Assembly (NCBI GenBank): GCA_024692955.1
Contig: JAILLW010000044.1
Coordinates: forward strand, 7,027-71,026
Length of the DNA: 64,000 nucleotides
Direction: 5' to 3'
Source: Lachnospiraceae bacterium
GTDB taxonomy: Bacteria > Bacillota > Clostridia > Lachnospirales > Lachnospiraceae
Shown here: positions 1 to 64,000 of the stretch, piece after piece
How positions within the stretch are numbered: the first letter of the stretch is position 1
Layout of the letters: every line of letters starts with the position of its first letter
The notes under the pieces: model-generated
Told to the model about the DNA's origin: nothing
Database searches by the model: none
What the model saw: the letters and a program-made list of their open reading frames with translations, nothing else
Made by a program: the position numbers and the translations under genes

Positions 1-371
1 GAGATCATATCTGCATTATATTTAGTGGCTATTCCTATAAGGTATTGATACATTTCGCGGTCTATCCAGTCATCTGCATCTATAAAACCAATGTATTCAC
101 CTTTTGCTATTACCGTACCTTCTCGTCGCGCTGAATATACACCACCATTCCGTTTATGGATTACGGTGACTCTTTTATCATTCATCGCATATTCGTCACA
201 GATTGATGGACTTCGATCCTCCGATCCATCATCCACCAAGATAACTTCGATGTTCTCATATGATTGATTAAGAATACTATCAACGCATGATGACAAGTAC
301 TTTTCACCATTAAACACCGGGACTATAATACTTATTAGCGGATTGATTAACTTGTTCACGACATTTCTCAT
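1..371 (-). CDS. Glycosyltransferase family 2, N-terminal part (gene continues beyond the left edge)
   Basis: Own reverse-strand translation from ATG at 371; it is absent from the ORF track because it runs off the edge. Reads MRNVVNKLINPLISIIVPVFNGEKYLSSCVDSILNQSYENIEVILVDDGSEDRS...GEYIGFIDADDW, which carries the GT2 signature (IIVPxxN, DDGS, DxD). Low-GC segment. Confidence 0.8.
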   Translation of the reverse strand, partial: MRNVVNKLINPLISIIVPVFNGEKYLSSCVDSILNQSYENIEVILVDDGSEDRSPSICDEYAMNDKRVTVIHKRNGGVYSARREGTVIAKGEYIGFIDADDWIDREMYQYLIGIATKYNADMI

Positions 372-383
372 ATTGCATCACTC

Positions 384-1337
384 TTATCGTTTAGATAAGA
401 CCCTATGCTTTCGAATAAAACTGTCAACATCGTCCAAAAGATCATCATAATACTCTATGATCTTATCATCATCCCAATCCCACCATTTAATCTTCTTCAA
501 TTCTCTAATTTGATCCGGACTATATCTAAATCGAATGATTCTTGCCGGATTCCCTACCGCAACAGCATAATCGGGAATCGGCTTGGTAACAACAGTTCCT
601 GCACCGATAATTACTCCATCTCCAATATTTGAATAGTTTGTTATGATTGTGTTCCTTCCTATCCAAACATCATTACCGATGGTTATTCTTTTTCTCGGAG
701 CGATTCCTTTCGGTACAATCCCGTCCATATGGTATTTTGCTTCCGTATCTTCTTCCCACGGCCTAAATCCTTTCCAATTATTAGTATTCTGTGCCGCAAT
801 AGGATGTGTAGTAATATAAGTCAAAGCATGATTGCCGACTGCACAGGAACCAGCTGCAAATGAACAAAAAGCCCCCACTCGCTCTACATACTGATCATCA
901 CACAAAGGACCGTAACTGTATTTTCCGCATATCGTTTTAGGAACGGGAGAAATCCATTTCCTCTTGGTTTTTCGTTTCCACTCATCATATTCTTCCCTAA
1001 ACACATCGACAATTCCGTTTTCACTCACTAAAGATCTCGCATCTTTCATAAGTTCTTCATGGATGAGATAATTCTTACAAACAAGTAAGAGGCAAGTGGC
1101 GGAATTTTGTTTCCCTGTCTCCTTGACAAGGTCTTCTATTGCATAAACCTCACGATTGTATTTGCTTATCGTATTGTCAATTAAGACATAATCTGTAATC
1201 CCATATTGTTCCTCAATTATTCTTCTTGTAAGACATCCCATATCTCCATATGGAAATATCATAAACTTCTTCATTCCATCATCAATCTGTTTTCGAATAG
1301 CACATGAGATTCTCTGAAATTCCGTCTGATAGCCCAT
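384..1337 (-). CDS. Hexapeptide-repeat (left-handed beta-helix, Vat/CatB/xenobiotic-type) O-acetyltransferase with an unassigned N-terminal domain
   Basis: 317-aa ORF. The C-terminal half reads ITIGNDVWIGRNTIITNYSNIGDGVIIGAGTVVTKPIPDYAVAVGNPARIIRFRY, typical of LbH_XAT acetyltransferases. Low GC. Confidence 0.75.
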   Translation of the reverse strand: MGYQTEFQRISCAIRKQIDDGMKKFMIFPYGDMGCLTRRIIEEQYGITDYVLIDNTISKYNREVYAIEDLVKETGKQNSATCLLLVCKNYLIHEELMKDARSLVSENGIVDVFREEYDEWKRKTKRKWISPVPKTICGKYSYGPLCDDQYVERVGAFCSFAAGSCAVGNHALTYITTHPIAAQNTNNWKGFRPWEEDTEAKYHMDGIVPKGIAPRKRITIGNDVWIGRNTIITNYSNIGDGVIIGAGTVVTKPIPDYAVAVGNPARIIRFRYSPDQIRELKKIKWWDWDDDKIIEYYDDLLDDVDSFIRKHRVLSKR

Positions 1338-1360
1338 CGTTGTTTTTACCCCGTTGTAAA

Positions 1361-2371
1361 TTAGAACCTACCTAAAATCTCCTCCGCCCACGGATCTAAC
1401 AAATCCGCTTCGGTCGTGATGTCATTAGCCGCCACGCATTCTTTGCAGGATGGGTGCATAAACCTTTTTCCCTCCAGTTGCATTTTAAGAAATGCTCTAT
1501 GCTTCTCTCCATTCCAAATGTCATAAAGCCGTTCTGTGGTAATGTCGCCATAGATAATATCATGAGGTGTATCGCAACACGCTGATGTAACTAAGCCATT
1601 TGCTGCAACTCTGACGCGGAAAAACGGTCTGTGACAGACCTTATGAATACAATAGGTTGCTACATTCTCGCGGCCGTTCATAACCGTATCTTTAATCCTC
1701 TCATCGATCTTGTCATAATCCACATCCCCATATAGTGGCAGGATGTGCTCTATAAAAATGCTGTCAGCCTTATCTCCAAACAATGATTCGAACTTTTCCT
1801 TGCCATTCTCGACCCCTTCAAGGGCAAGATCGGCAATTTTCATCCGTATACTGCACTTTCCTTTATGATCATAAAGATATTTCAGATTGCTGAGAAATCT
1901 TTCAAAATCGATTTTCACACCACATGTAGTATAGTATGTTTGAGCATCCAAGCCCTGTAATGAAATACGAATGATATCGATTCCCTCTGTTTCCATCAGC
2001 GCGTCGACCCGTTCTGGAGTCAAAAGCAATCCATTTGTGGTAAAAGTAATCCTGTCTACAACATCTTCGCTTTTTGCAAGCGATATCATTTTCGGCAATA
2101 GGGGATTACAAAGAGGTTCACCAAACATATATGTTTCCATTTGCTTCGGTTTTTCCGGAAACTGTTTCAGGTCATTTATCACCTTTTCAAATAATCCCAT
2201 CGACATATTTCCTTCCCAGACCCCATGATTGGGTTTCGAATGGGCGCAGTAGACGCATTTCGCATTGCATAAGGAAGAAACCTCAACTTTCACATTATAG
2301 GGAGTTTCAAGTGGCACCACATCCTTTAAATATGTTCTTTTTTCTTCTCGCCATTGCCTGTATTCCGCCAT
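1361..2371 (-). CDS. Radical SAM protein with Cys-rich SPASM/twitch-like C-terminal domain
   Basis: 336-aa ORF with a CX3CX2C motif (SSLCNAKCVYCAH). C-terminal Cys cluster: CHRPF...TSACCDTPHD...HPSCKECV. Its ATG lies 1 nt after the stop of the upstream PdxA-like gene. Confidence 0.8.
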   Translation of the reverse strand: MAEYRQWREEKRTYLKDVVPLETPYNVKVEVSSLCNAKCVYCAHSKPNHGVWEGNMSMGLFEKVINDLKQFPEKPKQMETYMFGEPLCNPLLPKMISLAKSEDVVDRITFTTNGLLLTPERVDALMETEGIDIIRISLQGLDAQTYYTTCGVKIDFERFLSNLKYLYDHKGKCSIRMKIADLALEGVENGKEKFESLFGDKADSIFIEHILPLYGDVDYDKIDERIKDTVMNGRENVATYCIHKVCHRPFFRVRVAANGLVTSACCDTPHDIIYGDITTERLYDIWNGEKHRAFLKMQLEGKRFMHPSCKECVAANDITTEADLLDPWAEEILGRF

Positions 2372-2372
2372 A

Positions 2373-3413
2373 TCAGATTCTCCATCTGTATTCCGCCATC
2401 TTTACGCCCGCGAAGATGGCATCAAGCATACTTTCCGCATTCGCTCTGCCTTCCCCGGCTTTCCCGAATGCCGTTCCGTGATCCACCGATGTTCTCACGA
2501 TGGGCAGCCCGATCGTGCAGTTGATCCCGCTGACAGCTTCGTACTTATCATGGATCAGATCATACTTGAATCCGCTTAACTTAAGGGGTATATGCCCCTG
2601 GTCATGATACATTGCCACCACGATATCGTATTGACCCGCCTGGCATTTTACGAATACCGTATCCGGAGATTCCGGCCCGGTGACATCAATTCCCTGTTTC
2701 TTCGCTTCTTCCACGGCAGGCCGGATCTCATTCTGTTCTTCCGTCCCGAAAAGACCGTTTTCCGAGCAGTGCGGATTTAAGCCTGCCACCGCGATACGCG
2801 GTTTCTCTATGCCCAGCTGTCTTACTCCTTCATCCGCCAGCTGAATGGTTTTGAGGATCCGTTCCTTTTTTACCCGGTCACAGGCCTCCCTTAAGGACAC
2901 ATGTGTTGACACATGGATTACCCGGATCGTTTTGCTCGCAAGCAGCATGGCGAAGTCCTTCGTTCCGGTGCATTCCGCCAGGATTTCGGTATGTCCGCTG
3001 TAATGATGACCGGCCATATTCAGGGATTCCTTGTTGATCGGCCCCGTTACGACGGCATTCACTTCTTTGTTCTTCGCAAGTTCGATTCCCCGGATGACAT
3101 ACTGATACGCCGCTTCGCCGCACAATACGCTGTTTTTCTTATACTCCCAGCCTCCCGGCTTCAGAAACCCCAGATTGATAAAGTCAATGGTACCGAACTC
3201 ACCTCTTGCTTCATCCGGCTTTCCGATTTCATTCAGTTCCATCGGAAGATTGCAGAATCTTAATGCATCCTTCAGTGCTTCCCGGTCCCCCACGACGATC
3301 GGTGTGCATTTCTGGTATACTCCCACCTGGCTCAGCGCCTTTACTATGACCTCGGCGCCGATCCCGGCGGGATCTCCCATTGTTATCGCCAGTTTCATCT
3401 TCATTCGGCTCAT
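2373..3413 (-). CDS. PdxA-family NAD-dependent 4-phospho-hydroxyacid dehydrogenase (4-hydroxythreonine-4-phosphate dehydrogenase-like)
   Basis: 346 aa. Family motifs present: MGDPAGIG, GHTEILAE, GLNPHCSENGLFG, AMYHDQGHIPLK, RTSVDHGTAFGKAG. The true start may be one of the internal Met codons at positions 4-6. Confidence 0.8.
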   Translation of the reverse strand: MSRMKMKLAITMGDPAGIGAEVIVKALSQVGVYQKCTPIVVGDREALKDALRFCNLPMELNEIGKPDEARGEFGTIDFINLGFLKPGGWEYKKNSVLCGEAAYQYVIRGIELAKNKEVNAVVTGPINKESLNMAGHHYSGHTEILAECTGTKDFAMLLASKTIRVIHVSTHVSLREACDRVKKERILKTIQLADEGVRQLGIEKPRIAVAGLNPHCSENGLFGTEEQNEIRPAVEEAKKQGIDVTGPESPDTVFVKCQAGQYDIVVAMYHDQGHIPLKLSGFKYDLIHDKYEAVSGINCTIGLPIVRTSVDHGTAFGKAGEGRANAESMLDAIFAGVKMAEYRWRI

Positions 3414-3839
3414 CTACCTTCCCAGTATTTTTTCTTTGATCTCGGTGGTTGAAATCCCTTTGGTGTACGGAACATAAACCACATCAACATTGATTTCTTT
3501 CAGGACCTCCTCAAAGCGGATCCATCGTTCCGTTCCTTTCCAGTCGTCCCCGATAAAAACCACATCAAAGTGATAAAGTTCCCACAATTTGATCTTGTCC
3601 CGAAACCTGTTGATCACGGCCCGGTCAACGCCCTTGATCGATTCCACGATCTTCTTACGGTCTTCCTCATTGATGATCGGGCGTCTGTGCTTGTATTCCT
3701 CGACCACATCGTCGCCGTGAACGCCCACGATCAGATATTCGCACCGCTTCTTTGCCTCGTTGATCATATTCAGGTGTCCGACATGAAAAAGATCATACAC
3801 ACCGTCAGTATATCCGACTTTATACTTCTTCTCCGTCAT
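3414..3839 (-). CDS. TagD/TarD-like cytidylyltransferase (glycerol-3-phosphate cytidylyltransferase family)
   Basis: 141 aa. HxGH motif (GVYDLFHVGHLNMI) and C-terminal YTKGISTTEIKEKI, resembling RTEGISTT of TagD. Abuts the PdxA-like start and overlaps LicD by 4 nt. Confidence 0.8.
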   Translation of the reverse strand: MTEKKYKVGYTDGVYDLFHVGHLNMINEAKKRCEYLIVGVHGDDVVEEYKHRRPIINEEDRKKIVESIKGVDRAVINRFRDKIKLWELYHFDVVFIGDDWKGTERWIRFEEVLKEINVDVVYVPYTKGISTTEIKEKILGR

Positions 3840-4663
3840 ATTTTCTCATCTCCCGGTAAAACCAGTTTTGAAACCGGATGGGTTTTTCGCTTCTCAACCG
3901 GTGGCAGTTCCATATAGTTCCCATACTTCACGGAAAGATATCCGTCATAGTCTTTCGCTCCCGGAAATCTCACTCCGGAAAAATCATATCGGCAAAGTTC
4001 CGTATACCATTTCCTCATATAACCGAAACAATGCTTCGGAGTCGGAAATGTCAGTATCCGGACAAGCCTGGTCTTTTTATGCCGCCCCCGCTGAATAAAA
4101 GCCTCGTATGCCTTCTTAACTCTATTCTCGGGAATATGAGACATTAATCTGTAGATCTGCCGGTAAACCGGATTCTCTTCTGTCTTTGCGCCCACTTTGG
4201 ACCAAAAGAGTTTCCTGAAAAGAAAACACTCCGCAAAATGCAATCTTCGTGAAATCCATCCGTCCGGAACATTATCAAAGGGCATCAGATCGATAAAGAC
4301 CCCCTGTTCATAGGGCATATACTCCTGATCCTGCCGGATAAAAGCCGTTCCCTTCCTCCGCAGTTTACCGTAGCCCCAGCGATAGCCTTTCGTGTCTCGA
4401 AAATCCTGCATATAAAAGCGATCATGGTCAAGTTCTGTCCGGCAGGCTTCCCGGAACTTCTCATACTCTTCCCGGAGAAACCCGATGTCCGCATCATCGT
4501 CCCAGGGGATCGGGCCCCGGTGCCGTATCGCGCCCAGCATCGTTCCACCGACCATGTTGTAGTGGATCCCGCACTTTCTGCAGATCCGGTCCACTTCCGA
4601 GATCAGTTCCAGCTCGACCGCCTGAAGTCTCTTTAGTTGCTCACCTTCAATCTTAACTGCCAA
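3836..4663 (-). CDS. LicD-family phosphotransferase (transfers phospho-alcohol from a CDP-activated donor to a glycan)
   Basis: 275 aa. Reads LQAVELELISEVDRICRKCGIHYNMVGGTMLGAIRHRGPIPWDDDADIG, the LicD nucleotidyltransferase-fold signature with a DxD. Confidence 0.8.
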   Translation of the reverse strand: MAVKIEGEQLKRLQAVELELISEVDRICRKCGIHYNMVGGTMLGAIRHRGPIPWDDDADIGFLREEYEKFREACRTELDHDRFYMQDFRDTKGYRWGYGKLRRKGTAFIRQDQEYMPYEQGVFIDLMPFDNVPDGWISRRLHFAECFLFRKLFWSKVGAKTEENPVYRQIYRLMSHIPENRVKKAYEAFIQRGRHKKTRLVRILTFPTPKHCFGYMRKWYTELCRYDFSGVRFPGAKDYDGYLSVKYGNYMELPPVEKRKTHPVSKLVLPGDEKI

Positions 4664-4689
4664 TTTTCAATCCCTGTCTCTTTTTGTTT

Positions 4690-4971
4690 TTATCTTCCGG
4701 AATAAAACCCGTTATTACTGTCTGTCTTCCACATCTCATACATTTCCAGATAATGATCCTTGATGAATCTCTGGATCACTTTGATCTCGCGGTCATTAAG
4801 CACTCCTCTTTTCTGCACTATTGTGCTCCCATCACCCCTGACGAAGAATTTTGCCGCCCCGCTCTCTGTCAGATTCGCATCGCTTGCATGTACATGCATA
4901 CATTCCACTATGCAAAATGAAGTATAGTAAAGGTAATATCCGCAGACCTTATGTTCATAATACTTTGGCAT
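4690..4971 (-). CDS. Small protein, DUF4160-like
   Basis: 93 aa. The pattern GYYLYYTS...ECMHVHASD...AKFFV...G...REIKVIQRFIKDH resembles the DUF4160 layout (Y/F-rich strand, E-x-x-HVH). Assigned by recollection only. Confidence 0.45.
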   Translation of the reverse strand: MPKYYEHKVCGYYLYYTSFCIVECMHVHASDANLTESGAAKFFVRGDGSTIVQKRGVLNDREIKVIQRFIKDHYLEMYEMWKTDSNNGFYSGR

Positions 4972-5200
4972 CGGCGCCCTCCATATACTGCGAATCCTGC
5001 TCCCAGATCCTTTTTACGATCACCTGCTGGATATCATCCATGTTCGTTTCAAGCATTACCCCTTCCGGTGTCATCATCATGGCCGACTCGCCATCGTTTA
5101 TATTAAATACCCGTATGAAATCTCCGTCTCTCTTAAACGCATAACCGCGTATGATCATATCAGCATCATCCGCGATCCTTTTCACTTTTTCATTTTCCAT
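4955..5200 (-). CDS. Small hypothetical protein
   Basis: 81-aa ORF co-directional with and overlapping both neighbours (17 nt and 11 nt). I recognise no family. Confidence 0.45.
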   Translation of the reverse strand: MENEKVKRIADDADMIIRGYAFKRDGDFIRVFNINDGESAMMMTPEGVMLETNMDDIQQVIVKRIWEQDSQYMEGADAKVL

Positions 5201-5471
5201 TTTCGATTCTCACCCCCTTAATGCCACGTAATTGTCTCTCCGGCTCCATATACAGATTCTCCATCAGGTGCTGCAGGTCAATATAGTCCTCATATTCCCC
5301 TTTTGCTTTTCCCTCACAATCGACAACAATATATCCGTTATCCCATACTTTAACCCTTAAATATCTGACCAGATCCTTGCCGTGCATAAACACGATCCTC
5401 TTCCCGTTATCATACGAAAAGGTAGTATACTTTCCATCACAACGCAATGTGGCGTACGTTTCGTTTTCCAT
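5190..5471 (-). CDS. Small hypothetical protein
   Basis: 93-aa ORF, 32 nt downstream of the TagF-like gene. I recognise no family. Confidence 0.45.
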   Translation of the reverse strand: MENETYATLRCDGKYTTFSYDNGKRIVFMHGKDLVRYLRVKVWDNGYIVVDCEGKAKGEYEDYIDLQHLMENLYMEPERQLRGIKGVRIENGK

Positions 5472-5503
5472 AACCTCATCCTCGTATATATGTCAACGCA
5501 CTT

Positions 5504-8122
5504 CTATTTCCCGGTCAGTTCCCGATATACCTTCTCCCCGCAGTCGCCGTCCGGACTCGCATTCACCGGCCGGTAAGCCTCAAGCTGGCTTTCCTTATCA
5601 AACCCTCCAATATTCCCCGAAAGAATATCCGGAAGGGTATTGAATACGCCCTCATAGCAGCAATAGGGCAGCCATTGCGAGACCTTCTGAAAACCGGGGG
5701 CAAGGTTTCTGATCTCCTCCCGGTCAAAAGTCACCGGAACTTCGCTGCAGGTCCCTTCCGAAAGATCGAACCGGTAGGTCTTATGCTCTGGATGGTAACT
5801 AAAGAAGGCTTCAAGACTCCATATATCCTGATAAAAAGCACCGATGGAAGTGTTGGGCCAATAATCATTCACCGGGTTCAGTGAATAGGGAAACGGAGGG
5901 ATCCATTCCCGGGCTTCATGGGTCTTCGTGTCGAGTTCCACAAATTTATTTCCCCAGTTGGGCGCGAGGATCAGCTTCCCGTTCACGAAAATCCCGTTGC
6001 TGAAATAAAATGTATTGCTCTCAACGCCCTGCGGCCTCTGGATCGAACTGAGGCCCTCAATCCCGGCATCCACCTTCTCGAAGCGGTCTTCGGATAATGT
6101 CCATTTCCCGAGAACGGTGCCTTCATAGGGCAGGAACCAGATAACATTAAGGTTCTCGCGATCTCGCAGAACACCGATGTAAAGACCGTTTAGGGGAACT
6201 GCCCTCTCCTCGACCCTTCCGTTATCCAGACTGATCACCCGGAGTCTCGTTCCCTCCGTATTCAAACAGAATATCCTTTTCCCCATCATTTTGATGCCGG
6301 GGATCCGGATTGCCTTCTCCGGAGTATCGATCACTTGAGGTTCATCCGAACTCCGGTCGAACATCTTCGTTCCAGGTATCCATCGCGCCGCGATCACGCG
6401 CCGCTCCTGTTCGTTGACATAAACCGAATATTCATCCGTAAATGCCTCGTCCCGGACATAGGAAACCTTTTCCGTATTCGCATCAAACCGCACCAATGCA
6501 GGATATCTGTTGGGATAGATCCACCAAATATGCGGATCTTCCAAAAGCAGATTTGTGAATCCTCCAAATGCCCCGCTCCGGTCAACCTCATGCCTGAGTT
6601 CGATCCTTCTTTTTTCCAGCGTTTCGGGATCCAGGATCAGGATATGCTCCGCATTCTGCGGAAAGACCACGATCTTTCCCTCTGCTTCGATGGCACGGGA
6701 GTAATACCCGCCCCTTGAATACTCTTCGGAAAGATTGCAGAGGTATTTATAATGATGATCCCCTTCGCGGTCTTCAAAAAGCCGGTTCCCGGCCGTGATA
6801 CAGTAGCGGTTATTCCGGTCTCCTCGCAGCCACTGTGCCACATTCACCTTCCAGTCATCCTCTCCGGGCGCCTCTGTCAGCCGGTTATTCAGAATATAGA
6901 TCGGTTTCCCGGCGACACCGAAAAGTGAAATGACACTGGTTCCGGAATCTCCGAGATAGGCGTCGCAGAGGGCAATGGTGGATTCGATCTCCGGAGTTTC
7001 ATCGAGAATGCCGATCTTCTGTTCGAGAAACAGTCTTTTCAGCTCCTGATAGGCTGCCTTCGCTTCCGGCCGCATGGATTCAATCGTCGATTCAAGAAGC
7101 GGATGCGGGCGCCAGATGAGACAGACATCATCCCTGCCCCGGAAGGACTCAAACACATACGCCATTTTCTTCAGGAACTGAGGGGCGTTATGAAGGAAGC
7201 CTCCGAGACTGGTATTGTAGAAAAAGACTCTCTTCCCTCTGATCCGGTCTTCCCATTCCACAGGCGGAGCCGGAGGATTCTCACAAAGGCGGATCACCTT
7301 GTCAAACTTCGGGGATCCGAGAGGCATGAATTTTTCTTTCGGGATCTGAGGATCGAAGAATCCGATCATGCTCTCGGACTGTATTACAATATGATCCGAA
7401 TGAACATAGGCCGGGAGCAACTCGTGTCCGGCCGCCATATTGCCGGAGGTCGCAAAGTAGGGGATATATACAAGACAGTCCGTATACTTCTTAAGACGGC
7501 TCGAATAGTAATCCGGGTGCACACTCGTCACATGATTCCATTCATCATAGGGATTATGGATAAAGATCATTTCCGGATGACGCGCCGTGATGTCATAGGT
7601 CCGGTAATCCACCACCGGTACATTCTCCGGATACAGTTCCGCTTCATAATGCTCCGTCTTGAAGGTGCCGTCCGGATTCCTGTCATAATACGGGATCGGA
7701 ATGACATAGGCGTCACAATTTGGATCCGTGTCCGCGGCCATCCATACGGACTCAAGAGAATCCCACATAGCGGCCTTATAGGGAAGGAAAACAGCCTCGA
7801 TCCGCTCGGAAAGCTGACTGATCTCCCCCCTGCATCCGTTGATACAGGAGTCCAGTTTATAGGTGGCTCTTTCCTCGCCGGTGGAAAAGCGGTAAAGAAG
7901 CTCACAATAGTCTTCGAGATATCCGACCGCCTTTGTCCCCTCTCCCTCGGAACCTTCTATGGAATTGCCCACGCTGATGGCGGCGTCCTGACAGTCCTGA
8001 AGAAGTGTGGCAAGGGCTGCTTCTCCCTTTTTTCCGGAGGTCAGGCACTGTTTGATGCTCCGGTCCGCTTTCAAAAGTGTATTCAGAAGCCCCAGTATTT
8101 CATTTTTCAGATATCGTCTCAT
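5504..8122 (-). CDS. TagB/TagF-like CDP-glycerol (polyol-phosphate) glycerophosphotransferase with a ~450-aa C-terminal extension
   Basis: 872 aa. The central region VIPIPYYDRNPDG...IFIHNPYDEWNHVTS...LIWRPHPLL...LCDAYLGDSGTSVISLFGVAGKPIYILN matches the TagF-type GT-B catalytic pattern (RPHP His, D-x-S-S block). The N-terminal helical region and the C-terminal half are unassigned. Confidence 0.6.
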   Translation of the reverse strand: MRRYLKNEILGLLNTLLKADRSIKQCLTSGKKGEAALATLLQDCQDAAISVGNSIEGSEGEGTKAVGYLEDYCELLYRFSTGEERATYKLDSCINGCRGEISQLSERIEAVFLPYKAAMWDSLESVWMAADTDPNCDAYVIPIPYYDRNPDGTFKTEHYEAELYPENVPVVDYRTYDITARHPEMIFIHNPYDEWNHVTSVHPDYYSSRLKKYTDCLVYIPYFATSGNMAAGHELLPAYVHSDHIVIQSESMIGFFDPQIPKEKFMPLGSPKFDKVIRLCENPPAPPVEWEDRIRGKRVFFYNTSLGGFLHNAPQFLKKMAYVFESFRGRDDVCLIWRPHPLLESTIESMRPEAKAAYQELKRLFLEQKIGILDETPEIESTIALCDAYLGDSGTSVISLFGVAGKPIYILNNRLTEAPGEDDWKVNVAQWLRGDRNNRYCITAGNRLFEDREGDHHYKYLCNLSEEYSRGGYYSRAIEAEGKIVVFPQNAEHILILDPETLEKRRIELRHEVDRSGAFGGFTNLLLEDPHIWWIYPNRYPALVRFDANTEKVSYVRDEAFTDEYSVYVNEQERRVIAARWIPGTKMFDRSSDEPQVIDTPEKAIRIPGIKMMGKRIFCLNTEGTRLRVISLDNGRVEERAVPLNGLYIGVLRDRENLNVIWFLPYEGTVLGKWTLSEDRFEKVDAGIEGLSSIQRPQGVESNTFYFSNGIFVNGKLILAPNWGNKFVELDTKTHEAREWIPPFPYSLNPVNDYWPNTSIGAFYQDIWSLEAFFSYHPEHKTYRFDLSEGTCSEVPVTFDREEIRNLAPGFQKVSQWLPYCCYEGVFNTLPDILSGNIGGFDKESQLEAYRPVNASPDGDCGEKVYRELTGK

Positions 8123-8218
8123 AATGACCTTTACGAACCGGCGACCCTTTCTTCAGGATCCGTGAATGTCGCGGGATTGTCACCGGAATCTCCCGCAACA
8201 ACAAGATATTGTGCCACA

Positions 8219-8248
8219 ATTATAATAATACCATACATTTATGGTATT
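8219..8248 (-). promoter_or_regulatory. Candidate promoter (-10 TATAAT at 8219-8224) overlapped by a perfect 9-bp inverted repeat AATACCATA-N4-TATGGTATT (8227-8248)
   Basis: Read directly. It lies between the terminator at 8339-8368 and the TagF-like start at 8122. I see no convincing -35. Confidence 0.3.
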
Positions 8249-8338
8249 GGACAGAGCAAAAGCCGTCACATGGCCCACAATTATATATCGGCAGATCCGT
8301 CCGGAATGATTACCCGGCCATGTCTTTTTTCGGAGCTC

Positions 8339-8368
8339 AAAAAAGCCCCGGAGAAACACTCTCCGGGG
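8339..8368 (-). terminator. Rho-independent terminator after the GDPD gene
   Basis: Minus-strand RNA reads CCCCGGAG-AGUGUUU-CUCCGGGG followed by CUUUUUUG. It starts 30 nt after the stop at 8398. Confidence 0.75.
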
Positions 8369-8397
8369 TAAATGGTTTTGGGTAAGCTGTTTTTTGA

Positions 8398-9126
8398 TCA
8401 AAGATACATCTCGGGCTCGTTCAGAAAGACATCCGTAATGCCCTTTTCTTCAAGAGCCGCAAGGTCCAGCTTTCCTCCGGTCGGCTTTTCCGGGTATAAA
8501 TGCCCGGTAAGCCATGCCCGGACCGGATATCCTTTAAACTTATCGGGCTCAAAGTCCATGCCCTGCCAGAATGGATGAAGCGCATCCGCGCCGATGCTTT
8601 TTGCCTTATAAAGGCAGTCGGACACTTTTTTATCGAGCATCCCGGTCCCCGCATCGGGTACAAGTTCCTTAATCCTTACTATCGACGCGGCATAAAAACT
8701 CGAATAGACAACCGACTTTTCAAGTCCGTATTCCGATATCAGTTTTACGATCTTCTCCTCCATCCCGGGATAGGGAAAAATACTGTTCTTAAGTTCAATA
8801 TTGAGCAGAAATCCCTTTTTCATCGCATCCGCAAGGAGATCCAGGACCTCTTTCATGGTCGGGATGCGTTCCGCTTCCCTTTTTCCGGTATGGATATGGA
8901 AAGATTTAAGTTCTTCGAGTGTATAATCTCTCACAAATCCGTATCCGTCGGTGGTCCGGTCGATCTTTTCATCATGAATGACGACCAGCTCTTTGTCCTT
9001 CGTCAGCTGAATATCAAGTTCGATCCCCGTAAGGCCCCTTCCAAAAAGCTCCAACGCTTTGGAGAAGGAAGTGATCGTGTTTTCCGGATACCTCTGTGAG
9101 CACCCCCGGTGCGCCCAGATCTTCAT
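8398..9126 (-). CDS. Glycerophosphodiester phosphodiesterase (GDPD/GlpQ/UgpQ family)
   Basis: 242 aa. Reads MKIWAHRGCSQRYPENT...GIELDIQLTKDKELVVIHDEKIDRTTDG, covering the HRG, ENT, E-x-D and HD catalytic motifs. Confidence 0.85.
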   Translation of the reverse strand: MKIWAHRGCSQRYPENTITSFSKALELFGRGLTGIELDIQLTKDKELVVIHDEKIDRTTDGYGFVRDYTLEELKSFHIHTGKREAERIPTMKEVLDLLADAMKKGFLLNIELKNSIFPYPGMEEKIVKLISEYGLEKSVVYSSFYAASIVRIKELVPDAGTGMLDKKVSDCLYKAKSIGADALHPFWQGMDFEPDKFKGYPVRAWLTGHLYPEKPTGGKLDLAALEEKGITDVFLNEPEMYL

Positions 9127-10205
9127 GCTCTTCCACCTGCCTTCAAATGTTTCTCCATAAGATCCGCCATACAGATCGAACGGTCCTTTGCCGCCTTCCG
9201 GTCTTCCTCATCCGGTCCGTCTGTGGCTTCTTCGCAAATCCCCTCGATCTGTCTTTGGAATTCCCCGATCTCGTACCGGAGTCCGTCCCCCTCGAAGGGG
9301 ATGTCGAAGCTCTGCATCTTCGACGGATCCTCGAAGTGGATCTCAAAATGTCTCGTCTTCCACCAGGGGGCGTCCGCCTTAATGAACCCCTTCGTTCCGC
9401 TTATAAGAAGCCGGCCCTCCGCCTTTACGCCGAGTCCGCAGACTGCGGAAGCCATCCTTCCGGGATAATCAAGATCCAGTTTCGTAAAGGTATCGATCCC
9501 GAGCCCGTTCCGGATCGACGAGAAGCGGACGGATTCATATCCGCTTCCGAAAAGATCAAGGATCGGGAGCAGCACATAGCTTCCGAGTTCCGTAAAACTG
9601 CCTCCGTATCCTCTGTCCGTAAGTTCCCGTCTGTCGGGACTTTCCAGCTTTGTAAAGCAGCTTTCGACGAATTTCACCTCACCGATGATCCCGTCCGATA
9701 CCGTCTGAAGCAGTTCCCGGTATCCGGGGCAATAGGCCGTTTTCAGCCCCTCCATCAGTATGAGACCCTTTTCTTCCGCAAACTGAAAGCATTCCGCCGC
9801 CTCTTTCGAAGAAAGGGTCATGGGCTTTTCGCAAAGGACATGCTTTCCCTGCCGAAGAGCCTTAAGGATATATTCATAATGTGTTTCATGGGGTGTCGCG
9901 ATATAGACAGCATCCGTGACGTTCCAGAAATCCTCCGGAATGCACGAAGTCCCCGGATCGACTCCGGATTCCCGGGAGCCTTCTTTCGCCGCGAATGCAT
10001 ATGCTTTCGGGACTGTGGCTTTATTATCCGCTATTCCTTCCGGGAGTTTTCCCGCCGCGGTGTCTCCCCATACCTCCCGCACGAACCGCTCCGCGCTTCC
10101 CGGGTGGGGATTATAGACCGCGGTGATCTCCGCTCCAGGAACGCACATTGCCTCCGGGACAAACCGCTTTGCGATCCTTCCTGTTCCGATGATCCCGATC
10201 TTCAT
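9123..10205 (-). CDS. Gfo/Idh/MocA-family NAD(P) oxidoreductase
   Basis: 360 aa. Motifs KIGIIGTGRIAKRF (Rossmann) and HVLCEKPM. Clear paralogue of the C-terminal part of the upstream fusion protein, with a ~50-aa insert. The two genes overlap by 4 nt. Confidence 0.8.
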   Translation of the reverse strand: MKIGIIGTGRIAKRFVPEAMCVPGAEITAVYNPHPGSAERFVREVWGDTAAGKLPEGIADNKATVPKAYAFAAKEGSRESGVDPGTSCIPEDFWNVTDAVYIATPHETHYEYILKALRQGKHVLCEKPMTLSSKEAAECFQFAEEKGLILMEGLKTAYCPGYRELLQTVSDGIIGEVKFVESCFTKLESPDRRELTDRGYGGSFTELGSYVLLPILDLFGSGYESVRFSSIRNGLGIDTFTKLDLDYPGRMASAVCGLGVKAEGRLLISGTKGFIKADAPWWKTRHFEIHFEDPSKMQSFDIPFEGDGLRYEIGEFQRQIEGICEEATDGPDEEDRKAAKDRSICMADLMEKHLKAGGRA

Positions 10206-11560
10206 GCAAGCGCCGCCTGATATGCCTTTCGTTTTTCCATGAATTTCTCCACCACATCCGCCATTGCGATGGATTCCCCGGCCGTCAGCTTGTAATCATT
10301 TCCGCCGGTCCCGTTTACCTTGGATATGAATTCCGCGATCTCGTACCGGAGACCGTCGTCTCCGAGAAAGCTGGATTCAAAATGATCGATCTTTCCCGGA
10401 TCCTCGTAGCGGACATCGAAGCCTCTCGTAAGCCACCAGGGGGATTTCACGAGGATATATCCCTTCGTCCCCGCGATGATCAGCTCACCTTCCGATTTTA
10501 CGCCCGCTCCCGCTTTCGCGGTGGCAAGTGCGTTCTTATAACGGAACTGAACTTTCGTAAAGGTGTCGATCCCCTTTTTCCCGTATACCGACTCGATGCG
10601 GACGTCCTCATAATCTTTTCCGAGCAGTTTGAAGATCGGGAGCATCCCGTAGCTTCCGTACTCCAGAAAAGCCCCGCTGTACTTTTCGTCCGTCATCTCT
10701 CTCGTGCCCGGAAGGCCGATCCTCGTAAACGTCGCCTCGATATCGCAGATCTCGCCGATGATCCCGCTCCTTGCCACGGAAAGCAGCTGAAGGAATCCGG
10801 GAAGATACGCCGTACGGATCCCCTCCATCAGTGTGACCCTGTTTTCTTTGGCAAGGTCATAGAGTTCCGCCGCTTCGTTATAGGTAAATGTCATCGGCTT
10901 TTCACAGAGCACGTGCTTTCCGGACAGAACGGACTTTCGGACATATTCGCTGTGGGTCTCATTCGGCGACGCCACATAGACGGCATCCACTTCTTCCAGA
11001 AAACTCTCGAAATGATCTGTCCAGGTCTTGATCTGATACTTCTCCTCAAAGGACCGTGCGCTCTCCTCCTCCGGGTTATAGGCATTTACTACCTCAATGC
11101 CGGATACAAAACTGGTCTCCTTCAGAAAACGCGGAGCGATACGCCCCGTACCGATGATGCCGATCCGGACGATCTTCTGCCGCTCATCCCGAAGCAGGCT
11201 CGAAGAGATCCCCGCCGTTCTCGGAAGATATATCACCTCACAGTATTTTTTCAGATAATCATAGCGTCCGGCCCAGTCGCTTCCCAGAGTAAAGACATCG
11301 ATTCCGTAGCGCTGGATGTCCTCCACCTTCTGCCCTTCATGATCCTCCACGATGATCTCATCGGCGAAGCCGGTATTCCAGACATTTTCCATCCGGACCC
11401 GGATCGGATCGACCAGGTTCAGTTTTCCGCGCATCAGATCATAGTGCTCGGTCGTAACCCCGACGATCAGATGATCGCCGAGCTCCTTTGCCCGTTTTAA
11501 AAGCTGGTAATGTCCCTCATGGAAAAGATCGAAGGATCCATACGTGATCACTTTTTTCAT
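10202..11560 (-). CDS. Fusion protein: TagD-like cytidylyltransferase (aa 1-130) plus Gfo/Idh/MocA oxidoreductase (aa ~131-452)
   Basis: N-terminus: YGSFDLFHEGHYQLLKRAKELGDHLIVGV...PRTAGISSSLLR. Then: VRIGIIGTGRIAPRF...HVLCEKPM. Confidence 0.8.
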   Translation of the reverse strand: MKKVITYGSFDLFHEGHYQLLKRAKELGDHLIVGVTTEHYDLMRGKLNLVDPIRVRMENVWNTGFADEIIVEDHEGQKVEDIQRYGIDVFTLGSDWAGRYDYLKKYCEVIYLPRTAGISSSLLRDERQKIVRIGIIGTGRIAPRFLKETSFVSGIEVVNAYNPEEESARSFEEKYQIKTWTDHFESFLEEVDAVYVASPNETHSEYVRKSVLSGKHVLCEKPMTFTYNEAAELYDLAKENRVTLMEGIRTAYLPGFLQLLSVARSGIIGEICDIEATFTRIGLPGTREMTDEKYSGAFLEYGSYGMLPIFKLLGKDYEDVRIESVYGKKGIDTFTKVQFRYKNALATAKAGAGVKSEGELIIAGTKGYILVKSPWWLTRGFDVRYEDPGKIDHFESSFLGDDGLRYEIAEFISKVNGTGGNDYKLTAGESIAMADVVEKFMEKRKAYQAALA

Positions 11561-11566
11561 AAAAAC

Positions 11567-11941
11567 TCAGATCTCCTTCACCCACAGCCCGTGCAGATTG
11601 CAGTATTCATAGGCCGCTACGGCAGCATCGCCGTCAGCAAGGACAAAGACCGCCTCGGGCTTCTCGCCGGGCTTTAAATATTTCGTCTGATAACCCTGCT
11701 TCGTTTCCAGTATGATCCACTGGATGTAATGCGCATCCAGCATGGGATGTTCCACATCCCCGACCTTTACGGACACTTTGTTTCCGTCGATGCTTACGGA
11801 CGGGATGTGCTTTTCATACGCGCCGTCCGAAGTCCCCGGAACGAGCTCCGTCATCGCTTTTCCGCAGCAGAACGCCGGTACGCCCGAATCGTTCAGCTTC
11901 GTAATGATGTTACCGCATGTTTCGCATTTGTAGAATTTCAT
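11567..11941 (-). CDS. dfx: Desulfoferrodoxin (class I superoxide reductase)
   Basis: 124 aa. N-terminal desulforedoxin-like Cys motif (KCETCGN...FCCGKAM). SOR centre II residues present (EKHIP, VEHPM, YCNLHGLW). Confidence 0.85.
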   Translation of the reverse strand: MKFYKCETCGNIITKLNDSGVPAFCCGKAMTELVPGTSDGAYEKHIPSVSIDGNKVSVKVGDVEHPMLDAHYIQWIILETKQGYQTKYLKPGEKPEAVFVLADGDAAVAAYEYCNLHGLWVKEI

Positions 11942-11973
11942 GATACAGCCCTCTCTTTCTTTTGCTTACTGCT

Positions 11974-13317
11974 TTAAACCACTTTTACAGCGCCTTCCTC
12001 CTCCACCGCCCGAAGCGCGGCTCCGATCACCTGATCCATATCGTAATACCGGTATTCTCCGAGGCGGCCGCCGAAGATGATGCGGGGTTTTCCGGGTTTT
12101 TCCCCTTCCCCGGCAGACTCCCCGCAGCTCGCCTCCCGCCGTTCATTCTCTTCCCCGGCAAGGCGCCGGTATTCCTCATACAGCTTCGTATTTCGCTCAT
12201 CATTCACCGGATAATAAGGTTCATCTCCCTTCTTCCACTCCGTGCTGTACTCTTTCGAGATCACGGTATGGGGAATGTCATTTCCCTCATCATCCTTTCC
12301 GAATTCGAACCATTTATGCTCGATGATCCGGGTATAGGGCGTATCTCCGTCCGTATAATTGATCACGGCATTGCCCTGATAGTTTTCAACCGGAAGATCC
12401 TCGGTCTCAAAGGTCACTCTCCGGTATTCCAAAGCACCGAGGGAATATCCGAAATACTCGTCAATGGAACCGGTATAGATCACGCATTTTGTGTTTTCAT
12501 CAAGCCGGCCGCGGTTTTCCGGATCCAGATAGTCCACGCCGAGAACCAGAGTGATACTTCCCGATCCGACTGAGACTTTTGTTCCCGTTCTCCCGGTTCC
12601 GGGGAGCGCCTCTGCGTGTCCGCCTTTCTTTTCCGGAATGCCCTCATCTCCCGGCGCCTTTTTCGGGTTTTCCCCCCTTATTCCGAGGATCCTTTCCACC
12701 ATCTTCGTATATCCCCCCATCGGGATCCCCTGATAGCGGGCATTGAAATAATTATTGTCATAGGTGAGCCTCACGGGAAGGCGGCGGATGATGGAAGGAG
12801 GAAGCTCCGTACAGGGCCGTCCCCACTGCTTTTCCGTATAATGCTTAATAAGTTTTTCGTAAATATCCGTGCCCACCAGACTGATGGCCTGCTCCTCGAG
12901 GTTTCGGGGTTCATATGTGTCCGCGGCACCGTCCCTTAAAGTCGCCAGTGCGCTTTTTCTCTGCTCCGCAATCTTTTTCTTTGCATCTTCCGGAGTCACC
13001 GCGCCCCACATCTTATTGAAGGTATACATGTTAAAAGGCAGGGAATACATCTCGCCTTTATAATTTGCCACAGGCGAATTCGTATAACGGTTAAACTCCG
13101 CAAAGCGGTTCACATATTCCCAGACCTTCCGGTCGTTCGTATGGAAAATGTGGGCGCCGTACTTATGTACCCGGATCCCGCCTTTTTCTTCCGTATAAGC
13201 ATTACCGGCGATATGGTTCCGCCGGTCGATCACAAGGATACTCCTTCCCTTTTCGGCAAGCTCCCGCGCCATTACGGCACCGTAGAGTCCCGCACCCACG
13301 ATCAGATAATCATACAT
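11974..13317 (-). CDS. glf: UDP-galactopyranose mutase carrying two low-complexity insertions
   Basis: 447 aa. Reads MYDYLIVGAGLYGAV...HKYGAHIFHTND...YTEKQWG...GALEYR...EPYYPVND...FGGRLGEYRYYDM. This is collinear with my recollection of E. coli Glf except at roughly aa 212-254 and aa 388-412. Confidence 0.85.
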   Translation of the reverse strand: MYDYLIVGAGLYGAVMARELAEKGRSILVIDRRNHIAGNAYTEEKGGIRVHKYGAHIFHTNDRKVWEYVNRFAEFNRYTNSPVANYKGEMYSLPFNMYTFNKMWGAVTPEDAKKKIAEQRKSALATLRDGAADTYEPRNLEEQAISLVGTDIYEKLIKHYTEKQWGRPCTELPPSIIRRLPVRLTYDNNYFNARYQGIPMGGYTKMVERILGIRGENPKKAPGDEGIPEKKGGHAEALPGTGRTGTKVSVGSGSITLVLGVDYLDPENRGRLDENTKCVIYTGSIDEYFGYSLGALEYRRVTFETEDLPVENYQGNAVINYTDGDTPYTRIIEHKWFEFGKDDEGNDIPHTVISKEYSTEWKKGDEPYYPVNDERNTKLYEEYRRLAGEENERREASCGESAGEGEKPGKPRIIFGGRLGEYRYYDMDQVIGAALRAVEEEGAVKVV

Positions 13318-14341
13318 GAGATTCCTCCTCGATATCCGTGACCATAAGGATCACATCCCCGTCGTGAAGGACGGTATTGTCATCCGGCACAAAGGTCCTG
13401 CTGCCGCGCCGGATAAACAGGAACAGATCCTCCGGGGAAAGCTCCGGGTGACGCACTCTCTTTTCCCGGAATGCCTCGTCTTCTTCGATCACATCGCTCA
13501 CAAGGCGGCGGTTCCAGGAATGTCCCCGGGTGACCTTCACGGTCTCGAACCTCACCTCATCCTCCATGGCCCGGTATGCCTTCAGTTTGGAATACTGCTC
13601 CACGAATCCCGCGCTTAAGATACCGGTGGGGATCGCCACCATCAGAACTCCCAGAAATGAGATGATGATCGCGCAGACCCGCCCCGCGATGGTAACGGGA
13701 TAGATATCCCCGTATCCGATGGTAAGCAGGGTCGAGACCGACCACCAGATTCCGGAGAAGGCATTCGAGAAATTCTCCGGCTGGGCGTCGTGCTCCAGAC
13801 CGTACATACAAAGGGATGCGGCAAGCATAAAGATAAAGACCATGGCCACCGAGGAAAGAAGCTGATTTTTCTTTTCACTGAGAACGTCGATGATCACATT
13901 GAACGCGTCATAGCGGGTATTGATACGGAAAAGGCGGAAGATCCGGAAGACCCGGAAGATCCGAAGCGCCACCGCTCCCACCGGAAAGATCATCGGAAGG
14001 AAGAAGGGAAGGATCGTAAGAAGATCGATGAGTCCCAGCAGGGAAAAGGCAAAGGAAAGCCTCGCCTTCGCCCGGCTCCTGTCCGGATAAAGGAGATCCG
14101 CGGTCCAGAGGCGGAGGAGATATTCGATGGTAAAAATAACTATCGTTATTGTTTCAATCGCATGGAGGATCTCATACCGGGATTTCAGTCCGTCAAAAGT
14201 CAGAAGAAATGTAACGGCCAGATTGATCAGGATCACGGCCACAATGAAAAAATCGAACGAACGGCTGGTCACGTCCGAGTTCTTCCCGATGTTGATGATG
14301 TCATAGACCCGCTTTTTCAGAGCCTTTTTGTCCATTCGCAT
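13310..14341 (-). CDS. Voltage-gated-type K+ channel with a C-terminal RCK/TrkA-C-like domain
   Basis: 343 aa. S4-like segment RIFRVFRIFRLFRI, selectivity filter TLLTIGYGD and multiple hydrophobic helices. Confidence 0.8.
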   Translation of the reverse strand: MRMDKKALKKRVYDIINIGKNSDVTSRSFDFFIVAVILINLAVTFLLTFDGLKSRYEILHAIETITIVIFTIEYLLRLWTADLLYPDRSRAKARLSFAFSLLGLIDLLTILPFFLPMIFPVGAVALRIFRVFRIFRLFRINTRYDAFNVIIDVLSEKKNQLLSSVAMVFIFMLAASLCMYGLEHDAQPENFSNAFSGIWWSVSTLLTIGYGDIYPVTIAGRVCAIIISFLGVLMVAIPTGILSAGFVEQYSKLKAYRAMEDEVRFETVKVTRGHSWNRRLVSDVIEEDEAFREKRVRHPELSPEDLFLFIRRGSRTFVPDDNTVLHDGDVILMVTDIEEESHV

Positions 14342-14351
14342 ATCCGCTTTG

Positions 14352-15224
14352 TCAGTTCGCGCTCACGCGCGCTCCCTTCGGTACCGATTCCGTAATAAAG
14401 GCACTTCCGCCGATCACGGCGCCTTCGCCGATCACGGTCTGTCCGCCGAGGATCGACGCATTGGAATAGATCGTCACATTGTCCTCTATGGTCGGATGGC
14501 GTCGTACGTTCTTCAGCTTCTGCCCGCCCTTGGTGGAAAGCGCCCCCAGAGTCACGCCCTGATAAACCTTCACATGATCTCCGATCACGGTGGTCTCGCC
14601 GACCACGATGCCGGTTCCGTGGTCCATAAAGAAGTAACGTCCGATGGTTGCTCCCGGATGGATATCAATCCCGGTCAGGGAATGGGCATGCTCGGTCATG
14701 ATCCTGGGGATCATCGGAACCTTAAGCATAAAGAGTTCATGTGCCAGCCGGTATACGGATACGGCATAAAAGCCGGGGTAGGAAAGAATGATCTCCGCCC
14801 GTGAGCTGGCCGCCGGATCTCCCTCAAAAAACGCTTCCACATCATATTCGAGCATCTCCCGGATCATCGGGATCTTCTCCATAAAGTCAAGGGAAAGTTT
14901 CTCCACAAATCCATCGAACTGTTCCTCGGAATAGAAGACATAATCGCTGCTGTACTGAAGGACGGTCCTGATCTGCTTGTTCAGATGATAGATCACATCC
15001 TCGATGGCGGCGGCCATATTGTTCTTCAGGCTGTAGATCTTGTAGACCCTGTCGGAATAGTAGCCGGGAAACAGGATCTTCATCAGCTTGTCCACGATCC
15101 CGATGATCGCCTGTTTATCCGGCTGATTCTGAATATCCAGCCTGTTGATCACCCGTTCGGAAGTATAATCCTCCAGGATCGACTGCACGATCCCCTCAAT
15201 ACGTTCTTCATCCGCTCTGGCCAT
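14352..15224 (-). CDS. cysE: Serine O-acetyltransferase (long, ~290-aa form)
   Basis: Reads GIDIHPGATIGRYFFMDHGTGIVVGETTVIGDHVKVYQGVTLG...RRHPTIEDNVTIYSNASILGG, the CysE-type hexapeptide core. It has an extended N-terminal helical domain. Confidence 0.7.
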   Translation of the reverse strand: MARADEERIEGIVQSILEDYTSERVINRLDIQNQPDKQAIIGIVDKLMKILFPGYYSDRVYKIYSLKNNMAAAIEDVIYHLNKQIRTVLQYSSDYVFYSEEQFDGFVEKLSLDFMEKIPMIREMLEYDVEAFFEGDPAASSRAEIILSYPGFYAVSVYRLAHELFMLKVPMIPRIMTEHAHSLTGIDIHPGATIGRYFFMDHGTGIVVGETTVIGDHVKVYQGVTLGALSTKGGQKLKNVRRHPTIEDNVTIYSNASILGGQTVIGEGAVIGGSAFITESVPKGARVSAN

Positions 15225-15265
15225 TCTGTTTCCTCTCCCGTTTTCCGCTGCCGCGTCCTCCCCTC

Positions 15266-15295
15266 ATTTTAAGTCATACCGCCGCATGCCGTCAA
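15266..15295 (-). promoter_or_regulatory. Candidate sigma-A promoter TTGACG-18-TAAAAT for the cysE-to-GDPD operon
   Basis: Read on the minus strand: -35 at 15295-15290 and -10 at 15271-15266, about 40 nt upstream of the ATG at 15224. Confidence 0.4.
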
Positions 15296-15324
15296 GGATA
15301 CGGTGCTTTTCCGGCATATGACAC

Positions 15325-15353
15325 GGGCGCCGGAGGATTCACCCCCGGCGCCC
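15325..15353 (-). terminator. GC-rich hairpin (GGGCGCCGG / CCGGCGCCC) downstream of the 15403 stop; possible terminator without a clear U-tract
   Basis: 9-bp perfect stem with an 11-nt loop, read directly. The flank on the minus strand is not U-rich. Confidence 0.35.
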
Positions 15354-15402
15354 CGCGCCTTCATTCCGATGTGTTGTTTTGAATGCCTGTCAGAACCGAT
15401 CA

Positions 15403-16242
15403 TCAGCCTCTGAAATCAATGTTCCCGCCGATGGCTTTTTCTTCCTCGGTCATCACGCTGTCCGCCCGCCTGTCGAATTCATAGGCTTCGATCTTTTTGA
15501 GCAGCTCGTCCACGGAAGATGCGGAAAGGATCACGTCCCCCTCATTGAGGGTGATCCCGGTCTCATCCCAGTCCGGCTGTGCCGCCTCGGCGCCCTGTGC
15601 CTTTTCTTCCGCCTTTTCTGCCGCCTTTTCTTCGGCTTTCTTTGCCGCTTCCTTCTTTTCCGCGGCTTTTTCGGCCTCCTTCTTCTCGGCTGCCTTCTTC
15701 TCGATCCTTGCCTTCTGGGCCTTCGAAGAATCCTTCAGTACCGCGAAGAACGAAGCGGTCCCTCCGTCATTGACCTGCATCCCGTAGCCCTTGACGTTGG
15801 AGTTGTTCGCCGTCTGTGTCTTCAGCCGGGAAAGTCCGCTCTTTGCCTGGGAGATGATCCCTTCATACTGATTCCGGAAGCTTTCATCCTCCGCCATCTT
15901 CTCGATCTTGTCCTCGTCGATGAGGACCACCATCCGGTTCGGATTCGCGAAAGTCCCCGCCTGCTGTTTCGCGGCTTCTTTCATGTCCCTGCTCACGAGT
16001 ACGAAATCCATGTCGCCGAATTTCTTCTTCAGATCTTCGTAATAGGCGGCCGCTTTTTCGGAAAGTTCCGGTTTGCCGATGGTCTTCCCGTAATTTCCCG
16101 TGCTCTTTGCTGTTTTCGTTTCGGAAACTGCCGATGCGGCTCCTGATGCCCCTGATTCTTCGGGCTTCTTTGCGGCCAATGCGTTGTTCGTGTAGGCTGC
16201 GCTGTTCGCATATGCCGCGGTTGCTTGACTGATCAGACTCAT
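15403..16242 (-). CDS. Uncharacterised Lys/Ala/Glu-rich protein under flagellar-type control signals
   Basis: ORF 15403..16248. I prefer the ATG at 16242 because it sits 8 nt after GGAGG, whereas the ATG at 16248 sits 2 nt after it. No TM helix or signal peptide. The N-terminus is Ala/Ser/Asn-rich, with an (A/E/K)n repeat at about aa 175-215. I recognise no family. Confidence 0.7.
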   Translation of the reverse strand: MSLISQATAAYANSAAYTNNALAAKKPEESGASGAASAVSETKTAKSTGNYGKTIGKPELSEKAAAYYEDLKKKFGDMDFVLVSRDMKEAAKQQAGTFANPNRMVVLIDEDKIEKMAEDESFRNQYEGIISQAKSGLSRLKTQTANNSNVKGYGMQVNDGGTASFFAVLKDSSKAQKARIEKKAAEKKEAEKAAEKKEAAKKAEEKAAEKAEEKAQGAEAAQPDWDETGITLNEGDVILSASSVDELLKKIEAYEFDRRADSVMTEEEKAIGGNIDFRG

Positions 16243-16248
16243 ATTCAT

Positions 16249-16299
16249 CGCCTCCTTGCTTTTCCTCCCGCGTCCGGGAGACTTCGAAACATCCTTGTT
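16249..16299 (-). promoter_or_regulatory. Two candidate CsrA-binding sites in the leader: AACAAGGAUGUU hairpin (16288-16299) and GCAAGGAGGCG over the SD (16249-16259)
   Basis: Read directly. The first site matches the CsrA SELEX consensus RUACARGGAUGU at 11 of 12 positions, and AACA/UGUU can pair to present AGGA in a loop. The second site contains the Shine-Dalgarno sequence. Confidence 0.5.
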
Positions 16300-16331
16300 T
16301 CTGTATACCCACAGGTAGTCCTACGGAGTAT

Positions 16332-16358
16332 ATATCGGCATCGTTTTATGATTTCTTA
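16332..16358 (-). promoter_or_regulatory. Sigma-D/sigma-28-type promoter TAAG-N15-GCCGATAT
   Basis: The minus strand reads TTAAGAAATCATAAAACGATGCCGATAT. The -10 is identical to the B. subtilis sigma-D consensus GCCGATAT. About 90 nt upstream of the ATG at 16242. Confidence 0.55.
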
Positions 16359-16370
16359 ACCTTCTTTATC

Positions 16371-16446
16371 AAAAAAACGAAAAAAATTCATCACAGTGGA
16401 AAAACCCGCGAAAAAACTGAAAAAAAGTTGAAAAAACCACGAAAAA
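16371..16446. repeat. Array of phased A-tracts (A5-A7, starts near 16371, 16380, 16400, 16411, 16420, 16431, 16442) in the divergent flagellar intergenic region
   Basis: Read directly: aaaaaaacgaaaaaaattcatcacagtggaaaaacccgcgaaaaaactgaaaaaaagttgaaaaaaccacgaaaaagg. The last five tracts are spaced 9-11 bp apart. Confidence 0.7.
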
Positions 16447-16454
16447 GGCTTGAT

Positions 16455-16480
16455 TTAATTGACATAACGTGTTACGATAA
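16455..16480 (+). promoter_or_regulatory. Weak candidate sigma-D-like promoter TTAA-N15-ACGATAA (a TTGACA hexamer also sits at 16459-16464)
   Basis: Read directly, about 135 nt upstream of the ATG at 16614. The match is imperfect and no good sigma-A -10 follows the TTGACA. Confidence 0.3.
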
Positions 16481-16613
16481 CCCTAACTAACTAGGCTCAT
16501 TTTGCCCCATGCGTCGGTCGGACCGCATAAAAGCGGGATCAGAAACGATCAGGCCGGCCGCGGAAACGGATTTTCCGCGGAATGCATGTATCAAGGAAGA
16601 AAGGAGGGGCTCT

Positions 16614-17927
16614 ATGGCAGCATATAATTCTAAAGTAGACACGATCTACAATCATTATCTGACATCGTATGCACCGAAGGGTGCGGTATCCAAGTACGAT
16701 TCTCACAAAAAAGACGAGCTTCGGGGCGTATATCGCTCTATGCTTAAACTGAACAAAGACGCGCCCCTCTATATCCTGGATTCCAGTAAAGAATCCAGGA
16801 GCTTCGTGGTTAATCTGAAAGAAAACGCGCGGAGTCTGAGGAATACCATCGCCGAACTCGGCGGTGTCGATGATGACCGCATGTTCAGCAAGAAATCGGC
16901 CTATTCCACCGATGAGAATATGGTCTCCGCTTCCTTCATCGGAGAGATCGAAGACGGAGACAGCGCTCCCACCTATGATCTGGAAGTAAGAAAACTCGCT
17001 TCCAATCAGGAGAATCTGGGACACGCCTTAAGATCCGACGACAAAGCGGCCCTTCAGCCGGGCACCTATTCCTTTGATATCGGGATCAATGATGTCAGTT
17101 ACGAATTCCAGTTCAACATCCGTGAAGATGATACGAACCGGGATATTCAGGAGCGGCTGGCACGTCTGGTATCCAAGGCGGATATCGGGATCCATGCCGA
17201 TGTGCTCGACGGCGAGAACGGACGGTCCGCTCTCCGCTTATCCTCCGCGGAATCCGGTCTGAAAAAGGGCGGCGAACTGATCTTCACCATATCCGAGGAT
17301 CGTTCCTCGATGGCTTCCGGTACCGTGGAGTATCTCGGTCTCAATTATGTATCGAAAACGCCTTCCAACGCGGAATTCCTCCTGAACGGAGAAGAGCGCA
17401 GCGCGTCCTCGAACCACTTTACCATCGACAGTACCTATGAAGTGACCCTGAACAATCCGGCCCCGGCCGGTGGCAGAAGCGCCAGGATCGGTGTCAAGAC
17501 GGATCTCGATTCCATTACGGAAAACGTGGGGAATCTGCTCGGAAAATACAATCAGTTCATCCGTGCCGCCGCGGAATACCGCGAAGCACATCCGATGAGC
17601 ACGAAGCTCATGAACGATATGGACCGGATGGTCTCCTATTATTCCGAGAACTTCAAAAATCTCGGTATCAGCGCCGAAAAGGACGGTACCTTAAGTCTGG
17701 ATGAGCGGGGATTCAAATCCGCACTGGCCGGTGATGAGGATTTCTCCTCCTTGAAATCGGTCAAGGGCTTTGCTTCCTCCATCCTTAACAAATCCAATCA
17801 GATCTCTTTGAACCCCATGGAATATGTGGACAAAAAGATCGCTGCTTATAAAAACCCCGGGCACAATTTCGTGGCCCCTTACGCGAGCAGCACCTACGCC
17901 GGTATGTTCTTTAACGGCTACGGCTAG
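16614..17927 (+). CDS. Divergent FliD-like protein (putative flagellar filament cap / HAP2); only plus-strand gene
   Basis: The ATG at 16614 is preceded by AAAGGAGG. The central region reads TYDLEVRKLASNQENLG...YSFDIGINDVSYEFQFNIREDDTNRDIQERLARLVSKADIGIHADVLDGENGRSALRLSSAESG. This follows the FliD pattern (V-x-x-LA, single-sample series, DTL-x-D-I-x-x-IN, GV-x-A, L-x-L-t-S). The termini are atypical. Confidence 0.45.
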   Translation: MAAYNSKVDTIYNHYLTSYAPKGAVSKYDSHKKDELRGVYRSMLKLNKDAPLYILDSSKESRSFVVNLKENARSLRNTIAELGGVDDDRMFSKKSAYSTDENMVSASFIGEIEDGDSAPTYDLEVRKLASNQENLGHALRSDDKAALQPGTYSFDIGINDVSYEFQFNIREDDTNRDIQERLARLVSKADIGIHADVLDGENGRSALRLSSAESGLKKGGELIFTISEDRSSMASGTVEYLGLNYVSKTPSNAEFLLNGEERSASSNHFTIDSTYEVTLNNPAPAGGRSARIGVKTDLDSITENVGNLLGKYNQFIRAAAEYREAHPMSTKLMNDMDRMVSYYSENFKNLGISAEKDGTLSLDERGFKSALAGDEDFSSLKSVKGFASSILNKSNQISLNPMEYVDKKIAAYKNPGHNFVAPYASSTYAGMFFNGYG

Positions 17928-18261
17928 GATCCGCCTGATACTTTTCGAGCATCGCGTAATCATCCATCAGTTCAAGGATCTTCCTTCGCCCGTCTTTGTT
18001 AAGGCGGGCGAAGCTGCTTATCAGTTTTCTTTCATAAAGCTTCCGATTCGCTCCGGAAAGCTCCTCGATCCCCGAAAAATCCGCCGGCGAGAGATTCAGT
18101 CTCTCGCACATCCGAAGGACCGTTCCGTAGGCCATCCCCTCGATCCCGCGGTCGAGTGCGGTCACAAGCGTACTGTAGGGAATGCCCGTTTCGTTGCAGA
18201 AAGCCCGTATGCTTTTGTACTGCTCAAGGATCGCGTCCTTTAAGATCTCGGATTTCGTCAT
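17911..18261 (-). CDS. XRE-family helix-turn-helix transcriptional regulator
   Basis: 116 aa. Reads SIRAFCNETGIPYSTLVTALDRGIEGMAYGTVLRMCERLNLSPADF, an HTH_XRE pattern. It starts 22 nt after csrA, and its 3' end overlaps the convergent FliD-like gene by 17 nt. Confidence 0.65.
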   Translation of the reverse strand: MTKSEILKDAILEQYKSIRAFCNETGIPYSTLVTALDRGIEGMAYGTVLRMCERLNLSPADFSGIEELSGANRKLYERKLISSFARLNKDGRRKILELMDDYAMLEKYQADPSRSR

Positions 18262-18283
18262 TTTCAGTCCCCGGTCTCCGTTC

Positions 18284-18505
18284 CTACTTCAGAAGATCCT
18301 TCAGTGCTTCCATACCCTGCGTATCCGCATTGGCTGCCTGGTTCGCTTCCTGGATCTGAACATATACCTCTTTACGGTATACGGGTACCTCCTTGGGTGC
18401 CGTGATGCCGAGCTTTACCTGCTCGCCCTTGATCTCCAGAACGGTGACTTCGATATTGTTGTTGAGTATCAGTGCTTCATTCTTTTTTCTCGATAATGCC
18501 AGCAT
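18284..18505 (-). CDS. csrA: Carbon storage regulator CsrA
   Basis: Reads MLALSRKKNEALILNNNIEVTVLEIKGEQVKLGITAPKEVPVYRKEVY, the canonical CsrA sequence. I chose the start at the MLxLSRK Met; the ORF track begins 4 codons earlier. Confidence 0.9.
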   Translation of the reverse strand: MLALSRKKNEALILNNNIEVTVLEIKGEQVKLGITAPKEVPVYRKEVYVQIQEANQAANADTQGMEALKDLLK

Positions 18506-18506
18506 G

Positions 18507-18962
18507 TTACTCACCACCCTTCTTCGCTTTCAGGATCTCATAGATCGGGAACCTTACCTGAAGGCTGTTATCTTCGATGATCACCTGGGCGGCCTTTTTG
18601 GTCAGCGCATTGATGATAATGGGACCTCTTAAGTTTACGGTCATTTTGGTCAGATCGGACGGTACCGTTACCGTTACCATGACCAGTGTCTCTTCCGGAT
18701 TCAATTCGCCGAGAGGCTTTAAGATCTCATCATCCACCTCGGGATTGTAGTCTTCCTTCACGGTCAGAGGATCCATAACCGGCATCGCAAACGCCGGCTC
18801 CTGCATGGACTGCAGCCAGTGAATGCCTCCGACGCCCTTGTCCGCGTCATGGAGGAGGGCAAAATCCGTCAGATCCGGGAATCCGATGATACCGGACGGG
18901 AATTTGATGATCTTGTCATCCTCAATCGTAATTTCTCCGAAATTTTTCGTTGTAACAGTCAT
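18507..18962 (-). CDS. fliW: Flagellar assembly factor FliW
   Basis: Reads MTVTTKNFGEITIEDDKIIKFPSGIIGFPDLTDFALL...WLQS...FAMPVMDP...NLRGPIIIN. The ATG at 18962 is preceded by AAGGAGAG. The upstream ORF extension is unlikely to be translated. Confidence 0.85.
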   Translation of the reverse strand: MTVTTKNFGEITIEDDKIIKFPSGIIGFPDLTDFALLHDADKGVGGIHWLQSMQEPAFAMPVMDPLTVKEDYNPEVDDEILKPLGELNPEETLVMVTVTVPSDLTKMTVNLRGPIIINALTKKAAQVIIEDNSLQVRFPIYEILKAKKGGE

Positions 18963-19108
18963 AGTTACACTCTCCTTTCCGCGCTCCGCGCTCGTGGGGT
19001 TATAGCATAAAACAAGACTACGAATCGTTCCGTGCTTCGCACTCTCACGATTCTCCAAAAGATTCGGAATTCGCGGGGCCCCTGCCCCGCTGCTCCCTCA
19101 TCTTTTGA

Positions 19109-19132
19109 CGGGGCATAAGGTCTTTTGCCCCG
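19109..19132 (-). terminator. Hairpin CGGGGCA-N10-UGCCCCG just after the flgL stop (possible weak terminator or processing element)
   Basis: Read directly. There is no strong U-tract. A second GC hairpin (GCGGGGC/GCCCCGC) sits at 19073-19090. Confidence 0.25.
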
Positions 19133-19138
19133 GTCTTG

Positions 19139-20806
19139 TTAGATGTAGTTCATTAACGTCGTCTGCATGATCTTGCTGGTTGCCATCAGGGAGGACTCAT
19201 AGGTCAGCTCCGCGGATTTCAGTTCGATGGCCACCTCGGCTATGTCCACACCTTCGTTCTTGTCCTGAAGTTCACGGAAGGAGGTCTTCTGCTCCACCAG
19301 ACGGTTCTTGATGAGAGCCAGTCTGGATGACCTCGTACCGTTATCCGTCACCGCCACATTGACATCCGCCTGATACTCCTGGGTCTTGGAGATCATATGC
19401 TCAAAGGCGGTGTGAATGTTCTCGCGGATATAATCGTAAGCCTTGTTGGCAGCGTCCATCTGCTTCACCGTGTCCGCGTAATCCGCATCGGACTCTTCCA
19501 TATCCCGGAGGGCATCCTTAAGATCCGTCCGGATCGCGTAGATGTCCTTCATCTTTGTCATAATGTTCTGAAGATCGTCCAGGTCCCTCTTAAGGTCGTG
19601 GGGGAAGATCTCCTGAGCCGTGGAATTTACTTCGATGATCTGATTGTATCCCACGTCATAGCTGATGGTCTGGCGCTTTATTCCTATCTCGGCATCCGTG
19701 TATTCGCTGTTGTAGTCAATGGTATTTTCCGTTCCGGAGGCATCCTTCGCCGTGGCGGAACACTTGAAATAATGCTCCGGGCGGAGATCTCCGTTATTCC
19801 AGTGATCCTTCGTATAGGTCACGCGGATCTCCATATTCTCCTCGCCGACACCCGGAGTCCCGGCGATCGGCGGATCCACCGTATCATCGCCTTCCGTCCC
19901 CTGGGCAGCGGCCTGATAGGTATCATTGAGGGTTTTGAAGGCTCCGTCCGAAAAGAGGATCTCTCCCGTTTCCGGAACATAGATCACCAGGTTTCCTCCC
20001 GGGTTGGAATCCAGGATCTGCTTATAGGGATCATTCCCGAGGGATACCGCAGTGGCCGTTACGGAATGCAGAGCCGGATCCGAATACGTAAGCGGCGATC
20101 CGCTCTTCGAATAGAGCTCGACCTTCAGTGTCTGGCCGTCCTTGATATCGTCATAGGCAAGCCGGAGCCGCTTGATGTCACCGTTTTCGATCTTCTGTTC
20201 CGTGGTGTCATGGGTACCGTCGGTATAGTTGTTGGGATTCAGCCCCTCGAGCTTGTCGATATAGGTATAATTCATGGTATCGAAGGCATCGATCTTCGTC
20301 TGCTCCGTGATCTCGTAGCTCGGGAAATTATCATCCTCCGTCATCTTCGATACATCCGCCGTGGTAAAAGTCATGGGCGTATCGGTCCGGTATCCCGTAA
20401 AGAGATACCGCCCGGCATAATCGGAGTTTCCGGTGGAATAGAACTCATCCATATAGGACTTTACCTGAGTAAGGATGATGTCCAGTTCGTTCGGAGTAAG
20501 GTCCTTGTTCGCCGCCTTGTTGGATTCCTTCATCATATCGGTCAGGATATCGTTCATCACGGCCAGACCGTCGGAGGTCACCTTCAGCCAGTTGTCCGCG
20601 TCCGCGGCGTTCTTATCATTATACTGGGTAAGTTCGGAAACGCTGCTCCGAAGACGCAGAGCCCTGATCGCCACCACCGGATCATCCGACGGACGGGTCA
20701 GTTTTTTCTGAGTTGACATCTGGGTGCTGAGTTTATCCTGAAGGACCTTGTTCTGGTTAATGTTATACAGAGAATTATTCTGCATGATCTTATTGGTCAT
20801 ACGCAT
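19139..20806 (-). CDS. flgL: Flagellar hook-associated protein 3 FlgL
   Basis: Reads MRMTNKIMQNNSLYNINQNKVLQDKLSTQMSTQKKLTRPSDDPVVAIRAL, with a C-terminal flagellin-like helix DIAEVAIELKSAELTYESSLMATSKIMQTTLMNYI. The track ORF starts at a GTG 3 codons upstream. Confidence 0.85.
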   Translation of the reverse strand: MRMTNKIMQNNSLYNINQNKVLQDKLSTQMSTQKKLTRPSDDPVVAIRALRLRSSVSELTQYNDKNAADADNWLKVTSDGLAVMNDILTDMMKESNKAANKDLTPNELDIILTQVKSYMDEFYSTGNSDYAGRYLFTGYRTDTPMTFTTADVSKMTEDDNFPSYEITEQTKIDAFDTMNYTYIDKLEGLNPNNYTDGTHDTTEQKIENGDIKRLRLAYDDIKDGQTLKVELYSKSGSPLTYSDPALHSVTATAVSLGNDPYKQILDSNPGGNLVIYVPETGEILFSDGAFKTLNDTYQAAAQGTEGDDTVDPPIAGTPGVGEENMEIRVTYTKDHWNNGDLRPEHYFKCSATAKDASGTENTIDYNSEYTDAEIGIKRQTISYDVGYNQIIEVNSTAQEIFPHDLKRDLDDLQNIMTKMKDIYAIRTDLKDALRDMEESDADYADTVKQMDAANKAYDYIRENIHTAFEHMISKTQEYQADVNVAVTDNGTRSSRLALIKNRLVEQKTSFRELQDKNEGVDIAEVAIELKSAELTYESSLMATSKIMQTTLMNYI

Positions 20807-20856
20807 AGCATTCACCGTCTTTCCGCAGTCGAATAAAAGACTGCTCCGTATTCATG

Positions 20857-20889
20857 GCATCCTTGCGGGGAAAAAGTCGACATCCTTGT
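20857..20889 (-). promoter_or_regulatory. Two CsrA-consensus motifs in the flgL leader: GACAAGGAUGUC (hairpin GACA/UGUC) and GCAAGGAUGC
   Basis: Read on the minus strand: agACAAGGATGTcgactttttccccGCAAGGATGCc, with the GGA triplets 23 nt apart. The sites are 50-85 nt upstream of the flgL ATG. Confidence 0.45.
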
Positions 20890-20913
20890 CTTGAAATATG
20901 AGATTCGATATAT

Positions 20914-20941
20914 ATATCGGACTGTTCTTCAGGAATATTTA
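20914..20941 (-). promoter_or_regulatory. Sigma-D/sigma-28-type promoter TAAA-N16-TCCGATAT upstream of flgL
   Basis: The minus strand reads CTAAATATTCCTGAAGAACAGTCCGATATATATATCG. It follows the terminator at 20973-21002. Confidence 0.45.
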
Positions 20942-20972
20942 GTTATATCTTACACTATTTTTCGTTTTTCAT

Positions 20973-21002
20973 AAAGAAAAAACCGACCACTTCCGGCCGG
21001 TT
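20973..21002 (-). terminator. Rho-independent terminator after the second flgK
   Basis: Minus-strand RNA reads AACCGGCC-GGAAGU-GGUCGGUU followed by UUUUCUUUAU. It starts 26 nt after the stop at 21028. Confidence 0.7.
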
Positions 21003-21027
21003 TTCTCTTCCTTTTCCATCATCCGGA

Positions 21028-22956
21028 TCAGACGCCCGTATTCAGGATCAGCTGGTCATAGATCTCCGTGAGAGTCTGGATCATCTTGGAAGCCAGCGTG
21101 TAATTATTCTGGTATTTCACGAGACTCACAGCCTCTTCGTCCTCATCCACGCCGGAGATGGAAGTCCTCTGGTTGTCGATGGAATTCTTCAGCCCTTCGT
21201 AGGTGGTCTTATAGACATCCGCGTTGGATTTGTTGAGGGCCACATCCGAGATCAGGATCTCCAGCATCTGGTTCGCGGGAGCGTTCCGGAAACTGAACTT
21301 GCTCTTCGTGGTCAGGGTGTCGATGACTTCCTTGATCTGCTCACACTCTTCCACACCCACATGCGGGTTGGACCGGGAGCCGAGAAGATCCGCGTCGTTA
21401 AGGAGGGCATCCGTTACGCTGACGGTTCCGGCAGTCATATAATAGTATCCGTACTTATCCGTCTCCAGCTCCTTATAGCTCACTTCCTCGCCGATCTTCC
21501 GGCAGGCGAACAGGTTCGTTCCGGGGTCTCCGTAGGCGTTGGTAGCCACTACCGGTGCTCCGTCGACGGCCTTTCCGGTGGAAGGATCCTGCCCGGCCGT
21601 CAGAATGCCGTTGATCTTGTCCGTGAAGGAGCGGAGGAACGCGCTCATCTGGGTCATATAATAAGGGATACCCTGATAAGCCAGCGCTTCCTGGGTCTTG
21701 ACCTGATCGTTCACCGTGATCTCTCTCGAGGAGCCCTTCTCCGGATCCAGGGTGAATTTGTAGGCTTCCACGACTCTCTGGCCGTTTTCGTCAAGCACAT
21801 AATCCGAACCGTCCATCTCATAGACCGGCTCCCACTCATCATAGTAATATACCGCATTGCCGATGGTGATCTCGCCCTGGGAGGGAAGGTTGCAGTCAAT
21901 GAGCGCCTTCAGATAATCATCGCTCACGCCCACCGTGACCGTCTGCTTCGTCACGGCGTCCGCTCCGTCACCTACGGTAACACTTCCTTTCTCCCTGACC
22001 TTTCCGTTGAAGTTCTGGCCGTTGTTTCCGTCCCGAAGATCCACGAGGCCGCGGAGCTTTCCGTTCAGGGCGGCATTGTTCAGATTAAACTCGTTTCCGT
22101 TGCCCCACTTGATCTTGTAAAGGCCGTCCACGTCGGTCTGGTTCAGACCTTCGTCATTCGCCCTTGCCACGCAGGAGAGCTCATCATAATCGTTTCCGTC
22201 AACCAGGAGCTGTCCGCCCGCGATCTTGACCACATAGCGGGTTCCGCCGGTCTCTCTCGTCGGATCGTTCGTATCGTAGATCGGGGTCTCCCGGATCTCC
22301 ACGTCCACATATTCGGAAAGGCGGTCGATCAGAAGATCCCGCTGGTCCCGGAGGTCGTTGGCGATCCCGCCGGAAAGCTCGATGACGTTGATCTGCTTGC
22401 TCAGGGTAGCCACCTGCGAGGAAATGGAATTGATCTGGTCCACGCACTGCTTGATCTCGAGGTTGATATCCTTCTGGACCTCCTGAAGATTGCCGTACAT
22501 GCTGTTGAAATAATCGGTGAGAGCCTGCACGGAGGCAACGAAATTCGCCTTCGTGGAGGTCGTGCTGGCGTCCTTCGTAACCTCCTGAAGGGCATCCCGC
22601 ATCTTATTGAAGATCGTTACGAAACCGCTGGTTCCGTCATCATTGAAATAATCCTCGATCTCACGGTCGTAATAGTCCTTGATATTGTACTGACCGTAAT
22701 TTGCGTGGTTATCCCAGAATTTCACGTCATAAAAGCTGTCGCGCACACGCTCGATGGAAAGGGTCTCGACTCCGGCGCCGGCGCAGCCGTAGGTCGCGAA
22801 TACACGAAGGGCGTCCGCCGCCTGGGAATCCACTTTCTGGCGGGAATACCCGTCGGTCTGCACGTTCGAGATGTTGTTTGCCGTCGTATTCAGGGCCGCA
22901 TTCGCGTTCCGAAGTCCGCTGCCCGCTATGGATAATCCGAAAAACTGTGAAGGCAT
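21028..22956 (-). CDS. flgK: Flagellar hook-associated protein 1 FlgK (paralogue 2)
   Basis: 642 aa. N-terminus FGLSIAGSGLRNANAALNTTANNISNVQTDGYSRQ. C-terminus ISGVDEDEEAVSLVKYQNNYTLASKMIQTLTEIYDQLI. Confidence 0.85.
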   Translation of the reverse strand: MPSQFFGLSIAGSGLRNANAALNTTANNISNVQTDGYSRQKVDSQAADALRVFATYGCAGAGVETLSIERVRDSFYDVKFWDNHANYGQYNIKDYYDREIEDYFNDDGTSGFVTIFNKMRDALQEVTKDASTTSTKANFVASVQALTDYFNSMYGNLQEVQKDINLEIKQCVDQINSISSQVATLSKQINVIELSGGIANDLRDQRDLLIDRLSEYVDVEIRETPIYDTNDPTRETGGTRYVVKIAGGQLLVDGNDYDELSCVARANDEGLNQTDVDGLYKIKWGNGNEFNLNNAALNGKLRGLVDLRDGNNGQNFNGKVREKGSVTVGDGADAVTKQTVTVGVSDDYLKALIDCNLPSQGEITIGNAVYYYDEWEPVYEMDGSDYVLDENGQRVVEAYKFTLDPEKGSSREITVNDQVKTQEALAYQGIPYYMTQMSAFLRSFTDKINGILTAGQDPSTGKAVDGAPVVATNAYGDPGTNLFACRKIGEEVSYKELETDKYGYYYMTAGTVSVTDALLNDADLLGSRSNPHVGVEECEQIKEVIDTLTTKSKFSFRNAPANQMLEILISDVALNKSNADVYKTTYEGLKNSIDNQRTSISGVDEDEEAVSLVKYQNNYTLASKMIQTLTEIYDQLILNTGV

Positions 22957-22967
22957 AGGGTCTCTCC

Positions 22968-24764
22968 TTATCTTCCGAGGGTGGTGAGGATGTGCTCGAT
23001 CATCTCGTTAATGGCATTTACATATCTGCTGGATGCGTTAAACGCGTTCTGGAACTGGATCATGTTCGAAAGCTCCTCATCCGAGGATACTCCGAGGATC
23101 TCCTCCCGGGCGCTTCGGATATTGGTCACCGTAATGGTCTGGTTCGCGGAGATCCCGCGCATCACATAGCCGGTATTGGACACCTGGGAGATCAGGTTAT
23201 TGTAATAGTTCGTAAGGTTCGTCGTGGTCCGTACATCCGGATTCAGGGTATAGATCTCGCTTGCGAAAACGGACTTTAAGGCATCGCCTATGAACTCGTG
23301 ATCCGCCTTGCCGTCCGGACGGATGAAGCCCAGCAACGAGGGGGCCTTTCTCAGAGTCTCGTTGATCTTCACATTCGTTGTCGTAAAGCCCGGGCCGTCT
23401 GCCGAATCGTCCGTCATATTGAACATGGTATAAGGCTTTCCCGTGGCGGGGTCCACCAGATAGCCGTCGGCGTCAAAGGAAGGCTCGTTTCCGCCGCCGT
23501 CCAGCCATTTCCCGGTATCGGGATCCTTCGTATAGGTCGCGGAACCGTCTTTGCTCCTTATCTGATAGGTTCCGTCGGGAAGATCTTCCTTTATGCAGCC
23601 GTTTCCGAAAAGGGCCGCCTCGTAGAGGACGCTGTTGATCCCCGTGGTCACCTGATTCACAAGCTTGTCGAATTCGGCCATAACATTCATCACGACGGAA
23701 TCCTTGATCTTCGCATAGGCCTTCGCATCCAGCGCATCCTTCTCGGCCTGTGTCGCTCCCGGAGGATAATCCGAAGGATCCGCCTTCATATCCGCGAAGG
23801 TCGTCCGCCTGTCACCTCTTGCGAGCAGAAGCCCCTTCAGGGAACCGATATCCGTATTCATGTCGCTGGAGATCTCGCGGTCCATATTGAAGACACGCCC
23901 GATGATGTTTCCGTTGGCATCCGCCGTCGGATTACCGTCCGCGTCGTATTTTGCCAGCATCTTCCAGTAGGGCGTGTAGAAACCGGTCACGGGATCGGTA
24001 TAGATCTCCAGTTCCTTGACGCTTCCCACGTTCACGAAATCAACGCCTTCGATCTGGATCAGATAATTGCCGTCTACGTCCGTATCGAGCGTGATGTTCG
24101 CGATCTCGGAAAGCTCGTCAACCAGACGGTTTCTCTCATCGTTAAGGTCATTCGCGTGCTCGACCTCGCCGGCCTCGATCTTCAGGATCGCCTGGTTCAC
24201 CTCGTCGATGCGCCTTCCGATCTCGTTGATGCGGTCCGTCTTCTGTTTTACGTCGAAATTCAGATCGTCCTGATAGGTCGCCAGATCATCATAGACCAGC
24301 CGGGAACGGTTGATGAACTCGTTGCAGCGCTGTACCAGAACGCCCTGGTTTACCGTATTGGAAGGATCCTTCGCGATCTCCTCCACGGATTCCCAGATGT
24401 TCTTCAGCGTATCTGCGAACGCTTCCCCGTCCAGCTCCTGAAAGATCTCCTCCACCTCTTCGATGGCATCGCAGGAGATATTGTAGAAACCTTCCCTGCC
24501 GTGCTCCCGGCGGTAGGATTTGTCCAAAAAATAATCCCGAACCTGCGCCACCTCGGCGAATTTCACGCCGAGCCCCACCTGCTGATAAGCATTGGCGGAC
24601 GCCGATTTCGAGATCGTATTGTAAAACCGGGTCGACTGCCTTACCTGCTGACGTGTGTAGCCTTCGGTGTCCACGTTCGTCATATTGTGCGCCACGGTGT
24701 TCAGCGCGTTCTGTGATGTCTGTAAGCCGCTGGCTCCTACATAAAGGCTGCCGAAAATACCCAT
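22968..24764 (-). CDS. flgK: Flagellar hook-associated protein 1 FlgK (paralogue 1)
   Basis: 598 aa. N-terminus LYVGASGLQTSQNALNTVAHNMTNVDTEGYTRQ. C-terminus GVSSDEELSNMIQFQNAFNASSRYVNAINEMIEHIL. Confidence 0.85.
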   Translation of the reverse strand: MGIFGSLYVGASGLQTSQNALNTVAHNMTNVDTEGYTRQQVRQSTRFYNTISKSASANAYQQVGLGVKFAEVAQVRDYFLDKSYRREHGREGFYNISCDAIEEVEEIFQELDGEAFADTLKNIWESVEEIAKDPSNTVNQGVLVQRCNEFINRSRLVYDDLATYQDDLNFDVKQKTDRINEIGRRIDEVNQAILKIEAGEVEHANDLNDERNRLVDELSEIANITLDTDVDGNYLIQIEGVDFVNVGSVKELEIYTDPVTGFYTPYWKMLAKYDADGNPTADANGNIIGRVFNMDREISSDMNTDIGSLKGLLLARGDRRTTFADMKADPSDYPPGATQAEKDALDAKAYAKIKDSVVMNVMAEFDKLVNQVTTGINSVLYEAALFGNGCIKEDLPDGTYQIRSKDGSATYTKDPDTGKWLDGGGNEPSFDADGYLVDPATGKPYTMFNMTDDSADGPGFTTTNVKINETLRKAPSLLGFIRPDGKADHEFIGDALKSVFASEIYTLNPDVRTTTNLTNYYNNLISQVSNTGYVMRGISANQTITVTNIRSAREEILGVSSDEELSNMIQFQNAFNASSRYVNAINEMIEHILTTLGR

Positions 24765-24788
24765 ATTTTTTATCCTCTTACAGGGACC

Positions 24789-25307
24789 CTACTGTTTTGC
24801 ATCGAAACCGCTGGGCGGGATGCCCATCTGCATTCCGGCGGAATACGCTCCTTTATCGTAATTTGCGGTCTCCGGCCCGGTCTTCATGGTCTTCAGCATA
24901 TTCATTTCGAATTCGACCATCTCCATGGCGTTCGCAAGAAGGATCCTGTTCTGTTCGTTTGCCCGTTTCACCGCGTACACCACGGCACGCAGCCGATCGT
25001 GAACCCTGGCAAGTTTCTGCTGCTCCTCGGGCCGCTGGCCGAGCATATCGACCAGGTCCGAGAGCATCAGGGTCTTTACGTCCCTGTTGATCACATTGGC
25101 GATGTCGCGAAAAGTTTCCTGCCGCTGTTTATCATAGCGGCCGATCCGCCCCACGACTTCCTGTTCTTCATCCGTAATGCGGGATAATTCACTCAAGTCG
25201 CCCTTCACGATCACGGGCGACTTGGCTTCGGACAGCTTAAGCAAGTTCTCGTATTCCTGACTCTCGTTGCCGAGAATATCGATCAGGTTTTCCATCAAAC
25301 TTGCCAT
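24789..25307 (-). CDS. flgN: FlgN-family flagellar export chaperone
   Basis: 172-aa helical protein (LIDILGNESQEYENLLKLSEAK...). It occupies the canonical position between flgM and flgK. Confidence 0.65.
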   Translation of the reverse strand: MASLMENLIDILGNESQEYENLLKLSEAKSPVIVKGDLSELSRITDEEQEVVGRIGRYDKQRQETFRDIANVINRDVKTLMLSDLVDMLGQRPEEQQKLARVHDRLRAVVYAVKRANEQNRILLANAMEMVEFEMNMLKTMKTGPETANYDKGAYSAGMQMGIPPSGFDAKQ

Positions 25308-25311
25308 AAGC

Positions 25312-25599
25312 TTATCCTAATGCCTGAAAGTTCGAATAGAGCTTGTCCGCGAAACTGTCTACATCCACGCTGTAGGTTCCGTTCTTGATCTGCTCCTTGA
25401 TGGAGTTCACAAGATCCGTTCTGATATCGGGTGCCTTGTTAACGGCAGCTTTCGCTGTCTGGATGTCTTTTCCTGCACTGCTCAGCTGAAGCTGGTCGGA
25501 AAAGCTCGGCCTGGCCGATGCCGCCTGCTGCGGACGGGATGCGTTCTTCGCGCTTGTGAGTTTTTGAACCTGCATCTGGGTATATGCATCGATTCTCAT
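25312..25599 (-). CDS. flgM: Anti-sigma-28 factor FlgM
   Basis: 95 aa. Disordered N-terminus, then the C-terminal stretch IRTDLVNSIKEQIKNGTYSVDVDSFADKL, typical of FlgM. Confidence 0.8.
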   Translation of the reverse strand: MRIDAYTQMQVQKLTSAKNASRPQQAASARPSFSDQLQLSSAGKDIQTAKAAVNKAPDIRTDLVNSIKEQIKNGTYSVDVDSFADKLYSNFQALG

Positions 25600-25652
25600 A
25601 ATTACTCCTTCCCGGGGATATAATATCCCTTCTTATGCATTTTCTGTATTAT

Positions 25653-25678
25653 TTATCGGAGTATTTTCCCGATACTTA
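25653..25678 (-). promoter_or_regulatory. Sigma-D/sigma-28-type promoter TAAG-N14-TCCGATAA upstream of flgM
   Basis: The minus strand reads GTTAAGTATCGGGAAAATACTCCGATAAAT, about 55 nt upstream of the flgM ATG. Confidence 0.45.
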
Positions 25679-25704
25679 ACCCCTGCAGGAAAAAAAACGA
25701 ATTT

Positions 25705-27333
25705 TTATTGCGGGGCCGCCTGAAGTACCACTTCGATGGTCTTTTTCTGATATCCTACGGGTGTTCCCTGCATGATCTGCAGCTGCACCGTCTGTCCGGC
25801 GGAGAAATAACTGAGCTCGTTCTTCAGATCGTCCATGCAGGAAATGTCTTCACCGTTCATCCCGGTGATGATATCACCCTTCATAAGTCCCGCGGCATCC
25901 GCTCCGGAACCTTCGTTCACGGAAGAAATGTAGACACCCATCGGGATCCCGTAACTCAGGGAAAGATCCGCGTCCACATCCACACCGGTGATGCCGAGGA
26001 CACCCTTGCTGCCTTCATCCACCCTTGTGCGGGTCTGCTTGTTGATCATATTCTCAATGATGGGCTTCGCGCTGGAGATCGGGATCGCGTATCCCATCCC
26101 TTCCACTACGGAGCCGCCGATCTTGTTGGAATTGATCCCGATCACTTCACCGCTGATATTAAGGAGCGCGCCGCCGGAATTGCCCGGATTGATGGCCGCG
26201 TCCGTCTGGATAAAGGTCGCGATCTCCTTGTCACCGTATTCCTCATCCGACAGAGCAGCCGCGATGGGCCGGTTGAGGGCCGATACGACACCGGTGGTAA
26301 CGGACTGTCCGTAGCCGAGGGAATTGCCGATGGCGATCACGGGCTCGCCCACTGTCAGTGTATCCGAGTCGCCCAGTTTCGCTACGGAAATCGCGTTCTT
26401 TGTATCGGCAGAGATCAGTGCCGTCTGAACGGAAATCACCGCCAGATCCTTATCCGCGTCCTTCCCTTCCAGTTTTGCTTCCGCCTCCGAATTGTCGTCA
26501 AAGGTGACCGTAAGCTCCTTGGCATCCTTTACCACATGATAGTTCGTCACGATCAGCAGCTGATCGTCGTTCTGTCCGACGATGATCCCGCTTCCCGCGC
26601 CTTCCGCGTCCTGGTAGTAGGTCTGCCCGAAGTAATTGAGCATTTCCGTATATTTATTGTTCACGGAAACCAGCGCCGGCATCGTATTCTTAACGACCTC
26701 CGTCACATCCGTCACCGTCGTGGTCACGACATTCTGTATGGGATCCCCCGTCGAAGAAGCTGCCGGAGCAGCGGTCGTCTGATTGTCCGGAAGGAGGGTC
26801 TCAACGGGATCCGTTGTCGTTGCCGCCGCAGTGCTCTGCGATGCGGCAACCGTATCGATGGCTGCCTGATCCTGTTTATCCGAAGAGGTTTCGATCGAAG
26901 GGATCCTTTCCTTTACGAAATTGCCGGCAGCCGATACCGCGAGGAATCCGCCTCCCGCAAATACACCGAATACTACTCCGATGAGAGCCCCCGCAAGGAC
27001 CTTCTTCATGATGCCGCCCTTTTTCCGCGGCGCTGCCGCCTTCGGTGCAGGAGAAGGTACCGATGCTCTCGCGGTCTGCGGTCCCGACGCGGAAGCCGTG
27101 CCCTGTGAATATCCGCTCTGCGTATAGCTGCTCTGCGTATAGCCGTTCTGCGTATATCCGCCCTGCGTATAGCCGCTTCCGGTATAGCCGCTCCGGCTGT
27201 AGGTGTCCTGGGAATAGGCGCGCTGCGTATAACCGTTTCGGTTCAGAGAGCTTTCCGAAGCCCCCCGGCCCGTTCCGCTGCTGCTGTGATAATAATCGTT
27301 CAAACCGTTTCTGTAGCCCTGATTGCCATCCAT
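25705..27333 (-). CDS. htrA: HtrA/DegP-type S1C serine protease with one PDZ domain and a repetitive Gly/Tyr/Thr/Gln N-terminal tail
   Basis: 542 aa. Catalytic context TNYHVV, DLAVI, GNSGGALL. C-terminal PDZ (GVYISSVNEGSGADAAGLMKGDIITGMNG). One TM helix follows the repeat region. Confidence 0.85.
   Translation of the reverse strand: MDGNQGYRNGLNDYYHSSSGTGRGASESSLNRNGYTQRAYSQDTYSRSGYTGSGYTQGGYTQNGYTQSSYTQSGYSQGTASASGPQTARASVPSPAPKAAAPRKKGGIMKKVLAGALIGVVFGVFAGGGFLAVSAAGNFVKERIPSIETSSDKQDQAAIDTVAASQSTAAATTTDPVETLLPDNQTTAAPAASSTGDPIQNVVTTTVTDVTEVVKNTMPALVSVNNKYTEMLNYFGQTYYQDAEGAGSGIIVGQNDDQLLIVTNYHVVKDAKELTVTFDDNSEAEAKLEGKDADKDLAVISVQTALISADTKNAISVAKLGDSDTLTVGEPVIAIGNSLGYGQSVTTGVVSALNRPIAAALSDEEYGDKEIATFIQTDAAINPGNSGGALLNISGEVIGINSNKIGGSVVEGMGYAIPISSAKPIIENMINKQTRTRVDEGSKGVLGITGVDVDADLSLSYGIPMGVYISSVNEGSGADAAGLMKGDIITGMNGEDISCMDDLKNELSYFSAGQTVQLQIMQGTPVGYQKKTIEVVLQAAPQ
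27118..27192 (-). repeat. About 5 tandem copies of a 15-bp unit (ctgcgtatagccgyt) encoding the (S/G)GYTQ-type pentapeptide repeats of HtrA
   Basis: Read directly. The in-frame units start at 27118, 27133, 27148, 27163 and 27178. Confidence 0.75.
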
Positions 27334-27493
27334 TTTGTCATTCCTCCTTTATTTCCTGCGGATCGTCTTTCCTATGTATCCATACGGAAAGCCGCTTCTT
27401 TTTGTTCCTTCAGAAATAAAGTCTAATCTCCCTTTGTGTCAGTATTGTGAAAAAACGCTGAGCAATCTGTGTTCTTTCTTAAAAAAATCTAAA

Positions 27494-29320
27494 CTACTCA
27501 ACCGTGACGGACTTCGCGAGGTTTCTCGGCTTGTCCACATCATTTCCCTTGCCCACCGATACATAATAGGCAAAGAGATGAAGCGGGATGATGGCGAGAG
27601 AATTCGTGAAATACCGGTTCGTCAGCGGGATATAGATCACATAATCGGCGACCTTCTCGATATCCGGATGCCCGGCGTTCGTAAGAGCCAGAACGAAGGC
27701 TCCCCTGGATTTCACCTCCACGATGTTGCTTACCGTCTTCGCATAGAGATCCTCCTGGGTCAGTGCCGCCATTACGAGCGTCCCCTCCTCGATGAGCGAG
27801 ATCGGTCCGTGTTTCAGTTCGCCGGCCGCATAGGCCTCGGAATGAAGGTAGGAAATCTCCTTCAGTTTCAGAGAACCCTCCATGGAAAGCGAGTAATCGA
27901 GCCCGCGTCCGATGAAAAAGATGCTCTTCGCCGCCAGATAACGGTTCGCAAAGCGCTGGATCCTCTCCTTGTTCGAAAGCAGCATCTCGATCTGCTCGGG
28001 AAGCTTTTTAAGATCCCTGAGAAGCTGCTGGTATTCCTTCCCGTCGATGGTGCCTCTTATATCCGAAAAATACATTGCGATGAGATACAGGGCGATAAGC
28101 TGGGCGGAATAGGCCTTGGTCGATGCCACCGCGATCTCGGGGCCCGCCCAGGTATACATGACGCTGTCCGCCTCGCGGGCGATGGAAGATCCGACCACGT
28201 TCACGATCGCAAGCACCGTTGCCCCCTTCTCCCTGGAATTCCGGAGCGCCTGCAGGGTATCCGCGGTCTCCCCGGACTGCGAGATCACGATCACGAGCTC
28301 ACCTTTCTCGATGATCGGGTTCCGATAGCGGAATTCGGATGCCATATCGACTTCCACCCGAAGCCTTGCCATCCGTTCGATAATGTATTTGGCCGCGACT
28401 CCGGCGTGGTAGGCCGTGCCGCAGGCAACAATGTGAATCCTCTTCAGATCCCGGATCTCTTCTTCGGAGAGCTTCAGTTCATCGAGCACGATCCGGTCTC
28501 CGCAAAGATGCTTTTCATAGGTCTCCCGGACGGCTTTCGGCTGTTCGTGCATCTCCTTCATCATGAAATGCTCGTAGCCGCCCTTCTGCACCGCCTCGAC
28601 GTCCCAGTCGATATGCGTGGATTCCTTCGGGATCTCTTCCTCATCCACGTTGTAGAACGTCAGCCGGTCCTCTTTCAGCATGACCACTTCCTGGTTCTCG
28701 ATGAAGTAGACATCCCGCGTATATTTCAGGATTGCCGGCACATCCGAGGCAATGAAGCACCCTTCGTCATTCTGTCCGACGACGAGCGGGCTGTCCTTCC
28801 TTACCGCATAGAGCGTATCCGGATGATCCGAGAAAAGGATCCCCAGTGCATACGAGCCTTCCACGCGGTGCATGACCTTTGTGATCGCCTCGAGCGGGTT
28901 TCCCTTATAATAATAATCCGTCAGATGGGCAAGCACCTCCGTATCCGTTTCGGAGCGGAATTCATATCCCTTCCTGACCAGCTTTTCCTTGATCTTCCGG
29001 TAGTTTTCGATGATCCCGTTGTGTACGACGGCGATCGTTTCATCCTTATTGAAATGAGGATGGGCGTTGATGTCCGTGGGCTGCCCGTGCGTGGCCCAGC
29101 GTGTATGTCCGATCCCGGAGGTCCCGGGCACTGTCTGTCCGTCGTGGGTAAGCTCCTCCAGCGCCTTCAGCCGCCCCGCCGTCTTTACGATATTGATCCT
29201 TGTTCCGTCAAAGACCGCCAGTCCGGCGGAGTCATACCCCCGGTATTCCAGCTTGTCCAGCCCGTCCAGAAGGATCGGCGCCGCCTGACGTTTTCCTATA
29301 TATCCGACAATTCCGCACAT
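27494..29320 (-). CDS. glmS: Glutamine--fructose-6-phosphate aminotransferase
   Basis: 608 aa. Reads MCGIVGYIG (N-terminal nucleophile Cys), has two SIS domains and ends ...NLAKSVTVE. Confidence 0.95.
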   Translation of the reverse strand: MCGIVGYIGKRQAAPILLDGLDKLEYRGYDSAGLAVFDGTRINIVKTAGRLKALEELTHDGQTVPGTSGIGHTRWATHGQPTDINAHPHFNKDETIAVVHNGIIENYRKIKEKLVRKGYEFRSETDTEVLAHLTDYYYKGNPLEAITKVMHRVEGSYALGILFSDHPDTLYAVRKDSPLVVGQNDEGCFIASDVPAILKYTRDVYFIENQEVVMLKEDRLTFYNVDEEEIPKESTHIDWDVEAVQKGGYEHFMMKEMHEQPKAVRETYEKHLCGDRIVLDELKLSEEEIRDLKRIHIVACGTAYHAGVAAKYIIERMARLRVEVDMASEFRYRNPIIEKGELVIVISQSGETADTLQALRNSREKGATVLAIVNVVGSSIAREADSVMYTWAGPEIAVASTKAYSAQLIALYLIAMYFSDIRGTIDGKEYQQLLRDLKKLPEQIEMLLSNKERIQRFANRYLAAKSIFFIGRGLDYSLSMEGSLKLKEISYLHSEAYAAGELKHGPISLIEEGTLVMAALTQEDLYAKTVSNIVEVKSRGAFVLALTNAGHPDIEKVADYVIYIPLTNRYFTNSLAIIPLHLFAYYVSVGKGNDVDKPRNLAKSVTVE

Positions 29321-29334
29321 GGTATCTTTCCTCC

Positions 29335-30279
29335 TTAGCCTTCATCCCCTTTTTCCGGGTGAAGGAGTCTTCCCCTGATCCACAGGGGTAGTTTATCATA
29401 TCTTTCCCCCAAAGTGTAGCCCGCGTATTTGCAGGCGCTCTGCCAGATGAGTGGTATGAGCATGAATATCAGTCCTTTTTTGCAAAGCCGCTCCGCCGTC
29501 TTTTTCACAAGCCGCATCCCTTCACCGGAAGCCTTCACATCCGAAAAGGTCTCCGGATGGTCCGCATGGGAAACTCCGTTCTGAAAGTTCCGTCGGAACT
29601 GCTGCGCTCCCGTATAGCTGTGAGAGTGAAATACCTTCGCCTCCGCACGGTAGGCGATCAGCTTTTTGTCATTGATCAGCTTTCGCGCGTAGATCATATC
29701 CTCATTAAAGGAAACGTGAGCCGGGAAGCCTCCGAGTTCGTCAAAGAAGGACCTCCGGTACATACAGCATACATTGGAGGCAAAAAAGGCTTTGATCCCG
29801 AGACGTTCAAGATCCCCGGCACCTTTTTTCAAAGAGACGGGCGGATAGTTGAAGTGCCTCGTATATTTTTCGATAACACCCGCTCTTTTATTGGCGATCT
29901 GCCTTGCGTAGGCCATCCCCACCTCCGGGTCCTCAAAGGCTTCAAGAAGATTTCCGATAAGATCCGGATCCGCCGGCACCGCGTCATCCGTCATGAGAAG
30001 AAAGAAAGGGCTCTTCGAGAGCGAAACGCCGAAATTCCTGGTCCCGCCGTGGTCAAAGTCTTCCTTTTCGATATGATGAACCTCCAGAAACGGATAACGG
30101 GCGCAGACATCATAGGAGGAAAAAAACTTCTCCCAATGCTCGCGCCCTGTATTGATCACGATGACCCTGCCTGCCGGAACCTTTGAGCGTTCCAGCATAA
30201 GCAGGGTCGTCAGCAGCTTTTCTGTTGGTCTGTATACCGGGATGATCACATCCACCGGTTCCGGATGGGTCTTCGTCAT
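29335..30279 (-). CDS. Glycosyltransferase family 2
   Basis: 314 aa. Reads VDVIIPVYRPTEKLLTTLLMLERS...VIVINTG...LLMTDDAVP. It ends 14 nt before the glmS start. Confidence 0.75.
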   Translation of the reverse strand: MTKTHPEPVDVIIPVYRPTEKLLTTLLMLERSKVPAGRVIVINTGREHWEKFFSSYDVCARYPFLEVHHIEKEDFDHGGTRNFGVSLSKSPFFLLMTDDAVPADPDLIGNLLEAFEDPEVGMAYARQIANKRAGVIEKYTRHFNYPPVSLKKGAGDLERLGIKAFFASNVCCMYRRSFFDELGGFPAHVSFNEDMIYARKLINDKKLIAYRAEAKVFHSHSYTGAQQFRRNFQNGVSHADHPETFSDVKASGEGMRLVKKTAERLCKKGLIFMLIPLIWQSACKYAGYTLGERYDKLPLWIRGRLLHPEKGDEG

Positions 30280-31637
30280 TTCACATATTGCGAGGTCTCG
30301 GACCTGATCTTGTCGCTGTAGGCTTTGACCGAACTCGAAGGCTCATAGGTGGGATCCTCGAACATGAATTCATGGAGCCATACCACATTTTCATAAAGAT
30401 CGGCAGGCACCACACAGGAGCCTTTCTTTCCGATGGTTCCGGTCTTCAGAAGGTCCTCTCTCGGGAAGCCGGTTTCTCCCACGACTTCGTACTTGCTGAT
30501 ATTTCCCAGCACTTCGATGATGTCCTCAAGATCCAGGGAGGTGTAGGTCTTTTCAAAGACCTTTGTCGCGATCTCGGAAAGCTTCGCGGGAGATGCTTTC
30601 TTCGCCTTGTCCAGGCAGGCAAGGAGTACGTCCCTCTGCCTCTGGGTCCTTTCAAAATCGCTCCCCACATAGCGGATCCGGCAGTAGGCCGTGGCCTGCA
30701 GACCGTTCAGGGTCTGAAGTCCCGCGCTCTTTACCGGGATGTAATCGGAGCCCTCGTTGGCGGTGAAATGCTCACCGTCGCTGGATTTACCCACCATACT
30801 GATCTGGTAGTTGTTAAGATGTATGATCTCGCTTTCCTTTACATTGATCTCCACGCCGCCCAGAGCGTCGATCGTCTCCCTTAAGCCCTCAAAGCCCACG
30901 GTGATGAAATCCGTGACATTGAGATCCAGGTTCATGTTCAGCATATTAATCGCCTGCTTCGGGCCTCCCTTGGCATAGGCGGCATTGCACTTGTTGTAGC
31001 TGTCGTTGCTGAGGTTCAGGAAGGTGTCGCGGTATACGGAAACCAGTCTGCATTCCCCGGTATCCATATTTATGGATGCGATCATGATCGTATCGGATCT
31101 TGTATTTTTCGTCAGAGCACCCTCACGGGAGTCCACACCGAAAAGCGCGATATTCCGGTAGCCCTTCATCGCGGATACGCTCTCCGCTCCGTCACCGCTT
31201 GTAGCGGTCAGTTTCTCTTTCAGCTCCTCGTTGATCACGATATCGTCCACGTCCAGTTCGACCTTGCCGACCTTCTCCGTTTTCAGAACGGACCAGAGGA
31301 AAACTCCCATCGCCACAAGGGCCGCGATCTCAACCACGAAAAGAATGATCTTTCCGGGAGTGATCTTTTTCTTTGCGGACGCGGGGCGGGGTCTTTTTCC
31401 GCCGGACGCGGGCCGTCCCTGAGGGCGGGGTCTTGCGCCCGAGCCTCCGGATGATCCTTCACGGGCACGGGCCGAAGCGGCCGCGGCACGACGCTCTTCC
31501 GGTCCGGGGGCTTTTCTTCTTTCTTCCGCTCCCTGCGGACGGGGTCTTGCTCCCTGAGGACGCCTTGCGCCGGATACCCCTTTTTGAAGCTGTCCCCGGG
31601 AAGATCCGCCCGGGCTTCTTCTGTTCTCCTGATCCAT
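30276..31637 (-). CDS. LytR-CpsA-Psr (LCP) family glycopolymer-to-peptidoglycan ligase with an Arg/Pro/Gly-rich cytoplasmic tail
   Basis: 453 aa. Reads NIALFGVDSREG...RSDTIMIASINMDTGECRLVSVYRDT. The N-terminal ~95 aa are low complexity (GARPRPQG appears twice), followed by one TM helix. Confidence 0.85.
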   Translation of the reverse strand: MDQENRRSPGGSSRGQLQKGVSGARRPQGARPRPQGAEERRKAPGPEERRAAAASARAREGSSGGSGARPRPQGRPASGGKRPRPASAKKKITPGKIILFVVEIAALVAMGVFLWSVLKTEKVGKVELDVDDIVINEELKEKLTATSGDGAESVSAMKGYRNIALFGVDSREGALTKNTRSDTIMIASINMDTGECRLVSVYRDTFLNLSNDSYNKCNAAYAKGGPKQAINMLNMNLDLNVTDFITVGFEGLRETIDALGGVEINVKESEIIHLNNYQISMVGKSSDGEHFTANEGSDYIPVKSAGLQTLNGLQATAYCRIRYVGSDFERTQRQRDVLLACLDKAKKASPAKLSEIATKVFEKTYTSLDLEDIIEVLGNISKYEVVGETGFPREDLLKTGTIGKKGSCVVPADLYENVVWLHEFMFEDPTYEPSSSVKAYSDKIRSETSQYVK

Positions 31638-31669
31638 TTGTTTCCGTCTCCTTAAAGTTTATTCCCGTT

Positions 31670-33016
31670 TCAGGCCAGATGCCCCTGCGCACTGATCACA
31701 TCGATCACGCTGTCGACATAATTTTCGCAGATCTCATCGCTTCCGGCTTCGACCATGACCCGGATCACCGGTTCGGTACCGCTCTCGCGCACCAGGATCC
31801 TTCCTTCGTCGCCGAGCGCTTCCGCCACGGCCGCCACGGCCTTCTGAACCTCGGGATCGTTCTGCGCCTCAGGCTTGCTCTTCACACGGACATTCTTCAG
31901 CACCTGGGGATAGAATACCACGGGAGCAGCCAGTTCGCTCATCGGCTTTTCCTTCGCAAGCATGACTTCCATCAGCTTCAGCGAGGTCAGGATCCCGTCT
32001 CCGGTGGTCTCGTATTTCGAAAAGATGATATGGCCGCTCTGCTCGCCGCCGATCCGGTTGCCCGTCTGAACCATGTTCTCATAAACATACTTGTCGCCGA
32101 CTTTGGTCTTCTCATATTCGATCCCGACTTTGTCGAGGGCCTTGTAGAGGCCGAAATTGCTCATTACCGTCGTAACAACCTTATTGTTCAGAAGCTTGCC
32201 TCTTTCTTTCATATACAGGCCGTAGATATAAAGGATGTGATCCCCCGTCACCACATTGCCCTTTTCATCGACCGCAAGACAGCGGTCCGCATCTCCGTCA
32301 TAGGCAAAGCCGATATCCAGGCCCTTTTCCGTGACGAATTTCTGAAGATGCTCAATGTGGGTGGAGCCGCAGTCCGTATTGATATTGTAGCCGTCGGGGC
32401 TGTCGTTCATTACGTAAGTCTTGGCACCGAGCGCGTCAAAAACGCCCTTTGCGATCTGCCAGGCCGCGCCGTTCGCGACATCCAGGCCAACCTTTACGTC
32501 CTTGAAGCTGTACTTGGACATGGAGATGAGGTAGCCGATATAGCGGTTCCGGCCTGCCACATAGTCCACCGTGCGGCCGATCTTATCCCGTTCCGCCACC
32601 GGAATCTCAGTCTTTCCGTCGATATAATCCTCGATCTTCAGGATCGTCTCCTCGTCCATCTTCTCGCCGCTTCCGTTCAGAAGTTTGATCCCGTTGTCAT
32701 AATAGGGATTGTGGGACGCGGAAATCATGATGCCGCAGTCAAAATCATCCACGCGCGTGATATAGGAAACGGAAGGCGTCGTCGTAACGTGCATGATATA
32801 CGCATCCGCACCGGAAGCCATAAGCCCCGTGCAGAGCGCGTACTCGAACATATAGCTTGAGCGCCTTGTGTCCTTTCCGATCACGATCTTCGCGTTCTTT
32901 CCTTCCCTTGCCCCGTAATACCAGCCGAGATACCGGCCGATTTTGATCGCGTGTTCAAATGTCAGATTCCTGTTTGCTTCGCCGCGGAAGCCGTCTGTTC
33001 CGAAATATTTACCCAT
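31670..33016 (-). CDS. glmM: Phosphoglucosamine mutase
   Basis: 448 aa. Motifs YFGTDGFRG, SASHNPYYDNGIK, AYDGDADR and GGEQSGH. Confidence 0.9.
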   Translation of the reverse strand: MGKYFGTDGFRGEANRNLTFEHAIKIGRYLGWYYGAREGKNAKIVIGKDTRRSSYMFEYALCTGLMASGADAYIMHVTTTPSVSYITRVDDFDCGIMISASHNPYYDNGIKLLNGSGEKMDEETILKIEDYIDGKTEIPVAERDKIGRTVDYVAGRNRYIGYLISMSKYSFKDVKVGLDVANGAAWQIAKGVFDALGAKTYVMNDSPDGYNINTDCGSTHIEHLQKFVTEKGLDIGFAYDGDADRCLAVDEKGNVVTGDHILYIYGLYMKERGKLLNNKVVTTVMSNFGLYKALDKVGIEYEKTKVGDKYVYENMVQTGNRIGGEQSGHIIFSKYETTGDGILTSLKLMEVMLAKEKPMSELAAPVVFYPQVLKNVRVKSKPEAQNDPEVQKAVAAVAEALGDEGRILVRESGTEPVIRVMVEAGSDEICENYVDSVIDVISAQGHLA

Positions 33017-33674
33017 TCTCTCTTTTCCTCACTGTTTCTCCGTTGTTCTTGTAGATGGAATCCGCCGGTACCACACCCCGCACGCAGGACGTGGGATAGA
33101 TGTTGGAATTTCTCCCCACTACGGTTCCGGGATTGCAGACGGAATTGCAGCCGACCTCCACATGATCTCCGAGCATTGCGCCGAATTTCTTAATGCCGGT
33201 CTCCACTTCTTCCGTTCCGTTATGCACGACTACGAGCTGCTTGTCCGATTTCACATTGGATGTGATGGAGCCGGCTCCCATGTGCGAATAATATCCGAGG
33301 ATCGAGTCCCCGACATAGTTGTAATGCGGTGTCTGAACATGATCGAAGAGGATCACATTCTTAAGCTCCACGGAATTCCCGACCACGCAGTTTGCGCCGA
33401 CGAGAGCCGAGCCGCGGATGAACGCGCAGTGCCGTACTTCCGTCTCGGGCCCGATGATGCAGGGTGCGCCGAGGTAGGCCGAGTCAAATACCTTTGCGGT
33501 CTTGTGGACCCAGACATGCTCCGAGCGCTCCTCATAGTCGTCTCCGAGGGTGGGTCCGAGCGCAAGGATCAGGTCCTTGATCCCCTTCAGCGCCTCCCAG
33601 GGATAGGTAAACTGCAAAAGATAATCTTTTGCCAGAGTATGATCGAGATCATACAGATCTTTTATCGTATACAT
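33009..33674 (-). CDS. Left-handed beta-helix protein resembling the acetyltransferase (C-terminal) half of GlmU
   Basis: 221 aa. Hexapeptide turns (IGPETEVRHCAFIRGSALVGANCVVGNSVELKNVIL...GDHVEVGCNSVCNPGTVVG). There is no nucleotidyltransferase domain. It sits between nagB and glmM. Confidence 0.6.
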   Translation of the reverse strand: MYTIKDLYDLDHTLAKDYLLQFTYPWEALKGIKDLILALGPTLGDDYEERSEHVWVHKTAKVFDSAYLGAPCIIGPETEVRHCAFIRGSALVGANCVVGNSVELKNVILFDHVQTPHYNYVGDSILGYYSHMGAGSITSNVKSDKQLVVVHNGTEEVETGIKKFGAMLGDHVEVGCNSVCNPGTVVGRNSNIYPTSCVRGVVPADSIYKNNGETVRKRENG

Positions 33675-33675
33675 C

Positions 33676-34467
33676 CTAAAGCCTCTCTTTCTTTTCGATA
33701 TCCAGGAAGTATTTGTAGGTATCCACGGTCAGCTCGCCGCAGGCCTCCTCATCGCAGGCGATGATGGCGCCGTTGTGCATCTGGAGCGCGGAACAGGTCC
33801 ACTTCTGGCTGACAGCACCCTCTACGGTCGCCGCAAGGGCTCTTGCCTTGTTGTGCCCGGAAATGAGGACCAGTACCTCTCTGGAATCCGTGACGGTCCC
33901 GATCCCTACGGAAAGTGCCTTCGCGGGAACCTTCTCCGGGTCGTTTCCGAAAAACCGGCTGTTGACGATCCTGGTATCCGTGGTAAGATCACGTACTCCG
34001 GTGCGCGAGGAAAGGCTCGTGTACGGCTCGTTAAACGCCAGATGACCGTCCACGCCGATGCCGCCCATGAAGAGATCGATGCCGCCGTAGGAAGCGATCT
34101 TCTCCTCATATCTTCTGCACTCGCCCTCCGGATCGTCCGTCATGCCGTTCAGAATGTTGATGTTTTCCGGCTTCATGTCCGTCAGATGATCGAAAAGATT
34201 GTCATGCATGAAATACCAGTAGCTCTGGTCGTGCTCTCTGGGGAGCCCGAGATATTCATCCATGTTAAAGGTCACTACATCAGCAAAAGAAAGCTCGCCC
34301 GCCTTATTCATGCGGACAAGCTCTTTATACACTCCGATGGGCGATGAACCGGTGGGAAGTCCCAGAACGAACGGACGGTCTTCCCTGTGTCCGTTGATCT
34401 TTCCGGCGATATAGGCTGCCGCCCATTTGCACATTTTGTCGTAGTTGTCCTGTATCACAACTCTCAT
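33676..34467 (-). CDS. nagB: Glucosamine-6-phosphate deaminase/isomerase
   Basis: 263 aa. Motifs LGLPTGSSPIGVY, FNMDEY and GIGVDGHLAFNEP. Confidence 0.9.
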   Translation of the reverse strand: MRVVIQDNYDKMCKWAAAYIAGKINGHREDRPFVLGLPTGSSPIGVYKELVRMNKAGELSFADVVTFNMDEYLGLPREHDQSYWYFMHDNLFDHLTDMKPENINILNGMTDDPEGECRRYEEKIASYGGIDLFMGGIGVDGHLAFNEPYTSLSSRTGVRDLTTDTRIVNSRFFGNDPEKVPAKALSVGIGTVTDSREVLVLISGHNKARALAATVEGAVSQKWTCSALQMHNGAIIACDEEACGELTVDTYKYFLDIEKKERL

Positions 34468-34504
34468 GATCGTGTCTCCTTTTCATGTGATAATGATCCG
34501 CAGA

Positions 34505-34640
34505 AACGGAAGAAGCTTTGTTACAGTGTCGATTCTGCTTTTTGCCTTCTTCCTCACGACCTCTGCCTTGGCCGCAGCAGCATCCGCCGAGTCTTTCGAT
34601 CGCTGCTGTCCTCGTCAACCGGTTCCGGTCCAGGCGCTAA
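34505..34640 (-). ncRNA. glmS ribozyme: glmS ribozyme (GlcN6P-dependent self-cleaving riboswitch)
   Basis: The minus strand reads UUA|GCGCCUGGACCGGAACCGGUUGACGAGGACAGCAGCGAUCGAAAGACUCGGCGGAUGCUGCUG...GGAAGAAGGCAAAAAGCAGAAUCGACACUGUAACAAAGCUUCUUCC. All elements I recall as conserved are present: the A|GCGCC cleavage site, a P1 hairpin, GACGAGGA, AUCGAA, CGGCGGAUGC and a P4 stem with AACAAAG. The boundaries are approximate. Confidence 0.85.
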
Positions 34641-34688
34641 CATGGCCCCTTTGTCCTCCTTTGCGGGAATCATGTTTTACAGGACAGA

Positions 34689-34717
34689 ATGATACAATAA
34701 TAATTGTTATTTTGCAA
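34689..34717 (-). promoter_or_regulatory. Candidate sigma-A promoter TTGCAA-17-TATCAT driving the ribozyme-led operon
   Basis: Read on the minus strand: -35 at 34717-34712 and -10 at 34694-34689, with TG just upstream of the -10. About 45 nt upstream of the ribozyme cleavage site. Confidence 0.5.
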
Positions 34718-34722
34718 GTGCT

Positions 34723-36132
34723 TCAGTATGCGTTCTTGTTGATGAACCCGCGGAAGAAAGTCAGAAACATGATCTTCAGATCCCATGCATAATTCCAGTT
34801 TTCGATATAGTAAAGATCATACTCCACCCTTTTACGGATCGAAGTATTTCCGCGGTAGCCGTTGATCTGCGCCCATCCGGTGAGTCCGGGGCGGACAAGA
34901 TGCTTGATGTTGTAGCGCGGGATCTCTTCCTTGAATTCCTCAACGAACTGCGGTCTCTCCGGGCGCGGCCCCACCAGAGACATCTCGCCGATGAGGATAT
35001 TGAAAAGCTGGGGAAGCTCATCCAGTGAGGTCTTTCGCATAAAACGTCCGGCTTTCGTCACCCGGGGATCGTCCTTCGTGGTCCAGGCCTTTTCCTCCTC
35101 GGCCGACTTCTGGATCTTCATTGTCCGGAACTTATACATCATAAAGGGCTTGTTGTGGAGCCCGATCCGCTCCTGTTTGAAGATCACGGGGCCTTCGCTG
35201 GAAGCCTTGACCGCGATGGCACAGGCCAGCATGATGGGGGATGTGATGATGATCCCCGCAAGGGCGCCGATGATATCCGTCATCCGCTTCATGAACAGGT
35301 TCACCGCGTTGTTCAGAGGAACATAGCGGATATTGATGACCGGGAGCCCGAGCACGTCCTCCGTATAGGGACGGGAGGGCACGAGGGAGCTGTAGTCCGG
35401 AATGAATTTCGTATGCACACCGAACTTTTCGCAAAGATCCACGATCCCTTCCAGTTTGTCATAATCCTTAAGGGCCAGAGTGATGGCCACCTCGTCCAGT
35501 TTGTTTTCCGGCAATATATAACGCACGTTATCTATGCTGCCTACCACCTTGACGCCCTTATAGACAGTGCCCCGGGGGATTGTATCGTCCAGGATCCCGC
35601 GGACGGAATAGCCCCACTGGGGATTCTGATTGATCCTCGTGATATATTCCTCCGCCGCCCTCGAATAGCCGATGAGCAACACATGCTTGACATTGTAGCC
35701 CTTTCTGCGGATGAACTGGAGCATATTCCGGATCACGGTGCGTACCAGCGTGGTCAGCAGGATATTGATGATAAAGAAGATCCCCAGCATGGGACGGGAC
35801 ATATCGTCCAGCTTGATGATGTAGAGTACCACGAAGACAAGGAGCAGCCCCACCGTGTTCGCCTTCAGGATCGCGAAGATTTCGTAGCGGCGCATGGTGG
35901 CACGCTTCGCGGCGTACATATTGAACATGTAATAGAGGATGATATAGGCGGGAACAAGGAACCAGAGCGCCCTGAAATAGATCTCCCTCTCAAGCACGCC
36001 CACTACGGAGCCTTTGGTATAAAGCCCCGTTCCGAACCAGACATACCACGCAAGAAGATAGGACACCACGATCACGATGGCGTCCAGTACCAGATGCAGA
36101 CGGTTCAGGATCTTCTGATTATCCTTGATCAT
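34723..36132 (-). CDS. Polyprenyl-phosphate glycosyl-1-phosphate transferase (WcaJ/EpsL-type priming sugar transferase)
   Basis: 469 aa. N-terminal TM helices, then PVIFKQERIGLHNKPFMMYKFRTMK...DDPRVTKAGRFMRKTSLDELPQLFNILIGEMSLVGPRPERP. Confidence 0.9.
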   Translation of the reverse strand: MIKDNQKILNRLHLVLDAIVIVVSYLLAWYVWFGTGLYTKGSVVGVLEREIYFRALWFLVPAYIILYYMFNMYAAKRATMRRYEIFAILKANTVGLLLVFVVLYIIKLDDMSRPMLGIFFIINILLTTLVRTVIRNMLQFIRRKGYNVKHVLLIGYSRAAEEYITRINQNPQWGYSVRGILDDTIPRGTVYKGVKVVGSIDNVRYILPENKLDEVAITLALKDYDKLEGIVDLCEKFGVHTKFIPDYSSLVPSRPYTEDVLGLPVINIRYVPLNNAVNLFMKRMTDIIGALAGIIITSPIMLACAIAVKASSEGPVIFKQERIGLHNKPFMMYKFRTMKIQKSAEEEKAWTTKDDPRVTKAGRFMRKTSLDELPQLFNILIGEMSLVGPRPERPQFVEEFKEEIPRYNIKHLVRPGLTGWAQINGYRGNTSIRKRVEYDLYYIENWNYAWDLKIMFLTFFRGFINKNAY

Positions 36133-36159
36133 TCGCTGTCCCAGCCTTAAGTATCAGTG

Positions 36160-37137
36160 TCAAGCCGCAAGGAACCGGATCAGGTTCAGATACAGCATAA
36201 GCTGGATCGCGGCATAGGTTTTCAGTCTTTCTTTTCTGAATCTTATTTTATGTCTGCGCCCGCCTTTTGTAAAGCAGAGGGCGAAGCCTTCCCTCAGTCC
36301 TTTCAGATAGCTTCCGCCCAGTCCTTTCCTTATAAAAAAGAACGTCTTAATAAGGAAACCGGGGATCAGGAAGGGGAGGTTCAGGAGGATCTGGAACGCC
36401 GGCATGTTCTTGTAGATAAGATAGATATTGTTTCTCGCGGAAAGACGCACCTTGAAATCATTGTAACGTGAACCGGAGGATGCGCTTCCTTCATGGAGCA
36501 CGACGGCATCCTTGATCACATAGTTCTCATAGCCGCGGATCCTGGCCCGGTAGCCGATATCCACGTCCTCAAGATATGCAAAATGTCCTTCATCGAACCA
36601 GCCGATCTCATCCAGGATCTTTCTGCTGTAAAGAGCAGCTCCGGCGCAGGAGGAAAAGATCCTTCTCCTTGAGGTATAGCGTTCAAAGTCAGCGGCATCC
36701 CGGTCCTTTCCGAGCGCAAACGCCCAGCCGGCCGCGCAGTAGAAATCTCCTGCGGAATCCACTCGCTTTTCATCCGACATCCGGAGCATCAGTGCCTGAC
36801 AGGAAAAGGTCCGGGGATTCTTCCTCATTTCCTTAAGGAGCCTCCTTATGGTATCGGGGCGGACCAGAGTGTCATTGTTAAGAAGAAAGATATAGGGTGC
36901 CTCCGAAAGCGCGATCCCCGCGTTTACCGCGGCGGAAAAGCCTTTGTTTTCCGGAAAGCAGACCAGTTTCACCGAGGGAAATTCCTTCCGGACGAGTTCT
37001 TCCGAGCCGTCCGTGGAGCCGTTGTCGACCACAATGATCTCCGCCTCCGTATCGGAAGCGAGCACACTCTTCAGACAGTTTTCAAGATAGCGGATCCCGT
37101 TCCAGTTCGGGATCACCACGGTTACGGCTTTCTGCAT
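36160..37137 (-). CDS. Glycosyltransferase family 2
   Basis: 325 aa. Reads VTVVIPNWNGIRYLENCL...IIVVDNGSTDGS...LLNNDTLV. Confidence 0.85.
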   Translation of the reverse strand: MQKAVTVVIPNWNGIRYLENCLKSVLASDTEAEIIVVDNGSTDGSEELVRKEFPSVKLVCFPENKGFSAAVNAGIALSEAPYIFLLNNDTLVRPDTIRRLLKEMRKNPRTFSCQALMLRMSDEKRVDSAGDFYCAAGWAFALGKDRDAADFERYTSRRRIFSSCAGAALYSRKILDEIGWFDEGHFAYLEDVDIGYRARIRGYENYVIKDAVVLHEGSASSGSRYNDFKVRLSARNNIYLIYKNMPAFQILLNLPFLIPGFLIKTFFFIRKGLGGSYLKGLREGFALCFTKGGRRHKIRFRKERLKTYAAIQLMLYLNLIRFLAA

Positions 37138-38555
37138 AGGATCATCTCCGGATCATAAATAAAATGACAGCCTTTTTCTCTCATTATATCACAAAAGCGA
37201 AAGCTTAAGAGCCTCCGGTCAAGAGGAGCGCACGAGCGGGAATTCTCCTCTTTCAGGGTCTTCAGGATCTTCGCCGCCTGATGAATATCCTTCCCCTCTT
37301 CCGGAAAGCACATGCATTCGGTATCCAGGTAAGGAACCTCCATCTTGCAGGCTGCCCGGTGGAGATAGCCTCCGGAATGGCGTTCATCAAGTCCTTCAAA
37401 GAGCAGCTTTTTGTTTTCATTATAGGCGCCGCCGGCAACCTTCCCGTCCCGGTCAAGGATCCTTCCGCCCACTGCGCAGATATCGGACCGGTAGGTAAAG
37501 ACGTCCGGCCGGTATTCCACATCGAAGAAACCCATATGCGGAGTTCTCCGGACAATGATCGCGGGAGTGCATCCGGCAGGGGTCTTCCTTCCGGTTTCCG
37601 TGATCACCTCCGCACCCTTCGCGAAAGTGGTCCGGATAAAATCCGCTACGGCTTCCTGCCCCCTGTCGTAGGCATAGGACTTGCTCTTCGGATTCGCTGC
37701 AGTGGAGGCGTCATGGCATCTCCAGTGATAGAGGACCTTTCCGATATGAAAGATCTCTTTTTCATACCCTGCCCCGGAACGTTCCATCAGGGTATGCACC
37801 GTCCTCAGGATCAGATCATGATCCTGGGCTCCGTCAAACTCCTTTCGAAGCTTCATTTCCTTCAGAAGTCCCGTCTCCAGCACCAGAAAATGACAGATGT
37901 AATTATTCGACAAAATTAAATCGAGATTGAATTTCGGCTTTTCGTTGATTTCGAAGAAATCCTTATTTTCCGAGTCTGTTTTGTCTTCGTCGGAGTATAA
38001 CGCCTGTAATTTTATACCCTCGTTCTTCGCTTTTTCGATGGCCTTTGCCATCTCGTAAAGGGCATCCACCGTCAGCAGGTCGTCATGATCGAGAAGACCC
38101 GTATAATCGCCGGTGCAAAAGGCAAGTCCTCCGTTGGTATTCTCCGAGATCCCCCCGTTTTCCGGAAGTTTCACATAGCGGATCCGGATGTCATCATAGG
38201 ATCCGGCAATATTCTTGACCGTATCGGTCAAAGACGCGTCCGCAATGATAAGCTCCCACTTCGGATAGGTCTGTTCCCGTACGGAATCGATCATCTCCCG
38301 CAGATAGGTCTCCGGAGTTTCAAAGGCGGGCACAAGGATACTGAAGGCGGTGTGAAAGGAAAGCCCGTCCTCAAGCTGACGGAGCCGCTCCTCCTCCGAT
38401 ACGGGCACATAGGTATAAGGGGGAAGTTTTTTCTTCTCCCAAAGTCTTTCCCGGATGGCATAAAATGTCTCGACCGGTCCGTTTCTTTTCAGATAGTTCA
38501 GTGTTTTTCCTATGTTCCCGTTCATATCAGGATCCTGTCTCTTTCCGGTTTGCAC
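37122..38555 (-). CDS. Glycosyltransferase family 2 (long form)
   Basis: 477 aa. Reads FSILVPAFETPETYLREMIDSVREQTYPKWELIIADAS...GLLDHDDLL. Confidence 0.8.
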   Translation of the reverse strand: MQTGKRQDPDMNGNIGKTLNYLKRNGPVETFYAIRERLWEKKKLPPYTYVPVSEEERLRQLEDGLSFHTAFSILVPAFETPETYLREMIDSVREQTYPKWELIIADASLTDTVKNIAGSYDDIRIRYVKLPENGGISENTNGGLAFCTGDYTGLLDHDDLLTVDALYEMAKAIEKAKNEGIKLQALYSDEDKTDSENKDFFEINEKPKFNLDLILSNNYICHFLVLETGLLKEMKLRKEFDGAQDHDLILRTVHTLMERSGAGYEKEIFHIGKVLYHWRCHDASTAANPKSKSYAYDRGQEAVADFIRTTFAKGAEVITETGRKTPAGCTPAIIVRRTPHMGFFDVEYRPDVFTYRSDICAVGGRILDRDGKVAGGAYNENKKLLFEGLDERHSGGYLHRAACKMEVPYLDTECMCFPEEGKDIHQAAKILKTLKEENSRSCAPLDRRLLSFRFCDIMREKGCHFIYDPEMILCRKP

Positions 38556-38587
38556 CCCGGGCTGTTTATCCTGAAGCAGACCTCCGG

Positions 38588-40309
38588 TCAGGCTATCTTC
38601 TTTACCGCTTCCGTCAGATTCTCCAGTCTTTTTTCGCCGTCTTCAAGGGAAGTTCCCCGGACACCCATATAAAACTTGATCTTCGGTTCCGTTCCGGAAG
38701 GCCGGACGCAGCACCAGGCATCCTCTTCAAGGTCAAAATAGAGCACGTTCGATACCGGAAGATCCGTATCCTTTTCACTGCCGTCCGAAAGATCCAGGAT
38801 CTTTCCCGTCTGATAATCCCGGAGAGAGAGCACCTTCAGGCCCCCGATCGTCCTGGGCGGATCCTTCCGGAGCTTTTCGAGGATCCCGCGGATCTTTTCC
38901 GCCCCGTCGATCCCCTTCAGGGTGATGGTATACTGGCCTTCCCGGTAGTAACCGTACTTTTCATACAGCGCGATCATCCGGTCCCAGAGGGTTTTCCCCT
39001 CTGCCTTCGCATGGCAGGCCGCCTCGCAAAGGCACATCACCGCGACCACGGCATCCTTGTCCCTCGCGTGGGTCCCCGCCAGGCATCCGTAGGATTCCTC
39101 AAGGCCGAAGACGTAATGATAAGTATCCTGCTCTTCGAAGAATTTGATCTGCTCCCCGATGTACTTAAAGCCCGTCAGCACTTCGATAAAGGTAAGCCCG
39201 TAGTCCTTCGCGACGGCCCTTGCCATATTCGTGGTAACGATGGTGGTAACAAGAGCCGGTGCCTCCGGCATGGTCTTTGTAAGAGTGCGCTCCCTCAGGA
39301 TATAGTCCGCGATGACCATCCCGGACATATTGCCGGTAAAAGGCATATATTCACCCGTATTCCGGTCAAGGGCGTAGATCCCCAGCCGGTCCGCGTCCGG
39401 ATCCGTGGCGAGCACAAGGTCCGCTCCCTTTTCCCGGGCCAGCTCAAGCGCAAGGGTAAAAGCCTTCGGATCCTCCGGATTCGGATAGGCAAGCGTCGTG
39501 AAATCCGGATCGGGCTCTTCCTGCTCAGGTACCACATACACCTTCGTGAACCCGAGTTCCGAAAGGATTCTTCGAACCGGCATGTTTCCGGCCCCGTGGA
39601 AGGGCGAATAGACGATCTTCAGTTCCTTCGCCTCTTTTTCGATCACTTCCGGATGGATGATCTGCTTTTTGAGTTCCTCCATATACCGGTCGTCGATCTC
39701 TTTTCCGATCACCAGATAAAGGCCTTTTCGGACCGCCTCGTCCCTGTCCATGGTCTTTGCGGCCTCGAAGCCGTCCACCGCCTTCACTTCCCGGATGATC
39801 TCGTCCGCGGTGGGAGAGGTCACCTGCGCGCCGTCCTCCCAGTAGACCTTGTAGCCGTTGTATTCCGGCGGATTATGGGAAGCCGTGATAACGATCCCCG
39901 CGGCCGCGTGAAGTTCTCTTAAGGCGAAAGAAAGCTCAGGTGTGGGGCGAAGGGCATCAAATACATAAGCCTTTATCCCGTTGGCATTGAGGCAAAGGGC
40001 CGCCACATCCGCGAATTCCGGGCTCATTCGCCGAGAATCAAAGGCGATCGCCACGCCTCTTCCTTCCATTCCCTTCTTCCTGATATACTCCGCAAGTCCC
40101 TGGGTGGCTTTTCTCACGGTATAGATATTCATCCGGTTCGTTCCGGCGCCCAGCACGCCGCGGAGGCCTCCCGTCCCGAATTCCAGTTCCCGGTAGAAAC
40201 GGTCTTCGATCTCCCTTTCATCTCCCTCGATGGATCTTAATTCCGCTTTGGTATCTTCATCAAAAAGGGGAGACGAAAGCCAGTGTTCATAGTTTTCACG
40301 ATAATTCAT
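38588..40309 (-). CDS. Phospho-sugar mutase (phosphoglucomutase/phosphomannomutase, PgcA-like)
   Basis: I chose the start at MNYRENYEHWL (ATG 40309), which shares one nucleotide with the TGA of the upstream gene (TGATG). Motifs ITASHNPPEYNGYK, ATDPDADR and GLEESYG. Confidence 0.85.
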   Translation of the reverse strand: MNYRENYEHWLSSPLFDEDTKAELRSIEGDEREIEDRFYRELEFGTGGLRGVLGAGTNRMNIYTVRKATQGLAEYIRKKGMEGRGVAIAFDSRRMSPEFADVAALCLNANGIKAYVFDALRPTPELSFALRELHAAAGIVITASHNPPEYNGYKVYWEDGAQVTSPTADEIIREVKAVDGFEAAKTMDRDEAVRKGLYLVIGKEIDDRYMEELKKQIIHPEVIEKEAKELKIVYSPFHGAGNMPVRRILSELGFTKVYVVPEQEEPDPDFTTLAYPNPEDPKAFTLALELAREKGADLVLATDPDADRLGIYALDRNTGEYMPFTGNMSGMVIADYILRERTLTKTMPEAPALVTTIVTTNMARAVAKDYGLTFIEVLTGFKYIGEQIKFFEEQDTYHYVFGLEESYGCLAGTHARDKDAVVAVMCLCEAACHAKAEGKTLWDRMIALYEKYGYYREGQYTITLKGIDGAEKIRGILEKLRKDPPRTIGGLKVLSLRDYQTGKILDLSDGSEKDTDLPVSNVLYFDLEEDAWCCVRPSGTEPKIKFYMGVRGTSLEDGEKRLENLTEAVKKIA

Positions 40310-42321
40310 CAGATTTCTCCTTCCTCGGGCAGTTTCAGCGAAAAGTCGCTCCTGTCCAGCGAAAAATTCGGATTGTAATACGGATCGCCCGCATCGAGCA
40401 CTGCCTTCCATTTCTTCCGGAAATACTCCGATTCCCGGTTATATCGCTCCGCGTTTTCCCCGGAAAGATCCGTCCCCCGGGATGCCGATTCATAATGATA
40501 AAGCTCCGCGAATGGCGTAAATACGTTCAGATATCCGAGTTCCCGGAGCCGCAGGCAGAAATCCACATCATTGAGCGAGACCGCGAAGTCCTCCCCGAGA
40601 CCGCCCGCCTCTTCGAAAAGGCTTCGTTTCACCATCAGGCAGGCGCCCGTCACTGCGGATACGTCCTGGGCATAGCAGAGCCGCCCCATATAGCCCAGGT
40701 TTTCCCTGTGCTGGCGGTAATGGGAATGTCCCGCCGTCCTGTGTGCTCCGAGTCCCAGTACCACGCCCGCATGCTGGATCGTCTTGTCCGGATAATATAA
40801 CTTCGCGCCGACACAGGCCACATCCTTTCTTTGGGCATACATCAGCATTTCCTCGATCCAGTTGACCGTGATGACCTCCGTATCGTTGTTAAGGAGGAGC
40901 AGATACTCCCCTGTGGCGGCCTTTGCCCCGAAATTGTTCACCTTCGAATAGTTAAAGGGTTCCTTCTTTCCGGAAGATCCGTCTTCTTCCGGCTTATAGG
41001 TAACGATCGTTATTTTATCATTTTCCGAAAGCTGCTTATAGTACTCAAAAATCTTTTCCTCTCTGCTGTTGTTCTCCACGATGACGATCTCGAAATTGTC
41101 ATAGGTGGACTTCTCCAGGATTGACGTAACGCAGCGGGAAAGATCCTCGAAATGATCCCGGTTCGGGATGATGATCGAGACCTTCGGGTTCCCTTCGATC
41201 TCATAGCGGATCTTGAAGATCGTCTCAAATGCCCTTGTGGATGTGATCCTGAAATGCTTATAGCCGTGCCTTCGAAGATGGTCCGCCACGGCACCCCTTG
41301 CCGCCTCGATGGCATAGGGCTTCGCCTCGATGTTGGAGGCCGTGCTCCCTTCATGGCAGCGCCAGTAGTACATAAGCCGCGGGATATGCACGATCTTTTT
41401 TGCCCGGTCCGTAAGACGCAGGATCATATCATGGTCCTGGCTCCCGTCAAACTGCGGGCGGAAGAGCTCGGTTCCGTCAAGGAGTTCCTTTTTAAAGACA
41501 CTGAAATGGCAGATATAATTGTTCGCCCTCAGATTGTCGATGGCATAATCCGGCTTGAAATGCATGGTCAGCATCCGGTTGATATCCCCGGAGCGGAAGG
41601 TGGTCTCGTCACAGTAAAGATAATCCGCCCCCTGCTCGTTGATCGCCTTTACATACTCATAGAGCACGGAAGGATGCAGCACATCATCATGGTCAAAGAG
41701 TCCGATGTATTCGCCGGTCGCAAGGGTCAGACACTCGTTCGTATTCCCCGAGATCCCGCGGTTTTCCGCAAGCTTCTTGTATACGATGCGGGAAGCGCCC
41801 CGCTTTGCTTCTTCCTTTTCGATATATTCCCGGACGATCCTTCCCACTTCGGGATGGGCATCGTCCGAGCCGTCCGCGAGGCAGAGTTCCCAGTTTCCGT
41901 AGGTCTGGGCAAGAACGGAGTCCGTCATCTCCCGCAAAAAGGGCTCCGGTGTATTATAAAGGGGAACCAGGATGCTGATCTTCGGCATGACCGGAAATAC
42001 GGCTTTGCTCTCGATCTTCCTTTGCTCCTCATCCGGGAAGCTTTCGGTCCCGAAATGCGCCATCGCCTTCTTTTCCCTCTTTTTCTGAGCGATCTTCCGG
42101 AAAACGCCGCCGACGGAGCCCTGGTTCCGGATCCGGTTCACCTGACGGATGCAGAAATGCATCGTGACGCGCAAAGGCTTCGAGGCCTTCCAGAGCGGAT
42201 TGTTCCTGATCCTGTCAAGGCGGAACTTAAGATCATCCGTTTCCGCCTCAAGCTCCGCGACCCGCCCCGCGAGATCCGCGCACTTTAAATGTTCTTCCTC
42301 ATACAGTTCCCGATAATCCAT
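40309..42321 (-). CDS. Dual-domain glycosyltransferase (two GT2 modules) with an N-terminal coiled coil
   Basis: 670 aa. First module ISILVPLYNTPEPFLREMTDSVLAQTYGNWELCLADGSD...FDHDDVL. Second module VSIIIPNRDHFEDLSRCV...IVIVENNS...LLNNDTEV. Confidence 0.8.
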   Translation of the reverse strand: MDYRELYEEEHLKCADLAGRVAELEAETDDLKFRLDRIRNNPLWKASKPLRVTMHFCIRQVNRIRNQGSVGGVFRKIAQKKREKKAMAHFGTESFPDEEQRKIESKAVFPVMPKISILVPLYNTPEPFLREMTDSVLAQTYGNWELCLADGSDDAHPEVGRIVREYIEKEEAKRGASRIVYKKLAENRGISGNTNECLTLATGEYIGLFDHDDVLHPSVLYEYVKAINEQGADYLYCDETTFRSGDINRMLTMHFKPDYAIDNLRANNYICHFSVFKKELLDGTELFRPQFDGSQDHDMILRLTDRAKKIVHIPRLMYYWRCHEGSTASNIEAKPYAIEAARGAVADHLRRHGYKHFRITSTRAFETIFKIRYEIEGNPKVSIIIPNRDHFEDLSRCVTSILEKSTYDNFEIVIVENNSREEKIFEYYKQLSENDKITIVTYKPEEDGSSGKKEPFNYSKVNNFGAKAATGEYLLLLNNDTEVITVNWIEEMLMYAQRKDVACVGAKLYYPDKTIQHAGVVLGLGAHRTAGHSHYRQHRENLGYMGRLCYAQDVSAVTGACLMVKRSLFEEAGGLGEDFAVSLNDVDFCLRLRELGYLNVFTPFAELYHYESASRGTDLSGENAERYNRESEYFRKKWKAVLDAGDPYYNPNFSLDRSDFSLKLPEEGEI

Positions 42322-44575
42322 TCGGTACTACCTCCAGTGTCCAGCTGCTCCGGTTATAGAGCCGCTGTTTCGAAGTCCGGTCCTTCATATACATTCCGAA
42401 ACGGTAGGTCCCCGGGGGCACCGCATCCGGCTTCATCTTTGCCGTGAATCCGGCAAGTTCCGCGTTCACCTGATCCGGAATGTTCTTCGCGATGTCGGGA
42501 CGGTATCCCGATTCCGTCTCAACCCCGTAAAACCGCCCCGTTTCAAGGTTTTCCAGGAAAAGTGTCTTTTCGTAGCAGGCGTTATCTGATCCCGTCACAA
42601 AGGTGTACCCCTGGAAATAATACCCTAAATCCTGATTTAGTGCTTCGGAATCCTCTCCGCGGTATTTTTCTCTCGTCACTCCGTATTTCCATTTGAAAAG
42701 ATCCATTGCGCCTTCCATTCCGACCCTGACGCACTTATCATAACGTGCGCTATTTATTTTCGCCGTTATGTCGGAAACCCGCGCCCAGGGCGCATCCAGC
42801 CGTATCCGGTAGTGATCGGCCGGCAGATATTCCGTCTCCAGCATATCGGTGGTGAGGTTCGGATTGTAGAAAGGATCCCTTCCGTATAACGACTGATGTT
42901 TCTCGTATAAAAGATCCTTCTCCCGGTTTAATCTGGATTGTTTTGCCGTATCCTCGGAATCGTTCCCCCTGCTCAGGGATTCATGGTGGAAAAGGGTCAC
43001 ATCGTTCCTCTGGATATTGTAATAGCCGGCTTCATAGATCCGGAAGCAAAGGTCCACATCATTGAAAGCCACGGCCAGCGCTTCATCAAAGCCGCCCGCT
43101 TCCCGAAAGACGCTCCTTCGGACCATAAGACAGGCACCGGTCACTCCCATCATATCGTGTACGAAACGGTTCCTTCCGTAATAATGATCCTCGGAATCCG
43201 AAAGAAACTGCAGCTTGTGGGCGGGGCCGATCCTGAGGTTCGTGATCCCCGCATGCTGGATCCTGTCGGAATCCGGATAAAGGAGCTTTGCCCCCACCGC
43301 GCCCGCATAGGGGAGGGAGGCTTTCCGGAGGAGTTTTTCCAGCCAGTCCTTTTCCAGGATCTCCATGTCGTCATTCAGAAAAAGAAAGTAATCTCCCTTT
43401 GCCTCTTCGGCTCCCCGGTTGCACATCCGGGAGAAGTTGAATTCCGTTTCTTCATATATATAGGAAGTCCAGGGAAAGGTTTCAAGGATCATTTCGTATT
43501 TTTTCCGGTTATCTTCAGTGCTCCCGTTGTCGACGAGGATGACCTCCATATTGCACCCGGGCGGAATCCTCGTGTTCAGGCGCAAAGTCTTAAGGCATCT
43601 TGAAAAGATCTCCGGATGGTCCTTTGAGGGAATGATCACGGAGATACCGCCGGGAGAAAGGGGGTCCTTCCGGTTCCGGAAGATCCCGAGATCCCTGATC
43701 TTCGGATATCCTTCCTCTGCGGAATGGAAAAGGATCTCCGGAATATGCCTTACAACGGGGCAGGGTCTGTCGATCCCCTTATGCTTTCCGAAGGCTCCCG
43801 AAGTCCGGAGGATCCAGCCGGTAAGCATGTAAAGGATCCGGATGCCCTCTTCTTCTTTTGAAACCGCCGGGCCGCTTTCGGAAGAGCCAGGGCCGGATGA
43901 ATCCTTCAAAGAGGTGCCGGCGTCCTGTTCCTTCATCTCCGGGATCAGGGGCTCAAGCTCCGTAAATGCTTCAAGCAGGGCATCCGTGCGGATGGCGCAA
44001 AGGGCACCGAAATAGAAGCAGGAAAGAAAATCCTCCGGGGCCCAGTCAGGCTTAAACCAGGGTTTTTTTCTGACACCCCCGTTATCCATAACATCTTCAT
44101 CCCCGTAAATCAGGATTAAATCATCCTCATCCATAAAGGCCGAATGGATCTTCCGAAGAGCCGTTTCGCTCAGATCGCCCTCATAATTGACAACGATCAG
44201 CGCCCCGGGTGCCTCCGCTCCGTCCCGGATGGCGGAAAGAACTTTTGTGAGCAGATTTGCGCTGCATACAAGATATTGTGTCTGACAGTTTTTCGGATCA
44301 ATATCTGTGATTATCTCAAATAATTTACATAACGATTCCGTTTTTGCAAGTTCGCCGTCATTTTTATTTCCAGAGGTTGCATATGATAAAAAAGGGGACT
44401 CATTTGTCAGACTTTTCACTTCAGTTCGAAAGTGATCACTTTGCAATTTCCGTTCCGATTCCAAGTTGCGGATCCATATGTTGTAGTCCGTTTTCTTGGA
44501 CTCTAACTCAAAACGGTACTTTTTGACCGCATTTCCAACCAGTAGTTGTTTAATTTTCTTTTTCAGGGAAGTCAC
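42299..44575 (-). CDS. Large glycosyltransferase (GT2 module at aa ~310-560) with unassigned N- and C-terminal domains
   Basis: 758 aa. Reads ISVIIPSKDHPEIFSRCLKTL...VILVDNGS...FLNDDMEI...AFNDVDLCFR. Confidence 0.75.
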   Translation of the reverse strand: MTSLKKKIKQLLVGNAVKKYRFELESKKTDYNIWIRNLESERKLQSDHFRTEVKSLTNESPFLSYATSGNKNDGELAKTESLCKLFEIITDIDPKNCQTQYLVCSANLLTKVLSAIRDGAEAPGALIVVNYEGDLSETALRKIHSAFMDEDDLILIYGDEDVMDNGGVRKKPWFKPDWAPEDFLSCFYFGALCAIRTDALLEAFTELEPLIPEMKEQDAGTSLKDSSGPGSSESGPAVSKEEEGIRILYMLTGWILRTSGAFGKHKGIDRPCPVVRHIPEILFHSAEEGYPKIRDLGIFRNRKDPLSPGGISVIIPSKDHPEIFSRCLKTLRLNTRIPPGCNMEVILVDNGSTEDNRKKYEMILETFPWTSYIYEETEFNFSRMCNRGAEEAKGDYFLFLNDDMEILEKDWLEKLLRKASLPYAGAVGAKLLYPDSDRIQHAGITNLRIGPAHKLQFLSDSEDHYYGRNRFVHDMMGVTGACLMVRRSVFREAGGFDEALAVAFNDVDLCFRIYEAGYYNIQRNDVTLFHHESLSRGNDSEDTAKQSRLNREKDLLYEKHQSLYGRDPFYNPNLTTDMLETEYLPADHYRIRLDAPWARVSDITAKINSARYDKCVRVGMEGAMDLFKWKYGVTREKYRGEDSEALNQDLGYYFQGYTFVTGSDNACYEKTLFLENLETGRFYGVETESGYRPDIAKNIPDQVNAELAGFTAKMKPDAVPPGTYRFGMYMKDRTSKQRLYNRSSWTLEVVPNGLSGTV

Positions 44576-44624
44576 CTTCGTTTTCCTCGAAATGAAAAGT
44601 TAAATCGAAAATATAGGTTTCCGC

Positions 44625-46733
44625 TTATCGGAAAAACCGTTTCCCGGAACCGGAAAGTTCACGGGCGGTCTCTGCCGACAGAGGATAGAGCTCCAGCTTC
44701 AGCACAAGTTCGTTTTCGCCTTTTACGGGCAGTCCCTTGAGGTCGATCCCGATATTCGGATCCTCCGTATCAAAAACAAGAAGGTCCTGTCCGATCCTTA
44801 CCCCGTTTATCGAAAGGTTCCGCTTCAGTCCGCGGATATCCTGACCGTTCAGCATAAGCTCCGTGATACGCACAAGGCATCTTCGGTCCGCGGGATCGAT
44901 CCTTAAGGCGCGCACGTTTCCGTCAAAGGCGATCTTCGTGTCGATCCTCACATCATCCGAATAAACATCCGGAAGATAGCGGGAATTCTCCTCCGAGAAT
45001 CCGGTGCCTTCGTCATAATAGAGCTGGATCCTCTGATCGAGGATCTTCGTCAGCCGTTCCCGGAAGAGTTCCTTCACGTCGATGGCATAGGTGCCCATAT
45101 CGGAAAGAAGTTCCCCGAGAGCTTTATGATGGGATGTCACTTCATGCTGGAATTCCAGTTCCCTTTCCCGGTATTCCTCCGCTTCCTTCGGGCTGATCCC
45201 GATCCCGGAAAGAAGGTCCTCCGCATCCAGGGCATTCCTTTTCTCATCGGCAAGGAGATAGCAGTAGAGTCCCCGGAACGCCACCTGTTTCGGGTCGATC
45301 CTCTCATCCATCACCCATTCGTAGTCGATGATGGTCCATTCATCCCCCCGGATCAGGATATTCGAAAAGATCAGATCGTAATCCGTGATCTTCGGGCCCT
45401 TTTCCCCGCAGCCGTATGATACAAGTTCGAAATACCGCCGGAAATACTCCCGGAAACGCTCTTTATCGCCTCTTTTCAGGCAGTCGTCCAGGATCTCCTC
45501 AAGGGTAATGCCGGGAACGTATTCGAGCACCGCCTCCGGAATTCCGTCCTTCTCCTCGATCCTGCAGGCATTTACCCGGAAGGGGCTGCCTTCGTATTTT
45601 TCGGTAAGCCGGGCGCAGTAGTCCGAAATCTCGCGGATATGGCTTCCGGCTTCCGGACAGGAAGGAGTCTTTCTCACCTCTTTTTCGCCGTTACGAAGCT
45701 CTATGGTCGTCCGGATCGCCCGTTCTCTTCTCCTGTCATTGGAATATTTCGCGTAGATCACGGGGATCTCTTCACCCGTTATCACAAGATAGGAATTGGA
45801 AAAAAGCGGAAAGGCACCCTCTTCCAGAACCTCGTCAAAGACCAGATCCTCGCGGAAGGTCAGCATCCGGTTCCGGTCGAAATTCCGGATATTCTCCGTA
45901 AGTTCTCCCTTCCCCGGGAGACGGTCGTCCGAAAAGACAAGATGGGGTAATTTGTAATCCGGATAGGGATAGTAAAAGCGGTACCGGTCGATCCCGGCGC
46001 TCTTAAGGAGCTTCTCAAGCCCGTTCCTTGTAAAGGTGCGGGCGCTCCCTCCCTCCGGATAGCCCTCTATGGATGAATAAAAGGTTCCGACGTGGTCTTC
46101 CGCCGCTCCGGCGAAGTATTTCAGCCCGAACCTGTTCTCGATCGCAACGACAAGATGCCCGTCTTTCGCAAGATGGCGTTTGATGATCTTAAGGAAATCC
46201 TCATAGGGCCTCTCGCTTCCGATATAGCTCGAGGCGTACTCGAACACCCCGATGAGGCAGATCCAGTCAAAATCCGCCGGAAGATCCGGCTCGATCTCAC
46301 TGAAATTACCCACATGGATCTCGATATTGTCCCGGTCCTGATTGCGGTAGGCATTGATCCTGCTCCTTTTTTCGGAAAGATCCACACAGGTCACGCTTCC
46401 GCCCATTTCCGAGAGCTTATCCGTGATGGCACCGCAGCCGGAGCCGATCTCAAGAACCCGGTCCGTTTTCCTGATCGGAAGAAAATCCACGATGTTTGCG
46501 CGGAGTTCCGAAAGATGATAGAGGATGGGCCAGCTCTTTGCCTCATCGATCACCGAGGGAAATTCCACCCGGGACTTGTTTTTTACGATGGAAAGGAGTT
46601 CATCCTCAATGGTCCCGTCGGAATAAAGGTCTTTTCCGCCGTAGTGCCGGTAGGAAAGCTTCACCTTCCCGATCTCGGGCTCAAGGCGGTTTATAAGTTC
46701 CTCTTCCGTTAAGTGAATCGGTGTATAATTCAT
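44625..46733 (-). CDS. WbdD-like bifunctional SAM-methyltransferase / kinase-fold protein (candidate glycan chain terminator)
   Basis: 702 aa. Class I MTase motif VLEIGSGCGAITDKL...CVDLS. Later kinase-like elements: EVRKT, LEYVPGITLEE, DYDLIFSNILIRGDEWTIIDYEW (D-x4-N catalytic loop and an IDxE). About 180 aa of C-terminal extension follow. Confidence 0.65.
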   Translation of the reverse strand: MNYTPIHLTEEELINRLEPEIGKVKLSYRHYGGKDLYSDGTIEDELLSIVKNKSRVEFPSVIDEAKSWPILYHLSELRANIVDFLPIRKTDRVLEIGSGCGAITDKLSEMGGSVTCVDLSEKRSRINAYRNQDRDNIEIHVGNFSEIEPDLPADFDWICLIGVFEYASSYIGSERPYEDFLKIIKRHLAKDGHLVVAIENRFGLKYFAGAAEDHVGTFYSSIEGYPEGGSARTFTRNGLEKLLKSAGIDRYRFYYPYPDYKLPHLVFSDDRLPGKGELTENIRNFDRNRMLTFREDLVFDEVLEEGAFPLFSNSYLVITGEEIPVIYAKYSNDRRRERAIRTTIELRNGEKEVRKTPSCPEAGSHIREISDYCARLTEKYEGSPFRVNACRIEEKDGIPEAVLEYVPGITLEEILDDCLKRGDKERFREYFRRYFELVSYGCGEKGPKITDYDLIFSNILIRGDEWTIIDYEWVMDERIDPKQVAFRGLYCYLLADEKRNALDAEDLLSGIGISPKEAEEYRERELEFQHEVTSHHKALGELLSDMGTYAIDVKELFRERLTKILDQRIQLYYDEGTGFSEENSRYLPDVYSDDVRIDTKIAFDGNVRALRIDPADRRCLVRITELMLNGQDIRGLKRNLSINGVRIGQDLLVFDTEDPNIGIDLKGLPVKGENELVLKLELYPLSAETARELSGSGKRFFR

Positions 46734-48049
46734 AGATCCTCCACCAGAATCTTCGCGTTCAGGTCATAGTAGCCGATGGGATTCTTATCCGAGATCACGG
46801 TCATGTTCATCACATCATACAGACGGTGATATACGGTGAATTCCTCATTTTCATAGCCGGTGACGCCCAGAGAGATCAGATAGTCTCCTCCGTGAAGATC
46901 GATCTTCTGCTCAAATACGATATGCTTCTTCTCCCCCTTATTCACGCTCTTTAAGAAGGACTTTTCGAACATCGTATTCGTGCCCGTGATCTCCACGCCC
47001 TTCACGTTCTTGATGGACATCGCGAAGATCGGGGAGGCGATGTCTTCCCTGAATTCCACCGTCATATGGATCCGGCAGCTGTCGCCTTTTATAATGGCGC
47101 TCACCCGGTTTCCCTTGAGATCCTCCATATAGCAGTCCGTGATCAGGGCCTTTTTCGTCCCGTACTCCAGAAGCTCCGGATTCACCGCGTTCGCGTTCAC
47201 GCTGCCCGGGGTGTCCGCGCTTCCCGTTCCCGTGGACAGCGAAGATACGGATGAGATATCCACGTCATTCACGCCGCTGTCGATCTCGGGTAGCGGATAC
47301 TGGCCCACAAGCACGCGCTTGTAGGCATCGATCATCTCTTTCGGACTCCCCTCACCCAGTTTGATCCCCTGATTAAGGAGCACCACCCGGTCACAGTATT
47401 TGCTGATGCTTGAAAGGTCATGGCTCACAAAGACGATCGTCTTTCCCATTTCCTTGAATTCTTCGAATTTATGATAGCATTTGGCCTGAAAGAACACATC
47501 ACCCACGGAAAGAGCCTCATCTACGATCAGGATTTCGGGGTCGATGTTGATGGCCACCGCGAAGGCGAGCCGGACGAACATTCCGGAGGAATAGGTCTTT
47601 ACCGGCTGGTTCACATACTCCCCGATATCCGCGAATTCCAGGATCGCCGGGAGCCGTTCCGCGATCTCCTTCTGGGAAAAGCCCATCATCGTCCCGTTGA
47701 GATAGACATTCTCGATGCCGTTGTATTCCATATTAAAGCCGGCGCCCAGTTCAAGGAGGGCCGAGATCCGGCCGTCCACCGTCACTTCGCCAGAAGTCGG
47801 ATTGAGAACCCCCGTGATGATCTTCAGGATCGTGGATTTCCCGGATCCGTTGGTCCCGATGATTCCCACGGTCTCTCCGCGGCAGATCGTAAGATCCACG
47901 CCCTTTAAAGCACTGTGCTCCTTGTAGCGCTTTTTTCCGCGGCCGAAACCGAGAGCCTCCTTCAGCCGGTCCTTCGGCCGGTCGTAGAGGCGGTAGGTCT
48001 TTACCAGATTCTTCACTTGGATCGCGATCTCACGTTCCTTCATAATCAC
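46730..48049 (-). CDS. Polysaccharide ABC-exporter ATPase (Wzt/TagH-type) with a C-terminal glycan-binding (Wzt_C-like) domain
   Basis: 439 aa. Walker A GTNGSGKST, signature YSSGM and Walker B ILIVDEAL. The ~150-aa C-terminal beta-rich domain (RIHMTVEFREDIASPIFAMSIKNVKGVEITGTN...) follows a Ser/Thr/Gly linker. Confidence 0.8.
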   Translation of the reverse strand: MIMKEREIAIQVKNLVKTYRLYDRPKDRLKEALGFGRGKKRYKEHSALKGVDLTICRGETVGIIGTNGSGKSTILKIITGVLNPTSGEVTVDGRISALLELGAGFNMEYNGIENVYLNGTMMGFSQKEIAERLPAILEFADIGEYVNQPVKTYSSGMFVRLAFAVAINIDPEILIVDEALSVGDVFFQAKCYHKFEEFKEMGKTIVFVSHDLSSISKYCDRVVLLNQGIKLGEGSPKEMIDAYKRVLVGQYPLPEIDSGVNDVDISSVSSLSTGTGSADTPGSVNANAVNPELLEYGTKKALITDCYMEDLKGNRVSAIIKGDSCRIHMTVEFREDIASPIFAMSIKNVKGVEITGTNTMFEKSFLKSVNKGEKKHIVFEQKIDLHGGDYLISLGVTGYENEEFTVYHRLYDVMNMTVISDKNPIGYYDLNAKILVEDL

Positions 48050-49077
48050 AACACATCCGCAAAATGTACTTTCAGCCGCTTAAAGATCAGAGTCCCCACG
48101 AGGAACAGTGTCACCGTAAAGATCCAGAAATAGGTGGAGCTGTAAAAATGCTGGAAAAACCAGTGATCCCCGTAGATCGCGTCCCGGTAGCCGTTCACGA
48201 TATAGACCAGCGGATTCAGCTTGAAGAGCGTGATCAGTCTGTCATCATGAATAAAGCCCAGGTCCCAGAGGATGGGCGTGGCCCACATTCCCACCTGAAG
48301 CACGATCCCGATGATCTGCCCCAGATCCCGGAAAAAGACTACGATGGCACAGGTACTGTAGCTTAAGGCCAGCACCAGGACAAAGGTACAGAAACTGTAA
48401 TAAACGATCTGGATCGTATAAACCGTAGGAAGGAAGTCGTAAAAAGAGGCCAGGACGAGAAGGACCAGGACGAAAAAGGCATGGATGAAGGTGGCCGCGA
48501 TCAGCTTGATGATCGGAAGAATACTGATCTTGAATACCACCTTTTTCACAAGGTAGCTGTATTCCAGAAGCGCGTTCGTCCCGTTCGTAAGCGCTTCCGA
48601 GAAATAGAACCAGGGAACCAGTCCGGCCGTCAGATGGAGAACATAGGGAATGCTCGCGCCTTCGTTCCCCATCCTTGACTGGGCATCAAAGACCAGATCA
48701 AAGACGATGAAATACATGAGAACGGTGATGACCGGCTGAATGAGCGCCCAGAGGAAGCCGAGATAGGAACCGGCGTAACGCTTTTTGAAATCATTCTTCG
48801 CAAGCTTCCAGATGAGCTCCCTGGACTGAAAAAGCTCCCGGGGGATGATGAAGATCCGGTCGTAAAAGAAGCCGAAGATCAGGCAGGCCACGCCAAGCAG
48901 CAGGCAGGCGCAGATCTTCTTCAGCCGCTCCGTCGCTGGATCCGAAGCCAGCGGGTTCCTGTGAAACACAAGGGCGCAGGCCACCGCGGCACAGAATACA
49001 TAGAAAAGCACGATCACGACCGCTTTCCTGCTGATCCGGTGTTTGTTCTTTTCCGTCTCCTTTGTTTTCTCCATCAA
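48046..49077 (-). CDS. ABC-2-type polysaccharide exporter permease (Wzm/TagG-type)
   Basis: 343 aa. Reads KNDFKKRYAGSYLGFLWALIQP, the ABC-2 motif, followed by 6 hydrophobic helices. There is an N-terminal extension with extra helices. Confidence 0.8.
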   Translation of the reverse strand: MMEKTKETEKNKHRISRKAVVIVLFYVFCAAVACALVFHRNPLASDPATERLKKICACLLLGVACLIFGFFYDRIFIIPRELFQSRELIWKLAKNDFKKRYAGSYLGFLWALIQPVITVLMYFIVFDLVFDAQSRMGNEGASIPYVLHLTAGLVPWFYFSEALTNGTNALLEYSYLVKKVVFKISILPIIKLIAATFIHAFFVLVLLVLASFYDFLPTVYTIQIVYYSFCTFVLVLALSYSTCAIVVFFRDLGQIIGIVLQVGMWATPILWDLGFIHDDRLITLFKLNPLVYIVNGYRDAIYGDHWFFQHFYSSTYFWIFTVTLFLVGTLIFKRLKVHFADVL

Positions 49078-49112
49078 TCCTCTGAAATACGTTTCTGAAA
49101 TTATATCTTAAT

Positions 49113-51617
49113 TTAATATCCGAGGTAGCTTATGTTCATGTCCACCCGTCCGCCGATACCGCTTACGGAACCGTTCGACGAATACTGCCACATATCATAG
49201 CGTGTCCTTGTATAGGTGGGAACCGCCGCATACTGGGCCAGCCAGAGCTTGAACCCGGTAAGGCTCGGCGTATTGATGTTGTTGCTGAACCAGCTTTTGT
49301 TCGCGTATACCCCGGCTTTGTAGCCCGAATTCTGGATCGTCTTGCAGAAAGCCTGGCATACGGCGGTACGTGTGTCCACGGATACACTGTCTCCCCGGCC
49401 GCCGCTTCCTTCCACGTCAAGATAGACGGGATAGGAGATGTTGTAGCCGCCAATCAGCGAAAGCACCATGGAAGCCTCCTCTACCGCCTCAACTTCGTTG
49501 ACTGCCTGGGAGAAGAAGTAGATCCCGACCTTCAGTCCGGCGTCCTGCGCCCCCTTGATGTTCGTATGGAACATAGGATCCACGACAAGTGCACCGGTCT
49601 TGGAGCCCCGGTAGCCGCAGCGGATGATCACGAAGGATACCCCGCTGTTCTTTACCGCACCCCAGTCGATGGAGCCGTTCCATTTGGAAACGTCGATCCC
49701 CAGCACGCCCGAACTGCTGCTCAGGCGTCCGTCGGCATCAAAGACATATTTCGCTCCCTGAATGACCTGTTCGCCGGTCACGGGTTTCCCTTCCTTATTG
49801 AAATAGTAGCGGTAGCCGTCCAGTACCTGCCAGCCGGTATAGCGGTATTCACCGCTCGTTATCTTTTTAAAGAACTTCAGTGTCTTGTCATAATAATCCG
49901 CGTAGACCGCCTTCCGGTAGCCGGCATCGTCCTTTACATAGAGTTCCGCCCCGTCCGTGGTCTTGAGGATGCTTGTTCTGTCCTCCTTCGCCTTCGCCGC
50001 GCCGCTTTTCGCCGTAGGTGTCACGGTAGGTGTCACGGTAGGTGTCACGGAGGGAGTTACGGAAGGGGTCACGGTGGGAGTCGCCTCCGTGTCCTTCGGT
50101 GTCTCCGTGGGCTCCGAAGTGGGTGTCTTCGTCGGGGTCGCGTCCTCCGTGATCGGATCGTCCGGCTCGGCGGTAGGGGTCTTCGTCGGAATACCCTCCG
50201 GAGTCGGTTCGTCATCCGGCTCGTCGGTAGGCTCAGGAGCCGGAGTCTCCGTTGCTTCGGGGGTGGGATCCGGTTCGTCTTCCGGAGTGGGCGTTGCCGT
50301 TGCCTCGGGAGTCGGATCCGGTTCCGGATCGTCCGCGGGGTCATCGCCGGGATCGTCCGGATCGTCCGGATCATCCGGGTCATGTTTTTTCCCCAGGAGT
50401 TTCATGCCCAGAAATGCAGTTTTCCCCGGATCGGCGATCTTGTCCCTCGGGACCTCCTGATATTCCTCCCGTTCGGTGCCCTCCACGATGGTCTTCGTGG
50501 ATTCCACATATTCCACGGTATCCTGAAGTTCGGATTCCGTTTCCGTCTTCTGCTGGGTATCCTCTACCGCGGCATTGATCTCCTTTTCGGTCTTGATCTC
50601 GTCCTTGATCTCCACCTTTTTATACTCGATCGTCCCTTTGACATTGATGGAAATCGCGTCTTTCGAAAAACTGTAATCTCCGTCTTCGGGCCCCTTCAGG
50701 GCCACCTGGTACTTGCCGGCGGCAAGATCCGTCAGATAGATGATCCCGTCCAGATCATTGTCCGTTTTCGCGGAAGCTTTTCCGTTCGGATCCGTGATCT
50801 CCACCTCGAACTCGATCCCGCTGATCAGCTTTCCGAGTTCATTGTCCACGATCTTGATCTTCAGATCCTTCTGGATCGAGGTCAGGTTCATTACGGCGAC
50901 CTTTTTGCGGTTTTCGTCCACGATCACCTTTTCGTCCGTCTCTTCCGCTTCCCGTATCTCCTCTTCCACGACTTCGGCCACCATGCTCTTTTTCGTTTCG
51001 GCCATGGCAAGCAGCCCGCTTTCGCCGATCACGTTCATCTGCGCCATATCGGTGCCCACATCCGCCATCAGCTCATACTGCTTCTGCTTCCCCATTTTTC
51101 CGAAGAAAAAGATCAGGAGCACGACGAAAAGCCCCGCCGCCAGGATCCCTCCGAAAAGGATCGCGTAATCGGCGGGTGTCCTCCGGGACATCCAGTCCGA
51201 AAAGCCTGCGGATCCTCTGCGGGAAGAGGCATACTCCTCGTAGTCATCCTCTTCGTCGTCCGCGAAGGTCTCATCGTCCTCATAATCGTCAAAGTCGTCG
51301 AAATCATCGGAAGCCTTTTCCGCTATCGTAAGATTCCCGATGTATTCCTCATCCGGGGCGTCGTCATACTCATCATCGTCGTACTCTTCATCATCGTACC
51401 CGTCGTCGTACTCTTCATCATCGTACTCGTCGTCGTGCACGTCGTCGTCGTACTCTTCATCATCGTACTCGTCGTCGTACCGATCCACTCCGTAGAGTTC
51501 ATCGTCATCCTCCTCATCAAAGGGGGCGCCGTCCTCATCGTCGTAGAATCTTAAGGTATCCCATCCGGCGGTATCCCGGAGCTTTTTCTCTTCTTCCTTT
51601 CGGTTCCTTTTCATCAT
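49113..51617 (-). CDS. Membrane-anchored GH25 muramidase with a polyacidic N-terminal tail, Ig-like domain, Pro/Thr/Glu/Asp linker and choline-binding-type repeat
   Basis: 834 aa. The C-terminus reads GIDVSKWNGSIDWGAVKNSGVSFVIIRCGYRG...GIYFFSQA...VYLDVE (GH25). Also YRYYFNKEGKPVTGEQVIQGAKYVFDADG (cell-wall-binding repeat). One TM helix near aa 165-185. Confidence 0.8.
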   Translation of the reverse strand: MMKRNRKEEEKKLRDTAGWDTLRFYDDEDGAPFDEEDDDELYGVDRYDDEYDDEEYDDDVHDDEYDDEEYDDGYDDEEYDDDEYDDAPDEEYIGNLTIAEKASDDFDDFDDYEDDETFADDEEDDYEEYASSRRGSAGFSDWMSRRTPADYAILFGGILAAGLFVVLLIFFFGKMGKQKQYELMADVGTDMAQMNVIGESGLLAMAETKKSMVAEVVEEEIREAEETDEKVIVDENRKKVAVMNLTSIQKDLKIKIVDNELGKLISGIEFEVEITDPNGKASAKTDNDLDGIIYLTDLAAGKYQVALKGPEDGDYSFSKDAISINVKGTIEYKKVEIKDEIKTEKEINAAVEDTQQKTETESELQDTVEYVESTKTIVEGTEREEYQEVPRDKIADPGKTAFLGMKLLGKKHDPDDPDDPDDPGDDPADDPEPDPTPEATATPTPEDEPDPTPEATETPAPEPTDEPDDEPTPEGIPTKTPTAEPDDPITEDATPTKTPTSEPTETPKDTEATPTVTPSVTPSVTPTVTPTVTPTAKSGAAKAKEDRTSILKTTDGAELYVKDDAGYRKAVYADYYDKTLKFFKKITSGEYRYTGWQVLDGYRYYFNKEGKPVTGEQVIQGAKYVFDADGRLSSSSGVLGIDVSKWNGSIDWGAVKNSGVSFVIIRCGYRGSKTGALVVDPMFHTNIKGAQDAGLKVGIYFFSQAVNEVEAVEEASMVLSLIGGYNISYPVYLDVEGSGGRGDSVSVDTRTAVCQAFCKTIQNSGYKAGVYANKSWFSNNINTPSLTGFKLWLAQYAAVPTYTRTRYDMWQYSSNGSVSGIGGRVDMNISYLGY
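50017..50076 (-). repeat. Five tandem 12-bp units (ggtgtcacggta and variants) encoding (T/S)VTP repeats in the GH25 linker
   Basis: Read directly. The protein reads TPTVTPSVTPSVTPTVTPTVTPT. Confidence 0.7.
51341..51512 (-). repeat. Low-complexity repetitive DNA encoding the D/E/Y-rich tail (DDEYDDEEYDD...) of the GH25 protein
   Basis: Reiterated gtcgtcgtactcttcatcatcgtac-like units, read directly. Confidence 0.6.
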
Positions 51618-51664
51618 AACTCTTCCGGTTTCCTTATGCGGTCATTCGTTCTGTAAACGGTTTA

Positions 51665-52006
51665 TTATACCATAGAATAAACGATTATGCCACCGATGAT
51701 GAGGGCAATGCCGAGGCCCTTCCTCGCGGTGATGCTTTCCTTGAAAAAGATCCTCGAAAGCAGCATCACGATGATATACCCCATGGATTCCAGCACCGGA
51801 ACCGCCGCAAAATTCTCGAAGCCCTTATAGGCGATCATGGTAAGAAAGAGGGAGATGAACATCATCCCGTATCCCACGATCACCAGAACATTGAGATATT
51901 CCCGGATCCTGTTCGGATATTCCTTTTCGGAGCTCTTTTTAAGGAGGATCTGGGAGAAGGAGGCTATGAACTGGGAAAGGATCATCAAAAGGATATAGGG
52001 GTTCAT
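51665..52006 (-). CDS. Small EamA/SMR-like 4-TM membrane protein (ArnE/ArnF-like lipid-linked sugar flippase subunit)
   Basis: 113 aa with four hydrophobic helices. Overlaps its paralogous upstream partner by 4 nt. Confidence 0.55.
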   Translation of the reverse strand: MNPYILLMILSQFIASFSQILLKKSSEKEYPNRIREYLNVLVIVGYGMMFISLFLTMIAYKGFENFAAVPVLESMGYIIVMLLSRIFFKESITARKGLGIALIIGGIIVYSMV

Positions 52007-52425
52007 GCGTTCACCTCCCCATCTTCCGTCTCCGGGGCACTGCCGTCATCTTTAAGAGCCGGCCCGTCCCCGTCCTTCTTTCCTCCGGAATTCAGCACAT
52101 AGATTCCGGCCATCACGATGGCGATCCCGATCACGTGATTCGGCTTTATCCTGTCGTGAAAGAGCACCAGGGACCAGATGAGAGCCCAGAGCAGGCAGAC
52201 CGCCTTGTTCGCGTAGGCTACGGTAAGTTCAAAATGCTTGATGACCTGCTGCCAGAGAAGGGCATAGATCCCGAGCACCACAACGATCAGCCCGTAGAAA
52301 AGGAGAAATCTTACGCTCAGGGGATCGCTCGCGGAGGAGTATTTACTCAAAACGCTGGTAAGGCTGTAGAGGAAAAATACGAATTCCAGCATCAGCCAGG
52401 CCTTCAGATCTGCTTTCTTTTTCAT
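52003..52425 (-). CDS. Small EamA/SMR-like 4-TM membrane protein (second flippase subunit) with a charged C-terminal tail
   Basis: 140 aa with four hydrophobic helices, arranged as a tandem pair like ArnE/ArnF. Confidence 0.55.
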   Translation of the reverse strand: MKKKADLKAWLMLEFVFFLYSLTSVLSKYSSASDPLSVRFLLFYGLIVVVLGIYALLWQQVIKHFELTVAYANKAVCLLWALIWSLVLFHDRIKPNHVIGIAIVMAGIYVLNSGGKKDGDGPALKDDGSAPETEDGEVNA

Positions 52426-52502
52426 ATGAGGTTCCTTTCCTTATTTGTTCGAAGCGGCCGTGTATTCTGCCGGCCGTACAGTTCCCGCCGGCCGAAGCCC
52501 GG

Positions 52503-53621
52503 TCAGCCGCCGTGGTATTCCCTTAGTTTTTCGTTCAGCGTATCAAAATCATATTCCGCGATCATTCCCCGTAGTTTTTCGATGTATCCTTTCATATCCG
52601 TCCCGTCATCCGGAGCCCTCCCGGAGCCGCTCTTTCCGATCACATCCGTACCGTCAGAGAAGCACTCTGCCATATAGCGGTTATAGCGGGGATGATAATG
52701 GGTATAATCCGCGTAATTGTTGAGATCCGTAACGATCTTCTCCTCTGCCGGGAAAAAGTACATGGTCACATTCTCATATCCGTTCAGCTTCCTTTCCGCC
52801 GTTTCATAGGCGCGGATCGTGGCTTCCAGATGGTTTTCCGTAAGAACATTGTCCCAGAAGAGGATGCTGTAGGGCGGGAAAAAGATCACGAATTCCGTCT
52901 CCGGATGGGCTTCTATAAAGGGGATAATGTTCACATCCAGATTTTTCTCAATGGGAAGGACAAATTCCTCCGGGTCCATTTTGGTCTCGTTGGCGGCAGG
53001 CATCTCGTGCCCCTTAAGCACCCATTCTTCCGAATAATACTCATCCGTCCACCAGCTTGCGTACACATGGGAAAGGTTCGTGGGCTCGGGGTCCGCGACG
53101 GGTCTTAACACATAATCAAGAAGCACGTCCTTATTAAGAAGGTAGCTGACATCGTTGAAGGGATTCCGGTCATAAAGGTACTCCGGAAGAGGATATTTCG
53201 TCTCCTCAACGTCTCCGGAATAAGTCACTATGTCGAGACCGAGAAAGACCTTTTTTATCCTTCGTTCCTGCCCGTCCTTCCGGGAGGCGAAGATCTTTTC
53301 CATGATATTCGAAATATCCTTCGGATAAGCGCTGGAATAGGAAAGTTTCAGGGTCTTCAGCCCCATCAGATCCCGGAAATCATCCGTTTCGAAGTTCACG
53401 GTCATGGAGGAACCGAGGATCACGCTGTCATAGTCCATATGTTCCGCCATTCCCGGGTTCTGGGTCAGCTGATTATCCACGATGTAGGGAAAATTCTCAA
53501 GCGGCCCGTGGTAATGAAAAAAGGGATCCACATACGCAATAACGGCGGCGCAGAGAACAAACGCGGTAAGGCAGGCCGCAAAGGATATCAGTATGCAGTT
53601 CCGGATCTTTTTTTCATTCAT
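52503..53621 (-). CDS. Membrane-anchored DltD/SGNH-like protein, partner of the upstream MBOAT
   Basis: 372 aa with an N-terminal TM anchor. It has a GSS block (SVILGSSMTV) and a C-terminal DxxH block (YADYTHYHP), like DltD/SGNH acyl-esterases/transferases. It starts 13 nt after the MBOAT gene. Confidence 0.5.
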   Translation of the reverse strand: MNEKKIRNCILISFAACLTAFVLCAAVIAYVDPFFHYHGPLENFPYIVDNQLTQNPGMAEHMDYDSVILGSSMTVNFETDDFRDLMGLKTLKLSYSSAYPKDISNIMEKIFASRKDGQERRIKKVFLGLDIVTYSGDVEETKYPLPEYLYDRNPFNDVSYLLNKDVLLDYVLRPVADPEPTNLSHVYASWWTDEYYSEEWVLKGHEMPAANETKMDPEEFVLPIEKNLDVNIIPFIEAHPETEFVIFFPPYSILFWDNVLTENHLEATIRAYETAERKLNGYENVTMYFFPAEEKIVTDLNNYADYTHYHPRYNRYMAECFSDGTDVIGKSGSGRAPDDGTDMKGYIEKLRGMIAEYDFDTLNEKLREYHGG

Positions 53622-53634
53622 TCGGACACCCCGG

Positions 53635-55146
53635 TCAGAAGTTTACATACAGATAAGTCTGCACACCGGTCATCGAAAGCACTCCCCAGATCATCAGCAG
53701 GGTCATAAGGAAGGTATTTCCGGCACCGATCCTGCAGGTCTTCGCGTAGTCGTCCGCGGTCTTTTTCCGGAAAACGAGGATCGTCATAAAAAGAAGCAGC
53801 AGTGCCATCGGGACATACTGCCCGAAGGAAAGCCGGTCGATCCTAAGAAGCTTCAGGGCATACCAGAGTTCCGGGATCTGAAAACATTTTGCCAGGTTAT
53901 AATTAAACCGCGGGAACCAGAACTGTCCCATATCCGAGAAAAGATGAAGGGCATCCTTCGCGGAAGGCGCCCGGAAAAAGACCCAGGCCGCGTTCACATA
54001 GAGGAAGGTAAATGCGGTCTTTATGATCGTTCCGGCGCCAGGGAGGCCTTCCTCCTCCGGAAGCTTTCCGCTTCTTTCCGGACTCTTCTCCTTTTTCTTC
54101 GGATTTCCGAATCCGATAAGCCGGAGAAGGGCGAAGGCTATGCCGTGCATCATTCCCCAGATCAGGAAATTCCACCCGCTCCCGTGCCAGAGTCCGCTCA
54201 GGAAAAAGATGATCAGGATATTGAGGATGGTCCTCCCCTTTCCCTTTCTGCTCCCGCCCAGAGGGATATATACATATTTTGTAAAGAAGCCCGTGAGCGT
54301 GATGTGCCAGCGCTTCCAGAAATCGATGATGTTCCGTGCACGGTAGGGGGAGCGGAAATTAAGGGGAAGGGAGAATCCGAAGACCGCCGCCGCGGCGGAG
54401 GCCATGTCGCAGTATCCGGAAAAGTCAAAATAGAGCTGCAGCGTATAGGAAAGCATTACTATGAGCGCTTCTCCGGTATGCAGCGCGTTAAGATTCGTAA
54501 AACCGAAATCCACGGCAGCCCCCAGGGTATCCGCGAGGATCACCTTTTTAAAGAGCCCGAAGGAAAAGAGAAGAAGGCTGCGGTACAGCGTTTCAAAGGA
54601 AAGAGAGCTCCCGCCCTCTTTTTGCGAAAGCATCTCATAAGGCGCCGCGATGGGACCCTGAAGGAGCTTCGGAAAGAAGGTCATATAAAGGAGGTGCTCC
54701 CTGAGGGACAGCGCCTTTATCCCCTCCTTTTCCGGCATCCCTCCTTCGCGGAAGCATTCCGTAAGGAGCATGATCCCGCAGAAGGTGTAAAAGCTGATCC
54801 CGGGAGCCTCTATCTTAAATCCTGATATAATAAACAGACGTCCGAAATACTTAAAAAGGATCAGAATAAGAAGCTCCGTCACAATCCCGGCCGTCAGAAT
54901 GGCGCCGGCCGCTTTCCTGTTGTTTTCGCGGTTTTTCAGGATCCCGGCAGCAAAAAGCCGGTTAAGGAAGAGTTCGAAAAGGAAGACCGCAAGCCCCGTA
55001 AGAGAGACCGATCCGTAAAAGATCAGGGAAGCAAAGATCAGAAACCATAAGGATGCTCCCGTATGTCCCTTCTTCCGGAGTTTCCAATAAATAACGGCCG
55101 TTACCGGCATGAATATGAACAGAAACAGGTAGGAATTAAAAGTCAT
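53635..55146 (-). CDS. MBOAT-family membrane O-acyltransferase (AlgI/DltB/PatA-like)
   Basis: 503 aa. Reads FWKRWHITLTGFFTKYVYIPLGGSRKG...FFLSGLWHG, which contains the conserved MBOAT His. Confidence 0.85.
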   Translation of the reverse strand: MTFNSYLFLFIFMPVTAVIYWKLRKKGHTGASLWFLIFASLIFYGSVSLTGLAVFLFELFLNRLFAAGILKNRENNRKAAGAILTAGIVTELLILILFKYFGRLFIISGFKIEAPGISFYTFCGIMLLTECFREGGMPEKEGIKALSLREHLLYMTFFPKLLQGPIAAPYEMLSQKEGGSSLSFETLYRSLLLFSFGLFKKVILADTLGAAVDFGFTNLNALHTGEALIVMLSYTLQLYFDFSGYCDMASAAAAVFGFSLPLNFRSPYRARNIIDFWKRWHITLTGFFTKYVYIPLGGSRKGKGRTILNILIIFFLSGLWHGSGWNFLIWGMMHGIAFALLRLIGFGNPKKKEKSPERSGKLPEEEGLPGAGTIIKTAFTFLYVNAAWVFFRAPSAKDALHLFSDMGQFWFPRFNYNLAKCFQIPELWYALKLLRIDRLSFGQYVPMALLLLFMTILVFRKKTADDYAKTCRIGAGNTFLMTLLMIWGVLSMTGVQTYLYVNF

Positions 55147-55951
55147 TTTCGTAATACCTGTCGATCTCTTTTATTTTCTCCGTGATCACCGGATCCCGAT
55201 AGATCTTATGATCATCGATGGTCGTAAGATAAATGAGCCCCGCCTCCTCCGGATCCCTGTCCGTAAGCTTCGCGGCATAGAGCAGAATATATTCCACATC
55301 GAATTCCCGCGAAACCTTCAGCAGTTCGTCCACATCGATCACGGGGGCCTTTTCGAAGGCCTCATAGACCGGATGATAATAGTTCAGCGCCGGATTGAAC
55401 ATATCCCGCCCGTAGGGCATAAGGATGTTCGCGTCATACTGACGGATCGAGGTGACCGTCGTGGAGGAGGGAAGCACCGTGATCCGCTTATGGCCGTCGA
55501 TGCTCCTCAAATAATCCACGATCTTAACGGTGGTCTGCGGAAGCCCGTAGATGTTCTCCGACGGGTAAAGGACCGGCGAAGATCCGATAAAGCGGCCGGA
55601 AAGAACGATCAGGGCGACCGATATAATAACAACTGCTATTTTAAGTTTCGCCCCTCCCTCTCCGGCAAGCTTCGCCATGGCGTAGGCGGCAAGGATCCCG
55701 AAGGGAATGATCCAGAGGATCCGGTAATAGATCGAGGTGTCGAGTCCGGCCTTTCCGTAGGCATAAAGCGTCAGCGGACAGAGAAACAAAAGCCCCGCAG
55801 CCACCGGGAAGGCCAGGAAAAGAAGCCGCTTTGCCGGGTCCTTTTCCATCCGGAAAAGGACGAGAAAGGCCGCCGCGGAGAGCCCGAAAAAGGGCTTCAT
55901 CCCCGAATAGGCTTTCAGCGCTTTTAAAATGTCGATCATCAGTTCCTTCAT
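55136..55951 (-). CDS. Membrane protein of unknown function (3-4 N-terminal helices plus a soluble C-terminal domain)
   Basis: 271-aa ORF, co-directional and overlapping the MBOAT gene by 11 nt. Confidence 0.55.
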   Translation of the reverse strand: MKELMIDILKALKAYSGMKPFFGLSAAAFLVLFRMEKDPAKRLLFLAFPVAAGLLFLCPLTLYAYGKAGLDTSIYYRILWIIPFGILAAYAMAKLAGEGGAKLKIAVVIISVALIVLSGRFIGSSPVLYPSENIYGLPQTTVKIVDYLRSIDGHKRITVLPSSTTVTSIRQYDANILMPYGRDMFNPALNYYHPVYEAFEKAPVIDVDELLKVSREFDVEYILLYAAKLTDRDPEEAGLIYLTTIDDHKIYRDPVITEKIKEIDRYYENDF

Positions 55952-55963
55952 ATCATTTCCGGT

Positions 55964-57109
55964 TCAGTTCACAAGGTAGATCATCACATAAAGGAGTCCG
56001 GGCACGCAGCTTGAAAGGAAGATCATAAACTCCCGGATCCTTTTCCTCCATATCGCAAAGAGGGCTCCCGCGATCATGACGGCCATCATGGAAAGAAGTA
56101 CCGCCAGGGAGCTTGCCGCTCCGGAAGCCAGCACAAGGAGCGAAAGAAAGACATGTCCGGCCGCTTTTTTCTCCGATGCCTCCCGGTTCCGGTACAGCCA
56201 GAGGAATATCCACAGGATCGCGGGAAAAATGAAATTCCCCGCGAAGGACTTGCCCTGCCAGGTCCTGGTATAGAAGAATGTCTCCGACGTATAGAGGGAC
56301 ACATGTCCGAAGAGCCGCCAGAGGTTCATAAAAAGCAGGAAGAGGAGCCTCTGTTCCCGGTTTTCCGGAAAAAGCAGAAGCGAGATCTCATAAAGGAGCA
56401 TATAGGAAAGAGGGATCAGGATGAGCGGCACGACCCTGTGGGCGATGATCACGGAATGGATCCCGGAAACGGTGGAGATCACAGCCTCCCATATGGGAAA
56501 GAGCGCCATCCCGTGCCGCATGTCCACCGGCACGGTACGTCCGGTACCCGCATCGATCCGATAAAGCGTTCCGAATTCCTGGGCGGAAAGCGCCTGGGCA
56601 TTGTAATAAAAGTCATCCACATCATTGGAGGAAAAATAAAAGCTCATGAAAAGCTGAAAGCCGATGAGGAGCAGAAGCAGAAGAAGCAGGAGCTTCTCAC
56701 CGCCGGAAAACTTCAAAAATGCGGCCTTCCCCCTTGCGGGGAGCTTTTTCGGAAGAAGTCCCGAGAACCCGAAGGACGGATCTTTCGCGGAAAGCCCCGC
56801 ACTCCTTTCATGCCCCGCCTCCGAAAAGGCACCGAGGATCCCGGCCGCTCCCGCCGCAAAGGCCGCCGTCCCGAAGAAGAGGGCCAGGATCGTGTACCCG
56901 TCATAGACAAAGGTGAGCACACAGGGGATCCCCGTGACTTCAAGCAGTGAGAATACGAGGACATAGCCCAGGATCATCACCGCGGAAGGTCTGAAAAGAT
57001 CCTTCACCGATGCTTCCTTCTTCCGGAAAAGGAAGAGCAGAAACAGTCCCGCGCCGTAGGGCAGGACAAGAAGCATCAGGATGAGCAGTACCACCTTAAG
57101 AATGATCAT
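55964..57109 (-). CDS. Polytopic membrane protein of unknown function (possible GT-C/polymerase-like)
   Basis: 381 aa with at least 9 hydrophobic helices. I recognise no soluble domain or motif. Confidence 0.55.
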   Translation of the reverse strand: MIILKVVLLILMLLVLPYGAGLFLLFLFRKKEASVKDLFRPSAVMILGYVLVFSLLEVTGIPCVLTFVYDGYTILALFFGTAAFAAGAAGILGAFSEAGHERSAGLSAKDPSFGFSGLLPKKLPARGKAAFLKFSGGEKLLLLLLLLLIGFQLFMSFYFSSNDVDDFYYNAQALSAQEFGTLYRIDAGTGRTVPVDMRHGMALFPIWEAVISTVSGIHSVIIAHRVVPLILIPLSYMLLYEISLLLFPENREQRLLFLLFMNLWRLFGHVSLYTSETFFYTRTWQGKSFAGNFIFPAILWIFLWLYRNREASEKKAAGHVFLSLLVLASGAASSLAVLLSMMAVMIAGALFAIWRKRIREFMIFLSSCVPGLLYVMIYLVN

Positions 57110-57154
57110 GTTAAAGAGTATAACACAGACCGTTAAAAAATAACACCCATAATT

Positions 57155-58129
57155 TTAATATCCGATCTCCTTCAGGATCATGTCGAGAACGGCGGCATCC
57201 CGGATGGAAAAGTCGGACGTAACATACGGCTTTTCGCCGTCTTCGATGCAGCGCCCGAGCTGTTCGACCTCAAGGGAGTAATTCTGTCTTGCGCTCACCC
57301 TGCGTACGGTCGCCCCCTCGTCCGTCACGACCGTATAGGAGAGTTCTCCCGCCTGATTGTACTCAACGTCGGAGCGGATATAGCCCTTCGTTCCGTGAAC
57401 GTAGAGCCGGTCCATTCTTCCGTAATGCCCCTGATCAAAGATCATCCCCACCTCAAAGGAGGCTCTTTTTCCTCCGGGGAATTTCAGAAGCGCCGAGGTA
57501 AAAAGATCCACATCAAGTTCACTGAATTCCGCCTTCGCGATGACCTTTTCCGGCATCATGTCATAAAGAGAAAGGATCATGGAGGTACAGTAGCAGCCGA
57601 GGTCATACACGGCTCCGCCGCCCATTTCCTTATGAAGGCGGATATCATCCCTTACATATCCCTGACCGACAAATGCCGTGCCGATATAATCCACCTCTCC
57701 GATGATCCCGCTTTGGATCTCTTTCTTCAGGGAGGGAACATAAGGGCTGTGAAGATAGGCGAAGGCCTCCATCAGATGCACGCCGTTTTTCTTCGCGGCA
57801 TCGAACATTTCCCTCGCGTCCTCTTCGTTGAGGGCAAGAGGCTTTTCGCAAAGAACGTTTTTCCCGGCCGCTAAGGCCTTAAGCACCCACTCCTTATGAA
57901 GATGGTTCGGAAGGGGAATGTATACGGCCTGAACCTCCGGATCTTCGAGAAGCTTTTCATAGCCCGTATAGTACTTTTCAAAGCCGAACTCATCCCGGAA
58001 GCTTTTCGCCTTTTCCTCACTTCTTCCGGCCACCGCGTAAAGTACGCAGTTGTCCGCAAGCTTCATCCCGGGGATCGTGCATCCCCTCGCGATTCCCGCA
58101 GTTCCCAAAACACCCCATTTAACCGACAT
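57155..58129 (-). CDS. Gfo/Idh/MocA-family oxidoreductase
   Basis: I chose the start at MSVKWGVLGTAGIARG (Rossmann). The motif NVLCEKPL is present. The 41-codon upstream extension in the track overlaps the AT3 gene and is unlikely to be translated. Confidence 0.8.
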   Translation of the reverse strand: MSVKWGVLGTAGIARGCTIPGMKLADNCVLYAVAGRSEEKAKSFRDEFGFEKYYTGYEKLLEDPEVQAVYIPLPNHLHKEWVLKALAAGKNVLCEKPLALNEEDAREMFDAAKKNGVHLMEAFAYLHSPYVPSLKKEIQSGIIGEVDYIGTAFVGQGYVRDDIRLHKEMGGGAVYDLGCYCTSMILSLYDMMPEKVIAKAEFSELDVDLFTSALLKFPGGKRASFEVGMIFDQGHYGRMDRLYVHGTKGYIRSDVEYNQAGELSYTVVTDEGATVRRVSARQNYSLEVEQLGRCIEDGEKPYVTSDFSIRDAAVLDMILKEIGY

Positions 58130-60716
58130 AAGTCTCTCCTTTCCCGCGCTTTTTAAAAGCCGTAAACACAGCCGCCGCCCCGGAGGGAACCGCAAGGCAG
58201 AAGAAAAGATCGATCCACTTTGTAAACTGCTCTCCCGCGAAGGGCGCGACATAATTAAGATCCGTCATATATTTTCCCCTGTCGAAGCCGGGGCAGAAGC
58301 CCGTTTTCAGAAACAGGAAAAAGATCAGTGAGTTGATTAGAAAGAGCACGAAGATATGGTGCGTCATTACGGAAAAGGAATGCCTCCCCGTCGTAAGGAC
58401 TCCTTCAAGGATCCCGCGGAGCGCCCCGGCGGCGAAATGAACACCCGGTGTATGCTCATCTTCCTCCTCCCGGATCCTCTTTACATATTCAAAAGCCTTC
58501 TCCATGAGAACGGCCACCTCCAGCCAGAAGGCGATCCCCGTGATTACGGTAAGGAACGGGATCACGGGCCCGTTGGCAAAGCTCGTTACCCAGACCGTAC
58601 TGAAGGCAAGGCCGGCGCAGAAATGCCGGATGACAAGCTGGATAAGAAGTACCGCGGCAGAAAAGATCACATGGAAAAGGATCCCGTCCCTGCGGTATCT
58701 TTCCAGTTTCCTCCGGTAGATCCTTCCGAAGGAGATGCCGGGAAGCATGATAAGGATCCGTCCGATATCCCTGTAATACCCCCAGACATGCCCCCCGATC
58801 GCAAGAAATACCGTAAGGATGCCGAGGGCAAGGGTGAACACGAGCATCAGATAGTCAATAACAGTTGTTATCCTTTCTTCGGTGCCGGATCCCGAAGCCT
58901 CTTTCTTACCGGTTCCATCCGCGGCTTTCCTGCGGAAAAGCGGAGCGATCAGAAAACCCAGACAGGTCTCACCCAGCGCGTAGGCCATCTCGGTAAGGAA
59001 GAGGGCCGGCACGAACCAGGCGGGAAAATTGAACATGAACTGATGCCCTCCGAGGAAGGGCGCCGCGAAAAGATTAAAGAAGGAAAGCTTTCCGCCGGCG
59101 GTGATCCCCTGCGCGTTCATGACCGTGGAGAAGATCCCGTAAAAAAGATTCCATAAGAAATAGGGAAGAAGGAGCTTTTCCGCCTTGCGGCAAAGGAAGG
59201 AGGACGGCTTTTCCTTTCCCCTTCCGCGGTAAAAGTATCCGGCGATAAAGAGGAAGATATAGACGTGGAACGAATAATAGGGAAAGAGACCGCCCGCGTC
59301 AAAGGCATTCAGGTTAAGATGTCCCGCCACGATGAAGATGATCCCGATCGCGGATAAAAAGCGCATGGTAAGGTTTTCCCTCCGGATGCTTCCGGATATG
59401 CCCTCCGATGGAGCCTTTGCCGCTTCCGGACGGCCTCCCGCCCCCGGATTCCCGCCTTTTTGCCCCGTATTCTTCTTTCCGGTAAGGAAGGGCGCATACC
59501 GCTTTATGAGGAAGATCACGGGCACCTCGAGAAGGAGCGTGATAAGGAGGATGTTAAAAAGGAACACATAGCTCTTTGCTCTCGTCACAAAGCGGTCGAT
59601 CTGCCACGCGCCGAGTATCCCTGCGTAGAGAAGGTAGAAATTCAGATGGGTGCAGAGGATGATCAGCGAGTTTCTTCCGAAGAAGAGAAGAGGGCGAAAC
59701 AGGGGTTTCCCGTATGCCGGACAGATCCCTTTGCATAAGAGGATCAGTCCGAAGGTACCCGTCATCGAGGATATCAGAAAAAGAAGCGGATTTCCGAAAT
59801 AAAGGCGGTTGAAATCGATGGCCCCGTTTTTAAGGGAGACCGGTATCGTAAGAAGAAGAAGCACGATGCCGGAGCCCGCCGCAATGAGCCGGCTCCTCGC
59901 AGATCTCCTTCCGGAGCGATTCCCGTTGCCGTCCGCTTCGCCGTCCCCGCCGCCGTGCGGATAAGCCCCCCTCTCTGTGAGGCGATCAACCGCCCCCGCC
60001 GCGAAATATCCCGCGGCAAGGAAGAAGGCCGAAAGCAGGTTTCTCGATACAAGAAGGAAAAGGACCGAAAGCGCATAAGGAAGAAGCACGCCTGCCCCGT
60101 CACCCGGAAGAAGTCTTGTGCCGATCAGGGTCTCTCTTCCGAAGCGGTTGAAAAGAAGCACTGCCGCCGCTGCCGCGATAAAAGTAACCGGAAGTACGAA
60201 AAGGCACGGTCTTGATCCCTTTTCTCCTTCCCCGGAAGTCGCTTCCCCTGAGGAATCTTTTGCGGAGCGCCGAAAAACTGAAAGGAGGAGGAAAAAGATC
60301 ACCTCTCCGAAAAAGAGAGCCGGAAGGAACCAGAGGGCGCCTCCCGCGTTAAAAAGCAGAACATCGATAAGATCGGGGAAAAATACCTTTTTTTCGACGG
60401 TCCCGCAAAGGAGCCGGACGATCTCCTCAATCAGAAGGATCGCGGAAAACCAGGCATAGGGAACAAGCAGAGCCCCCGCCTTTTTCCGGATGAGCGCCCC
60501 CGGCGAAGATGCGCCCTCAGCCTCCTTCCGGATGCGCGAAAGCATCCCCGAGAGGATGAAGAATACACTCATATAGAAAGAAGTCGTAAAGGCGGACATC
60601 CTCTCCCCGGAAAAGTCCGAATGCACCATAAGGACGAGGATCATTCCGATCCCCCTTGCAAGGTCCATATAGTTAAGGCGTTTCACCCCGGTCTTAATAT
60701 CCGTTCCTTCGCTCAT
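58119..60716 (-). CDS. Tandem fusion of two acyltransferase-3 (OafA/OatA-type) membrane domains
   Basis: 865 aa. Module 1 starts RLNYMDLARGIGMILVLMVHS. Module 2 starts near aa 445 with RFLSAIGIIFIVAGHLN. Each is followed by about 9-10 hydrophobic helices. A Gly/Pro/Lys-rich linker joins them. Confidence 0.7.
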   Translation of the reverse strand: MSEGTDIKTGVKRLNYMDLARGIGMILVLMVHSDFSGERMSAFTTSFYMSVFFILSGMLSRIRKEAEGASSPGALIRKKAGALLVPYAWFSAILLIEEIVRLLCGTVEKKVFFPDLIDVLLFNAGGALWFLPALFFGEVIFFLLLSVFRRSAKDSSGEATSGEGEKGSRPCLFVLPVTFIAAAAAVLLFNRFGRETLIGTRLLPGDGAGVLLPYALSVLFLLVSRNLLSAFFLAAGYFAAGAVDRLTERGAYPHGGGDGEADGNGNRSGRRSARSRLIAAGSGIVLLLLTIPVSLKNGAIDFNRLYFGNPLLFLISSMTGTFGLILLCKGICPAYGKPLFRPLLFFGRNSLIILCTHLNFYLLYAGILGAWQIDRFVTRAKSYVFLFNILLITLLLEVPVIFLIKRYAPFLTGKKNTGQKGGNPGAGGRPEAAKAPSEGISGSIRRENLTMRFLSAIGIIFIVAGHLNLNAFDAGGLFPYYSFHVYIFLFIAGYFYRGRGKEKPSSFLCRKAEKLLLPYFLWNLFYGIFSTVMNAQGITAGGKLSFFNLFAAPFLGGHQFMFNFPAWFVPALFLTEMAYALGETCLGFLIAPLFRRKAADGTGKKEASGSGTEERITTVIDYLMLVFTLALGILTVFLAIGGHVWGYYRDIGRILIMLPGISFGRIYRRKLERYRRDGILFHVIFSAAVLLIQLVIRHFCAGLAFSTVWVTSFANGPVIPFLTVITGIAFWLEVAVLMEKAFEYVKRIREEEDEHTPGVHFAAGALRGILEGVLTTGRHSFSVMTHHIFVLFLINSLIFFLFLKTGFCPGFDRGKYMTDLNYVAPFAGEQFTKWIDLFFCLAVPSGAAAVFTAFKKRGKGETYVG

Positions 60717-60755
60717 TTTCCGAAGCTTTCGATGCTTTCCTTTCTTCGGATGCTC

Positions 60756-62453
60756 TTATTCTCTCTTAAGGAAGACCTCATAGGAACCGGCCGTTCCGAG
60801 AAGCTCATATCGGTCCCCGATCGTTTCATAGTCAAGATCCGCCCTGCCGTAAAGCACGGGCCAGCCGGGCGCGGCTTCGCCATCGTCTGCCTGAAGGTCA
60901 TTTCCCGCTCCCGGATCCGGCATGGAAAGTTCCTCCGGAAGAAGCATAAGCTTCGCCTCTCCGGGCACTTTTTCTTCCGGCTCTTCTCCATGGTAGAATT
61001 TTATCACATACTTCTGGTAATCGTCCGTATAAAAAATGCTGTCGATCCTGTCATATTTTGCGTAATACAGCTGAAGTGCTTCTTCGACCCCGTTTTCCCT
61101 GCCGGCAAGCGGCGCGCGGTAAGCGGGGGTCAGAACAACGAGCACGGAAGCCAGGACCACAAGCGGCATAAGCCACTTTCGAAACCGATACCAGTGGGGT
61201 GTCCCATCCGTCTCCGATCCTTTCGTTTTTTCTTTCAGGTTTCCGATATCGGAGCCGGCTTTACCGCTCCTTTTTTTCCTGGAAAACCCGGCGATGCGTA
61301 AAACCACATAAACCGCCGCCAGCGCCGCCGGTGCGCCGAACCAGGAAGAGACCCGAAGATAGGGATGCACACTCTGAATGAGAAACAGGATCGGAAGAAG
61401 CGGGATCGTACAGAGGAAATAACAGCCCGCAATGTCCCGCCGGTCCTTAAAGAAGGCAAATCCTCCGAGGATCAGGGCCGCAAGCAGGATCAGGATGACC
61501 ACGATTCCTCCGTGAGGATAGAACTGATCAAAGAGGCCCTTTAGATAGGCAGGCATTCCGGTGAATGCTTCCTTCCGGTCGATGCTCTGGATATAAGGCG
61601 TTGCGAGCATATATTCCGCTCCGCGGCGAAGCGCCGCAAAGGGTGCCGCCTTAATGATCGAAAGCTGATAGATCCCGGTAAAGCCCGAGCCTTCTTCTTT
61701 GCTTAAGAGGTTCGATCCGATCGCAAGCCAGACCGTTCCGTAAAGGATGAGCGTAAAGATCGCGCCGGTCGCCGCGGAAAGGATCAGCTTCCGAAGCTTT
61801 TTGAATTCCAGGTTACAAAGGAGGAAGATCCCTCCAAACACACAGACGGAAACCACCCAGTAGGTCGAGCTCATGACCGTATAAAGACCGAGCGGAAGGG
61901 ATATGGCAAAGAGGATATAGGGGGTGTGCTTTCGGAAACCGCTCCGGTTTTTTTTCGTGGCGCCTTCAATGAGGCCGCGATCATCCTCCTGCTTTTTGAT
62001 GATCGTGAGCAGGCTTAAAAGCGCGGTCAGATAGCAGGTTGTCGCAAGGGTATAGCCCCGCCCCTGAACGGACAGGCCGTGCACGAGAAAGTTTGCAGCA
62101 CAGAGAGCGGCGCAGATGCTCCCCGCCCCGCTTATCAGTCGGTCCGAGATCTTCGCGATCAGGATGAGATTTGCCACCGCGCACAGGAAAGAAACTCCGC
62201 GCAACGCGATCGTCGGATTACCGAGATAATTCAAAAATCCGGAGAGCGCCGAATAACCGAGATGATTGTTCGGAAGCGGCCAGTGGATCGCGGCATAAAC
62301 GGGGCCTTTGCTGATAAAGGAATAGTAGGTATAGAGCTCGTCATACCAGGGATGATTCCGAAACATCCGCACCGCGTAGATGACCGTGAACGCGGTAATG
62401 AGAATGCAAAGAGCGGGGTCTTTTCTGATCATGGCTCGTATACGCTTAATCAA
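60756..62453 (-). CDS. GT-C-fold (ArnT/PMT-like, GT39/GT83-type) membrane glycosyltransferase
   Basis: More than 10 hydrophobic helices. A D-E pair sits in the first predicted outer loop (NHPWYDELYTYY). The ~170-aa C-terminal domain is soluble. The start is uncertain: TTG at 62453 lies 9 nt after AAGGAG, ATG at 62432 is an alternative, and the track ORF starts at 62501. Confidence 0.55.
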   Translation of the reverse strand: MIKRIRAMIRKDPALCILITAFTVIYAVRMFRNHPWYDELYTYYSFISKGPVYAAIHWPLPNNHLGYSALSGFLNYLGNPTIALRGVSFLCAVANLILIAKISDRLISGAGSICAALCAANFLVHGLSVQGRGYTLATTCYLTALLSLLTIIKKQEDDRGLIEGATKKNRSGFRKHTPYILFAISLPLGLYTVMSSTYWVVSVCVFGGIFLLCNLEFKKLRKLILSAATGAIFTLILYGTVWLAIGSNLLSKEEGSGFTGIYQLSIIKAAPFAALRRGAEYMLATPYIQSIDRKEAFTGMPAYLKGLFDQFYPHGGIVVILILLAALILGGFAFFKDRRDIAGCYFLCTIPLLPILFLIQSVHPYLRVSSWFGAPAALAAVYVVLRIAGFSRKKRSGKAGSDIGNLKEKTKGSETDGTPHWYRFRKWLMPLVVLASVLVVLTPAYRAPLAGRENGVEEALQLYYAKYDRIDSIFYTDDYQKYVIKFYHGEEPEEKVPGEAKLMLLPEELSMPDPGAGNDLQADDGEAAPGWPVLYGRADLDYETIGDRYELLGTAGSYEVFLKRE

Positions 62454-62487
62454 ATCTCCCCGCTCCTTTGAACATGTACTTATTTTA

Positions 62488-62538
62488 TTTAAAGATAGCA
62501 CAGATTACGTGGTTTTACAATGAAGGGGGATTTACTCA
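62488..62538 (-). repeat. Direct repeat copy 1 (~50 bp), containing candidate promoter TTGTAA-17-(TGc)TATCTT
   Basis: TTTAAAGATAGCACAGATTACGTGGTTTTACAATGAAGGGGGATTTACTCA aligns at about 80% identity with 63929-63978. On the minus strand the -35 is at 62520-62515 and the -10 at 62497-62492. Confidence 0.6.
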
Positions 62539-62888
62539 CGCTCCGATCCGCAGCTTCGCGAGGAATTCTCCGAGACCCTTCGGCAGGATCTTGAATTTCG
62601 CGGTCTTCGAGCCGACGGCGGCGCCGCCTTTTCCGGTAACGAAGATGACCGCTCTGCCCGTCTTCACATTGTTGGCATAGGATACGCTGTAGTAGGAAGG
62701 ATCAACGAGAACCCACTTCTTCTTTGCGCTGCCGGAGTCGCGATCTTTGATGTACCAAGGCAGGTATTGTCCTGATTCTTTGCATCTTCCTCATCAGCAA
62801 AAACGGAACATTCCACCCCCGCAAACCCGCTCAGCGCCATAATGATACTGAGTATCACGCATATGCTCTTCCTGAATCCTGCTGTCAT
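62536..62888 (-). pseudogene. Frameshifted small secreted protein gene (signal peptide plus Ig-like-repeat-type segment)
   Basis: The track ORF 62664..62888 encodes a signal peptide (MTAGFRKSICVILSIIMALSGFAGVECSVFA). A second frame, open from about 62795, reads ...YLPWYIKDRDSGSAKKKWVLVDPSYYSVSYANNVKTGRAVIFVTGKGGAAVGSKTAKFKILPKGL... to the TGA at 62536. This is either a frameshift or a sequencing error near 62760-62795. Confidence 0.4.
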
Positions 62889-63313
62889 TTATACCCCCCG
62901 TCTCCATATCTCTTATTTGCATCCGCTATGATATAATTCCACCCTTGAGTATGATAGAAGCCGAACAGATCATTAAACCTGTCCAGGGGCAGTATCTTCC
63001 AGATATCCTGCGGCTTTTTGTTTTCTTTGTTTACCCAATGCTTGACAAGATAACCGTACATCCACATGACATAAGGATCATATGTATGTCCCTGTTTCAG
63101 ATTCAGGTTCCTCTTTGATCTTGAATACATATAGGGTACGGAATTATATTCCTTCAGCCTGTCCTCCATGAGAACATCACTTCCCCATTCACTGTTGAGA
63201 AATTCGCCGGTATAACTCACAGAATCAAGATTATCCCTGATAGACAGTTCAAAACATTTGCCAATCGTATCTGCAAACCAGTGCTCAATTTCTTTATTGA
63301 AATCATTCTTCAT
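62885..63313 (-). CDS. DUF3791-like protein (extended form)
   Basis: 142 aa. The C-terminal segment ...ILPLDRFNDLFGFYHTQGWNYIIADANKRY resembles the DUF3791 ending (LHTQG-x-x-YI-x-x-DI). Overlaps the upstream DUF3990-like gene by 4 nt. Confidence 0.45.
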   Translation of the reverse strand: MKNDFNKEIEHWFADTIGKCFELSIRDNLDSVSYTGEFLNSEWGSDVLMEDRLKEYNSVPYMYSRSKRNLNLKQGHTYDPYVMWMYGYLVKHWVNKENKKPQDIWKILPLDRFNDLFGFYHTQGWNYIIADANKRYGDGGYK

Positions 63314-63720
63314 CTGTATTCCTCTAATAATTCGTCCAGGTACAGGCCCTCCCGCCTGAATTTCGTTTCGATTTCGGAAACAATATCCTGCGATCTTCCG
63401 ATTCTTACCCGTCTGTCGTGAGCGATCCGGAAATACCTGTCTCCCGTGATCTGTTCTTCATGCATTATCTCCAAATGGTCACAAGCCTTCACGGTTCTAA
63501 ACACATATTGGTATCCCAGATTGAAAAACTTAATGCATTCTTTCAGGCAGACATTTGTCGTTGCCTTATCCAGAAATCTCCCAAACGCATACGCTGATCT
63601 GTCATCTGAAACCAAGCCGCTTATGACATCAAATGACATAAGATCATCGATCATCTTTTTGAGCCTCGAATAGGAATCGATATCTTCAATATATCCTCTG
63701 TTATATGCCGTAAACAGCAT
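63310..63720 (-). CDS. DUF3990-like protein, apparently truncated at the 5' end
   Basis: The ATG-defined ORF is 136 aa (FDVISGLVSDDRSAYAF...YQYVFRTVKACDHLEI). The same frame stays open upstream to 63897 and there encodes ICDFGVGFYTASIEE..., the DFGxGFY block of DUF3990. It has no start codon and lacks the usual N-terminal ~25 aa. Confidence 0.45.
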   Translation of the reverse strand: MLFTAYNRGYIEDIDSYSRLKKMIDDLMSFDVISGLVSDDRSAYAFGRFLDKATTNVCLKECIKFFNLGYQYVFRTVKACDHLEIMHEEQITGDRYFRIAHDRRVRIGRSQDIVSEIETKFRREGLYLDELLEEYR

Positions 63721-63928
63721 CCAGAAATCAAGATCATAATCAAAAGAAAAAACCTTCAGCGGTTCAAAATCCGCCCGTATGGTATAGAAGAATCCCGATC
63801 CCTCTTTCTCGTTTTCAACAATATTGCTTAAACCATATTCCTCAATGCTTGCCGTATAGAATCCAACACCAAAATCACAGATATTCTCACCTCGTGTTCA
63901 ATGTCCAAAAACCCCGTGATCCATGCCC

Positions 63929-63978
63929 TTTAAAGATAGCACAGAACACGGGGTTTATCAACGAAAGCGGATTACTGA
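63929..63978 (-). repeat. Direct repeat copy 2, containing candidate promoter TTGATA-17-(TGc)TATCTT
   Basis: TTTAAAGATAGCACAGAACACGGGGTTTATCAACGAAAGCGGATTACTGA. Its CACGGGGTTT segment can also pair with AAACCCCGTG at 63909-63918, followed by a U-run on the minus strand. That would be a long-loop terminator for a gene beyond the right edge. Confidence 0.5.
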
Positions 63979-64000
63979 AACCTCGGAGAAACAGGAGTCG

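Follow-up and report, generated by a model that had tools for sequence, protein, structure and literature searches.

The LicD-family phosphotransferase, the small cytidylyltransferase-like enzyme (CT*) and the PdxA-like dehydrogenase encoded side by side in a gut Lachnospiraceae bacterium form a conserved triad, which is widespread in this family yet undescribed. We consider it probable (roughly 65%), judging from sequence comparisons, that the triad is a self-contained, horizontally exchanged cassette in a hypervariable glycan island, that by Kennedy-type chemistry it would attach a small head group to a cell-surface glycan through a phosphodiester bond, and that the radical SAM (rSAM) and hexapeptide (LbH) genes following it are interchangeable tailoring genes rather than obligatory steps.

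Gene layout around the cassette

The window, by which we mean the whole 64,000-nucleotide stretch analysed, carries the cassette and the neighbouring core genes on one strand (Table 1). Open reading frames and junctions read from the sequence confirm the initial annotation's description of five co-directional genes at spacings of -4 to +23 nt: the successive spacers are -4, 0, +1 and +23 nt, with the LicD stop and CT* start overlapping at ATGA, the CT* stop TAG directly abutting the ATG of the PdxA-like gene (whose start NCBI places three codons later), and the rSAM ATG lying 1 nt after the PdxA-like TGA. A sixth co-directional gene, encoding a GT2 glycosyltransferase, starts 12 nt past the LbH gene, and the operon continues beyond the window start. 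GC3 is 0.55-0.61 in the triad and 0.33-0.43 in the rSAM, LbH and GT2 genes, breaking sharply and exactly at the PdxA/rSAM junction (0.61 versus 0.43; LbH 0.33, GT2 0.34).

Table 1. Coordinates of the cassette, its followers and the core genes within the window.
Feature	Position	Strand	Details
GT2 glycosyltransferase, 5' part	1..371	-	PF00535, 120 bits on the available 123 aa
LbH (hexapeptide) acetyltransferase	384..1337	-	317 aa
BtrN-like twitch radical SAM enzyme (rSAM)	1361..2371	-	336 aa
PdxA2-like NAD(P)-/metal-dependent dehydrogenase	2373..3413	-	346 aa
CT*, small cytidylyltransferase-like enzyme	3414..3839	-	141 aa
LicD-family phosphotransferase	3836..4663	-	275 aa, TTG start
872-aa core protein, TagF-like	5504..8122	-	without Pfam match
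Cytoplasmic GDPD-family glycerophosphodiester phosphodiesterase, core gene	8398..9126	-	PF03009, 118 bits
GFO/IDH/MocA oxidoreductase, core gene	9123..10205	-	PF01408 + PF22725
TagD-like cytidylyltransferase + GFO/IDH/MocA oxidoreductase fusion, core gene	10202..11560	-	PF01467 + PF01408

Conservation and probable exchange of the triad

Across genera of Lachnospiraceae, the triad recurs at 14 or more distinct loci, in the same order and tightly coupled in the window and in L004-7, L015-17, L020, L023, L031-34, L037, L114, L116, L117-119 and L120-122; L036 carries CT*, an Acyl_transf_3 gene and then PdxA, with no LicD visible on its 4.7-kb contig. Dorea sp. 5-2 is among the strains that carry the cassette. 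Triad proteins are 65-84% identical between loci (LicD orthologues at the matching position 65-72%, CT* orthologues 75-84%), compared with just 40-60% for the flanking core, so that by this measure the PdxA-like gene moves with the cassette and not with the flanks. The collection lists one 90%-identity cluster in 551 blocks; for two further clusters the numbers are 148 and 114. The triad can also stand alone, since what comes directly after it is a GT4 gene in L120-122 and oppositely oriented genes in L037. The earlier proposal that LicD, CT, PdxA, rSAM and LbH form one unit thus survives in part: a survey of neighbourhood conservation upholds the triad, with its own PdxA clade, while rSAM proves optional and LbH is lost from the conserved set. 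Among the papers searched, none combined PdxA with LicD; the initial annotation knew of no described pathway with the five-gene combination.

The triad sits behind a core comprising a TagF-like protein of ~850 aa, the TagD-GFO fusion, the separate GFO oxidoreductase and the GDPD. The large protein (872 aa here) lies beside the cassette in nearly all loci and gave no match in Pfam or NCBIfam; comparison with Glyphos_transf proteins by hhalign gives 79% probability (E 1.6e-5), and its AlphaFold model (pLDDT 89.7) matches the folds of TagF (3l7m), UDP-GlcNAc 2-epimerases and propellers, from which a helical bundle, a GT-B (TagF-like) domain and a beta-propeller are predicted. The cytidylyltransferase domain of the fusion is 44% identical to TagD; orthologues of the fusion (53-80% identity) are present in all loci with long enough flanks, and the adjoining GDPD is conserved in related loci. 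Other strains fill the slot of the triad with CT*-TagF-like or LicD-IspD-SDR (CDP-ribitol type) genes, and the locus with the closest core, L115 (fusion 80%, large protein 60%), nevertheless carries LicD-IspD-SDR. This substitution suggests that PdxA fills, in the triad, the role that the reductase has in those cassettes, with the caution that adjacency in mosaic islands is no proof of a shared sub-pathway.

Enzymes of the triad and the genes that follow it

LicD matches PF04991 at 111 bits and contains a DDDAD motif, and is predicted to move a phospho-head group from a CDP donor onto a glycan. CT* matches PF01467 (CTP_transf_like) at 77 bits and has the motifs HxGH and (Y)TKGISTT; it is 27-36% identical to TagD (36% to that of B. 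subtilis) and 47-53% identical to the CT* of TagF-type cassettes lacking PdxA. Its assignment as a TagD equivalog was rejected, its score against TIGR01518 being 84.9 bits where the cut-off is 165.4.

The PdxA-like protein matches PF04166 at 358 bits, and its best PDB matches are PdxA2 / D-threonate-4-phosphate dehydrogenases (4jqp, 2hi1 and 6e85, at 296-306 bits and 50% identity, versus 171 bits for E. coli PdxA), which by sequence places it with that type. Its closest relatives in sequence and structure are thus the 4-phospho-D-threonate/D-erythronate dehydrogenases that act with DUF1537 kinases in acid-sugar catabolism, with which it shares all catalytic motifs and an 11-residue insert; unlike them, it resides in a glycan cassette, on a separate monophyletic branch and without a kinase partner. 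Phylogeny unites the triad PdxAs in one LicD/CT-linked clade whose sister group is the DUF1537-kinase-linked clostridial PdxAs (65% identity), from which the clade appears to be derived. The catalytic His/Asp motifs are invariant, and the triad PdxAs keep essentially every residue conserved in the kinase-linked relatives, with few specificity-type differences (W89, N94, S160, C257, Y291). This conservation suggests that the substrate still resembles 4-phospho-tetronates, a point against our preferred reading; no source of such compounds is encoded in the conserved unit. The initial annotation's remark that neither pdxJ nor a DUF1537-type kinase lies nearby was borne out within the window, where tblastn detected no DUF1537 kinase and no second PdxA, and the scanned open reading frames included no PdxJ.

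The rSAM protein scores 64 bits for Radical_SAM and 36 bits for SPASM. Its SPASM region has just five conserved cysteines, aligning with the single auxiliary cluster of BtrN (CX3CX2C plus Cys246/265(266)/309/312 align to this cluster), and we therefore replace the full SPASM reading with a twitch-like one. BtrN (2-deoxy-scyllo-inosamine dehydrogenase) is the best match both in sequence (E 4e-17) and in fold (4m7t, E 2.5e-14, TM 0.73), followed in fold by DesII; both are radical SAM enzymes whose substrates are small carbohydrates. All four auxiliary-cluster cysteines of BtrN are conserved, whereas identity is only ~20%, there are 90 extra residues, and the gene lies in a surface-glycan island rather than an aminoglycoside cluster. 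A LicD-CT*-PdxA-rSAM quartet occurs in at least eight distinct loci (rSAM identity 55-86%); the most abundant triad loci lack rSAM, which in Butyrivibrio, Pseudobutyrivibrio and Selenomonadales also comes after CT*/TagF-like cassettes without PdxA. We read it as a facultative tailoring enzyme, compositionally foreign in the window.

LbH combines a Hexapep match (29.7 bits) with an N-terminal alpha/beta extension of ~140 aa, and the resemblance of its C-terminal half to Vat/CatB/phn-type acetyltransferases stays below cut-off throughout. Its only matches in related loci are to Hexapep genes upstream of LicD in L031-L034 (46-58 residues, 37-45% identity) and to L116 (173 residues, 28% identity); it is window-specific and not conserved beside the cassette. 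The first family labels are borne out by profile matches to LicD, CTP_transf_like, PdxA, Radical_SAM and Hexapep; TagD-like is refined in that CT* is no TagD equivalog, and SPASM to twitch-like.

Proposed pathway, precedents and alternatives

In the pathway we favour, the PdxA2-derived dehydrogenase would use NAD(P) to oxidise or reduce the carbinol or keto carbon beside a CH2-O-phosphate, giving an alcohol phosphate not available from central metabolism; going by their families, CT* would join this to CTP to form a CDP-activated donor, and LicD would pass the phospho-alcohol to a sugar acceptor. sn-Glycerol-1-phosphate, made by DHAP reduction, is the leading, though tentative, candidate for the head group because, to our knowledge, PdxA-family enzymes all act on a carbinol of that configuration. 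ATP-grasp ligases and LbH genes recur near the cassette, however, hinting at an amine or carboxylate for which glycerol-1-phosphate does not account. Slightly less likely is a C3 phosphate bearing an amino or keto group, formed when a 4-phospho-hydroxy acid undergoes the canonical oxidative decarboxylation, and less likely still is oxidation of CDP-glycerol or bound glycerol phosphate (GroP).

The three-part logic of dehydrogenase or reductase, cytidylyltransferase and LicD-family phosphotransferase is that of CDP-ribitol/CDP-alditol systems (TarJ with TarI, H. influenzae Bcs1, mammalian ISPD with LicD-family FKTN/FKRP), and LicD-IspD-SDR in the identical slot of L115 extends the likeness; here, though, the redox enzyme is of the PdxA family (isocitrate-dehydrogenase-like, metal-dependent) rather than MDR/SDR, and the cytidylyltransferase has the small HxGH TagD/ECT fold rather than that of IspD. 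TagD/TagF synthesis of CDP-glycerol wall teichoic acid likewise has a small HxGH cytidylyltransferase feeding a CDP-alcohol phosphotransferase, and the islands also hold TagF-like proteins (Glyphos_transf, and the GT-B domain of the 872-aa protein), but here the transferase is LicD, a dedicated dehydrogenase is added and CT* falls under the TagD equivalog cut-off. Among the genes of related loci are those for Maf, nonulosonic-acid, TPR-GT2 and methyltransferase functions, the first three being typical of flagellin glycosylation; the window itself has flagellar genes 5-13 kb away. Flagellin glycans of C. difficile type A and P. aeruginosa b-type are sugar-phosphate-N-methylthreonine, for which the proposed route runs from phosphothreonine to CDP-threonine (CD0242) and on to a TagF-like transferase (CD0244) (PMC10714395, PMC11833859). 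That route is also Kennedy-like, joining a small head group through a phosphodiester to a sugar that is itself protein-linked; it differs in using a GlmU/LicC-like nucleotidyltransferase and a TagF-like transferase in place of a TagD-fold CT and LicD, there is no HAD phosphotransferase here, PdxA has no counterpart there, and a link to flagellin in our case is putative.

The initial annotation proposed instead that PdxA supplies an unusual phosphorylated C3 unit, which rSAM possibly modifies and which is then CMP-activated and attached to a wall polymer. Spelled out, PdxA would oxidatively decarboxylate a 4-phospho-hydroxy acid to a C3 keto- or amino-phosphate, rSAM would modify it, CT* would activate it and LicD would attach it, making four or five genes one pathway. 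Fully conserved PdxA active-site residues make canonical chemistry plausible, the quartet's recurrence and the single nucleotide between PdxA and rSAM favour a shared role, LbH or ATP-grasp would suit N-acylation of an amine-bearing product, and that a radical SAM enzyme can work on a small molecule in cytidylylated form has a precedent in Fom3, whose substrate is CMP-activated hydroxyethylphosphonate. We nonetheless think this scheme improbable, given that rSAM occurs after cassettes without PdxA, that the most abundant triad variants do without it, that the GC3 break falls at the PdxA/rSAM junction, that LbH is not conserved, that nothing in the conserved unit, be it a kinase or an aminotransferase, would supply a 4-phospho-hydroxy acid, and that from threonate- or erythronate-4-phosphate the product would be ordinary DHAP.

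The ~50% identity of CT* between cassettes with and without PdxA means that both might simply make CDP-glycerol. CT* would then be a divergent TagD, LicD would transfer GroP, and PdxA would oxidise C2 of CDP-glycerol or bound GroP to a ketone, a handle for variable tailoring by rSAM, aminotransferase, ATP-grasp or acetyltransferase. The partners of PdxA-less CT* are Glyphos_transf enzymes, known to use CDP-glycerol as donor, the core GDPD and TagD-like fusion point to glycerophosphodiester chemistry, and diverse tailoring genes do follow the triad; yet phosphomonoesters are the known substrates of PdxA-family enzymes, whose phosphate-binding motifs this homologue keeps unchanged, the triad can lack any tailoring gene after it, and an rSAM2-aminotransferase-methyltransferase set also follows a CDP-ribitol-type cassette and so is not bound to PdxA, leaving this account quite unlikely. 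Least probable by far is that the PdxA homologue neighbours glycan genes by chance, serving either vitamin B6 synthesis as a housekeeping PdxA or the catabolism of four-carbon acid sugars as a PdxA2: it passes the TIGR00557 pdxA cut-off (343 versus 290 bits), GenBank annotates it as PdxA, and its nearest non-triad relatives adjoin DUF1537 kinases, but it falls below the PdxA2 and remaining PdxA equivalog cut-offs, the searches of the window turned up neither kinase nor pdxJ, and the single clade, travel with the cassette and overlapping or abutting codons with LicD/CT* in at least 14 loci across genera all argue against coincidence.

Either a flagellin O-glycan or a wall polysaccharide may serve as the acceptor, and the data fit a dedicated, undescribed phospho-head-group pathway in Lachnospiraceae.

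The cassette in the window and its protein families

Five co-directional ORFs with tight junctions had been reported here from the sequence alone; both this layout and, overall, the family labels given to the genes were borne out, the latter by Pfam and NCBIfam profiles. On the coding strand, the genes for LicD and for a small cytidylyltransferase (CT*) overlap at ATGA, the ATG of the PdxA homologue abuts the CT* stop codon TAG, and spacers of 1 nt and 23 nt separate PdxA from the radical SAM gene (rSAM) and rSAM from the LbH acetyltransferase gene, respectively. The operon continues beyond these genes, since a GT2 gene that starts 12 nt past LbH runs off the window edge. The rSAM and PdxA sequences match GenBank MAG proteins with full identity, which assigns the window to a Lachnospiraceae MAG.

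Positions in the window of the cassette genes and of the other features discussed
Feature	Coordinates	Strand	Assignment or score
LicD	4663..3836	minus	PF04991
Small cytidylyltransferase CT*	3839..3414	minus	Pfam/NCBIfam family assignment
PdxA homologue	3413..2373	minus	Pfam/NCBIfam family assignment
Radical SAM protein	2371..1361	minus	Pfam/NCBIfam family assignment
LbH acetyltransferase	1337..384	minus	Pfam/NCBIfam family assignment
Small ORFs	4690-5471	minus	DUF7724, DUF7723, DUF4160
872-aa core gene	5504-8122	minus	no Pfam or NCBIfam model
Hairpin	8345-8369		bidirectional, terminator-like
CT-GFO fusion	10202-11560	minus	TagD-like cytidylyltransferase + GFO/IDH/MocA oxidoreductase
Desulfoferrodoxin gene	11567-11941	minus	superoxide reductase
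Late flagellar genes	16509-24764		
Clostridiales-1 RNA	19012-19139	minus	Rfam, 92 bits (gathering score 48)
Flagellin, 558 aa	19139-20815		N-terminal Pfam domain alone detected
GlmS-like gene	27494-29320		
Wall-polysaccharide locus	29335-51617	minus	ABC-transporter-dependent
Glucosamine_iso gene	33676-34467		NagB-like
glmS ribozyme	34498-34649	minus	71 bits

LicD covers positions 1-227 of the 227 in the PF04991 profile (111.4 bits, cut-off 22.6), and its translation contains PWDDDADIGF, an acidic DDDAD motif of the DxD type, which we take to be metal-binding in the LicD/FKRP nucleotidyltransferase-like fold; it is a full-length family member and is predicted to transfer a phospho-alcohol from a CDP-alcohol donor. 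The description of CT* as TagD-like in the initial annotation survives only in part. The first TagD-type signature is present (HVGH, an HxGH motif), but CT* scores 84.9 bits against the TagD equivalog TIGR01518, below the cut-off of 165.4, matches rfaE domain II equally well (86 bits) and shares 36% identity with B. subtilis TagD. In the second motif, YTKGISTT as against RTxGISTT in TagD, the Arg has changed, and ~7-10 extra residues stand ahead of it, as in ECT and in the Fom1 cytidylyltransferase domain. By score, CT* is no TagD equivalog, although it has the HxGH fold. Two more specific assignments were rejected. Human ECT is the top PDB match of CT*, but the E-value that would make CT* an ethanolamine-phosphate cytidylyltransferase-like enzyme sums two tandem domains, and per domain TagD (67 bits) outscores ECT (53 bits). 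A phosphonate head group, an idea that came from the best NCBIfam match of LbH (a phosphonate-operon acetyltransferase) and from the resemblance of CT* to the Fom1 domain, was dropped, PEP mutase being found in neither the window nor any related locus.

The PdxA homologue exceeds the TIGR00557 cut-off (343 against 290) and falls below that of NF002992 (375 against 470) and likewise below those of the other four PdxA equivalogs; against NF002891 (PdxA2 / 4-phospho-D-threonate dehydrogenase) it scores 336.6 bits (cut-off 583). It scores 296-306 bits against the structures 4jqp, 2hi1 and 6e85, and 171 bits against E. coli PdxA. The structure scores place it with the PdxA2 / D-threonate-4-phosphate dehydrogenase type, below the equivalog cut-off. 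The motifs GHTE, HVSTH, NPH, YHDQGH and RTSVDHG, which hold the metal-binding His and the catalytic Asp, Lys and Arg, are invariant in both triad-linked and kinase-linked homologues and are all intact in the window protein. In a neighbour-joining tree all PdxAs linked to LicD/CT form a single clade, sister to PdxAs linked to a DUF1537 kinase and nested inside the kinase-linked family, with the nearest kinase-linked protein at 65% identity. An 11-residue insert after LKLSGF, considered as the mark of a new PdxA subfamily, is not diagnostic because kinase-linked clostridial PdxAs have it too. That the window encodes neither PdxJ nor a DUF1537 kinase, as had been noted, holds: no PdxJ turned up in the ORF scan of the 64-kb window or in the gene calls of related loci, a tblastn search with two DUF1537 kinases as queries returned nothing in the window, and no triad has an adjoining kinase, while PdxA relatives at 65% identity or less do have one adjacent.

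For the radical SAM/SPASM protein of the initial annotation, the radical SAM motif was recovered, and the SPASM region proved to be twitch-like. The cluster motif CX3CX2C lies at C35-x3-C39-x2-C42; in an alignment of 23 rSAM sequences C35 and C39 are invariant and C42 is nearly so. The C-terminal region has just five conserved cysteines, too few for a two-cluster SPASM domain, and of the cysteines there C246, C265/266, C309 and C312 are invariant and are paired by HMM alignment with those of the single BtrN auxiliary [4Fe-4S] cluster. BtrN is also the top PDB sequence match (E 4e-17) and, for the AlphaFold model (pLDDT 79.5), the Foldseek rank 1 hit (4m7t, E 2.5e-14, TM 0.73 on target), followed by DesII. 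The single-cluster cysteine pattern and the BtrN/DesII matches in sequence and fold thus mark it as a twitch-type enzyme of the carbohydrate-modifying kind and not as a two-cluster SPASM maturase. BtrN-type enzymes act by oxidising a secondary alcohol on a carbohydrate or cyclitol, and this rSAM may do likewise. Four tandem BtrN-like paralogues, 31-39% identical to the window rSAM, lie side by side in Desulfocucumis palustris (L027, 7705-12017) and in Anaerobacterium chartisolvens (L028, 7849-11995).

Conservation of the triad and exchange of cassettes

Related loci (given L numbers below) were gathered via homologues of rSAM, of PdxA and of an 872-aa protein encoded in the adjoining core, and were annotated by BLAST clustering and Pfam. 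LicD, CT* and PdxA occur in one and the same order, tightly spaced, in the window and in L004-7, L015, L016 (Dorea MAG), L017 (Acetatifactor MAG), L020, L023 (Dorea sp. 5-2), L031-34, L037, L114 (bovine rumen), L116, L117-119 and L120-122; a short contig (L036) holds CT*, an Acyl_transf_3 gene and PdxA, with LicD not on the contig. What follows PdxA on its 3' side is variable: the BtrN-like rSAM, in many cases accompanied by a TupA-like ATP-grasp protein (L004, L015-17, L020, L023, L114); an unrelated rSAM of 385-400 aa with a class-I aminotransferase and a methyltransferase-like protein (L031-34, L117-119), which is the commonest variant, with protein clusters listed in 551, 148 and 114 blocks of the assembly collection; an ATPgrasp_ST protein (L036); a GT4 (L120-122); or oppositely oriented genes (L037).

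The BtrN-like rSAM, for its part, also lies directly 3' of cassettes that have no PdxA (L001-3, L011, L014, L018, L019, L024), in Butyrivibrio, Pseudobutyrivibrio, Selenomonadales and other Lachnospiraceae. All of these cassettes have CT* and a Glyphos_transf (TagF-like) transferase; some add an AsnB/PseA-like protein, which in L024 forms a fusion with CT*, and some a TylF methyltransferase. In L010 and L026 several genes separate Glyphos_transf from the downstream rSAM. Among the 17 loci with a close rSAM that came from a genome scan (L010-L026, at least 53% identity), the gene is directly 3' of a CT*/phosphotransferase cassette in nine, and such a cassette lies within a few genes in three more. 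LbH, which joins a Vat/CatB-like C-terminal half to a ~140-residue N-terminal extension, has no counterpart beside rSAM in other loci, where only distant Hexapep genes were seen, upstream of LicD (L031-34 and L116). The variable 3' genes, the rSAM behind PdxA-less cassettes and the lack of an LbH counterpart together indicate that the triad is the conserved unit, that the quartet with rSAM is one arrangement among several, and that the quintet is peculiar to the window. The five-gene pathway first proposed therefore keeps its LicD–CT*–PdxA part, conserved across loci, and loses rSAM and LbH as obligatory members; the neighbourhood comparison likewise upholds the triad but neither the quartet nor the quintet as a fixed unit. 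Judged by gene order, the simplest role for the BtrN-like rSAM is that of an optional tailoring enzyme that goes with CT* cassettes of either type.

Base composition and protein identity are independent signs that the locus is modular. GC3 is 0.55-0.61 in LicD, CT* and PdxA and 0.57-0.68 in neighbouring genes; it is 0.43 in rSAM, 0.33 in LbH and 0.34 in GT2, so that the 1-nt junction of PdxA and rSAM is the exact point of the drop. Triad proteins are 65-84% identical across loci, against 40-60% for the flanking core proteins. Cassettes are exchanged between strains: the core closest to that of the window (L115; CT-GFO fusion 80% and big protein 60% identical) carries in its cassette slot a LicD (52% identical) with IspD and an SDR, a classical CDP-ribitol-type cassette.

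An rSAM–class-I aminotransferase–methyltransferase-like sub-cassette recurs in L115 (15607-21388), L031 (8070-11508) and L117 (10110-13600), with an rSAM of 380-400 aa that has an N-terminal extension and a methyltransferase-like protein of 340 aa. It is found 3' of either a PdxA cassette or a CDP-ribitol-type cassette. The aminotransferase beside PdxA in the abundant variant had raised the idea of a SerC/PdxA-like pair, which we rejected because the same set follows the CDP-ribitol-type cassette of L115; by its placement it looks like an independent tailoring module. Between LicD and the 872-aa core gene, the window has three small inserted ORFs of lower GC (0.42-0.44). In other loci, this site or its vicinity is occupied by AAA-ATPase/PD-(D/E)XK genes or by TnpB genes, which suggests that the DNA next to the cassette slot is a hot spot for recombination or insertion.

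The conserved core and the acceptor

The cassette always lies behind a core that consists of a protein of 840-900 aa, a protein in which a TagD-like cytidylyltransferase is fused to a GFO/IDH/MocA oxidoreductase (CT-GFO), often a second GFO protein, and a cytoplasmic GDPD. The 872-aa protein of the window belongs to a family of >3,500 homologues, all named 'hypothetical'. A PDB sequence search with it gave no match; its model, of high confidence (pLDDT 89.7), predicts that a helical bundle and a beta-propeller accompany a GT-B domain. This domain is TagF-like (profile-profile probability 79%, E 1.6e-5), with TagF (3l7m) and UDP-GlcNAc 2-epimerases as fold matches, a likeness visible just by profile-profile and fold comparison. 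The conserved CT-GFO fusion, 44% identical to TagD in its cytidylyltransferase part, adjoins the second GFO gene and GDPD and, by analogy with Bcs1, could make a second, different CDP-alcohol. A promoter and terminator scan of the window gave the same counts as shuffled sequence, save for one strong hairpin, which has a stem of 10 bp, 7 of them GC pairs, and a T-run after it; it lies in the 276 nt that separate GDPD from the 872-aa gene and may divide the core into two transcripts. The island also includes a gene unrelated to glycans, that for desulfoferrodoxin, which has the UDP-galactopyranose mutase gene on one side and the CT-GFO fusion on the other. Many long ORFs on the antisense plus strand (such as 7103-8371, 9096-10220 and 10382-11500; up to 422 aa) are composition artefacts and should not be annotated.

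The acceptor may be either a flagellin O-glycan or a wall glycan, as the context evidence points both ways. In favour of flagellin glycosylation, many related loci have, downstream, genes for Maf/MptE-like proteins, NeuB, CMP-nonulosonate synthetase and FkbM/TylF methyltransferases, and TPR-GT2 genes lie 5' of the core in L020 and L115; no Maf, nonulosonic-acid or TPR-GT2 genes were seen in the portion of the island within the window. In a genome scan, the rSAM family was found in the flagellated genera Butyrivibrio, Pseudobutyrivibrio, Selenomonas, Treponema and Brachyspira, among other genera and MAGs. The window itself encodes flgK, flgL, the 558-aa flagellin and fliD between 16.5 and 24.8 kb, at a distance of ~5-13 kb from the core. 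Against the flagellin reading stand the lack of flagellar genes, by BLAST, in the 8-10 kb flanks of other loci, an ABC-transporter ATPase gene adjoining the core in L114, a NusG paralogue in L115, and a separate Wzm/Wzt-LCP-priming-transferase wall-polysaccharide locus at 29-49 kb of the window.

This Wzm/Wzt locus is separated from the glycan island by the late flagellar genes, which include two FlgK-domain proteins (flgK/flgL), fliD on the opposite strand and, adjoining it, a DUF6033 gene; the Clostridiales-1 RNA is directly 3' of the flagellin gene. Besides Wzm and a Wzt that carries a Wzt_C domain, the wall-polysaccharide locus encodes an LCP ligase, several GT2s, a Bac_transf priming enzyme and a 702-aa protein that contains a methyltransferase; it is followed by a GH25 muramidase with choline-binding-type repeats, of which a phospho-head group might, speculatively, be the ligand. 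The glmS ribozyme precedes not glmS but the Glucosamine_iso gene, after which come an LbH protein, a phosphoglucosamine-mutase-like gene, an LCP ligase and a GT2; the GlmS-like gene ends this run.

Candidate head groups and their significance

Triad conservation, PdxA monophyly, the intact active site, kinase absence and cassette exchange between strains are observations; the best-supported reading to set beside them, of which we infer every chemical step, is a Kennedy-type cassette. The PdxA-derived dehydrogenase would provide a phosphorylated alcohol, CT* would convert it to a CDP donor, and LicD would move the phospho-alcohol from that donor. The reductase, IspD and LicD of L115 follow the same logic as the PdxA, CT* and LicD that they replace in the slot, as do the pathways for CDP-ribitol, CDP-glycerol and CDP-choline head groups. 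The logic also matches a CDP-threonine route proposed for flagellin glycans of C. difficile and P. aeruginosa (PMC10714395, PMC11833859). From these known pathways the window differs in pairing a PdxA-family enzyme and a non-TagD small cytidylyltransferase with LicD. The initial annotation knew of no described pathway with this combination, and within the searchable papers we likewise found none that combines PdxA and LicD, nor anything relevant on rSAM with CDP-glycerol, PdxA in flagellin glycosylation or Lachnospiraceae flagellin glycans.

What the dehydrogenase makes could take several forms. Reduction of DHAP would give sn-glycerol-1-phosphate: DHAP is a central metabolite, this option would explain why the PdxA-less sister cassette (CT* ~50% identical, with a TagF-like transferase) can do without a dehydrogenase, and, to our knowledge, all known PdxA-family substrates (HTP, D-threonate-4-P and D-erythronate-4-P) have, at the carbinol beside CH2OP, the sn-glycerol-1-phosphate configuration (CIP/Fischer). 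The retention of all residues common with kinase-linked relatives speaks against this option. The canonical oxidative decarboxylation first proposed, which would yield an amino- or keto-C3 phosphate, has the conserved active site and the recurring LbH and ATP-grasp neighbours in its favour. However, no source of substrate for that reaction is encoded, and threonate- or erythronate-4-P would yield just DHAP. As a further option, the PdxA-like enzyme might oxidise CDP-glycerol or bound GroP.

The cassette is real, conserved and abundant. The boldest reading, to which we give a probability of roughly one in four, is that a branch of the PdxA2 family was recruited from acid-sugar catabolism to glycan biosynthesis, where it would make a head-group precursor otherwise absent in bacteria, for display by CT* and LicD on the flagellin or wall glycan of abundant gut Lachnospiraceae; candidate precursors are sn-glycerol-1-phosphate from DHAP (giving an enantiomeric CDP-glycerol) and an amino- or keto-C3 phosphate. 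Cultured strains exist for the PdxA-type cassette (Dorea sp. 5-2) and for the TagF-type cassette (Butyrivibrio hungatei DSM 14810, Pseudobutyrivibrio ruminis AD2017 and Selenomonas ruminantium HD4), so that the head-group question is directly testable.

Known phospho-head-group pathways are few and concern choline, glycerol, ribitol, arabinitol and threonine. Should the cassette function in the way set out here, PdxA would be a new enzyme family for such pathways, probably with a new CDP-activated donor, and there would be an explanation for hundreds of 'PdxA' annotations in gut Lachnospiraceae that are unrelated to vitamin B6; the boldest reading, if true, would also define a new surface epitope. 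The cassette lies in hypervariable surface-glycan islands whose cassettes are swapped from strain to strain, and these are the type of locus that sets strain-level antigenicity and recognition by phages and antibodies; the flagellins of gut Lachnospiraceae are major immune targets, and their immunogenicity may also be set by such islands.

Follow-up and report, generated by a model that had tools for sequence, protein, structure and literature searches.

Gene content of the locus

The stretch of DNA analysed here, from a gut or rumen bacterium of the Lachnospiraceae (64,000 nucleotides, which we refer to as the window) carries a module of four open-reading frames, all confirmed on the minus strand by an ORF check, as an earlier note on this DNA had described. 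The module, its domains and its upstream neighbour are as follows:

5504..8122, minus strand: soluble 872-aa protein, candidate CDP-alcohol phosphotransferase (AF2 model, Foldseek, hhalign)
8346..8368, minus strand: intrinsic terminator hairpin, GC-rich 10-bp stem with 7 GC pairs, then CTTTTTT
8398..9126, minus strand: cytoplasmic glycerophosphodiester phosphodiesterase (GDPD), 242 aa; PF03009 at 118 bits (cut-off 23.6)
9123..10205, minus strand: stand-alone Gfo/Idh/MocA paralogue (Gfo2), 360 aa; insert in the Rossmann domain, motifs intact
10202..11560, minus strand: CT-Gfo fusion, 452 aa; PF01467 (CTP_transf_like) at residues 5-125, PF01408 and PF22725 at residues 131-369
10202..11170, minus strand: C-terminal Gfo/Idh/MocA oxidoreductase domain of the fusion, residues 131-452; PF01408 and PF22725
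11183..11560, minus strand: N-terminal cytidylyltransferase (CT) domain of the fusion, a TagD paralogue, residues 1-126; PF01467
11974..13317, minus strand: UDP-galactopyranose mutase (Glf), upstream neighbour; TIGR00031 at 380 bits

None of the four module proteins contains a hydrophobic segment. The Pfam domains of the frame at 10202-11560 confirm the joining of a TagD-like cytidylyltransferase to a Gfo/Idh/MocA dehydrogenase that had been described there, and the fusion is real: nearly all of the best 120 database homologues share the architecture (the exceptions are a few short entries with no CT domain), the named isolates Butyrivibrio sp. MB2005 and Lachnospiraceae MC2017, NK4A144 and KH1P17 carry it, and the 450-aa form recurs in hundreds of independent assemblies and isolates. 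It occurs in ~13% of sampled Lachnospiraceae genera and falls into two clades, A, which includes the window's fusion and keeps all redox motifs, and B, which has lost them. The Gfo domain (PF01408 at 100 bits, plus PF22725) has the GxGxxG Rossmann motif, EKP lysine and C-terminal catalytic Tyr of its family, here as GIIGTGRIA, CEKPM and FLEYGSY (E-x-x-x-Y), conserved throughout clade A. Its best characterised structural relative is the dTDP-sugar 3-ketoreductase KijD10 (PDB 3RBV), with which it has the positions of the EKP Lys and the Tyr in common (K102 and Y186 in KijD10), but the match reaches only 66 bits, and KijD10 acts on a dTDP-ketosugar and is not fused to a nucleotidyltransferase. 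Redox motifs have truly been lost in sister clade B (40-46% identity), where the GxGxxG, EKP lysine and catalytic Tyr are gone; for the window's fusion, however, a catalytically dead oxidoreductase half is refuted by the retention of every redox motif in clade A, as is an assembly or frameshift artefact by the recurrence of the architecture, and we regard the chance of either as negligible.

Gfo2 is 43% identical to the Gfo half of the fusion with 53 gap positions, corresponding to a ~40-50 aa insert in its Rossmann domain, which bears out the paralogue with a ~50-aa insert and a 4-nt overlap proposed previously. It overlaps both the fusion and the GDPD gene by 4 nt, so that it is translationally coupled on both sides, and it is limited to the closer relatives, as an optional extra found in one sub-clade. 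The GDPD, the best PDB match of which is 2PZ0 (E 2e-45), has readable catalytic motifs HR, ExD, HD and ExK (as AHRG, ELD, IHD and IELK), and the product of such enzymes is sn-glycerol-3-phosphate. The terminator hairpin lies directly 3' of its stop codon and is followed by the 872-aa gene, the order already given for these elements.

The cytidylyltransferase domain and the 872-aa protein

Compared with B. subtilis TagD (1COZ), the CT domain gives E 5e-33 and 47% identity, the latter suggesting a small substrate pocket, yet it scores 103.1 bits against the TagD equivalog TIGR01518, below its cut-off of 165.4. HxGH, R55, K46, D94-W95 and RTxGIS are kept; the first reads HEGH (residues 14-17) and the last RTAGISS (114-120), and both motifs are conserved in 30/30 fusion sequences. 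Fixed in the fusion clade, in contrast, are N41D, K44R, the change of RYVD to GFAD, the loss of W74 and E75G, set against a true TagD that is very strongly conserved; the domain lacks the invariant K44, N41, RYVD and W74 of true TagD and does not group with it, and fusion CTs share 44-52% identity with B. subtilis TagD whereas true TagD of the same family shares 66-77%. The CT thus forms a clade distinct from true TagD. The sub-cut-off score, the fixed changes in the K44/K46 loop and the loss of W74 together suggest that its substrate may not be sn-glycerol-3-phosphate. True TagD was found in 0/11 clade-A genomes, compared with 36/151 genomes overall, and clade-A fusion and true TagD are mutually exclusive by genome.

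The 872-aa protein has no Pfam match even at E<=10, no NCBIfam match and no PDB sequence match (including with a 40-sequence profile), which makes the TagF likeness suggested for it invisible to ordinary searches. Its AF2 model (pLDDT 91) comprises a helical bundle (residues 1-102), a GT-B domain (~105-415), the fold of which is also indicated by Foldseek matches, and a beta-propeller (~430-800). Aligned by hhalign to PF04464 proteins, the GT-B domain gave a probability of 94% (E 1.3e-7), where a 2-epimerase control reached 2.7%, and its GSPKFD, FYNTS, WRPHP and GDxGTS fall in register with GyPRxD, YAPTxR, xHP and D-x-LITDYSS of TagF, with only some residues identical; the WHG histidine of the TagF N-subdomain has no aligned counterpart. 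By profile-profile alignment and modelled fold the protein is therefore a candidate remote TagF-type CDP-alcohol phosphotransferase, so that the TagF-like assignment of the earlier note stands in this weaker form and not as a PF04464 match. What points to a CDP-alcohol as its candidate donor is the pairing of its gene with CT genes: the family occurs in 10/11 clade-A genomes, 0/8 clade-B genomes and 14/131 others, a member immediately adjoins CT-Gfo in relatives at only 42-43% identity, and in one genome (G053) true TagD adjoins an 872-family gene and flagellin. Canonical TagF and canonical TagD were both absent from the window's genome, which leaves the fusion and the 872-aa protein as the sole candidates there for TagD/TagF-type chemistry. 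Nothing indicates the polymerisation that had been proposed for the TagF-like enzyme, which more likely adds just one head group.

Natural fusions and genomic neighbourhood

Natural fusions in other genomes join the module's domains in several combinations: CT-Gfo-GDPD (L056, P0245), metallophosphoesterase-CT-Gfo-GDPD (P0244), metallophosphoesterase-CT-Gfo (P0246, P0248), Gfo-GDPD (L052), LicD-Gfo-GDPD (P0301) and Gfo-GDPD-LicD (P0333). Together with tight gene pairing these place the CT, Gfo, GDPD and 872-aa protein in one pathway, and the earlier proposal that the 872-aa protein shares the pathway of the fusion is upheld. GpsA-TagD fusions in sister Lachnospiraceae genomes are a direct "reductase + CT" analogue and follow the same logic of a reductase fused to a CT.

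In most of ~27 loci a LicD, canonical TagF-like (that is, matching PF04464-derived references) or 872-family gene lay within a few kb of the fusion; this was so in nearly all clade-A loci, whereas several clade-B loci showed none. A GDPD gene is adjacent to the fusion in ~15 of the loci, and synteny shows Glf recurring beside the module in two (L039 and L052). FliD, FliW and FlgL lie 5-9 kb from the module in the window, and flagellin genes are found <=10 kb from it in seven further loci (L001, L004, L005, L007, L041, L071 and L074). Overall, flagellin genes flank the module in ~30% of loci, which suggests that the target of decoration may be a flagellin glycan, and other loci sit within NusG-led or RgpF wall-polysaccharide clusters. 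The earlier note drew no link between the gene set and the adjoining flagellar genes or flagellin glycans.

Proposed function and relation to known systems

We consider the most probable reading, at roughly 0.55, to be a cytoplasmic decoration module that attaches a head group to a glycan through a phosphodiester, the donor most probably being a CDP-activated glycerol-type phosphate. The domain content, the intact catalytic motifs, the common pathway and the gene pairing are established here, and to these we add by inference a substrate, an order of steps and an acceptor, as follows. The Gfo domain of the fusion, aided by the optional Gfo2, would use NAD(P)H to reduce a keto group, that of a small keto-phosphate if reduction comes ahead of cytidylyl transfer or that of a CDP-linked ketone if it comes after. 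The TagD-paralogous CT would convert an alcohol phosphate and CTP to a CDP-alcohol, most probably from a glycerol-type three-carbon phosphate, and the GDPD would hydrolyse glycerophosphodiesters into the same alcohol-phosphate pool, a role which may be played in other genomes by the further partner, an Icc/Rv0805-like metallophosphoesterase. In the last step the 872-aa enzyme would use the CDP donor to place the alcohol phosphate on a hydroxyl group of a sugar, either in a surface polysaccharide or in the flagellin O-glycan. The fused GDPD and phosphodiesterase domains, the sister GpsA-TagD fusions and the pairing of true TagD with an 872-family gene in G053 favour a glycerol-type C3 phosphate over an exotic sugar alcohol; of the earlier proposal of a distinct route to a CDP-activated polyol, the distinct domain pair holds but the exotic donor is disfavoured. 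An inositol-derived donor, also suggested then, is unsupported and unlikely, as myo-inositol-1-phosphate synthase was not found in the genome (99% complete).

How close the head group comes to ordinary glycerol phosphate is where the readings part. The module could make standard CDP-sn-3-glycerol, a sub-case of the glycerol-type explanation in which Gfo is a non-orthologous dihydroxyacetone phosphate reductase, the GDPD serves salvage and the product is a plain glycerol-phosphate substituent. Glycerol-3-phosphate could then be a substrate or product common to every domain, GpsA would fill the role of Gfo in the GpsA-TagD fusions, and the mutual exclusion of clade-A fusions and true TagD would fit; the CT substitutions are, however, fixed against a very strongly conserved true TagD, GpsA is already encoded in the genome, so that a second supply of glycerol-3-phosphate is not obviously needed, and we know of no Gfo/Idh/MocA enzyme which reduces dihydroxyacetone phosphate. 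We hold this sub-case to be possible rather than probable. The same CT changes around the alcohol-phosphate loop would suit a non-glycerol head group (another polyol or sugar-derived alcohol phosphate, such as that of ribitol, erythritol/threitol, a hexitol or a cyclitol), for which the CT has evolved and whose ketose phosphate or CDP-ketose Gfo reduces, as would the tendency of characterised Gfo/Idh/MocA enzymes to act on sugar ring hydroxyls or ketones, including NDP-sugars (KijD10), and the precedent of a reductase following the CT when CDP-6-D-fructose is converted to CDP-6-D-glucitol in C. jejuni HS:5 (PMC10918830). But the recurrent fused or adjacent glycerophosphodiesterase would have no role, the genome lacks myo-inositol-1-phosphate synthase, G053 pairs its 872-family transferase with true TagD and the 47% CT identity to TagD suggests a small pocket, which make this doubtful. 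A further and equally tentative version makes Gfo a family-novel keto-phosphate or CDP-ketone reductase that, with the diverged CT, yields a CDP-activated head group other than ordinary sn-glycerol-3-phosphate (for instance glycerol-2-phosphate, the sn-1 enantiomer or some other small phosphorylated polyol), and the 872-aa protein a new soluble family of CDP-alcohol phosphotransferases acting directly on glycosylated flagellin.

A catabolic unit for glycerophosphodiesters, with the CT and 872-aa genes as bystanders and no role in glycans, would recall the glpQ-glpD logic of a diesterase beside a dehydrogenase. It is disfavoured, and we think it very improbable, as the dehydrogenase is covalently fused to the CT and elsewhere to LicD transferases, the loci lie in polysaccharide or flagellin-glycan clusters, and no transporter is conserved beside the module.

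The gene set that we place in glycan decoration is real, widely conserved and previously unstudied, and its enzyme families are not described for such decoration. Where wall polymers and flagellin carry head groups joined by a phosphodiester, these influence charge, phage receptors and recognition by the immune system, and to our knowledge the surface chemistry of the Lachnospiraceae, dominant bacteria of gut and rumen, is almost unknown. The module leads us to predict that cultured Butyrivibrio and Pseudobutyrivibrio strains decorate their flagellin or wall glycans with a group of the glycerol-phosphate type, and it would give a first functional setting to the 872 family, ~1,900 "hypothetical proteins" with a helical bundle, TagF-like GT-B and beta-propeller.

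In the Lic phosphocholine pathway of Haemophilus influenzae a glycerophosphodiesterase, GlpQ (protein D), likewise feeds a CDP-alcohol/LicD-type decoration, but it is extracellular and supplies choline, whereas the GDPD of our module type is cytoplasmic and fused to activating enzymes in other genomes. TagD and TagF of Bacillus and Staphylococcus wall teichoic acid resemble the module, as proposed here, in using an HxGH-type CT to make a CDP-alcohol and a GT-B TagF-type transfer; they differ in that the module's CT belongs to a separate paralogue clade, its reductase is Gfo/Idh/MocA and not the GpsA of the sister GpsA-TagD fusions, and its transferase lacks a PF04464 match and carries a helical bundle and beta-propeller. 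TarI/TarJ and Bcs1 (H. influenzae), the CDP-ribitol synthases, are also cooperating or fused pairs of reductase and cytidylyltransferase, with an IspD-type transferase and an MDR or SDR reductase; the pair here is TagD-type CT and Gfo/Idh/MocA reductase, plus a phosphodiesterase, and so is different from both, as had been noted. Reduction precedes cytidylyl transfer in these synthases according to work cited in PMC10918830, while in the CDP-6-D-glucitol pathway of Campylobacter jejuni HS:5 (HS5.18, HS5.17) the reductase acts after cytidylyl transfer on a CDP-linked ketone (PMC10918830), an order also possible for the module. HS:5 differs in having an SDR reductase and a hexose substrate and in involving no diesterase. 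The FtaABCD/FgtA type A system of Clostridioides difficile lies beside flagellar genes, which in the window are 5-9 kb from the module, and its soluble TagF-like FtaD installs a CDP-activated head group by a phosphodiester on the flagellin O-glycan, the head group being N-methylthreonine made by FtaA, FtaB and FtaC (bioRxiv 10.64898/2026.02.12.704994; PMC4441256); Gfo, GDPD and a TagD-type CT play no part in that system, and for the module it is gene neighbourhood that points to flagellin as a possible target. Set beside these systems, the module would be a fourth enzyme solution to CDP-polyols, combining a TagD-type CT, a Gfo/Idh/MocA reductase and diester salvage.

The fusion gene and its cytidylyltransferase domain

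The earlier description of the four genes was correct, as the open-reading frames, domains, 4-nt overlaps, paralogue insert, GDPD and terminator were all seen:

10202-11560, minus strand: CT-Gfo fusion, a cytidylyltransferase domain (CT) joined to a Gfo/Idh/MocA oxidoreductase domain (Gfo); 452 aa, PF01467 at 5-125, PF01408/PF22725 at 131-369
9123-10205, minus strand: stand-alone Gfo/Idh/MocA paralogue, 360 aa
8398-9126, minus strand: glycerophosphodiester phosphodiesterase (GDPD) gene, 242 aa
8368-8346, minus strand: strong hairpin with a T run, after the GDPD stop
5504-8122, minus strand: gene of the 872-aa protein

Overlaps of 4 nt link the fusion gene to the paralogue gene and the paralogue gene to the GDPD gene. 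The paralogue shares 43% identity with the Gfo half of the fusion, its Rossmann domain carries a ~40-50-residue insert, and none of the four proteins of this module has a hydrophobic segment. A desulfoferrodoxin (superoxide reductase) gene (11567-11941, minus strand) lies between Glf and the fusion in an otherwise glycan-related, co-directional run.

The fusion is real. An assembly or frameshift artefact, which the earlier note had raised, is ruled out by the two-domain architecture of nearly all of the best 120 database homologues (from Lachnospiraceae and Butyrivibrio, with a few short entries lacking the CT domain), by its presence in named isolates such as Butyrivibrio sp. MB2005, Pseudobutyrivibrio sp. 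MD2005 and Lachnospiraceae MC2017, NK4A144 and KH1P17, and by its spread, full-length, across 18 of 150 other Lachnospiraceae genera sampled. Outside this family only one of ~397 genomes sampled from the phylum encoded the full-length fusion, and a library of 1.84 billion proteins held 319 representatives at E<=1e-30.

By motif reading, the fusions fall into clade A (>=51% identity to the window protein, itself a member) and clade B (40-46%). Clade A retains GxGxGRIA, the EKP lysine and the tyrosine of E-x-x-x-Y, whereas clade B, the pseudo-oxidoreductase version, has lost all three. On alignment the window fusion has this lysine and this tyrosine at the positions of K102 and Y186 in KijD10, a dTDP-sugar 3-ketoreductase, residues taken as catalytic because K102E and Y186F mutants are deposited in the PDB. 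A dead oxidoreductase half, as the earlier note had considered, fits clade B but not the window protein, where the catalytic motifs are intact. Clade B fusions (L047-L051, L053-L055) also read HYGH where others have HEGH, and at these loci neither GDPD nor homologues of the 872-aa protein (the 872 family) lie alongside.

Judged by its sequence, the CT domain of the fusion is paralogous to TagD rather than TagD itself. Its match to B. subtilis TagD (1COZ) reaches E 5e-33, yet it scores 103 bits on the TIGR01518 equivalog, under the cut-off of 165. With TagD as the query across Lachnospiraceae there were three classes of match: stand-alone true TagD in 36 genomes (66-77% identity to the Bacillus enzyme), the fusion CT domains (44-52%) and small CTs like those in LicD-CT-PdxA cassettes (36-44%). 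When 16 true TagD sequences were compared with 30 fusion CT domains, the latter retained the nucleotide and catalytic residues HxGH, K46, R55, D66, D94-W95 and RTxGIS, whilst TagD invariants were swapped for other invariants (N41D, K44R, RYVD to GFAD, E75G), W74 was lost, and glycine was fixed at position 45 together with a one-residue insertion. In TagD, K44, K46 and W74 are presumably located at the glycerol-phosphate site. True TagD was found neither in the window's genome nor in any of 11 clade-A genomes.

The 872-aa protein as candidate transferase

The 872-aa protein has ~1,900 homologues, all annotated 'hypothetical protein'. The earlier note had called its gene TagF-like; the gene stands, whilst the likeness was missing from searches of Pfam, NCBIfam and PDB sequences, where nothing matched, also by profile, and emerged on profile-profile alignment. 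A confident AlphaFold model (40 sequences; pLDDT 91, pTM 0.84) predicts a helical bundle at residues 1-102, then a two-lobed Rossmann region (~105-415) and a beta-propeller (~430-800), for which Foldseek returned GT-B UDP-GlcNAc 2-epimerases for the middle part and virginiamycin B lyase, a seven-bladed propeller, for the C-terminal part. In a single hhalign comparison with one negative control, the profile of residues 103-425 matched that of 16 PF04464 proteins with 94% probability (E 1.3e-7), against 2.7% for the control profile of UDP-GlcNAc 2-epimerases. Four motifs fall in register with TagF: GSPKFD with GyPRxD, FYNTS with YAPTxR, WRPHP with xHP, and GDxGTSV with ITDYSS; a global hhalign alignment, itself unreliable, placed no counterpart of the catalytic histidine of the TagF N-subdomain.

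The 872 family shows a strong genomic association: 10 of 11 clade-A genomes carry it, compared with 14 of 131 others and none of the eight in clade B, counts which overstate significance because related genomes are not independent. Its gene still abuts CT-Gfo in relatives at only 42-43% identity, in one genome (G053) it is adjoined by true TagD and a flagellin gene, and canonical TagF is absent from the window's genome. We read the 872-aa protein as a putative remote TagF-type CDP-alcohol phosphotransferase that would use the product of the fusion; nothing points to the polymerase activity suggested in the earlier note. Some short family members lack the propeller, which is therefore optional and perhaps an acceptor-binding addition. 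These short forms (L042:3562-4878, G015, G081, G110), of ~440-460 aa, consist of the helical bundle and TagF-like GT-B domain only.

Natural fusions and the proposed chemistry

Natural fusions show, at the level of sequence, that the CT, the GDPD, a second phosphodiesterase and a transferase belong to the pathway of Gfo, the constant member:

Natural fusions among comparison loci (L) and proteins (P)
CT-Gfo-GDPD, single polypeptide: L056, P0245
Metallophosphoesterase-CT-Gfo-GDPD: P0244
Metallophosphoesterase-CT-Gfo: P0246, P0248
CT-CT-Gfo: P0247
Gfo-metallophosphoesterase: P0277
LicD-Gfo-GDPD: P0301
Gfo-GDPD-LicD: P0333
Gfo-GDPD: L052

The metallophosphoesterase of these fusions has a distant likeness to Icc/Rv0805 and also occurs as a free-standing neighbour gene (L008, L039, L043). 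A LicD, canonical TagF-like (recognised by match to PF04464-derived references) or 872-family gene lies a few kb from the fusion in most of ~27 loci, including nearly all clade-A loci, with none at several clade-B loci; GDPD adjoins the fusion in ~15 of ~27, and the paralogue is found only among nearer relatives. The Gfo-GDPD gene at L052:8752-10644 (G147) has LNP for EKP, with the catalytic lysine lost, and its neighbours are Glf and FliD, an arrangement also seen in the window. A LicD/small CT/PdxA cassette (window 2373-4663, L009, L039, L080) lies a few kb from the CT-Gfo/872-family pair in several genomes, and the two often travel together.

The NAD(P)H glycerol-3-phosphate dehydrogenase GpsA reduces DHAP to sn-glycerol-3-phosphate, and in sister Lachnospiraceae it is fused to true TagD (L072:5324-6841, G034; L073:6100-7566, G094; both Pfam-confirmed), which would let a single polypeptide convert DHAP to CDP-glycerol. 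As this is a direct 'reductase plus CT' analogue, the alcohol part of the CT substrate is likely provided or completed through keto reduction by the Gfo domain. We favour a glycerol-type three-carbon phosphate as the head group, because GDPD, whose established product is sn-glycerol-3-phosphate, shares polypeptides with Gfo and CT-Gfo, because the 872-family transferase also pairs with true TagD, and because true TagD is missing from all 11 clade-A genomes. Three features would also accommodate a stereoisomer or another small polyol, and reduction after cytidylyl transfer, the order by which C. jejuni makes CDP-6-glucitol (PMC10918830): the substitutions fixed in the CT, recourse to a Gfo enzyme in a genome that has GpsA, and the KijD10-like catalytic pair. 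An inositol head group, given as one example in the earlier note, is unlikely since the window's genome lacks inositol-1-phosphate synthase (PF01658). The glycerol-type substrate, the acceptor and the sequence in which the steps run are all inferred.

Genomic setting and relation to known systems

Leftward, the window's cluster runs on for 13 kb or more, with genes for glycosyltransferases and for modification, and on its right are late flagellar genes (FliD, FliW, FlgL-like). Clade-A fusions at L001, L004, L005, L007 and L041 and 872-family genes at L071 and L074 have flagellin genes within 10 kb; a flagellar neighbourhood is present in ~6 of the 21 loci of clade A, with roughly a few per cent expected by chance. 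Elsewhere the module plainly sits in wall-polysaccharide operons (L057, NusG-led; L081, with RgpF and canonical TagF). Because the loci differ in this way, we regard the module as a portable decoration cassette, and its acceptor in the window's genome may be a flagellin glycan or a wall polysaccharide.

Elsewhere in the same genome, contig C22 (12357-17100 and 24357-27277) encodes, in order, a 729-aa protein with an unassigned 590-aa N-terminal part and a C-terminal cytidylyltransferase domain, an Icc-like metallophosphoesterase and LicD, and three flagellin genes in tandem follow ~7 kb downstream; this may be a second phospho-head-group cassette at a flagellin locus. To the left of the window (C91:429-7397) and at window 3-371, several glycosyltransferase and radical-SAM proteins in a row each have a similar short Rossmann-like module (xxYGxGxxG...), which may be PF22674 (C2185-like_N), a domain that occurs on glycosyltransferases in L057, L080 and L081.

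A literature search for a TagD-Gfo/Idh/MocA fusion found no paper on this domain pair among those covered, and the GAS qim operon (preprint) proved unrelated on comparison. The pneumococcal CDP-2-glycerol pathway (Gtp1-3) is a candidate unfused equivalent, its proteins being described by annotation only ('glycerol-2-phosphate dehydrogenase / nucleotidyl transferase / phosphotransferase'). In C. difficile, the soluble TagF-like FtaD transfers a CDP-activated head group onto O-GlcNAc flagellin (bioRxiv 10.64898/2026.02.12.704994). The logic of the module resembles that of FtaABCD, the TagD/TagF and TarIJ/Bcs1 CDP-polyol systems and the Lic pathway, but it belongs to none of them: its CT fails the TagD equivalog test, its candidate transferase falls outside the PF04464 family of TagF, its reductase comes from another family than those of known CDP-polyol systems, and its phosphodiesterases are built into the module.

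Follow-up and report, generated by a model that had tools for sequence, protein, structure and literature searches.

In Bacillus subtilis, the leader of the flagellin gene hag takes part in the Hag-FliW-CsrA partner switch (Yakhnin 2007 and Mukherjee 2011, as these are cited in PMC8523840 and PMC6529632). For the fliC leader of Clostridioides difficile, two CsrA sites were predicted, BS1 (TGACAAGGATGT) and BS2 (CTAAGGAGGG) (PMC8523840). The CsrA of Campylobacter jejuni binds class 2 and class 3 flagellar mRNAs beyond flagellin (flaG, flaB, flgI, flgM and the uncharacterised Cj0040), at ANGGA loops and at sites overlapping the Shine-Dalgarno (SD) sequence, and translation in a csrA mutant was unchanged for most targets other than flaA (PMC4894983), so that binding sites need not mean regulation. 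In the literature that we found, flagellin was the only documented target of the FliW-CsrA checkpoint in Firmicutes. To our knowledge, flagellar assembly and its regulation in Lachnospiraceae are almost wholly inferred from Bacillus. Within the gut microbiota, the flagella of Lachnospiraceae are a major immunostimulatory structure (PMC3720852).

We analysed a 64-kb stretch of the genome of a gut/rumen Lachnospiraceae bacterium (the window, 64,000 nt in all) containing a gene of the DUF6033 family that resembles these systems in part. Like hag, it has a sigma-D-type promoter and two CsrA-type sites, an upstream GGA and one overlapping the SD, and fliW and csrA are encoded together in the genome. 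Unlike hag, it does not encode a flagellin, as neither a Flagellin_N nor a Flagellin_C domain was found by Pfam, and it does not lie downstream of csrA in most genomes. BS1 and BS2 of C. difficile fliC, which are predicted sites as ours are, differ little from AAACAAGGATGT and GCAAGGAGGCG of the DUF6033 leader, and both organisms belong to the class Clostridia, but the C. difficile target is a flagellin whereas DUF6033 is a family without assigned function. The C. jejuni CsrA regulon provides a precedent for a multi-gene flagellar regulon, here of flgL, a FliD-like gene, the DUF6033 gene and flagellin, although Campylobacter belongs to another phylum with another sigma-factor hierarchy and no DUF6033 homologue. 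We consider the DUF6033 leader to be a new predicted member of this known regulatory class. In our main reading, to which we assign a probability of roughly 70%, DUF6033 would be a stand-alone late-class gene of the motility regulon under sigma-D and CsrA/FliW control.

Promoter and leader of the DUF6033 gene

The features of the gene and its surroundings were as follows.

14352-15224, serine acetyltransferase-like gene, the next after DUF6033, with its own sigma-70-like promoter at 15295-15266
15325-15353, minus strand, GC-rich 12-bp hairpin, terminator-like but without a U-tract, 50 nt past the DUF6033 stop
15403-16242, minus strand, DUF6033 coding sequence of 279 aa, matched by PF19498
16249-16259, minus strand, GCAAGGAGGCG, SD and overlapping CsrA-type site, GGA at 16255-16253
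16265-16280, minus strand, hairpin 2, CUCCCG[GACG]CGGGAG, between hairpin 1 and the SD
16286-16301, minus strand, hairpin 1, GAAACA[AGGA]UGUUUC, upstream CsrA-type site, GGA at 16294-16292
16332-16339, minus strand, GCCGATAT, -10 element with the exact sigma-D/sigma-28 consensus
16355-16359, minus strand, -35 element TTAAG (TAAG against the consensus TAAA), 15-nt spacer to the -10
16371-16446, seven A5-7 tracts (minus-strand T-tracts) spaced by 9-11.5 nt, directly upstream of the -35

A preliminary description of this DNA had placed a promoter, an AGGA hairpin and an SD upstream of the ATG at 16242, and every element was found at its position. The AAGGAGG core of GCAAGGAGGCG lies 8 nt upstream of this ATG. 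Another in-frame ATG at 16248 is just 2 nt from the SD and is not the start; the orthologues likewise begin with MS.I. The gene is probably monocistronic, as judged from the separate sigma-70-like promoter of the gene downstream.

TAAG-N15-GCCGATAT was the best sigma-D/sigma-28 promoter match in the window, its -10 being perfect and its -35 deviating at one position, and the flgM-operon promoter in the window uses the identical -35 (TTAAG-N15-TCCGATAA). A scan of the DUF6033 upstream region found no sigma-70-like promoter on the same strand. The A-tracts are helically phased and lie in the region that separates DUF6033 from the divergent FliD-like gene. With 7 tracts in 100 nt, A/T-tracts are nowhere denser in the window; the array resembles curved DNA or an UP element, and it may function as the latter.

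Hairpin 1, a 6-bp stem with an AGGA tetraloop, was present in both the MFE and centroid folds. Within it, AAACAAGGAUGU (16300-16289, minus strand) matched the SELEX consensus RUACARGGAUGU at 11 of 12 positions, confirming both the match and the pairing flanks claimed earlier. Hairpin 2 had been missed, as had the A-tracts and the GC-rich hairpin past the stop. Its GGA (16275-16273) straddles stem and loop, and it is absent from a 77%-identical relative; we regard it as a possible third predicted CsrA contact that would be lineage-specific. The GGA-to-GGA spacing to the SD is 39 nt from hairpin 1, farther than is typical for the orthologous leaders (median 26 nt, IQR 22-29), and 20 nt from hairpin 2. 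PMC4894983 cites 18 nt as the optimal CsrA intersite distance and gives 21 nt for C. jejuni flaA. No Rfam family corresponds to the leader, the only Rfam match in the 14-27 kb region being a Clostridiales-1 RNA elsewhere.

In the window, we counted 7 copies of GCCGATAT where 3.2 were expected, one of the full promoter pattern when up to one mismatch was allowed (0.67 expected) and two of the SELEX-like 12-mer (0.5 expected), the second of which is in the flgL leader. Because no single motif was significant within the window alone, the weight of the argument rests on conservation across orthologues.

Conservation across orthologues and likeness to flagellin leaders

We compared 79 leaders, 78 from different species plus that of the window, with 474 control leaders from the fetched DUF6033 loci. 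Whether the motifs recur in orthologous leaders had been set beforehand as a test of the proposal, and the proposal passed it: the -10, the GGA hairpin and a strong SD occurred together in 51 of the 79 leaders and in 12 of the 474 controls (2.5%), counts that are not independent events since the loci are related. Overall, the signals recur in some 50-60 of the 78 other species.

The individual elements showed the same tendency. A [C/T]CGATA -10 within 180 nt of the ATG was present in 59/79 leaders and 10% of controls, and in these 59 a -35 of the form T-(T/A)-A-A-[A/G] was conserved at a fixed N15 from it. The remaining 20 had no -10 within that distance. Where DUF6033 is without a promoter of its own, it comes after another gene bearing TTAAG-N-(G/A)CCGATA(T/C) and GGA sites. 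The orthologous -35/-10 pattern agrees with the sigma-28 consensus of Butyrivibrio fibrisolvens, TAAA(N16-17)MCGATAa, quoted in PMC3720852, beyond which our literature search found no work on Lachnospiraceae sigma-28 promoters. A strong SD was found in 77/79 leaders compared with 43% of control genes, and the more specific CA[A/G]GGAGG in 58/79 compared with 4.6%.

A hairpin presenting GGA in the equivalent of an NGGA loop was detected in 62/79 leaders versus 23% of controls under a loose definition, and no clear hairpin in the other 17. Among the 62, 38 had an NGGA tetraloop; its closing A-U pairs are those of the SELEX consensus. The distance of the hairpin to the SD was fixed around the median given above while that to the -10 varied widely, and the hairpin was not at the 5' end. 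The loop GGA was invariant while the stem covaried: in 48 leaders, picked for a visible hairpin, 80% of the stem cells were paired against 54% after shuffling, covariation was 0.63 against 0.17 (slid controls near 0.1), and double-sided changes numbered 121 against 39 in shuffles. RNAalifold recovered the same stem. The motifs were kept in dozens of species even though the orthologous proteins are only ∼50% identical and the intergenic sequence is otherwise unalignable.

We then used a covariance model (R1) trained on orthologous DUF6033 leaders alone, with the window left out. R1 scored flagellin leaders like true DUF6033 leaders, and in 71 of 75 independent flagellin loci its match stopped precisely at the ATG of flagellin. 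At one locus (L020), where flagellin and DUF6033 occur in the same genome, both have hairpins with a ACGGAUUU loop and the SD CCAAGGAGG, and the two flagellin leaders scored 43 and 40 bits. In the window, the top match was the leader of the FliD-like gene (18.2 bits, E = 0.006), followed by the DUF6033 leader with a modest 14.9 bits, where the model placed hairpin 2, not hairpin 1, at the orthologous hairpin position. Across the 1.1 Mb of fetched loci and the window, the module was nearly confined to the leaders of DUF6033, flagellin, FliD-like and flgL genes. By this measure of sequence and predicted fold, the DUF6033 leader module is indistinguishable from that of flagellin genes in related bacteria. 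Of the flagellin genes that related metagenomes supplied, most lacked a CCGATA -10 and carried another conserved upstream motif instead, so the promoter half of flagellin-style control may not extend to every flagellin.

The DUF6033 protein and its genomic neighbours

The 279-aa product had been called uncharacterised, which holds in that no function has been described, but the protein was already classified: the family HMM of Pfam DUF6033 (PF19498) matched it with 255.6 bits (cut-off 25, E = 4.9e-76), with profile positions 1-205 of 205 aligned to residues 58-279, making it a full-length member. An identical sequence is deposited at NCBI as 'DUF6033 family protein [Lachnospiraceae bacterium]'. 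The PF19498 entry carries no function, a full-text literature search gave 0 papers naming DUF6033, and none of the papers found mentions the present regulatory context. An exhaustive profile search against 1.8 billion representatives gave 965 matches, of which the best 150 were all plain DUF6033 proteins; the family has 965 cluster representatives and is present in at least 424 species-level genomes. Longer members were scanned for domain fusions as a functional clue, which proved uninformative, the sole fusion being to an HTH_3 and a Zn-ribbon, probably a gene-call artefact.

Beyond the disordered N-terminus, the protein has three parts.

Residues ∼50-175, alpha/beta core (AlphaFold)
Residues 173-216, K/A/E-rich linker (composition)
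Residues 236-279, small C-terminal domain (AlphaFold)

DUF6033 is a soluble, Lachnospiraceae-specific protein. No signal peptide and no TM segment were found (maximum 19-residue hydropathy 0.71), both in line with the preliminary description, which had also correctly noted the A/E/K stretch and an N-terminus rich in Ala, Ser and Asn, to which Thr can be added. Residues 1-44, predicted to be disordered (pLDDT < 50), differ among family members in both sequence and length. DUF6033 was the sole Pfam match at E ≤ 0.01, and an NCBIfam scan gave none; neither database indicated homology to axial-protein families or to FliS, FliT, FlgN, FlaG or FlgM. The full-length AlphaFold model was mediocre (pLDDT 63.5) and its Foldseek search against the PDB returned nothing below E = 1. 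The model of the core alone (residues 50-175, 138 sequences) was confident (pLDDT 83.4, pTM 0.75), and Foldseek found no PDB neighbour for it either (best E = 0.27, TM ≤ 0.3). Neither model matched an enzyme-like or DNA-binding fold in the PDB, and instead of terminal heptad-like helices of the axial type the model has a globular alpha/beta core and a charged linker. Sequence-profile matches in the PDB were limited to low-complexity K/E-rich segments such as the RPN8 tail. The profile searches and structure prediction proposed earlier thus identified the family but yielded no axial homology and no structural neighbour of the core.

Further flagellar features were located in the window.

16558-16609, plus strand, leader of the FliD-like gene with CCGCGGAAA[CGGAU]UUUCCGCGG, then CAAGGA, then the SD AAAGGAGGGG (sequence and fold)
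16614-17927, plus strand, FliD-like gene starting at ATG 16614 and encoding 437 aa, matched weakly by FliD_N and FliD_C
18284-18505, minus strand, csrA (PF02599, 1.6e-24; NCBIfam csrA above cut-off; conserved CsrA core)
18507-18962, minus strand, fliW (PF02623, 6.7e-39)
20866-20857, minus strand, flgL leader hairpin GCA[AGGA]UGC, CsrA-consensus
20890-20879, minus strand, flgL leader hairpin GACA[AGGA]UGUC, CsrA-consensus
20941-20914, minus strand, flgL promoter TAAA-N16-TCCGATAT, sigma-D-type

The flgL gene was identified by TIGR02550 (142.6 bits, cut-off 127.2). For the FliD-like gene, TTAAT/ACGATAA has a short spacer and allowed no confident promoter assignment, and the scan found no sigma-70 site. 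The neighbouring fliW and csrA, reported earlier and confirmed here, are the presumed trans-acting regulators of the DUF6033 leader. Their proximity, which had been offered as evidence, is not conserved among 80 orthologous loci. Within 8 kb of DUF6033, fliW, csrA, flgK, flgL and flgN were found in 0/80 loci, and tblastn of the FliD-like, CsrA, FliW, FlgL, FlgK and FlgN proteins of the window against these loci was empty, leaving no conserved flagellar synteny. The sole flagellar exception was flagellin at L020 and one further locus, L026. In the window itself there is no flagellin gene, as had been stated; tblastn with two flagellins matched only the N-terminus of FlgL. DUF6033 neighbourhoods vary among genomes, with no set position in flagellar operons. 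Genes with a FliD_C domain adjoin DUF6033 at only ∼11 loci, namely the window, the contig of one close relative and 9 of the 80 loci fetched, and in a 75%-identical relative the neighbour is likewise a divergent 437-aa gene with a weak FliD_C match. In the close relative L081, the upstream neighbour of DUF6033 is a 401-aa gene that proved unrelated to the FliD-like protein of the window and belonged to no Pfam family.

Proposed regulation and alternative readings

On our reading, a flagellar sigma factor of the SigD/FliA type would initiate transcription at TTAAG-N15-GCCGATAT, which the phased A-tracts may strengthen as a UP-like element, and the transcript would have a leader of ∼80 nt. A CsrA dimer would bind the AGGA tetraloop of hairpin 1 and the GGA of the SD, perhaps contacting the GGA of hairpin 2 too, and block the ribosome. 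Once flagellin is exported, FliW would be released from it and sequester CsrA, and translation of DUF6033 could start, so that synthesis of the protein would be coordinated with that of flagellin, FlgL and the FliD-like protein. The transcription start, the need for the sigma factor, the binding of CsrA, the relief that FliW would bring and the timing of expression are all predictions. FliW itself probably does not bind the DUF6033 protein, which would make DUF6033 a passenger of the flagellin checkpoint and not a sensor.

The hairpin could instead be a generic mRNA-stabilising or translation-enhancing stem-loop, and the SD GGA part of a plain strong ribosome-binding site. AAGGAGG is the canonical Firmicute SD, and strong SDs and loosely defined GGA-loop hairpins are not rare among the control genes (43% and 23%, as above), but the invariant GGA in a covarying stem, the SELEX-like closing of the NGGA tetraloop, the fixed distance to the SD of a hairpin away from the 5' end, the near-confinement of the module to four kinds of genes and the presence of csrA and fliW in the window make this improbable. 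Equally, the lack of any individually significant motif in the window would suit a chance combination in one intergenic region, an explanation of negligible probability that is refuted by retention of the motifs in dozens of species with such diverged proteins, by the stem covariation and by the flagellin-leader matches. With its elements conserved, covarying and flagellin-like, the regulatory reading, in which sigma-D would direct transcription and CsrA/FliW gate translation, is well supported by comparison.

Two alternatives keep this regulation and differ in what the protein does. As a flagellar type-III export substrate, DUF6033 would be secreted or associated with the filament or cap, which agrees with the disordered and variable first 44 residues, the absence of a signal peptide or TM segment, the occurrence of the module on FlgL and FliD-like genes (late export substrate families) and elsewhere on flagellin, and the adjacent FliD_C genes. 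N-terminal disorder is, however, not specific to export substrates or signals, no chaperone gene is linked, and the protein has neither axial-family similarity nor the terminal helices of that type, so that we hold export to be somewhat unlikely. A cytoplasmic late-class accessory factor, neither exported nor part of the flagellum, such as a regulator, a protein acting in assembly or quality control, or one that partners FliD_C-like proteins, is a reasonable possibility at less than even odds. The B. subtilis sigma-D regulon contains many non-structural genes, including autolysins, chemoreceptors and genes without known function, and both the compact, confidently modelled core and the variable neighbourhoods fit such a factor; the lack of homology to FliS, FliT, FlgN, FlaG or FlgM and of an enzyme-like or DNA-binding fold does not, and the apparently very strong expression signals (consensus -10, A-tracts, near-perfect SD) fit an abundant product better than a regulator.

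Under sigma-D and CsrA/FliW control, DUF6033 would thus be a probable, as yet uncharacterised late motility component, most likely one that assists flagellum assembly when the filament or cap is being built; the only hints of function are the regulatory class shared with flgL and the FliD-like gene and the adjacency of FliD_C genes. The more specific picture of an abundant Lachnospiraceae-specific flagellar protein, exported or located at the filament or cap together with FliD_C-like proteins and belonging to a multi-gene FliW-CsrA regulon of flagellin, FlgL, FliD-like and DUF6033 genes, is tentative and rather doubtful. If the regulatory reading is true, a family without a function would gain a testable role, and the FliW-CsrA checkpoint of Clostridia would gate several late genes beyond flagellin. 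A covariance model of the hairpin plus SD offers a simple means of mapping CsrA-gated genes in uncultured or hard-to-manipulate bacteria.

The DUF6033 gene and its leader in the window

The gene that the preliminary description had read as an uncharacterised protein under flagellin-style control encodes a product that matches Pfam DUF6033 over the full profile (E = 4.9e-76) and is identical to the NCBI protein 'DUF6033 family protein [Lachnospiraceae bacterium]'. The gene and its leader carry the following elements.

Elements of the DUF6033 gene region
16446-16371, minus: seven phased T-tracts (plus-strand A5-7 runs spaced 9-11.5 nt), upstream of the -35 and between the divergent late genes
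16359-16355, minus: -35 TTAAG, 15 nt before the -10
16339-16332, minus: -10 GCCGATAT
16301-16286, minus: hairpin 1, GAAACA[AGGA]UGUUUC
16280-16265, minus: hairpin 2, CUCCCG[GACG]CGGGAG
16259-16249, minus: SD GCAAGGAGGCG
ATG 16242 to TGA 15405-15403, minus: DUF6033 ORF of 279 codons
15353-15325, minus: GC-rich hairpin of 12 bp

The start was placed at 16242 because orthologues begin MS.I.; an alternative ATG at 16248 lies just 2 nt from the SD. Both hairpins were present in the MFE and centroid structures of the window leader, with the SD unpaired. A promoter scan of the minus strand of the upstream intergenic region found no sigma-70-like promoter, and the serine-acetyltransferase-like gene downstream has its own promoter. 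No other part of the 64-kb window has A/T-tracts clustered as densely as the array at 16371-16446, which may act as an UP element or as curved DNA common to both divergent promoters.

Within the 64-kb window, GCCGATAT occurred 7 times against 3.2 expected, the sigma-D promoter pattern once against 0.67, and the SELEX-like 12-mer twice against 0.5. By these window-only counts the motif set is not beyond chance, and the case for it depends on cross-genome comparison.

Conservation of the control region and likeness to flagellin leaders

Start codons were assigned in all 80 DUF6033 loci, and 79 leaders, including that of the window, were compared with controls consisting of 474 leaders of other genes in the same loci.

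Frequency of control elements in leaders of DUF6033 genes and of controls
[C/T]CGATA within 180 nt of the ATG: DUF6033 75%, controls 10%
GGA in a hairpin loop (4 bp or more, from -75 to -20): DUF6033 78%, controls 23%
CA[A/G]GGAGG at the SD: DUF6033 73%, controls 4.6%
-10, GGA hairpin and strong SD combined: DUF6033 65%, controls 2.5%

A logo of the orthologous leaders anchored on the -10 gave T-(T/A)-A-A-(A/G)-N15-tGCCGATATA with fixed spacing, in agreement both with the flgM-operon promoter of the window (TTAAG-N15-TCCGATAA) and with the sigma-28 consensus of Butyrivibrio fibrisolvens as given in PMC3720852. The hairpin typically takes the form gAAA[NGGA]UUUc with variable outer pairs. In a MAFFT alignment of 48 leaders, picked for a visible hairpin, 80% of cells were paired against 54% in shuffles, double-sided changes occupied 121 cells against 39 in shuffles, and the covariation score fell from 0.63 to ~0.1 once the partner was slid; the same stem was independently selected by RNAalifold. 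The hairpin GGA and the SD GGA are separated by a median of 26 nt, where the reported intersite optimum for a CsrA dimer is 18 nt and the distance in C. jejuni flaA is 21 nt (PMC4894983).

DUF6033 leaders are equivalent in their RNA elements to flagellin leaders. One relative (L020) has two flagellin genes at a distance of 3-7 kb from its DUF6033 gene. Both of their leaders read GGUGCAA[ACGGA]UUUGCACC, a short spacer, CCAAGGAGG and AUG, and its DUF6033 leader reads UGUGGAA[ACGGA]UUUCCACA, a short spacer, CCAAGGAGG and AUG. A covariance model (R1) was built from 41 orthologous DUF6033 leaders with the window left out. Across 1.12 Mb of DUF6033 loci, its top non-DUF6033 matches scored 43.4 and 39.7 bits and were the L020 flagellin leaders; the remainder reached 27.7 bits at most. 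Of 80 flagellin loci (L082-L161) fetched independently from metagenomes, 75 had 60 nt or more upstream of the gene; in 71 of these, the end of the R1 match coincided with the flagellin start codon, and 54 of them scored at least 24 bits.

Most flagellin genes in this sample lack a CCGATA -10, CCGATAT being found only in L128 and L131. Around 60-110 nt before the flagellin ATG they carry a conserved GGGCCCG, a spacer and CCGGT(T/C)A(C/T)TATA(A/G)A, also present in L020 around 800-830 and 3920-3950, which may serve as an operator or as a promoter read by a different sigma factor. The best R1 match outside flagellin and DUF6033 (L064:2402-2950, minus, 27.7 bits) precedes a gene for a 182-aa K/E-rich protein without a family, which may be a further gene of the same regulatory class.

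Other genes with the module and their surroundings

With filters off, the best R1 match in the window was the leader of the FliD-like gene (16559-16605, E = 0.006), followed by the DUF6033 leader (E = 0.045), aligned via hairpin 2. The FliD-like gene (16614-17927, plus) has weak FliD_N and FliD_C matches, and its true start is the ATG at 16614, not 16509; the sequence upstream of it gave no assignable promoter. The second window copy of the SELEX-like 12-mer lies in the flgL leader, and there are no others beyond DUF6033.

Leaders of further window genes
16558-16616, plus: FliD-like leader, hairpin-GGA and CAAGGA/SD module, CCGCGGAAA[CGGAU]UUUCCGCGG, spacer, CAAGGA, spacer, AGGAGG, AUG
20857-20941, minus: flgL promoter TAAA-N16-TCCGATAT and leader hairpins GACA[AGGA]UGUC and GCA[AGGA]UGC (gene 19139-20806)

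The two flgL hairpins match the CsrA consensus near-perfectly. A terminator lies upstream of flgL, which is not simply co-transcribed with flgK; terminator, promoter and hairpins together suggest that FlgL is also CsrA-gated in the source organism. From the R1 matches and the flgL leader, at least three late genes therefore share the module in the source organism, joined by flagellin in its relatives. The window also holds two flgK genes that are consecutive but not identical (21028-22956 and 22968-24764, minus) and that both score above the TIGR02492 cut-off, an arrangement also reported for Roseburia and Eubacterium genomes (PMC3720852).

CsrA and FliW are both encoded in the window and canonical. 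Their proximity, which the preliminary description had offered as an argument, fails generally: in the 80 orthologous loci, not one of fliW, csrA, flgK, flgL and flgN lay within 8 kb. The neighbours of DUF6033 in these loci were heterogeneous; among upstream neighbours, FliD_C was the most frequent family. In seven loci (L032 at 7202-7867, L033, L040, L042, L049, L066 and L075) the upstream gene encodes a ~221-aa protein (MRITTQMLNETAKRTGIP...YDFWG) and has a separate promoter of consensus type, TTAAG...GCCGATAT, as well as GGA hairpin/sites; DUF6033 follows 66-157 nt downstream without its own promoter, and the two genes appear to form an operon. The same protein is encoded downstream of DUF6033 in L045 and L062. 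Its FliD_C match spans just ~70 residues, and no NCBIfam family was found for it.

A 75%-identical relative retains the divergent pair of the window, with a 437-aa FliD_C-like gene. A 401-aa gene of no known family comes first in a 68%-identical relative (L081), with DUF6033 second. The first gene carries TTAAG-N15-ACCGATAC as well as an ACGGAC-loop hairpin; the 45 nt separating it from DUF6033 contain UUCAA[ACGGA]UUUGAA and then GCAAGGAGG. In L162, a relative with 77% identity, AAAGGAUUU stands ~20 nt 5' of GCAAGGAGG and the second hairpin is absent; hairpin 2 of the window is thus a recent insertion.

Several other features adjoin these genes. A full-length Rfam Clostridiales-1 RNA (RF01699; 19012-19139, minus; 92 bits, gathering score 48, E = 5.8e-20) occupies the flgL-fliW spacer immediately before fliW-csrA and continues at its 3' end into GCGC[GGA]GCGC-GGAAAGGAG just 5' of the fliW ATG at 18962; Weinberg 2010 (PMC2864571) places the Clostridiales-1 motif among likely RNAs, without a cis-regulatory role or a known function. 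Directly downstream of csrA and convergent with the FliD-like gene, a 116-aa ORF (17911-18261, minus) had no match in Pfam or NCBIfam, and its N-terminal half looks by eye like a helix-turn-helix. Adjoining the flagellar region, 384-13317 (minus) holds a run of sugar/polyol-phosphate modification genes, read by eye from translations as a radical-SAM enzyme, a PdxA-like dehydrogenase, cytidylyltransferases, LicD, a large CDP-glycerol-transferase-like protein, a glycerophosphodiesterase and a UDP-galactopyranose mutase. Its Glf and cytidylyltransferase-oxidoreductase are syntenic in L081, and the run could form an island for flagellin glycosylation or for a cell-wall polymer.

The DUF6033 family and its proposed control

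DUF6033 has at least 2876 homologues in 90% clusters and 965 representatives at 50% identity, and 424 relatives were confirmed in one-genome-per-species GTDB contigs. The best 80 loci are nearly all labelled Butyrivibrio, Roseburia, Lachnospira, 'Eubacterium' or Acetatifactor, which are motile Lachnospiraceae genera; a few bins labelled Bacteroides, Odoribacter, Alistipes or Muribaculum are probably mis-binned. A full-text literature search on the family name returned no mention. Neither a TM segment nor a signal peptide was found in the window protein, whose N-terminus is rich in Ala/Ser/Thr/Asn and whose residues 173-216 form a K/A/E-rich linker. AlphaFold modelled residues 1-44 and 203-232 as disordered; a model of the core (residues 50-175) was confident (pLDDT 83.4, pTM 0.75). 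Neither the full-length nor the core model had PDB neighbours, and sequence profiles against PDB and NCBIfam and domain fusions gave nothing informative.

The regulatory class common with FlgL, FliD-like and flagellin genes, the disordered N-terminus and the FliD_C-like neighbours would fit a protein that is exported or associated with the filament or cap. They fit a cytoplasmic late accessory factor equally well, and we estimate export of DUF6033 to be rather unlikely.

For the trans-acting steps, we infer a scheme modelled on the Hag-FliW-CsrA logic of B. subtilis (summarised in PMC8523840 and PMC6529632). The flagellar sigma factor would transcribe the DUF6033 gene, a CsrA dimer would bridge the hairpin GGA and the SD GGA to repress translation, and exported flagellin would release FliW to relieve the repression. 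The same logic is here extended to a proposed small late regulon, resembling C. jejuni, where CsrA co-immunoprecipitation showed flagellar mRNAs as its regulon (PMC4894983). The regulatory architecture of the DUF6033 leader is of an already known kind; the presence of the module on DUF6033, and the wider Lachnospiraceae gene set carrying it, appear to be undescribed in the searched literature.
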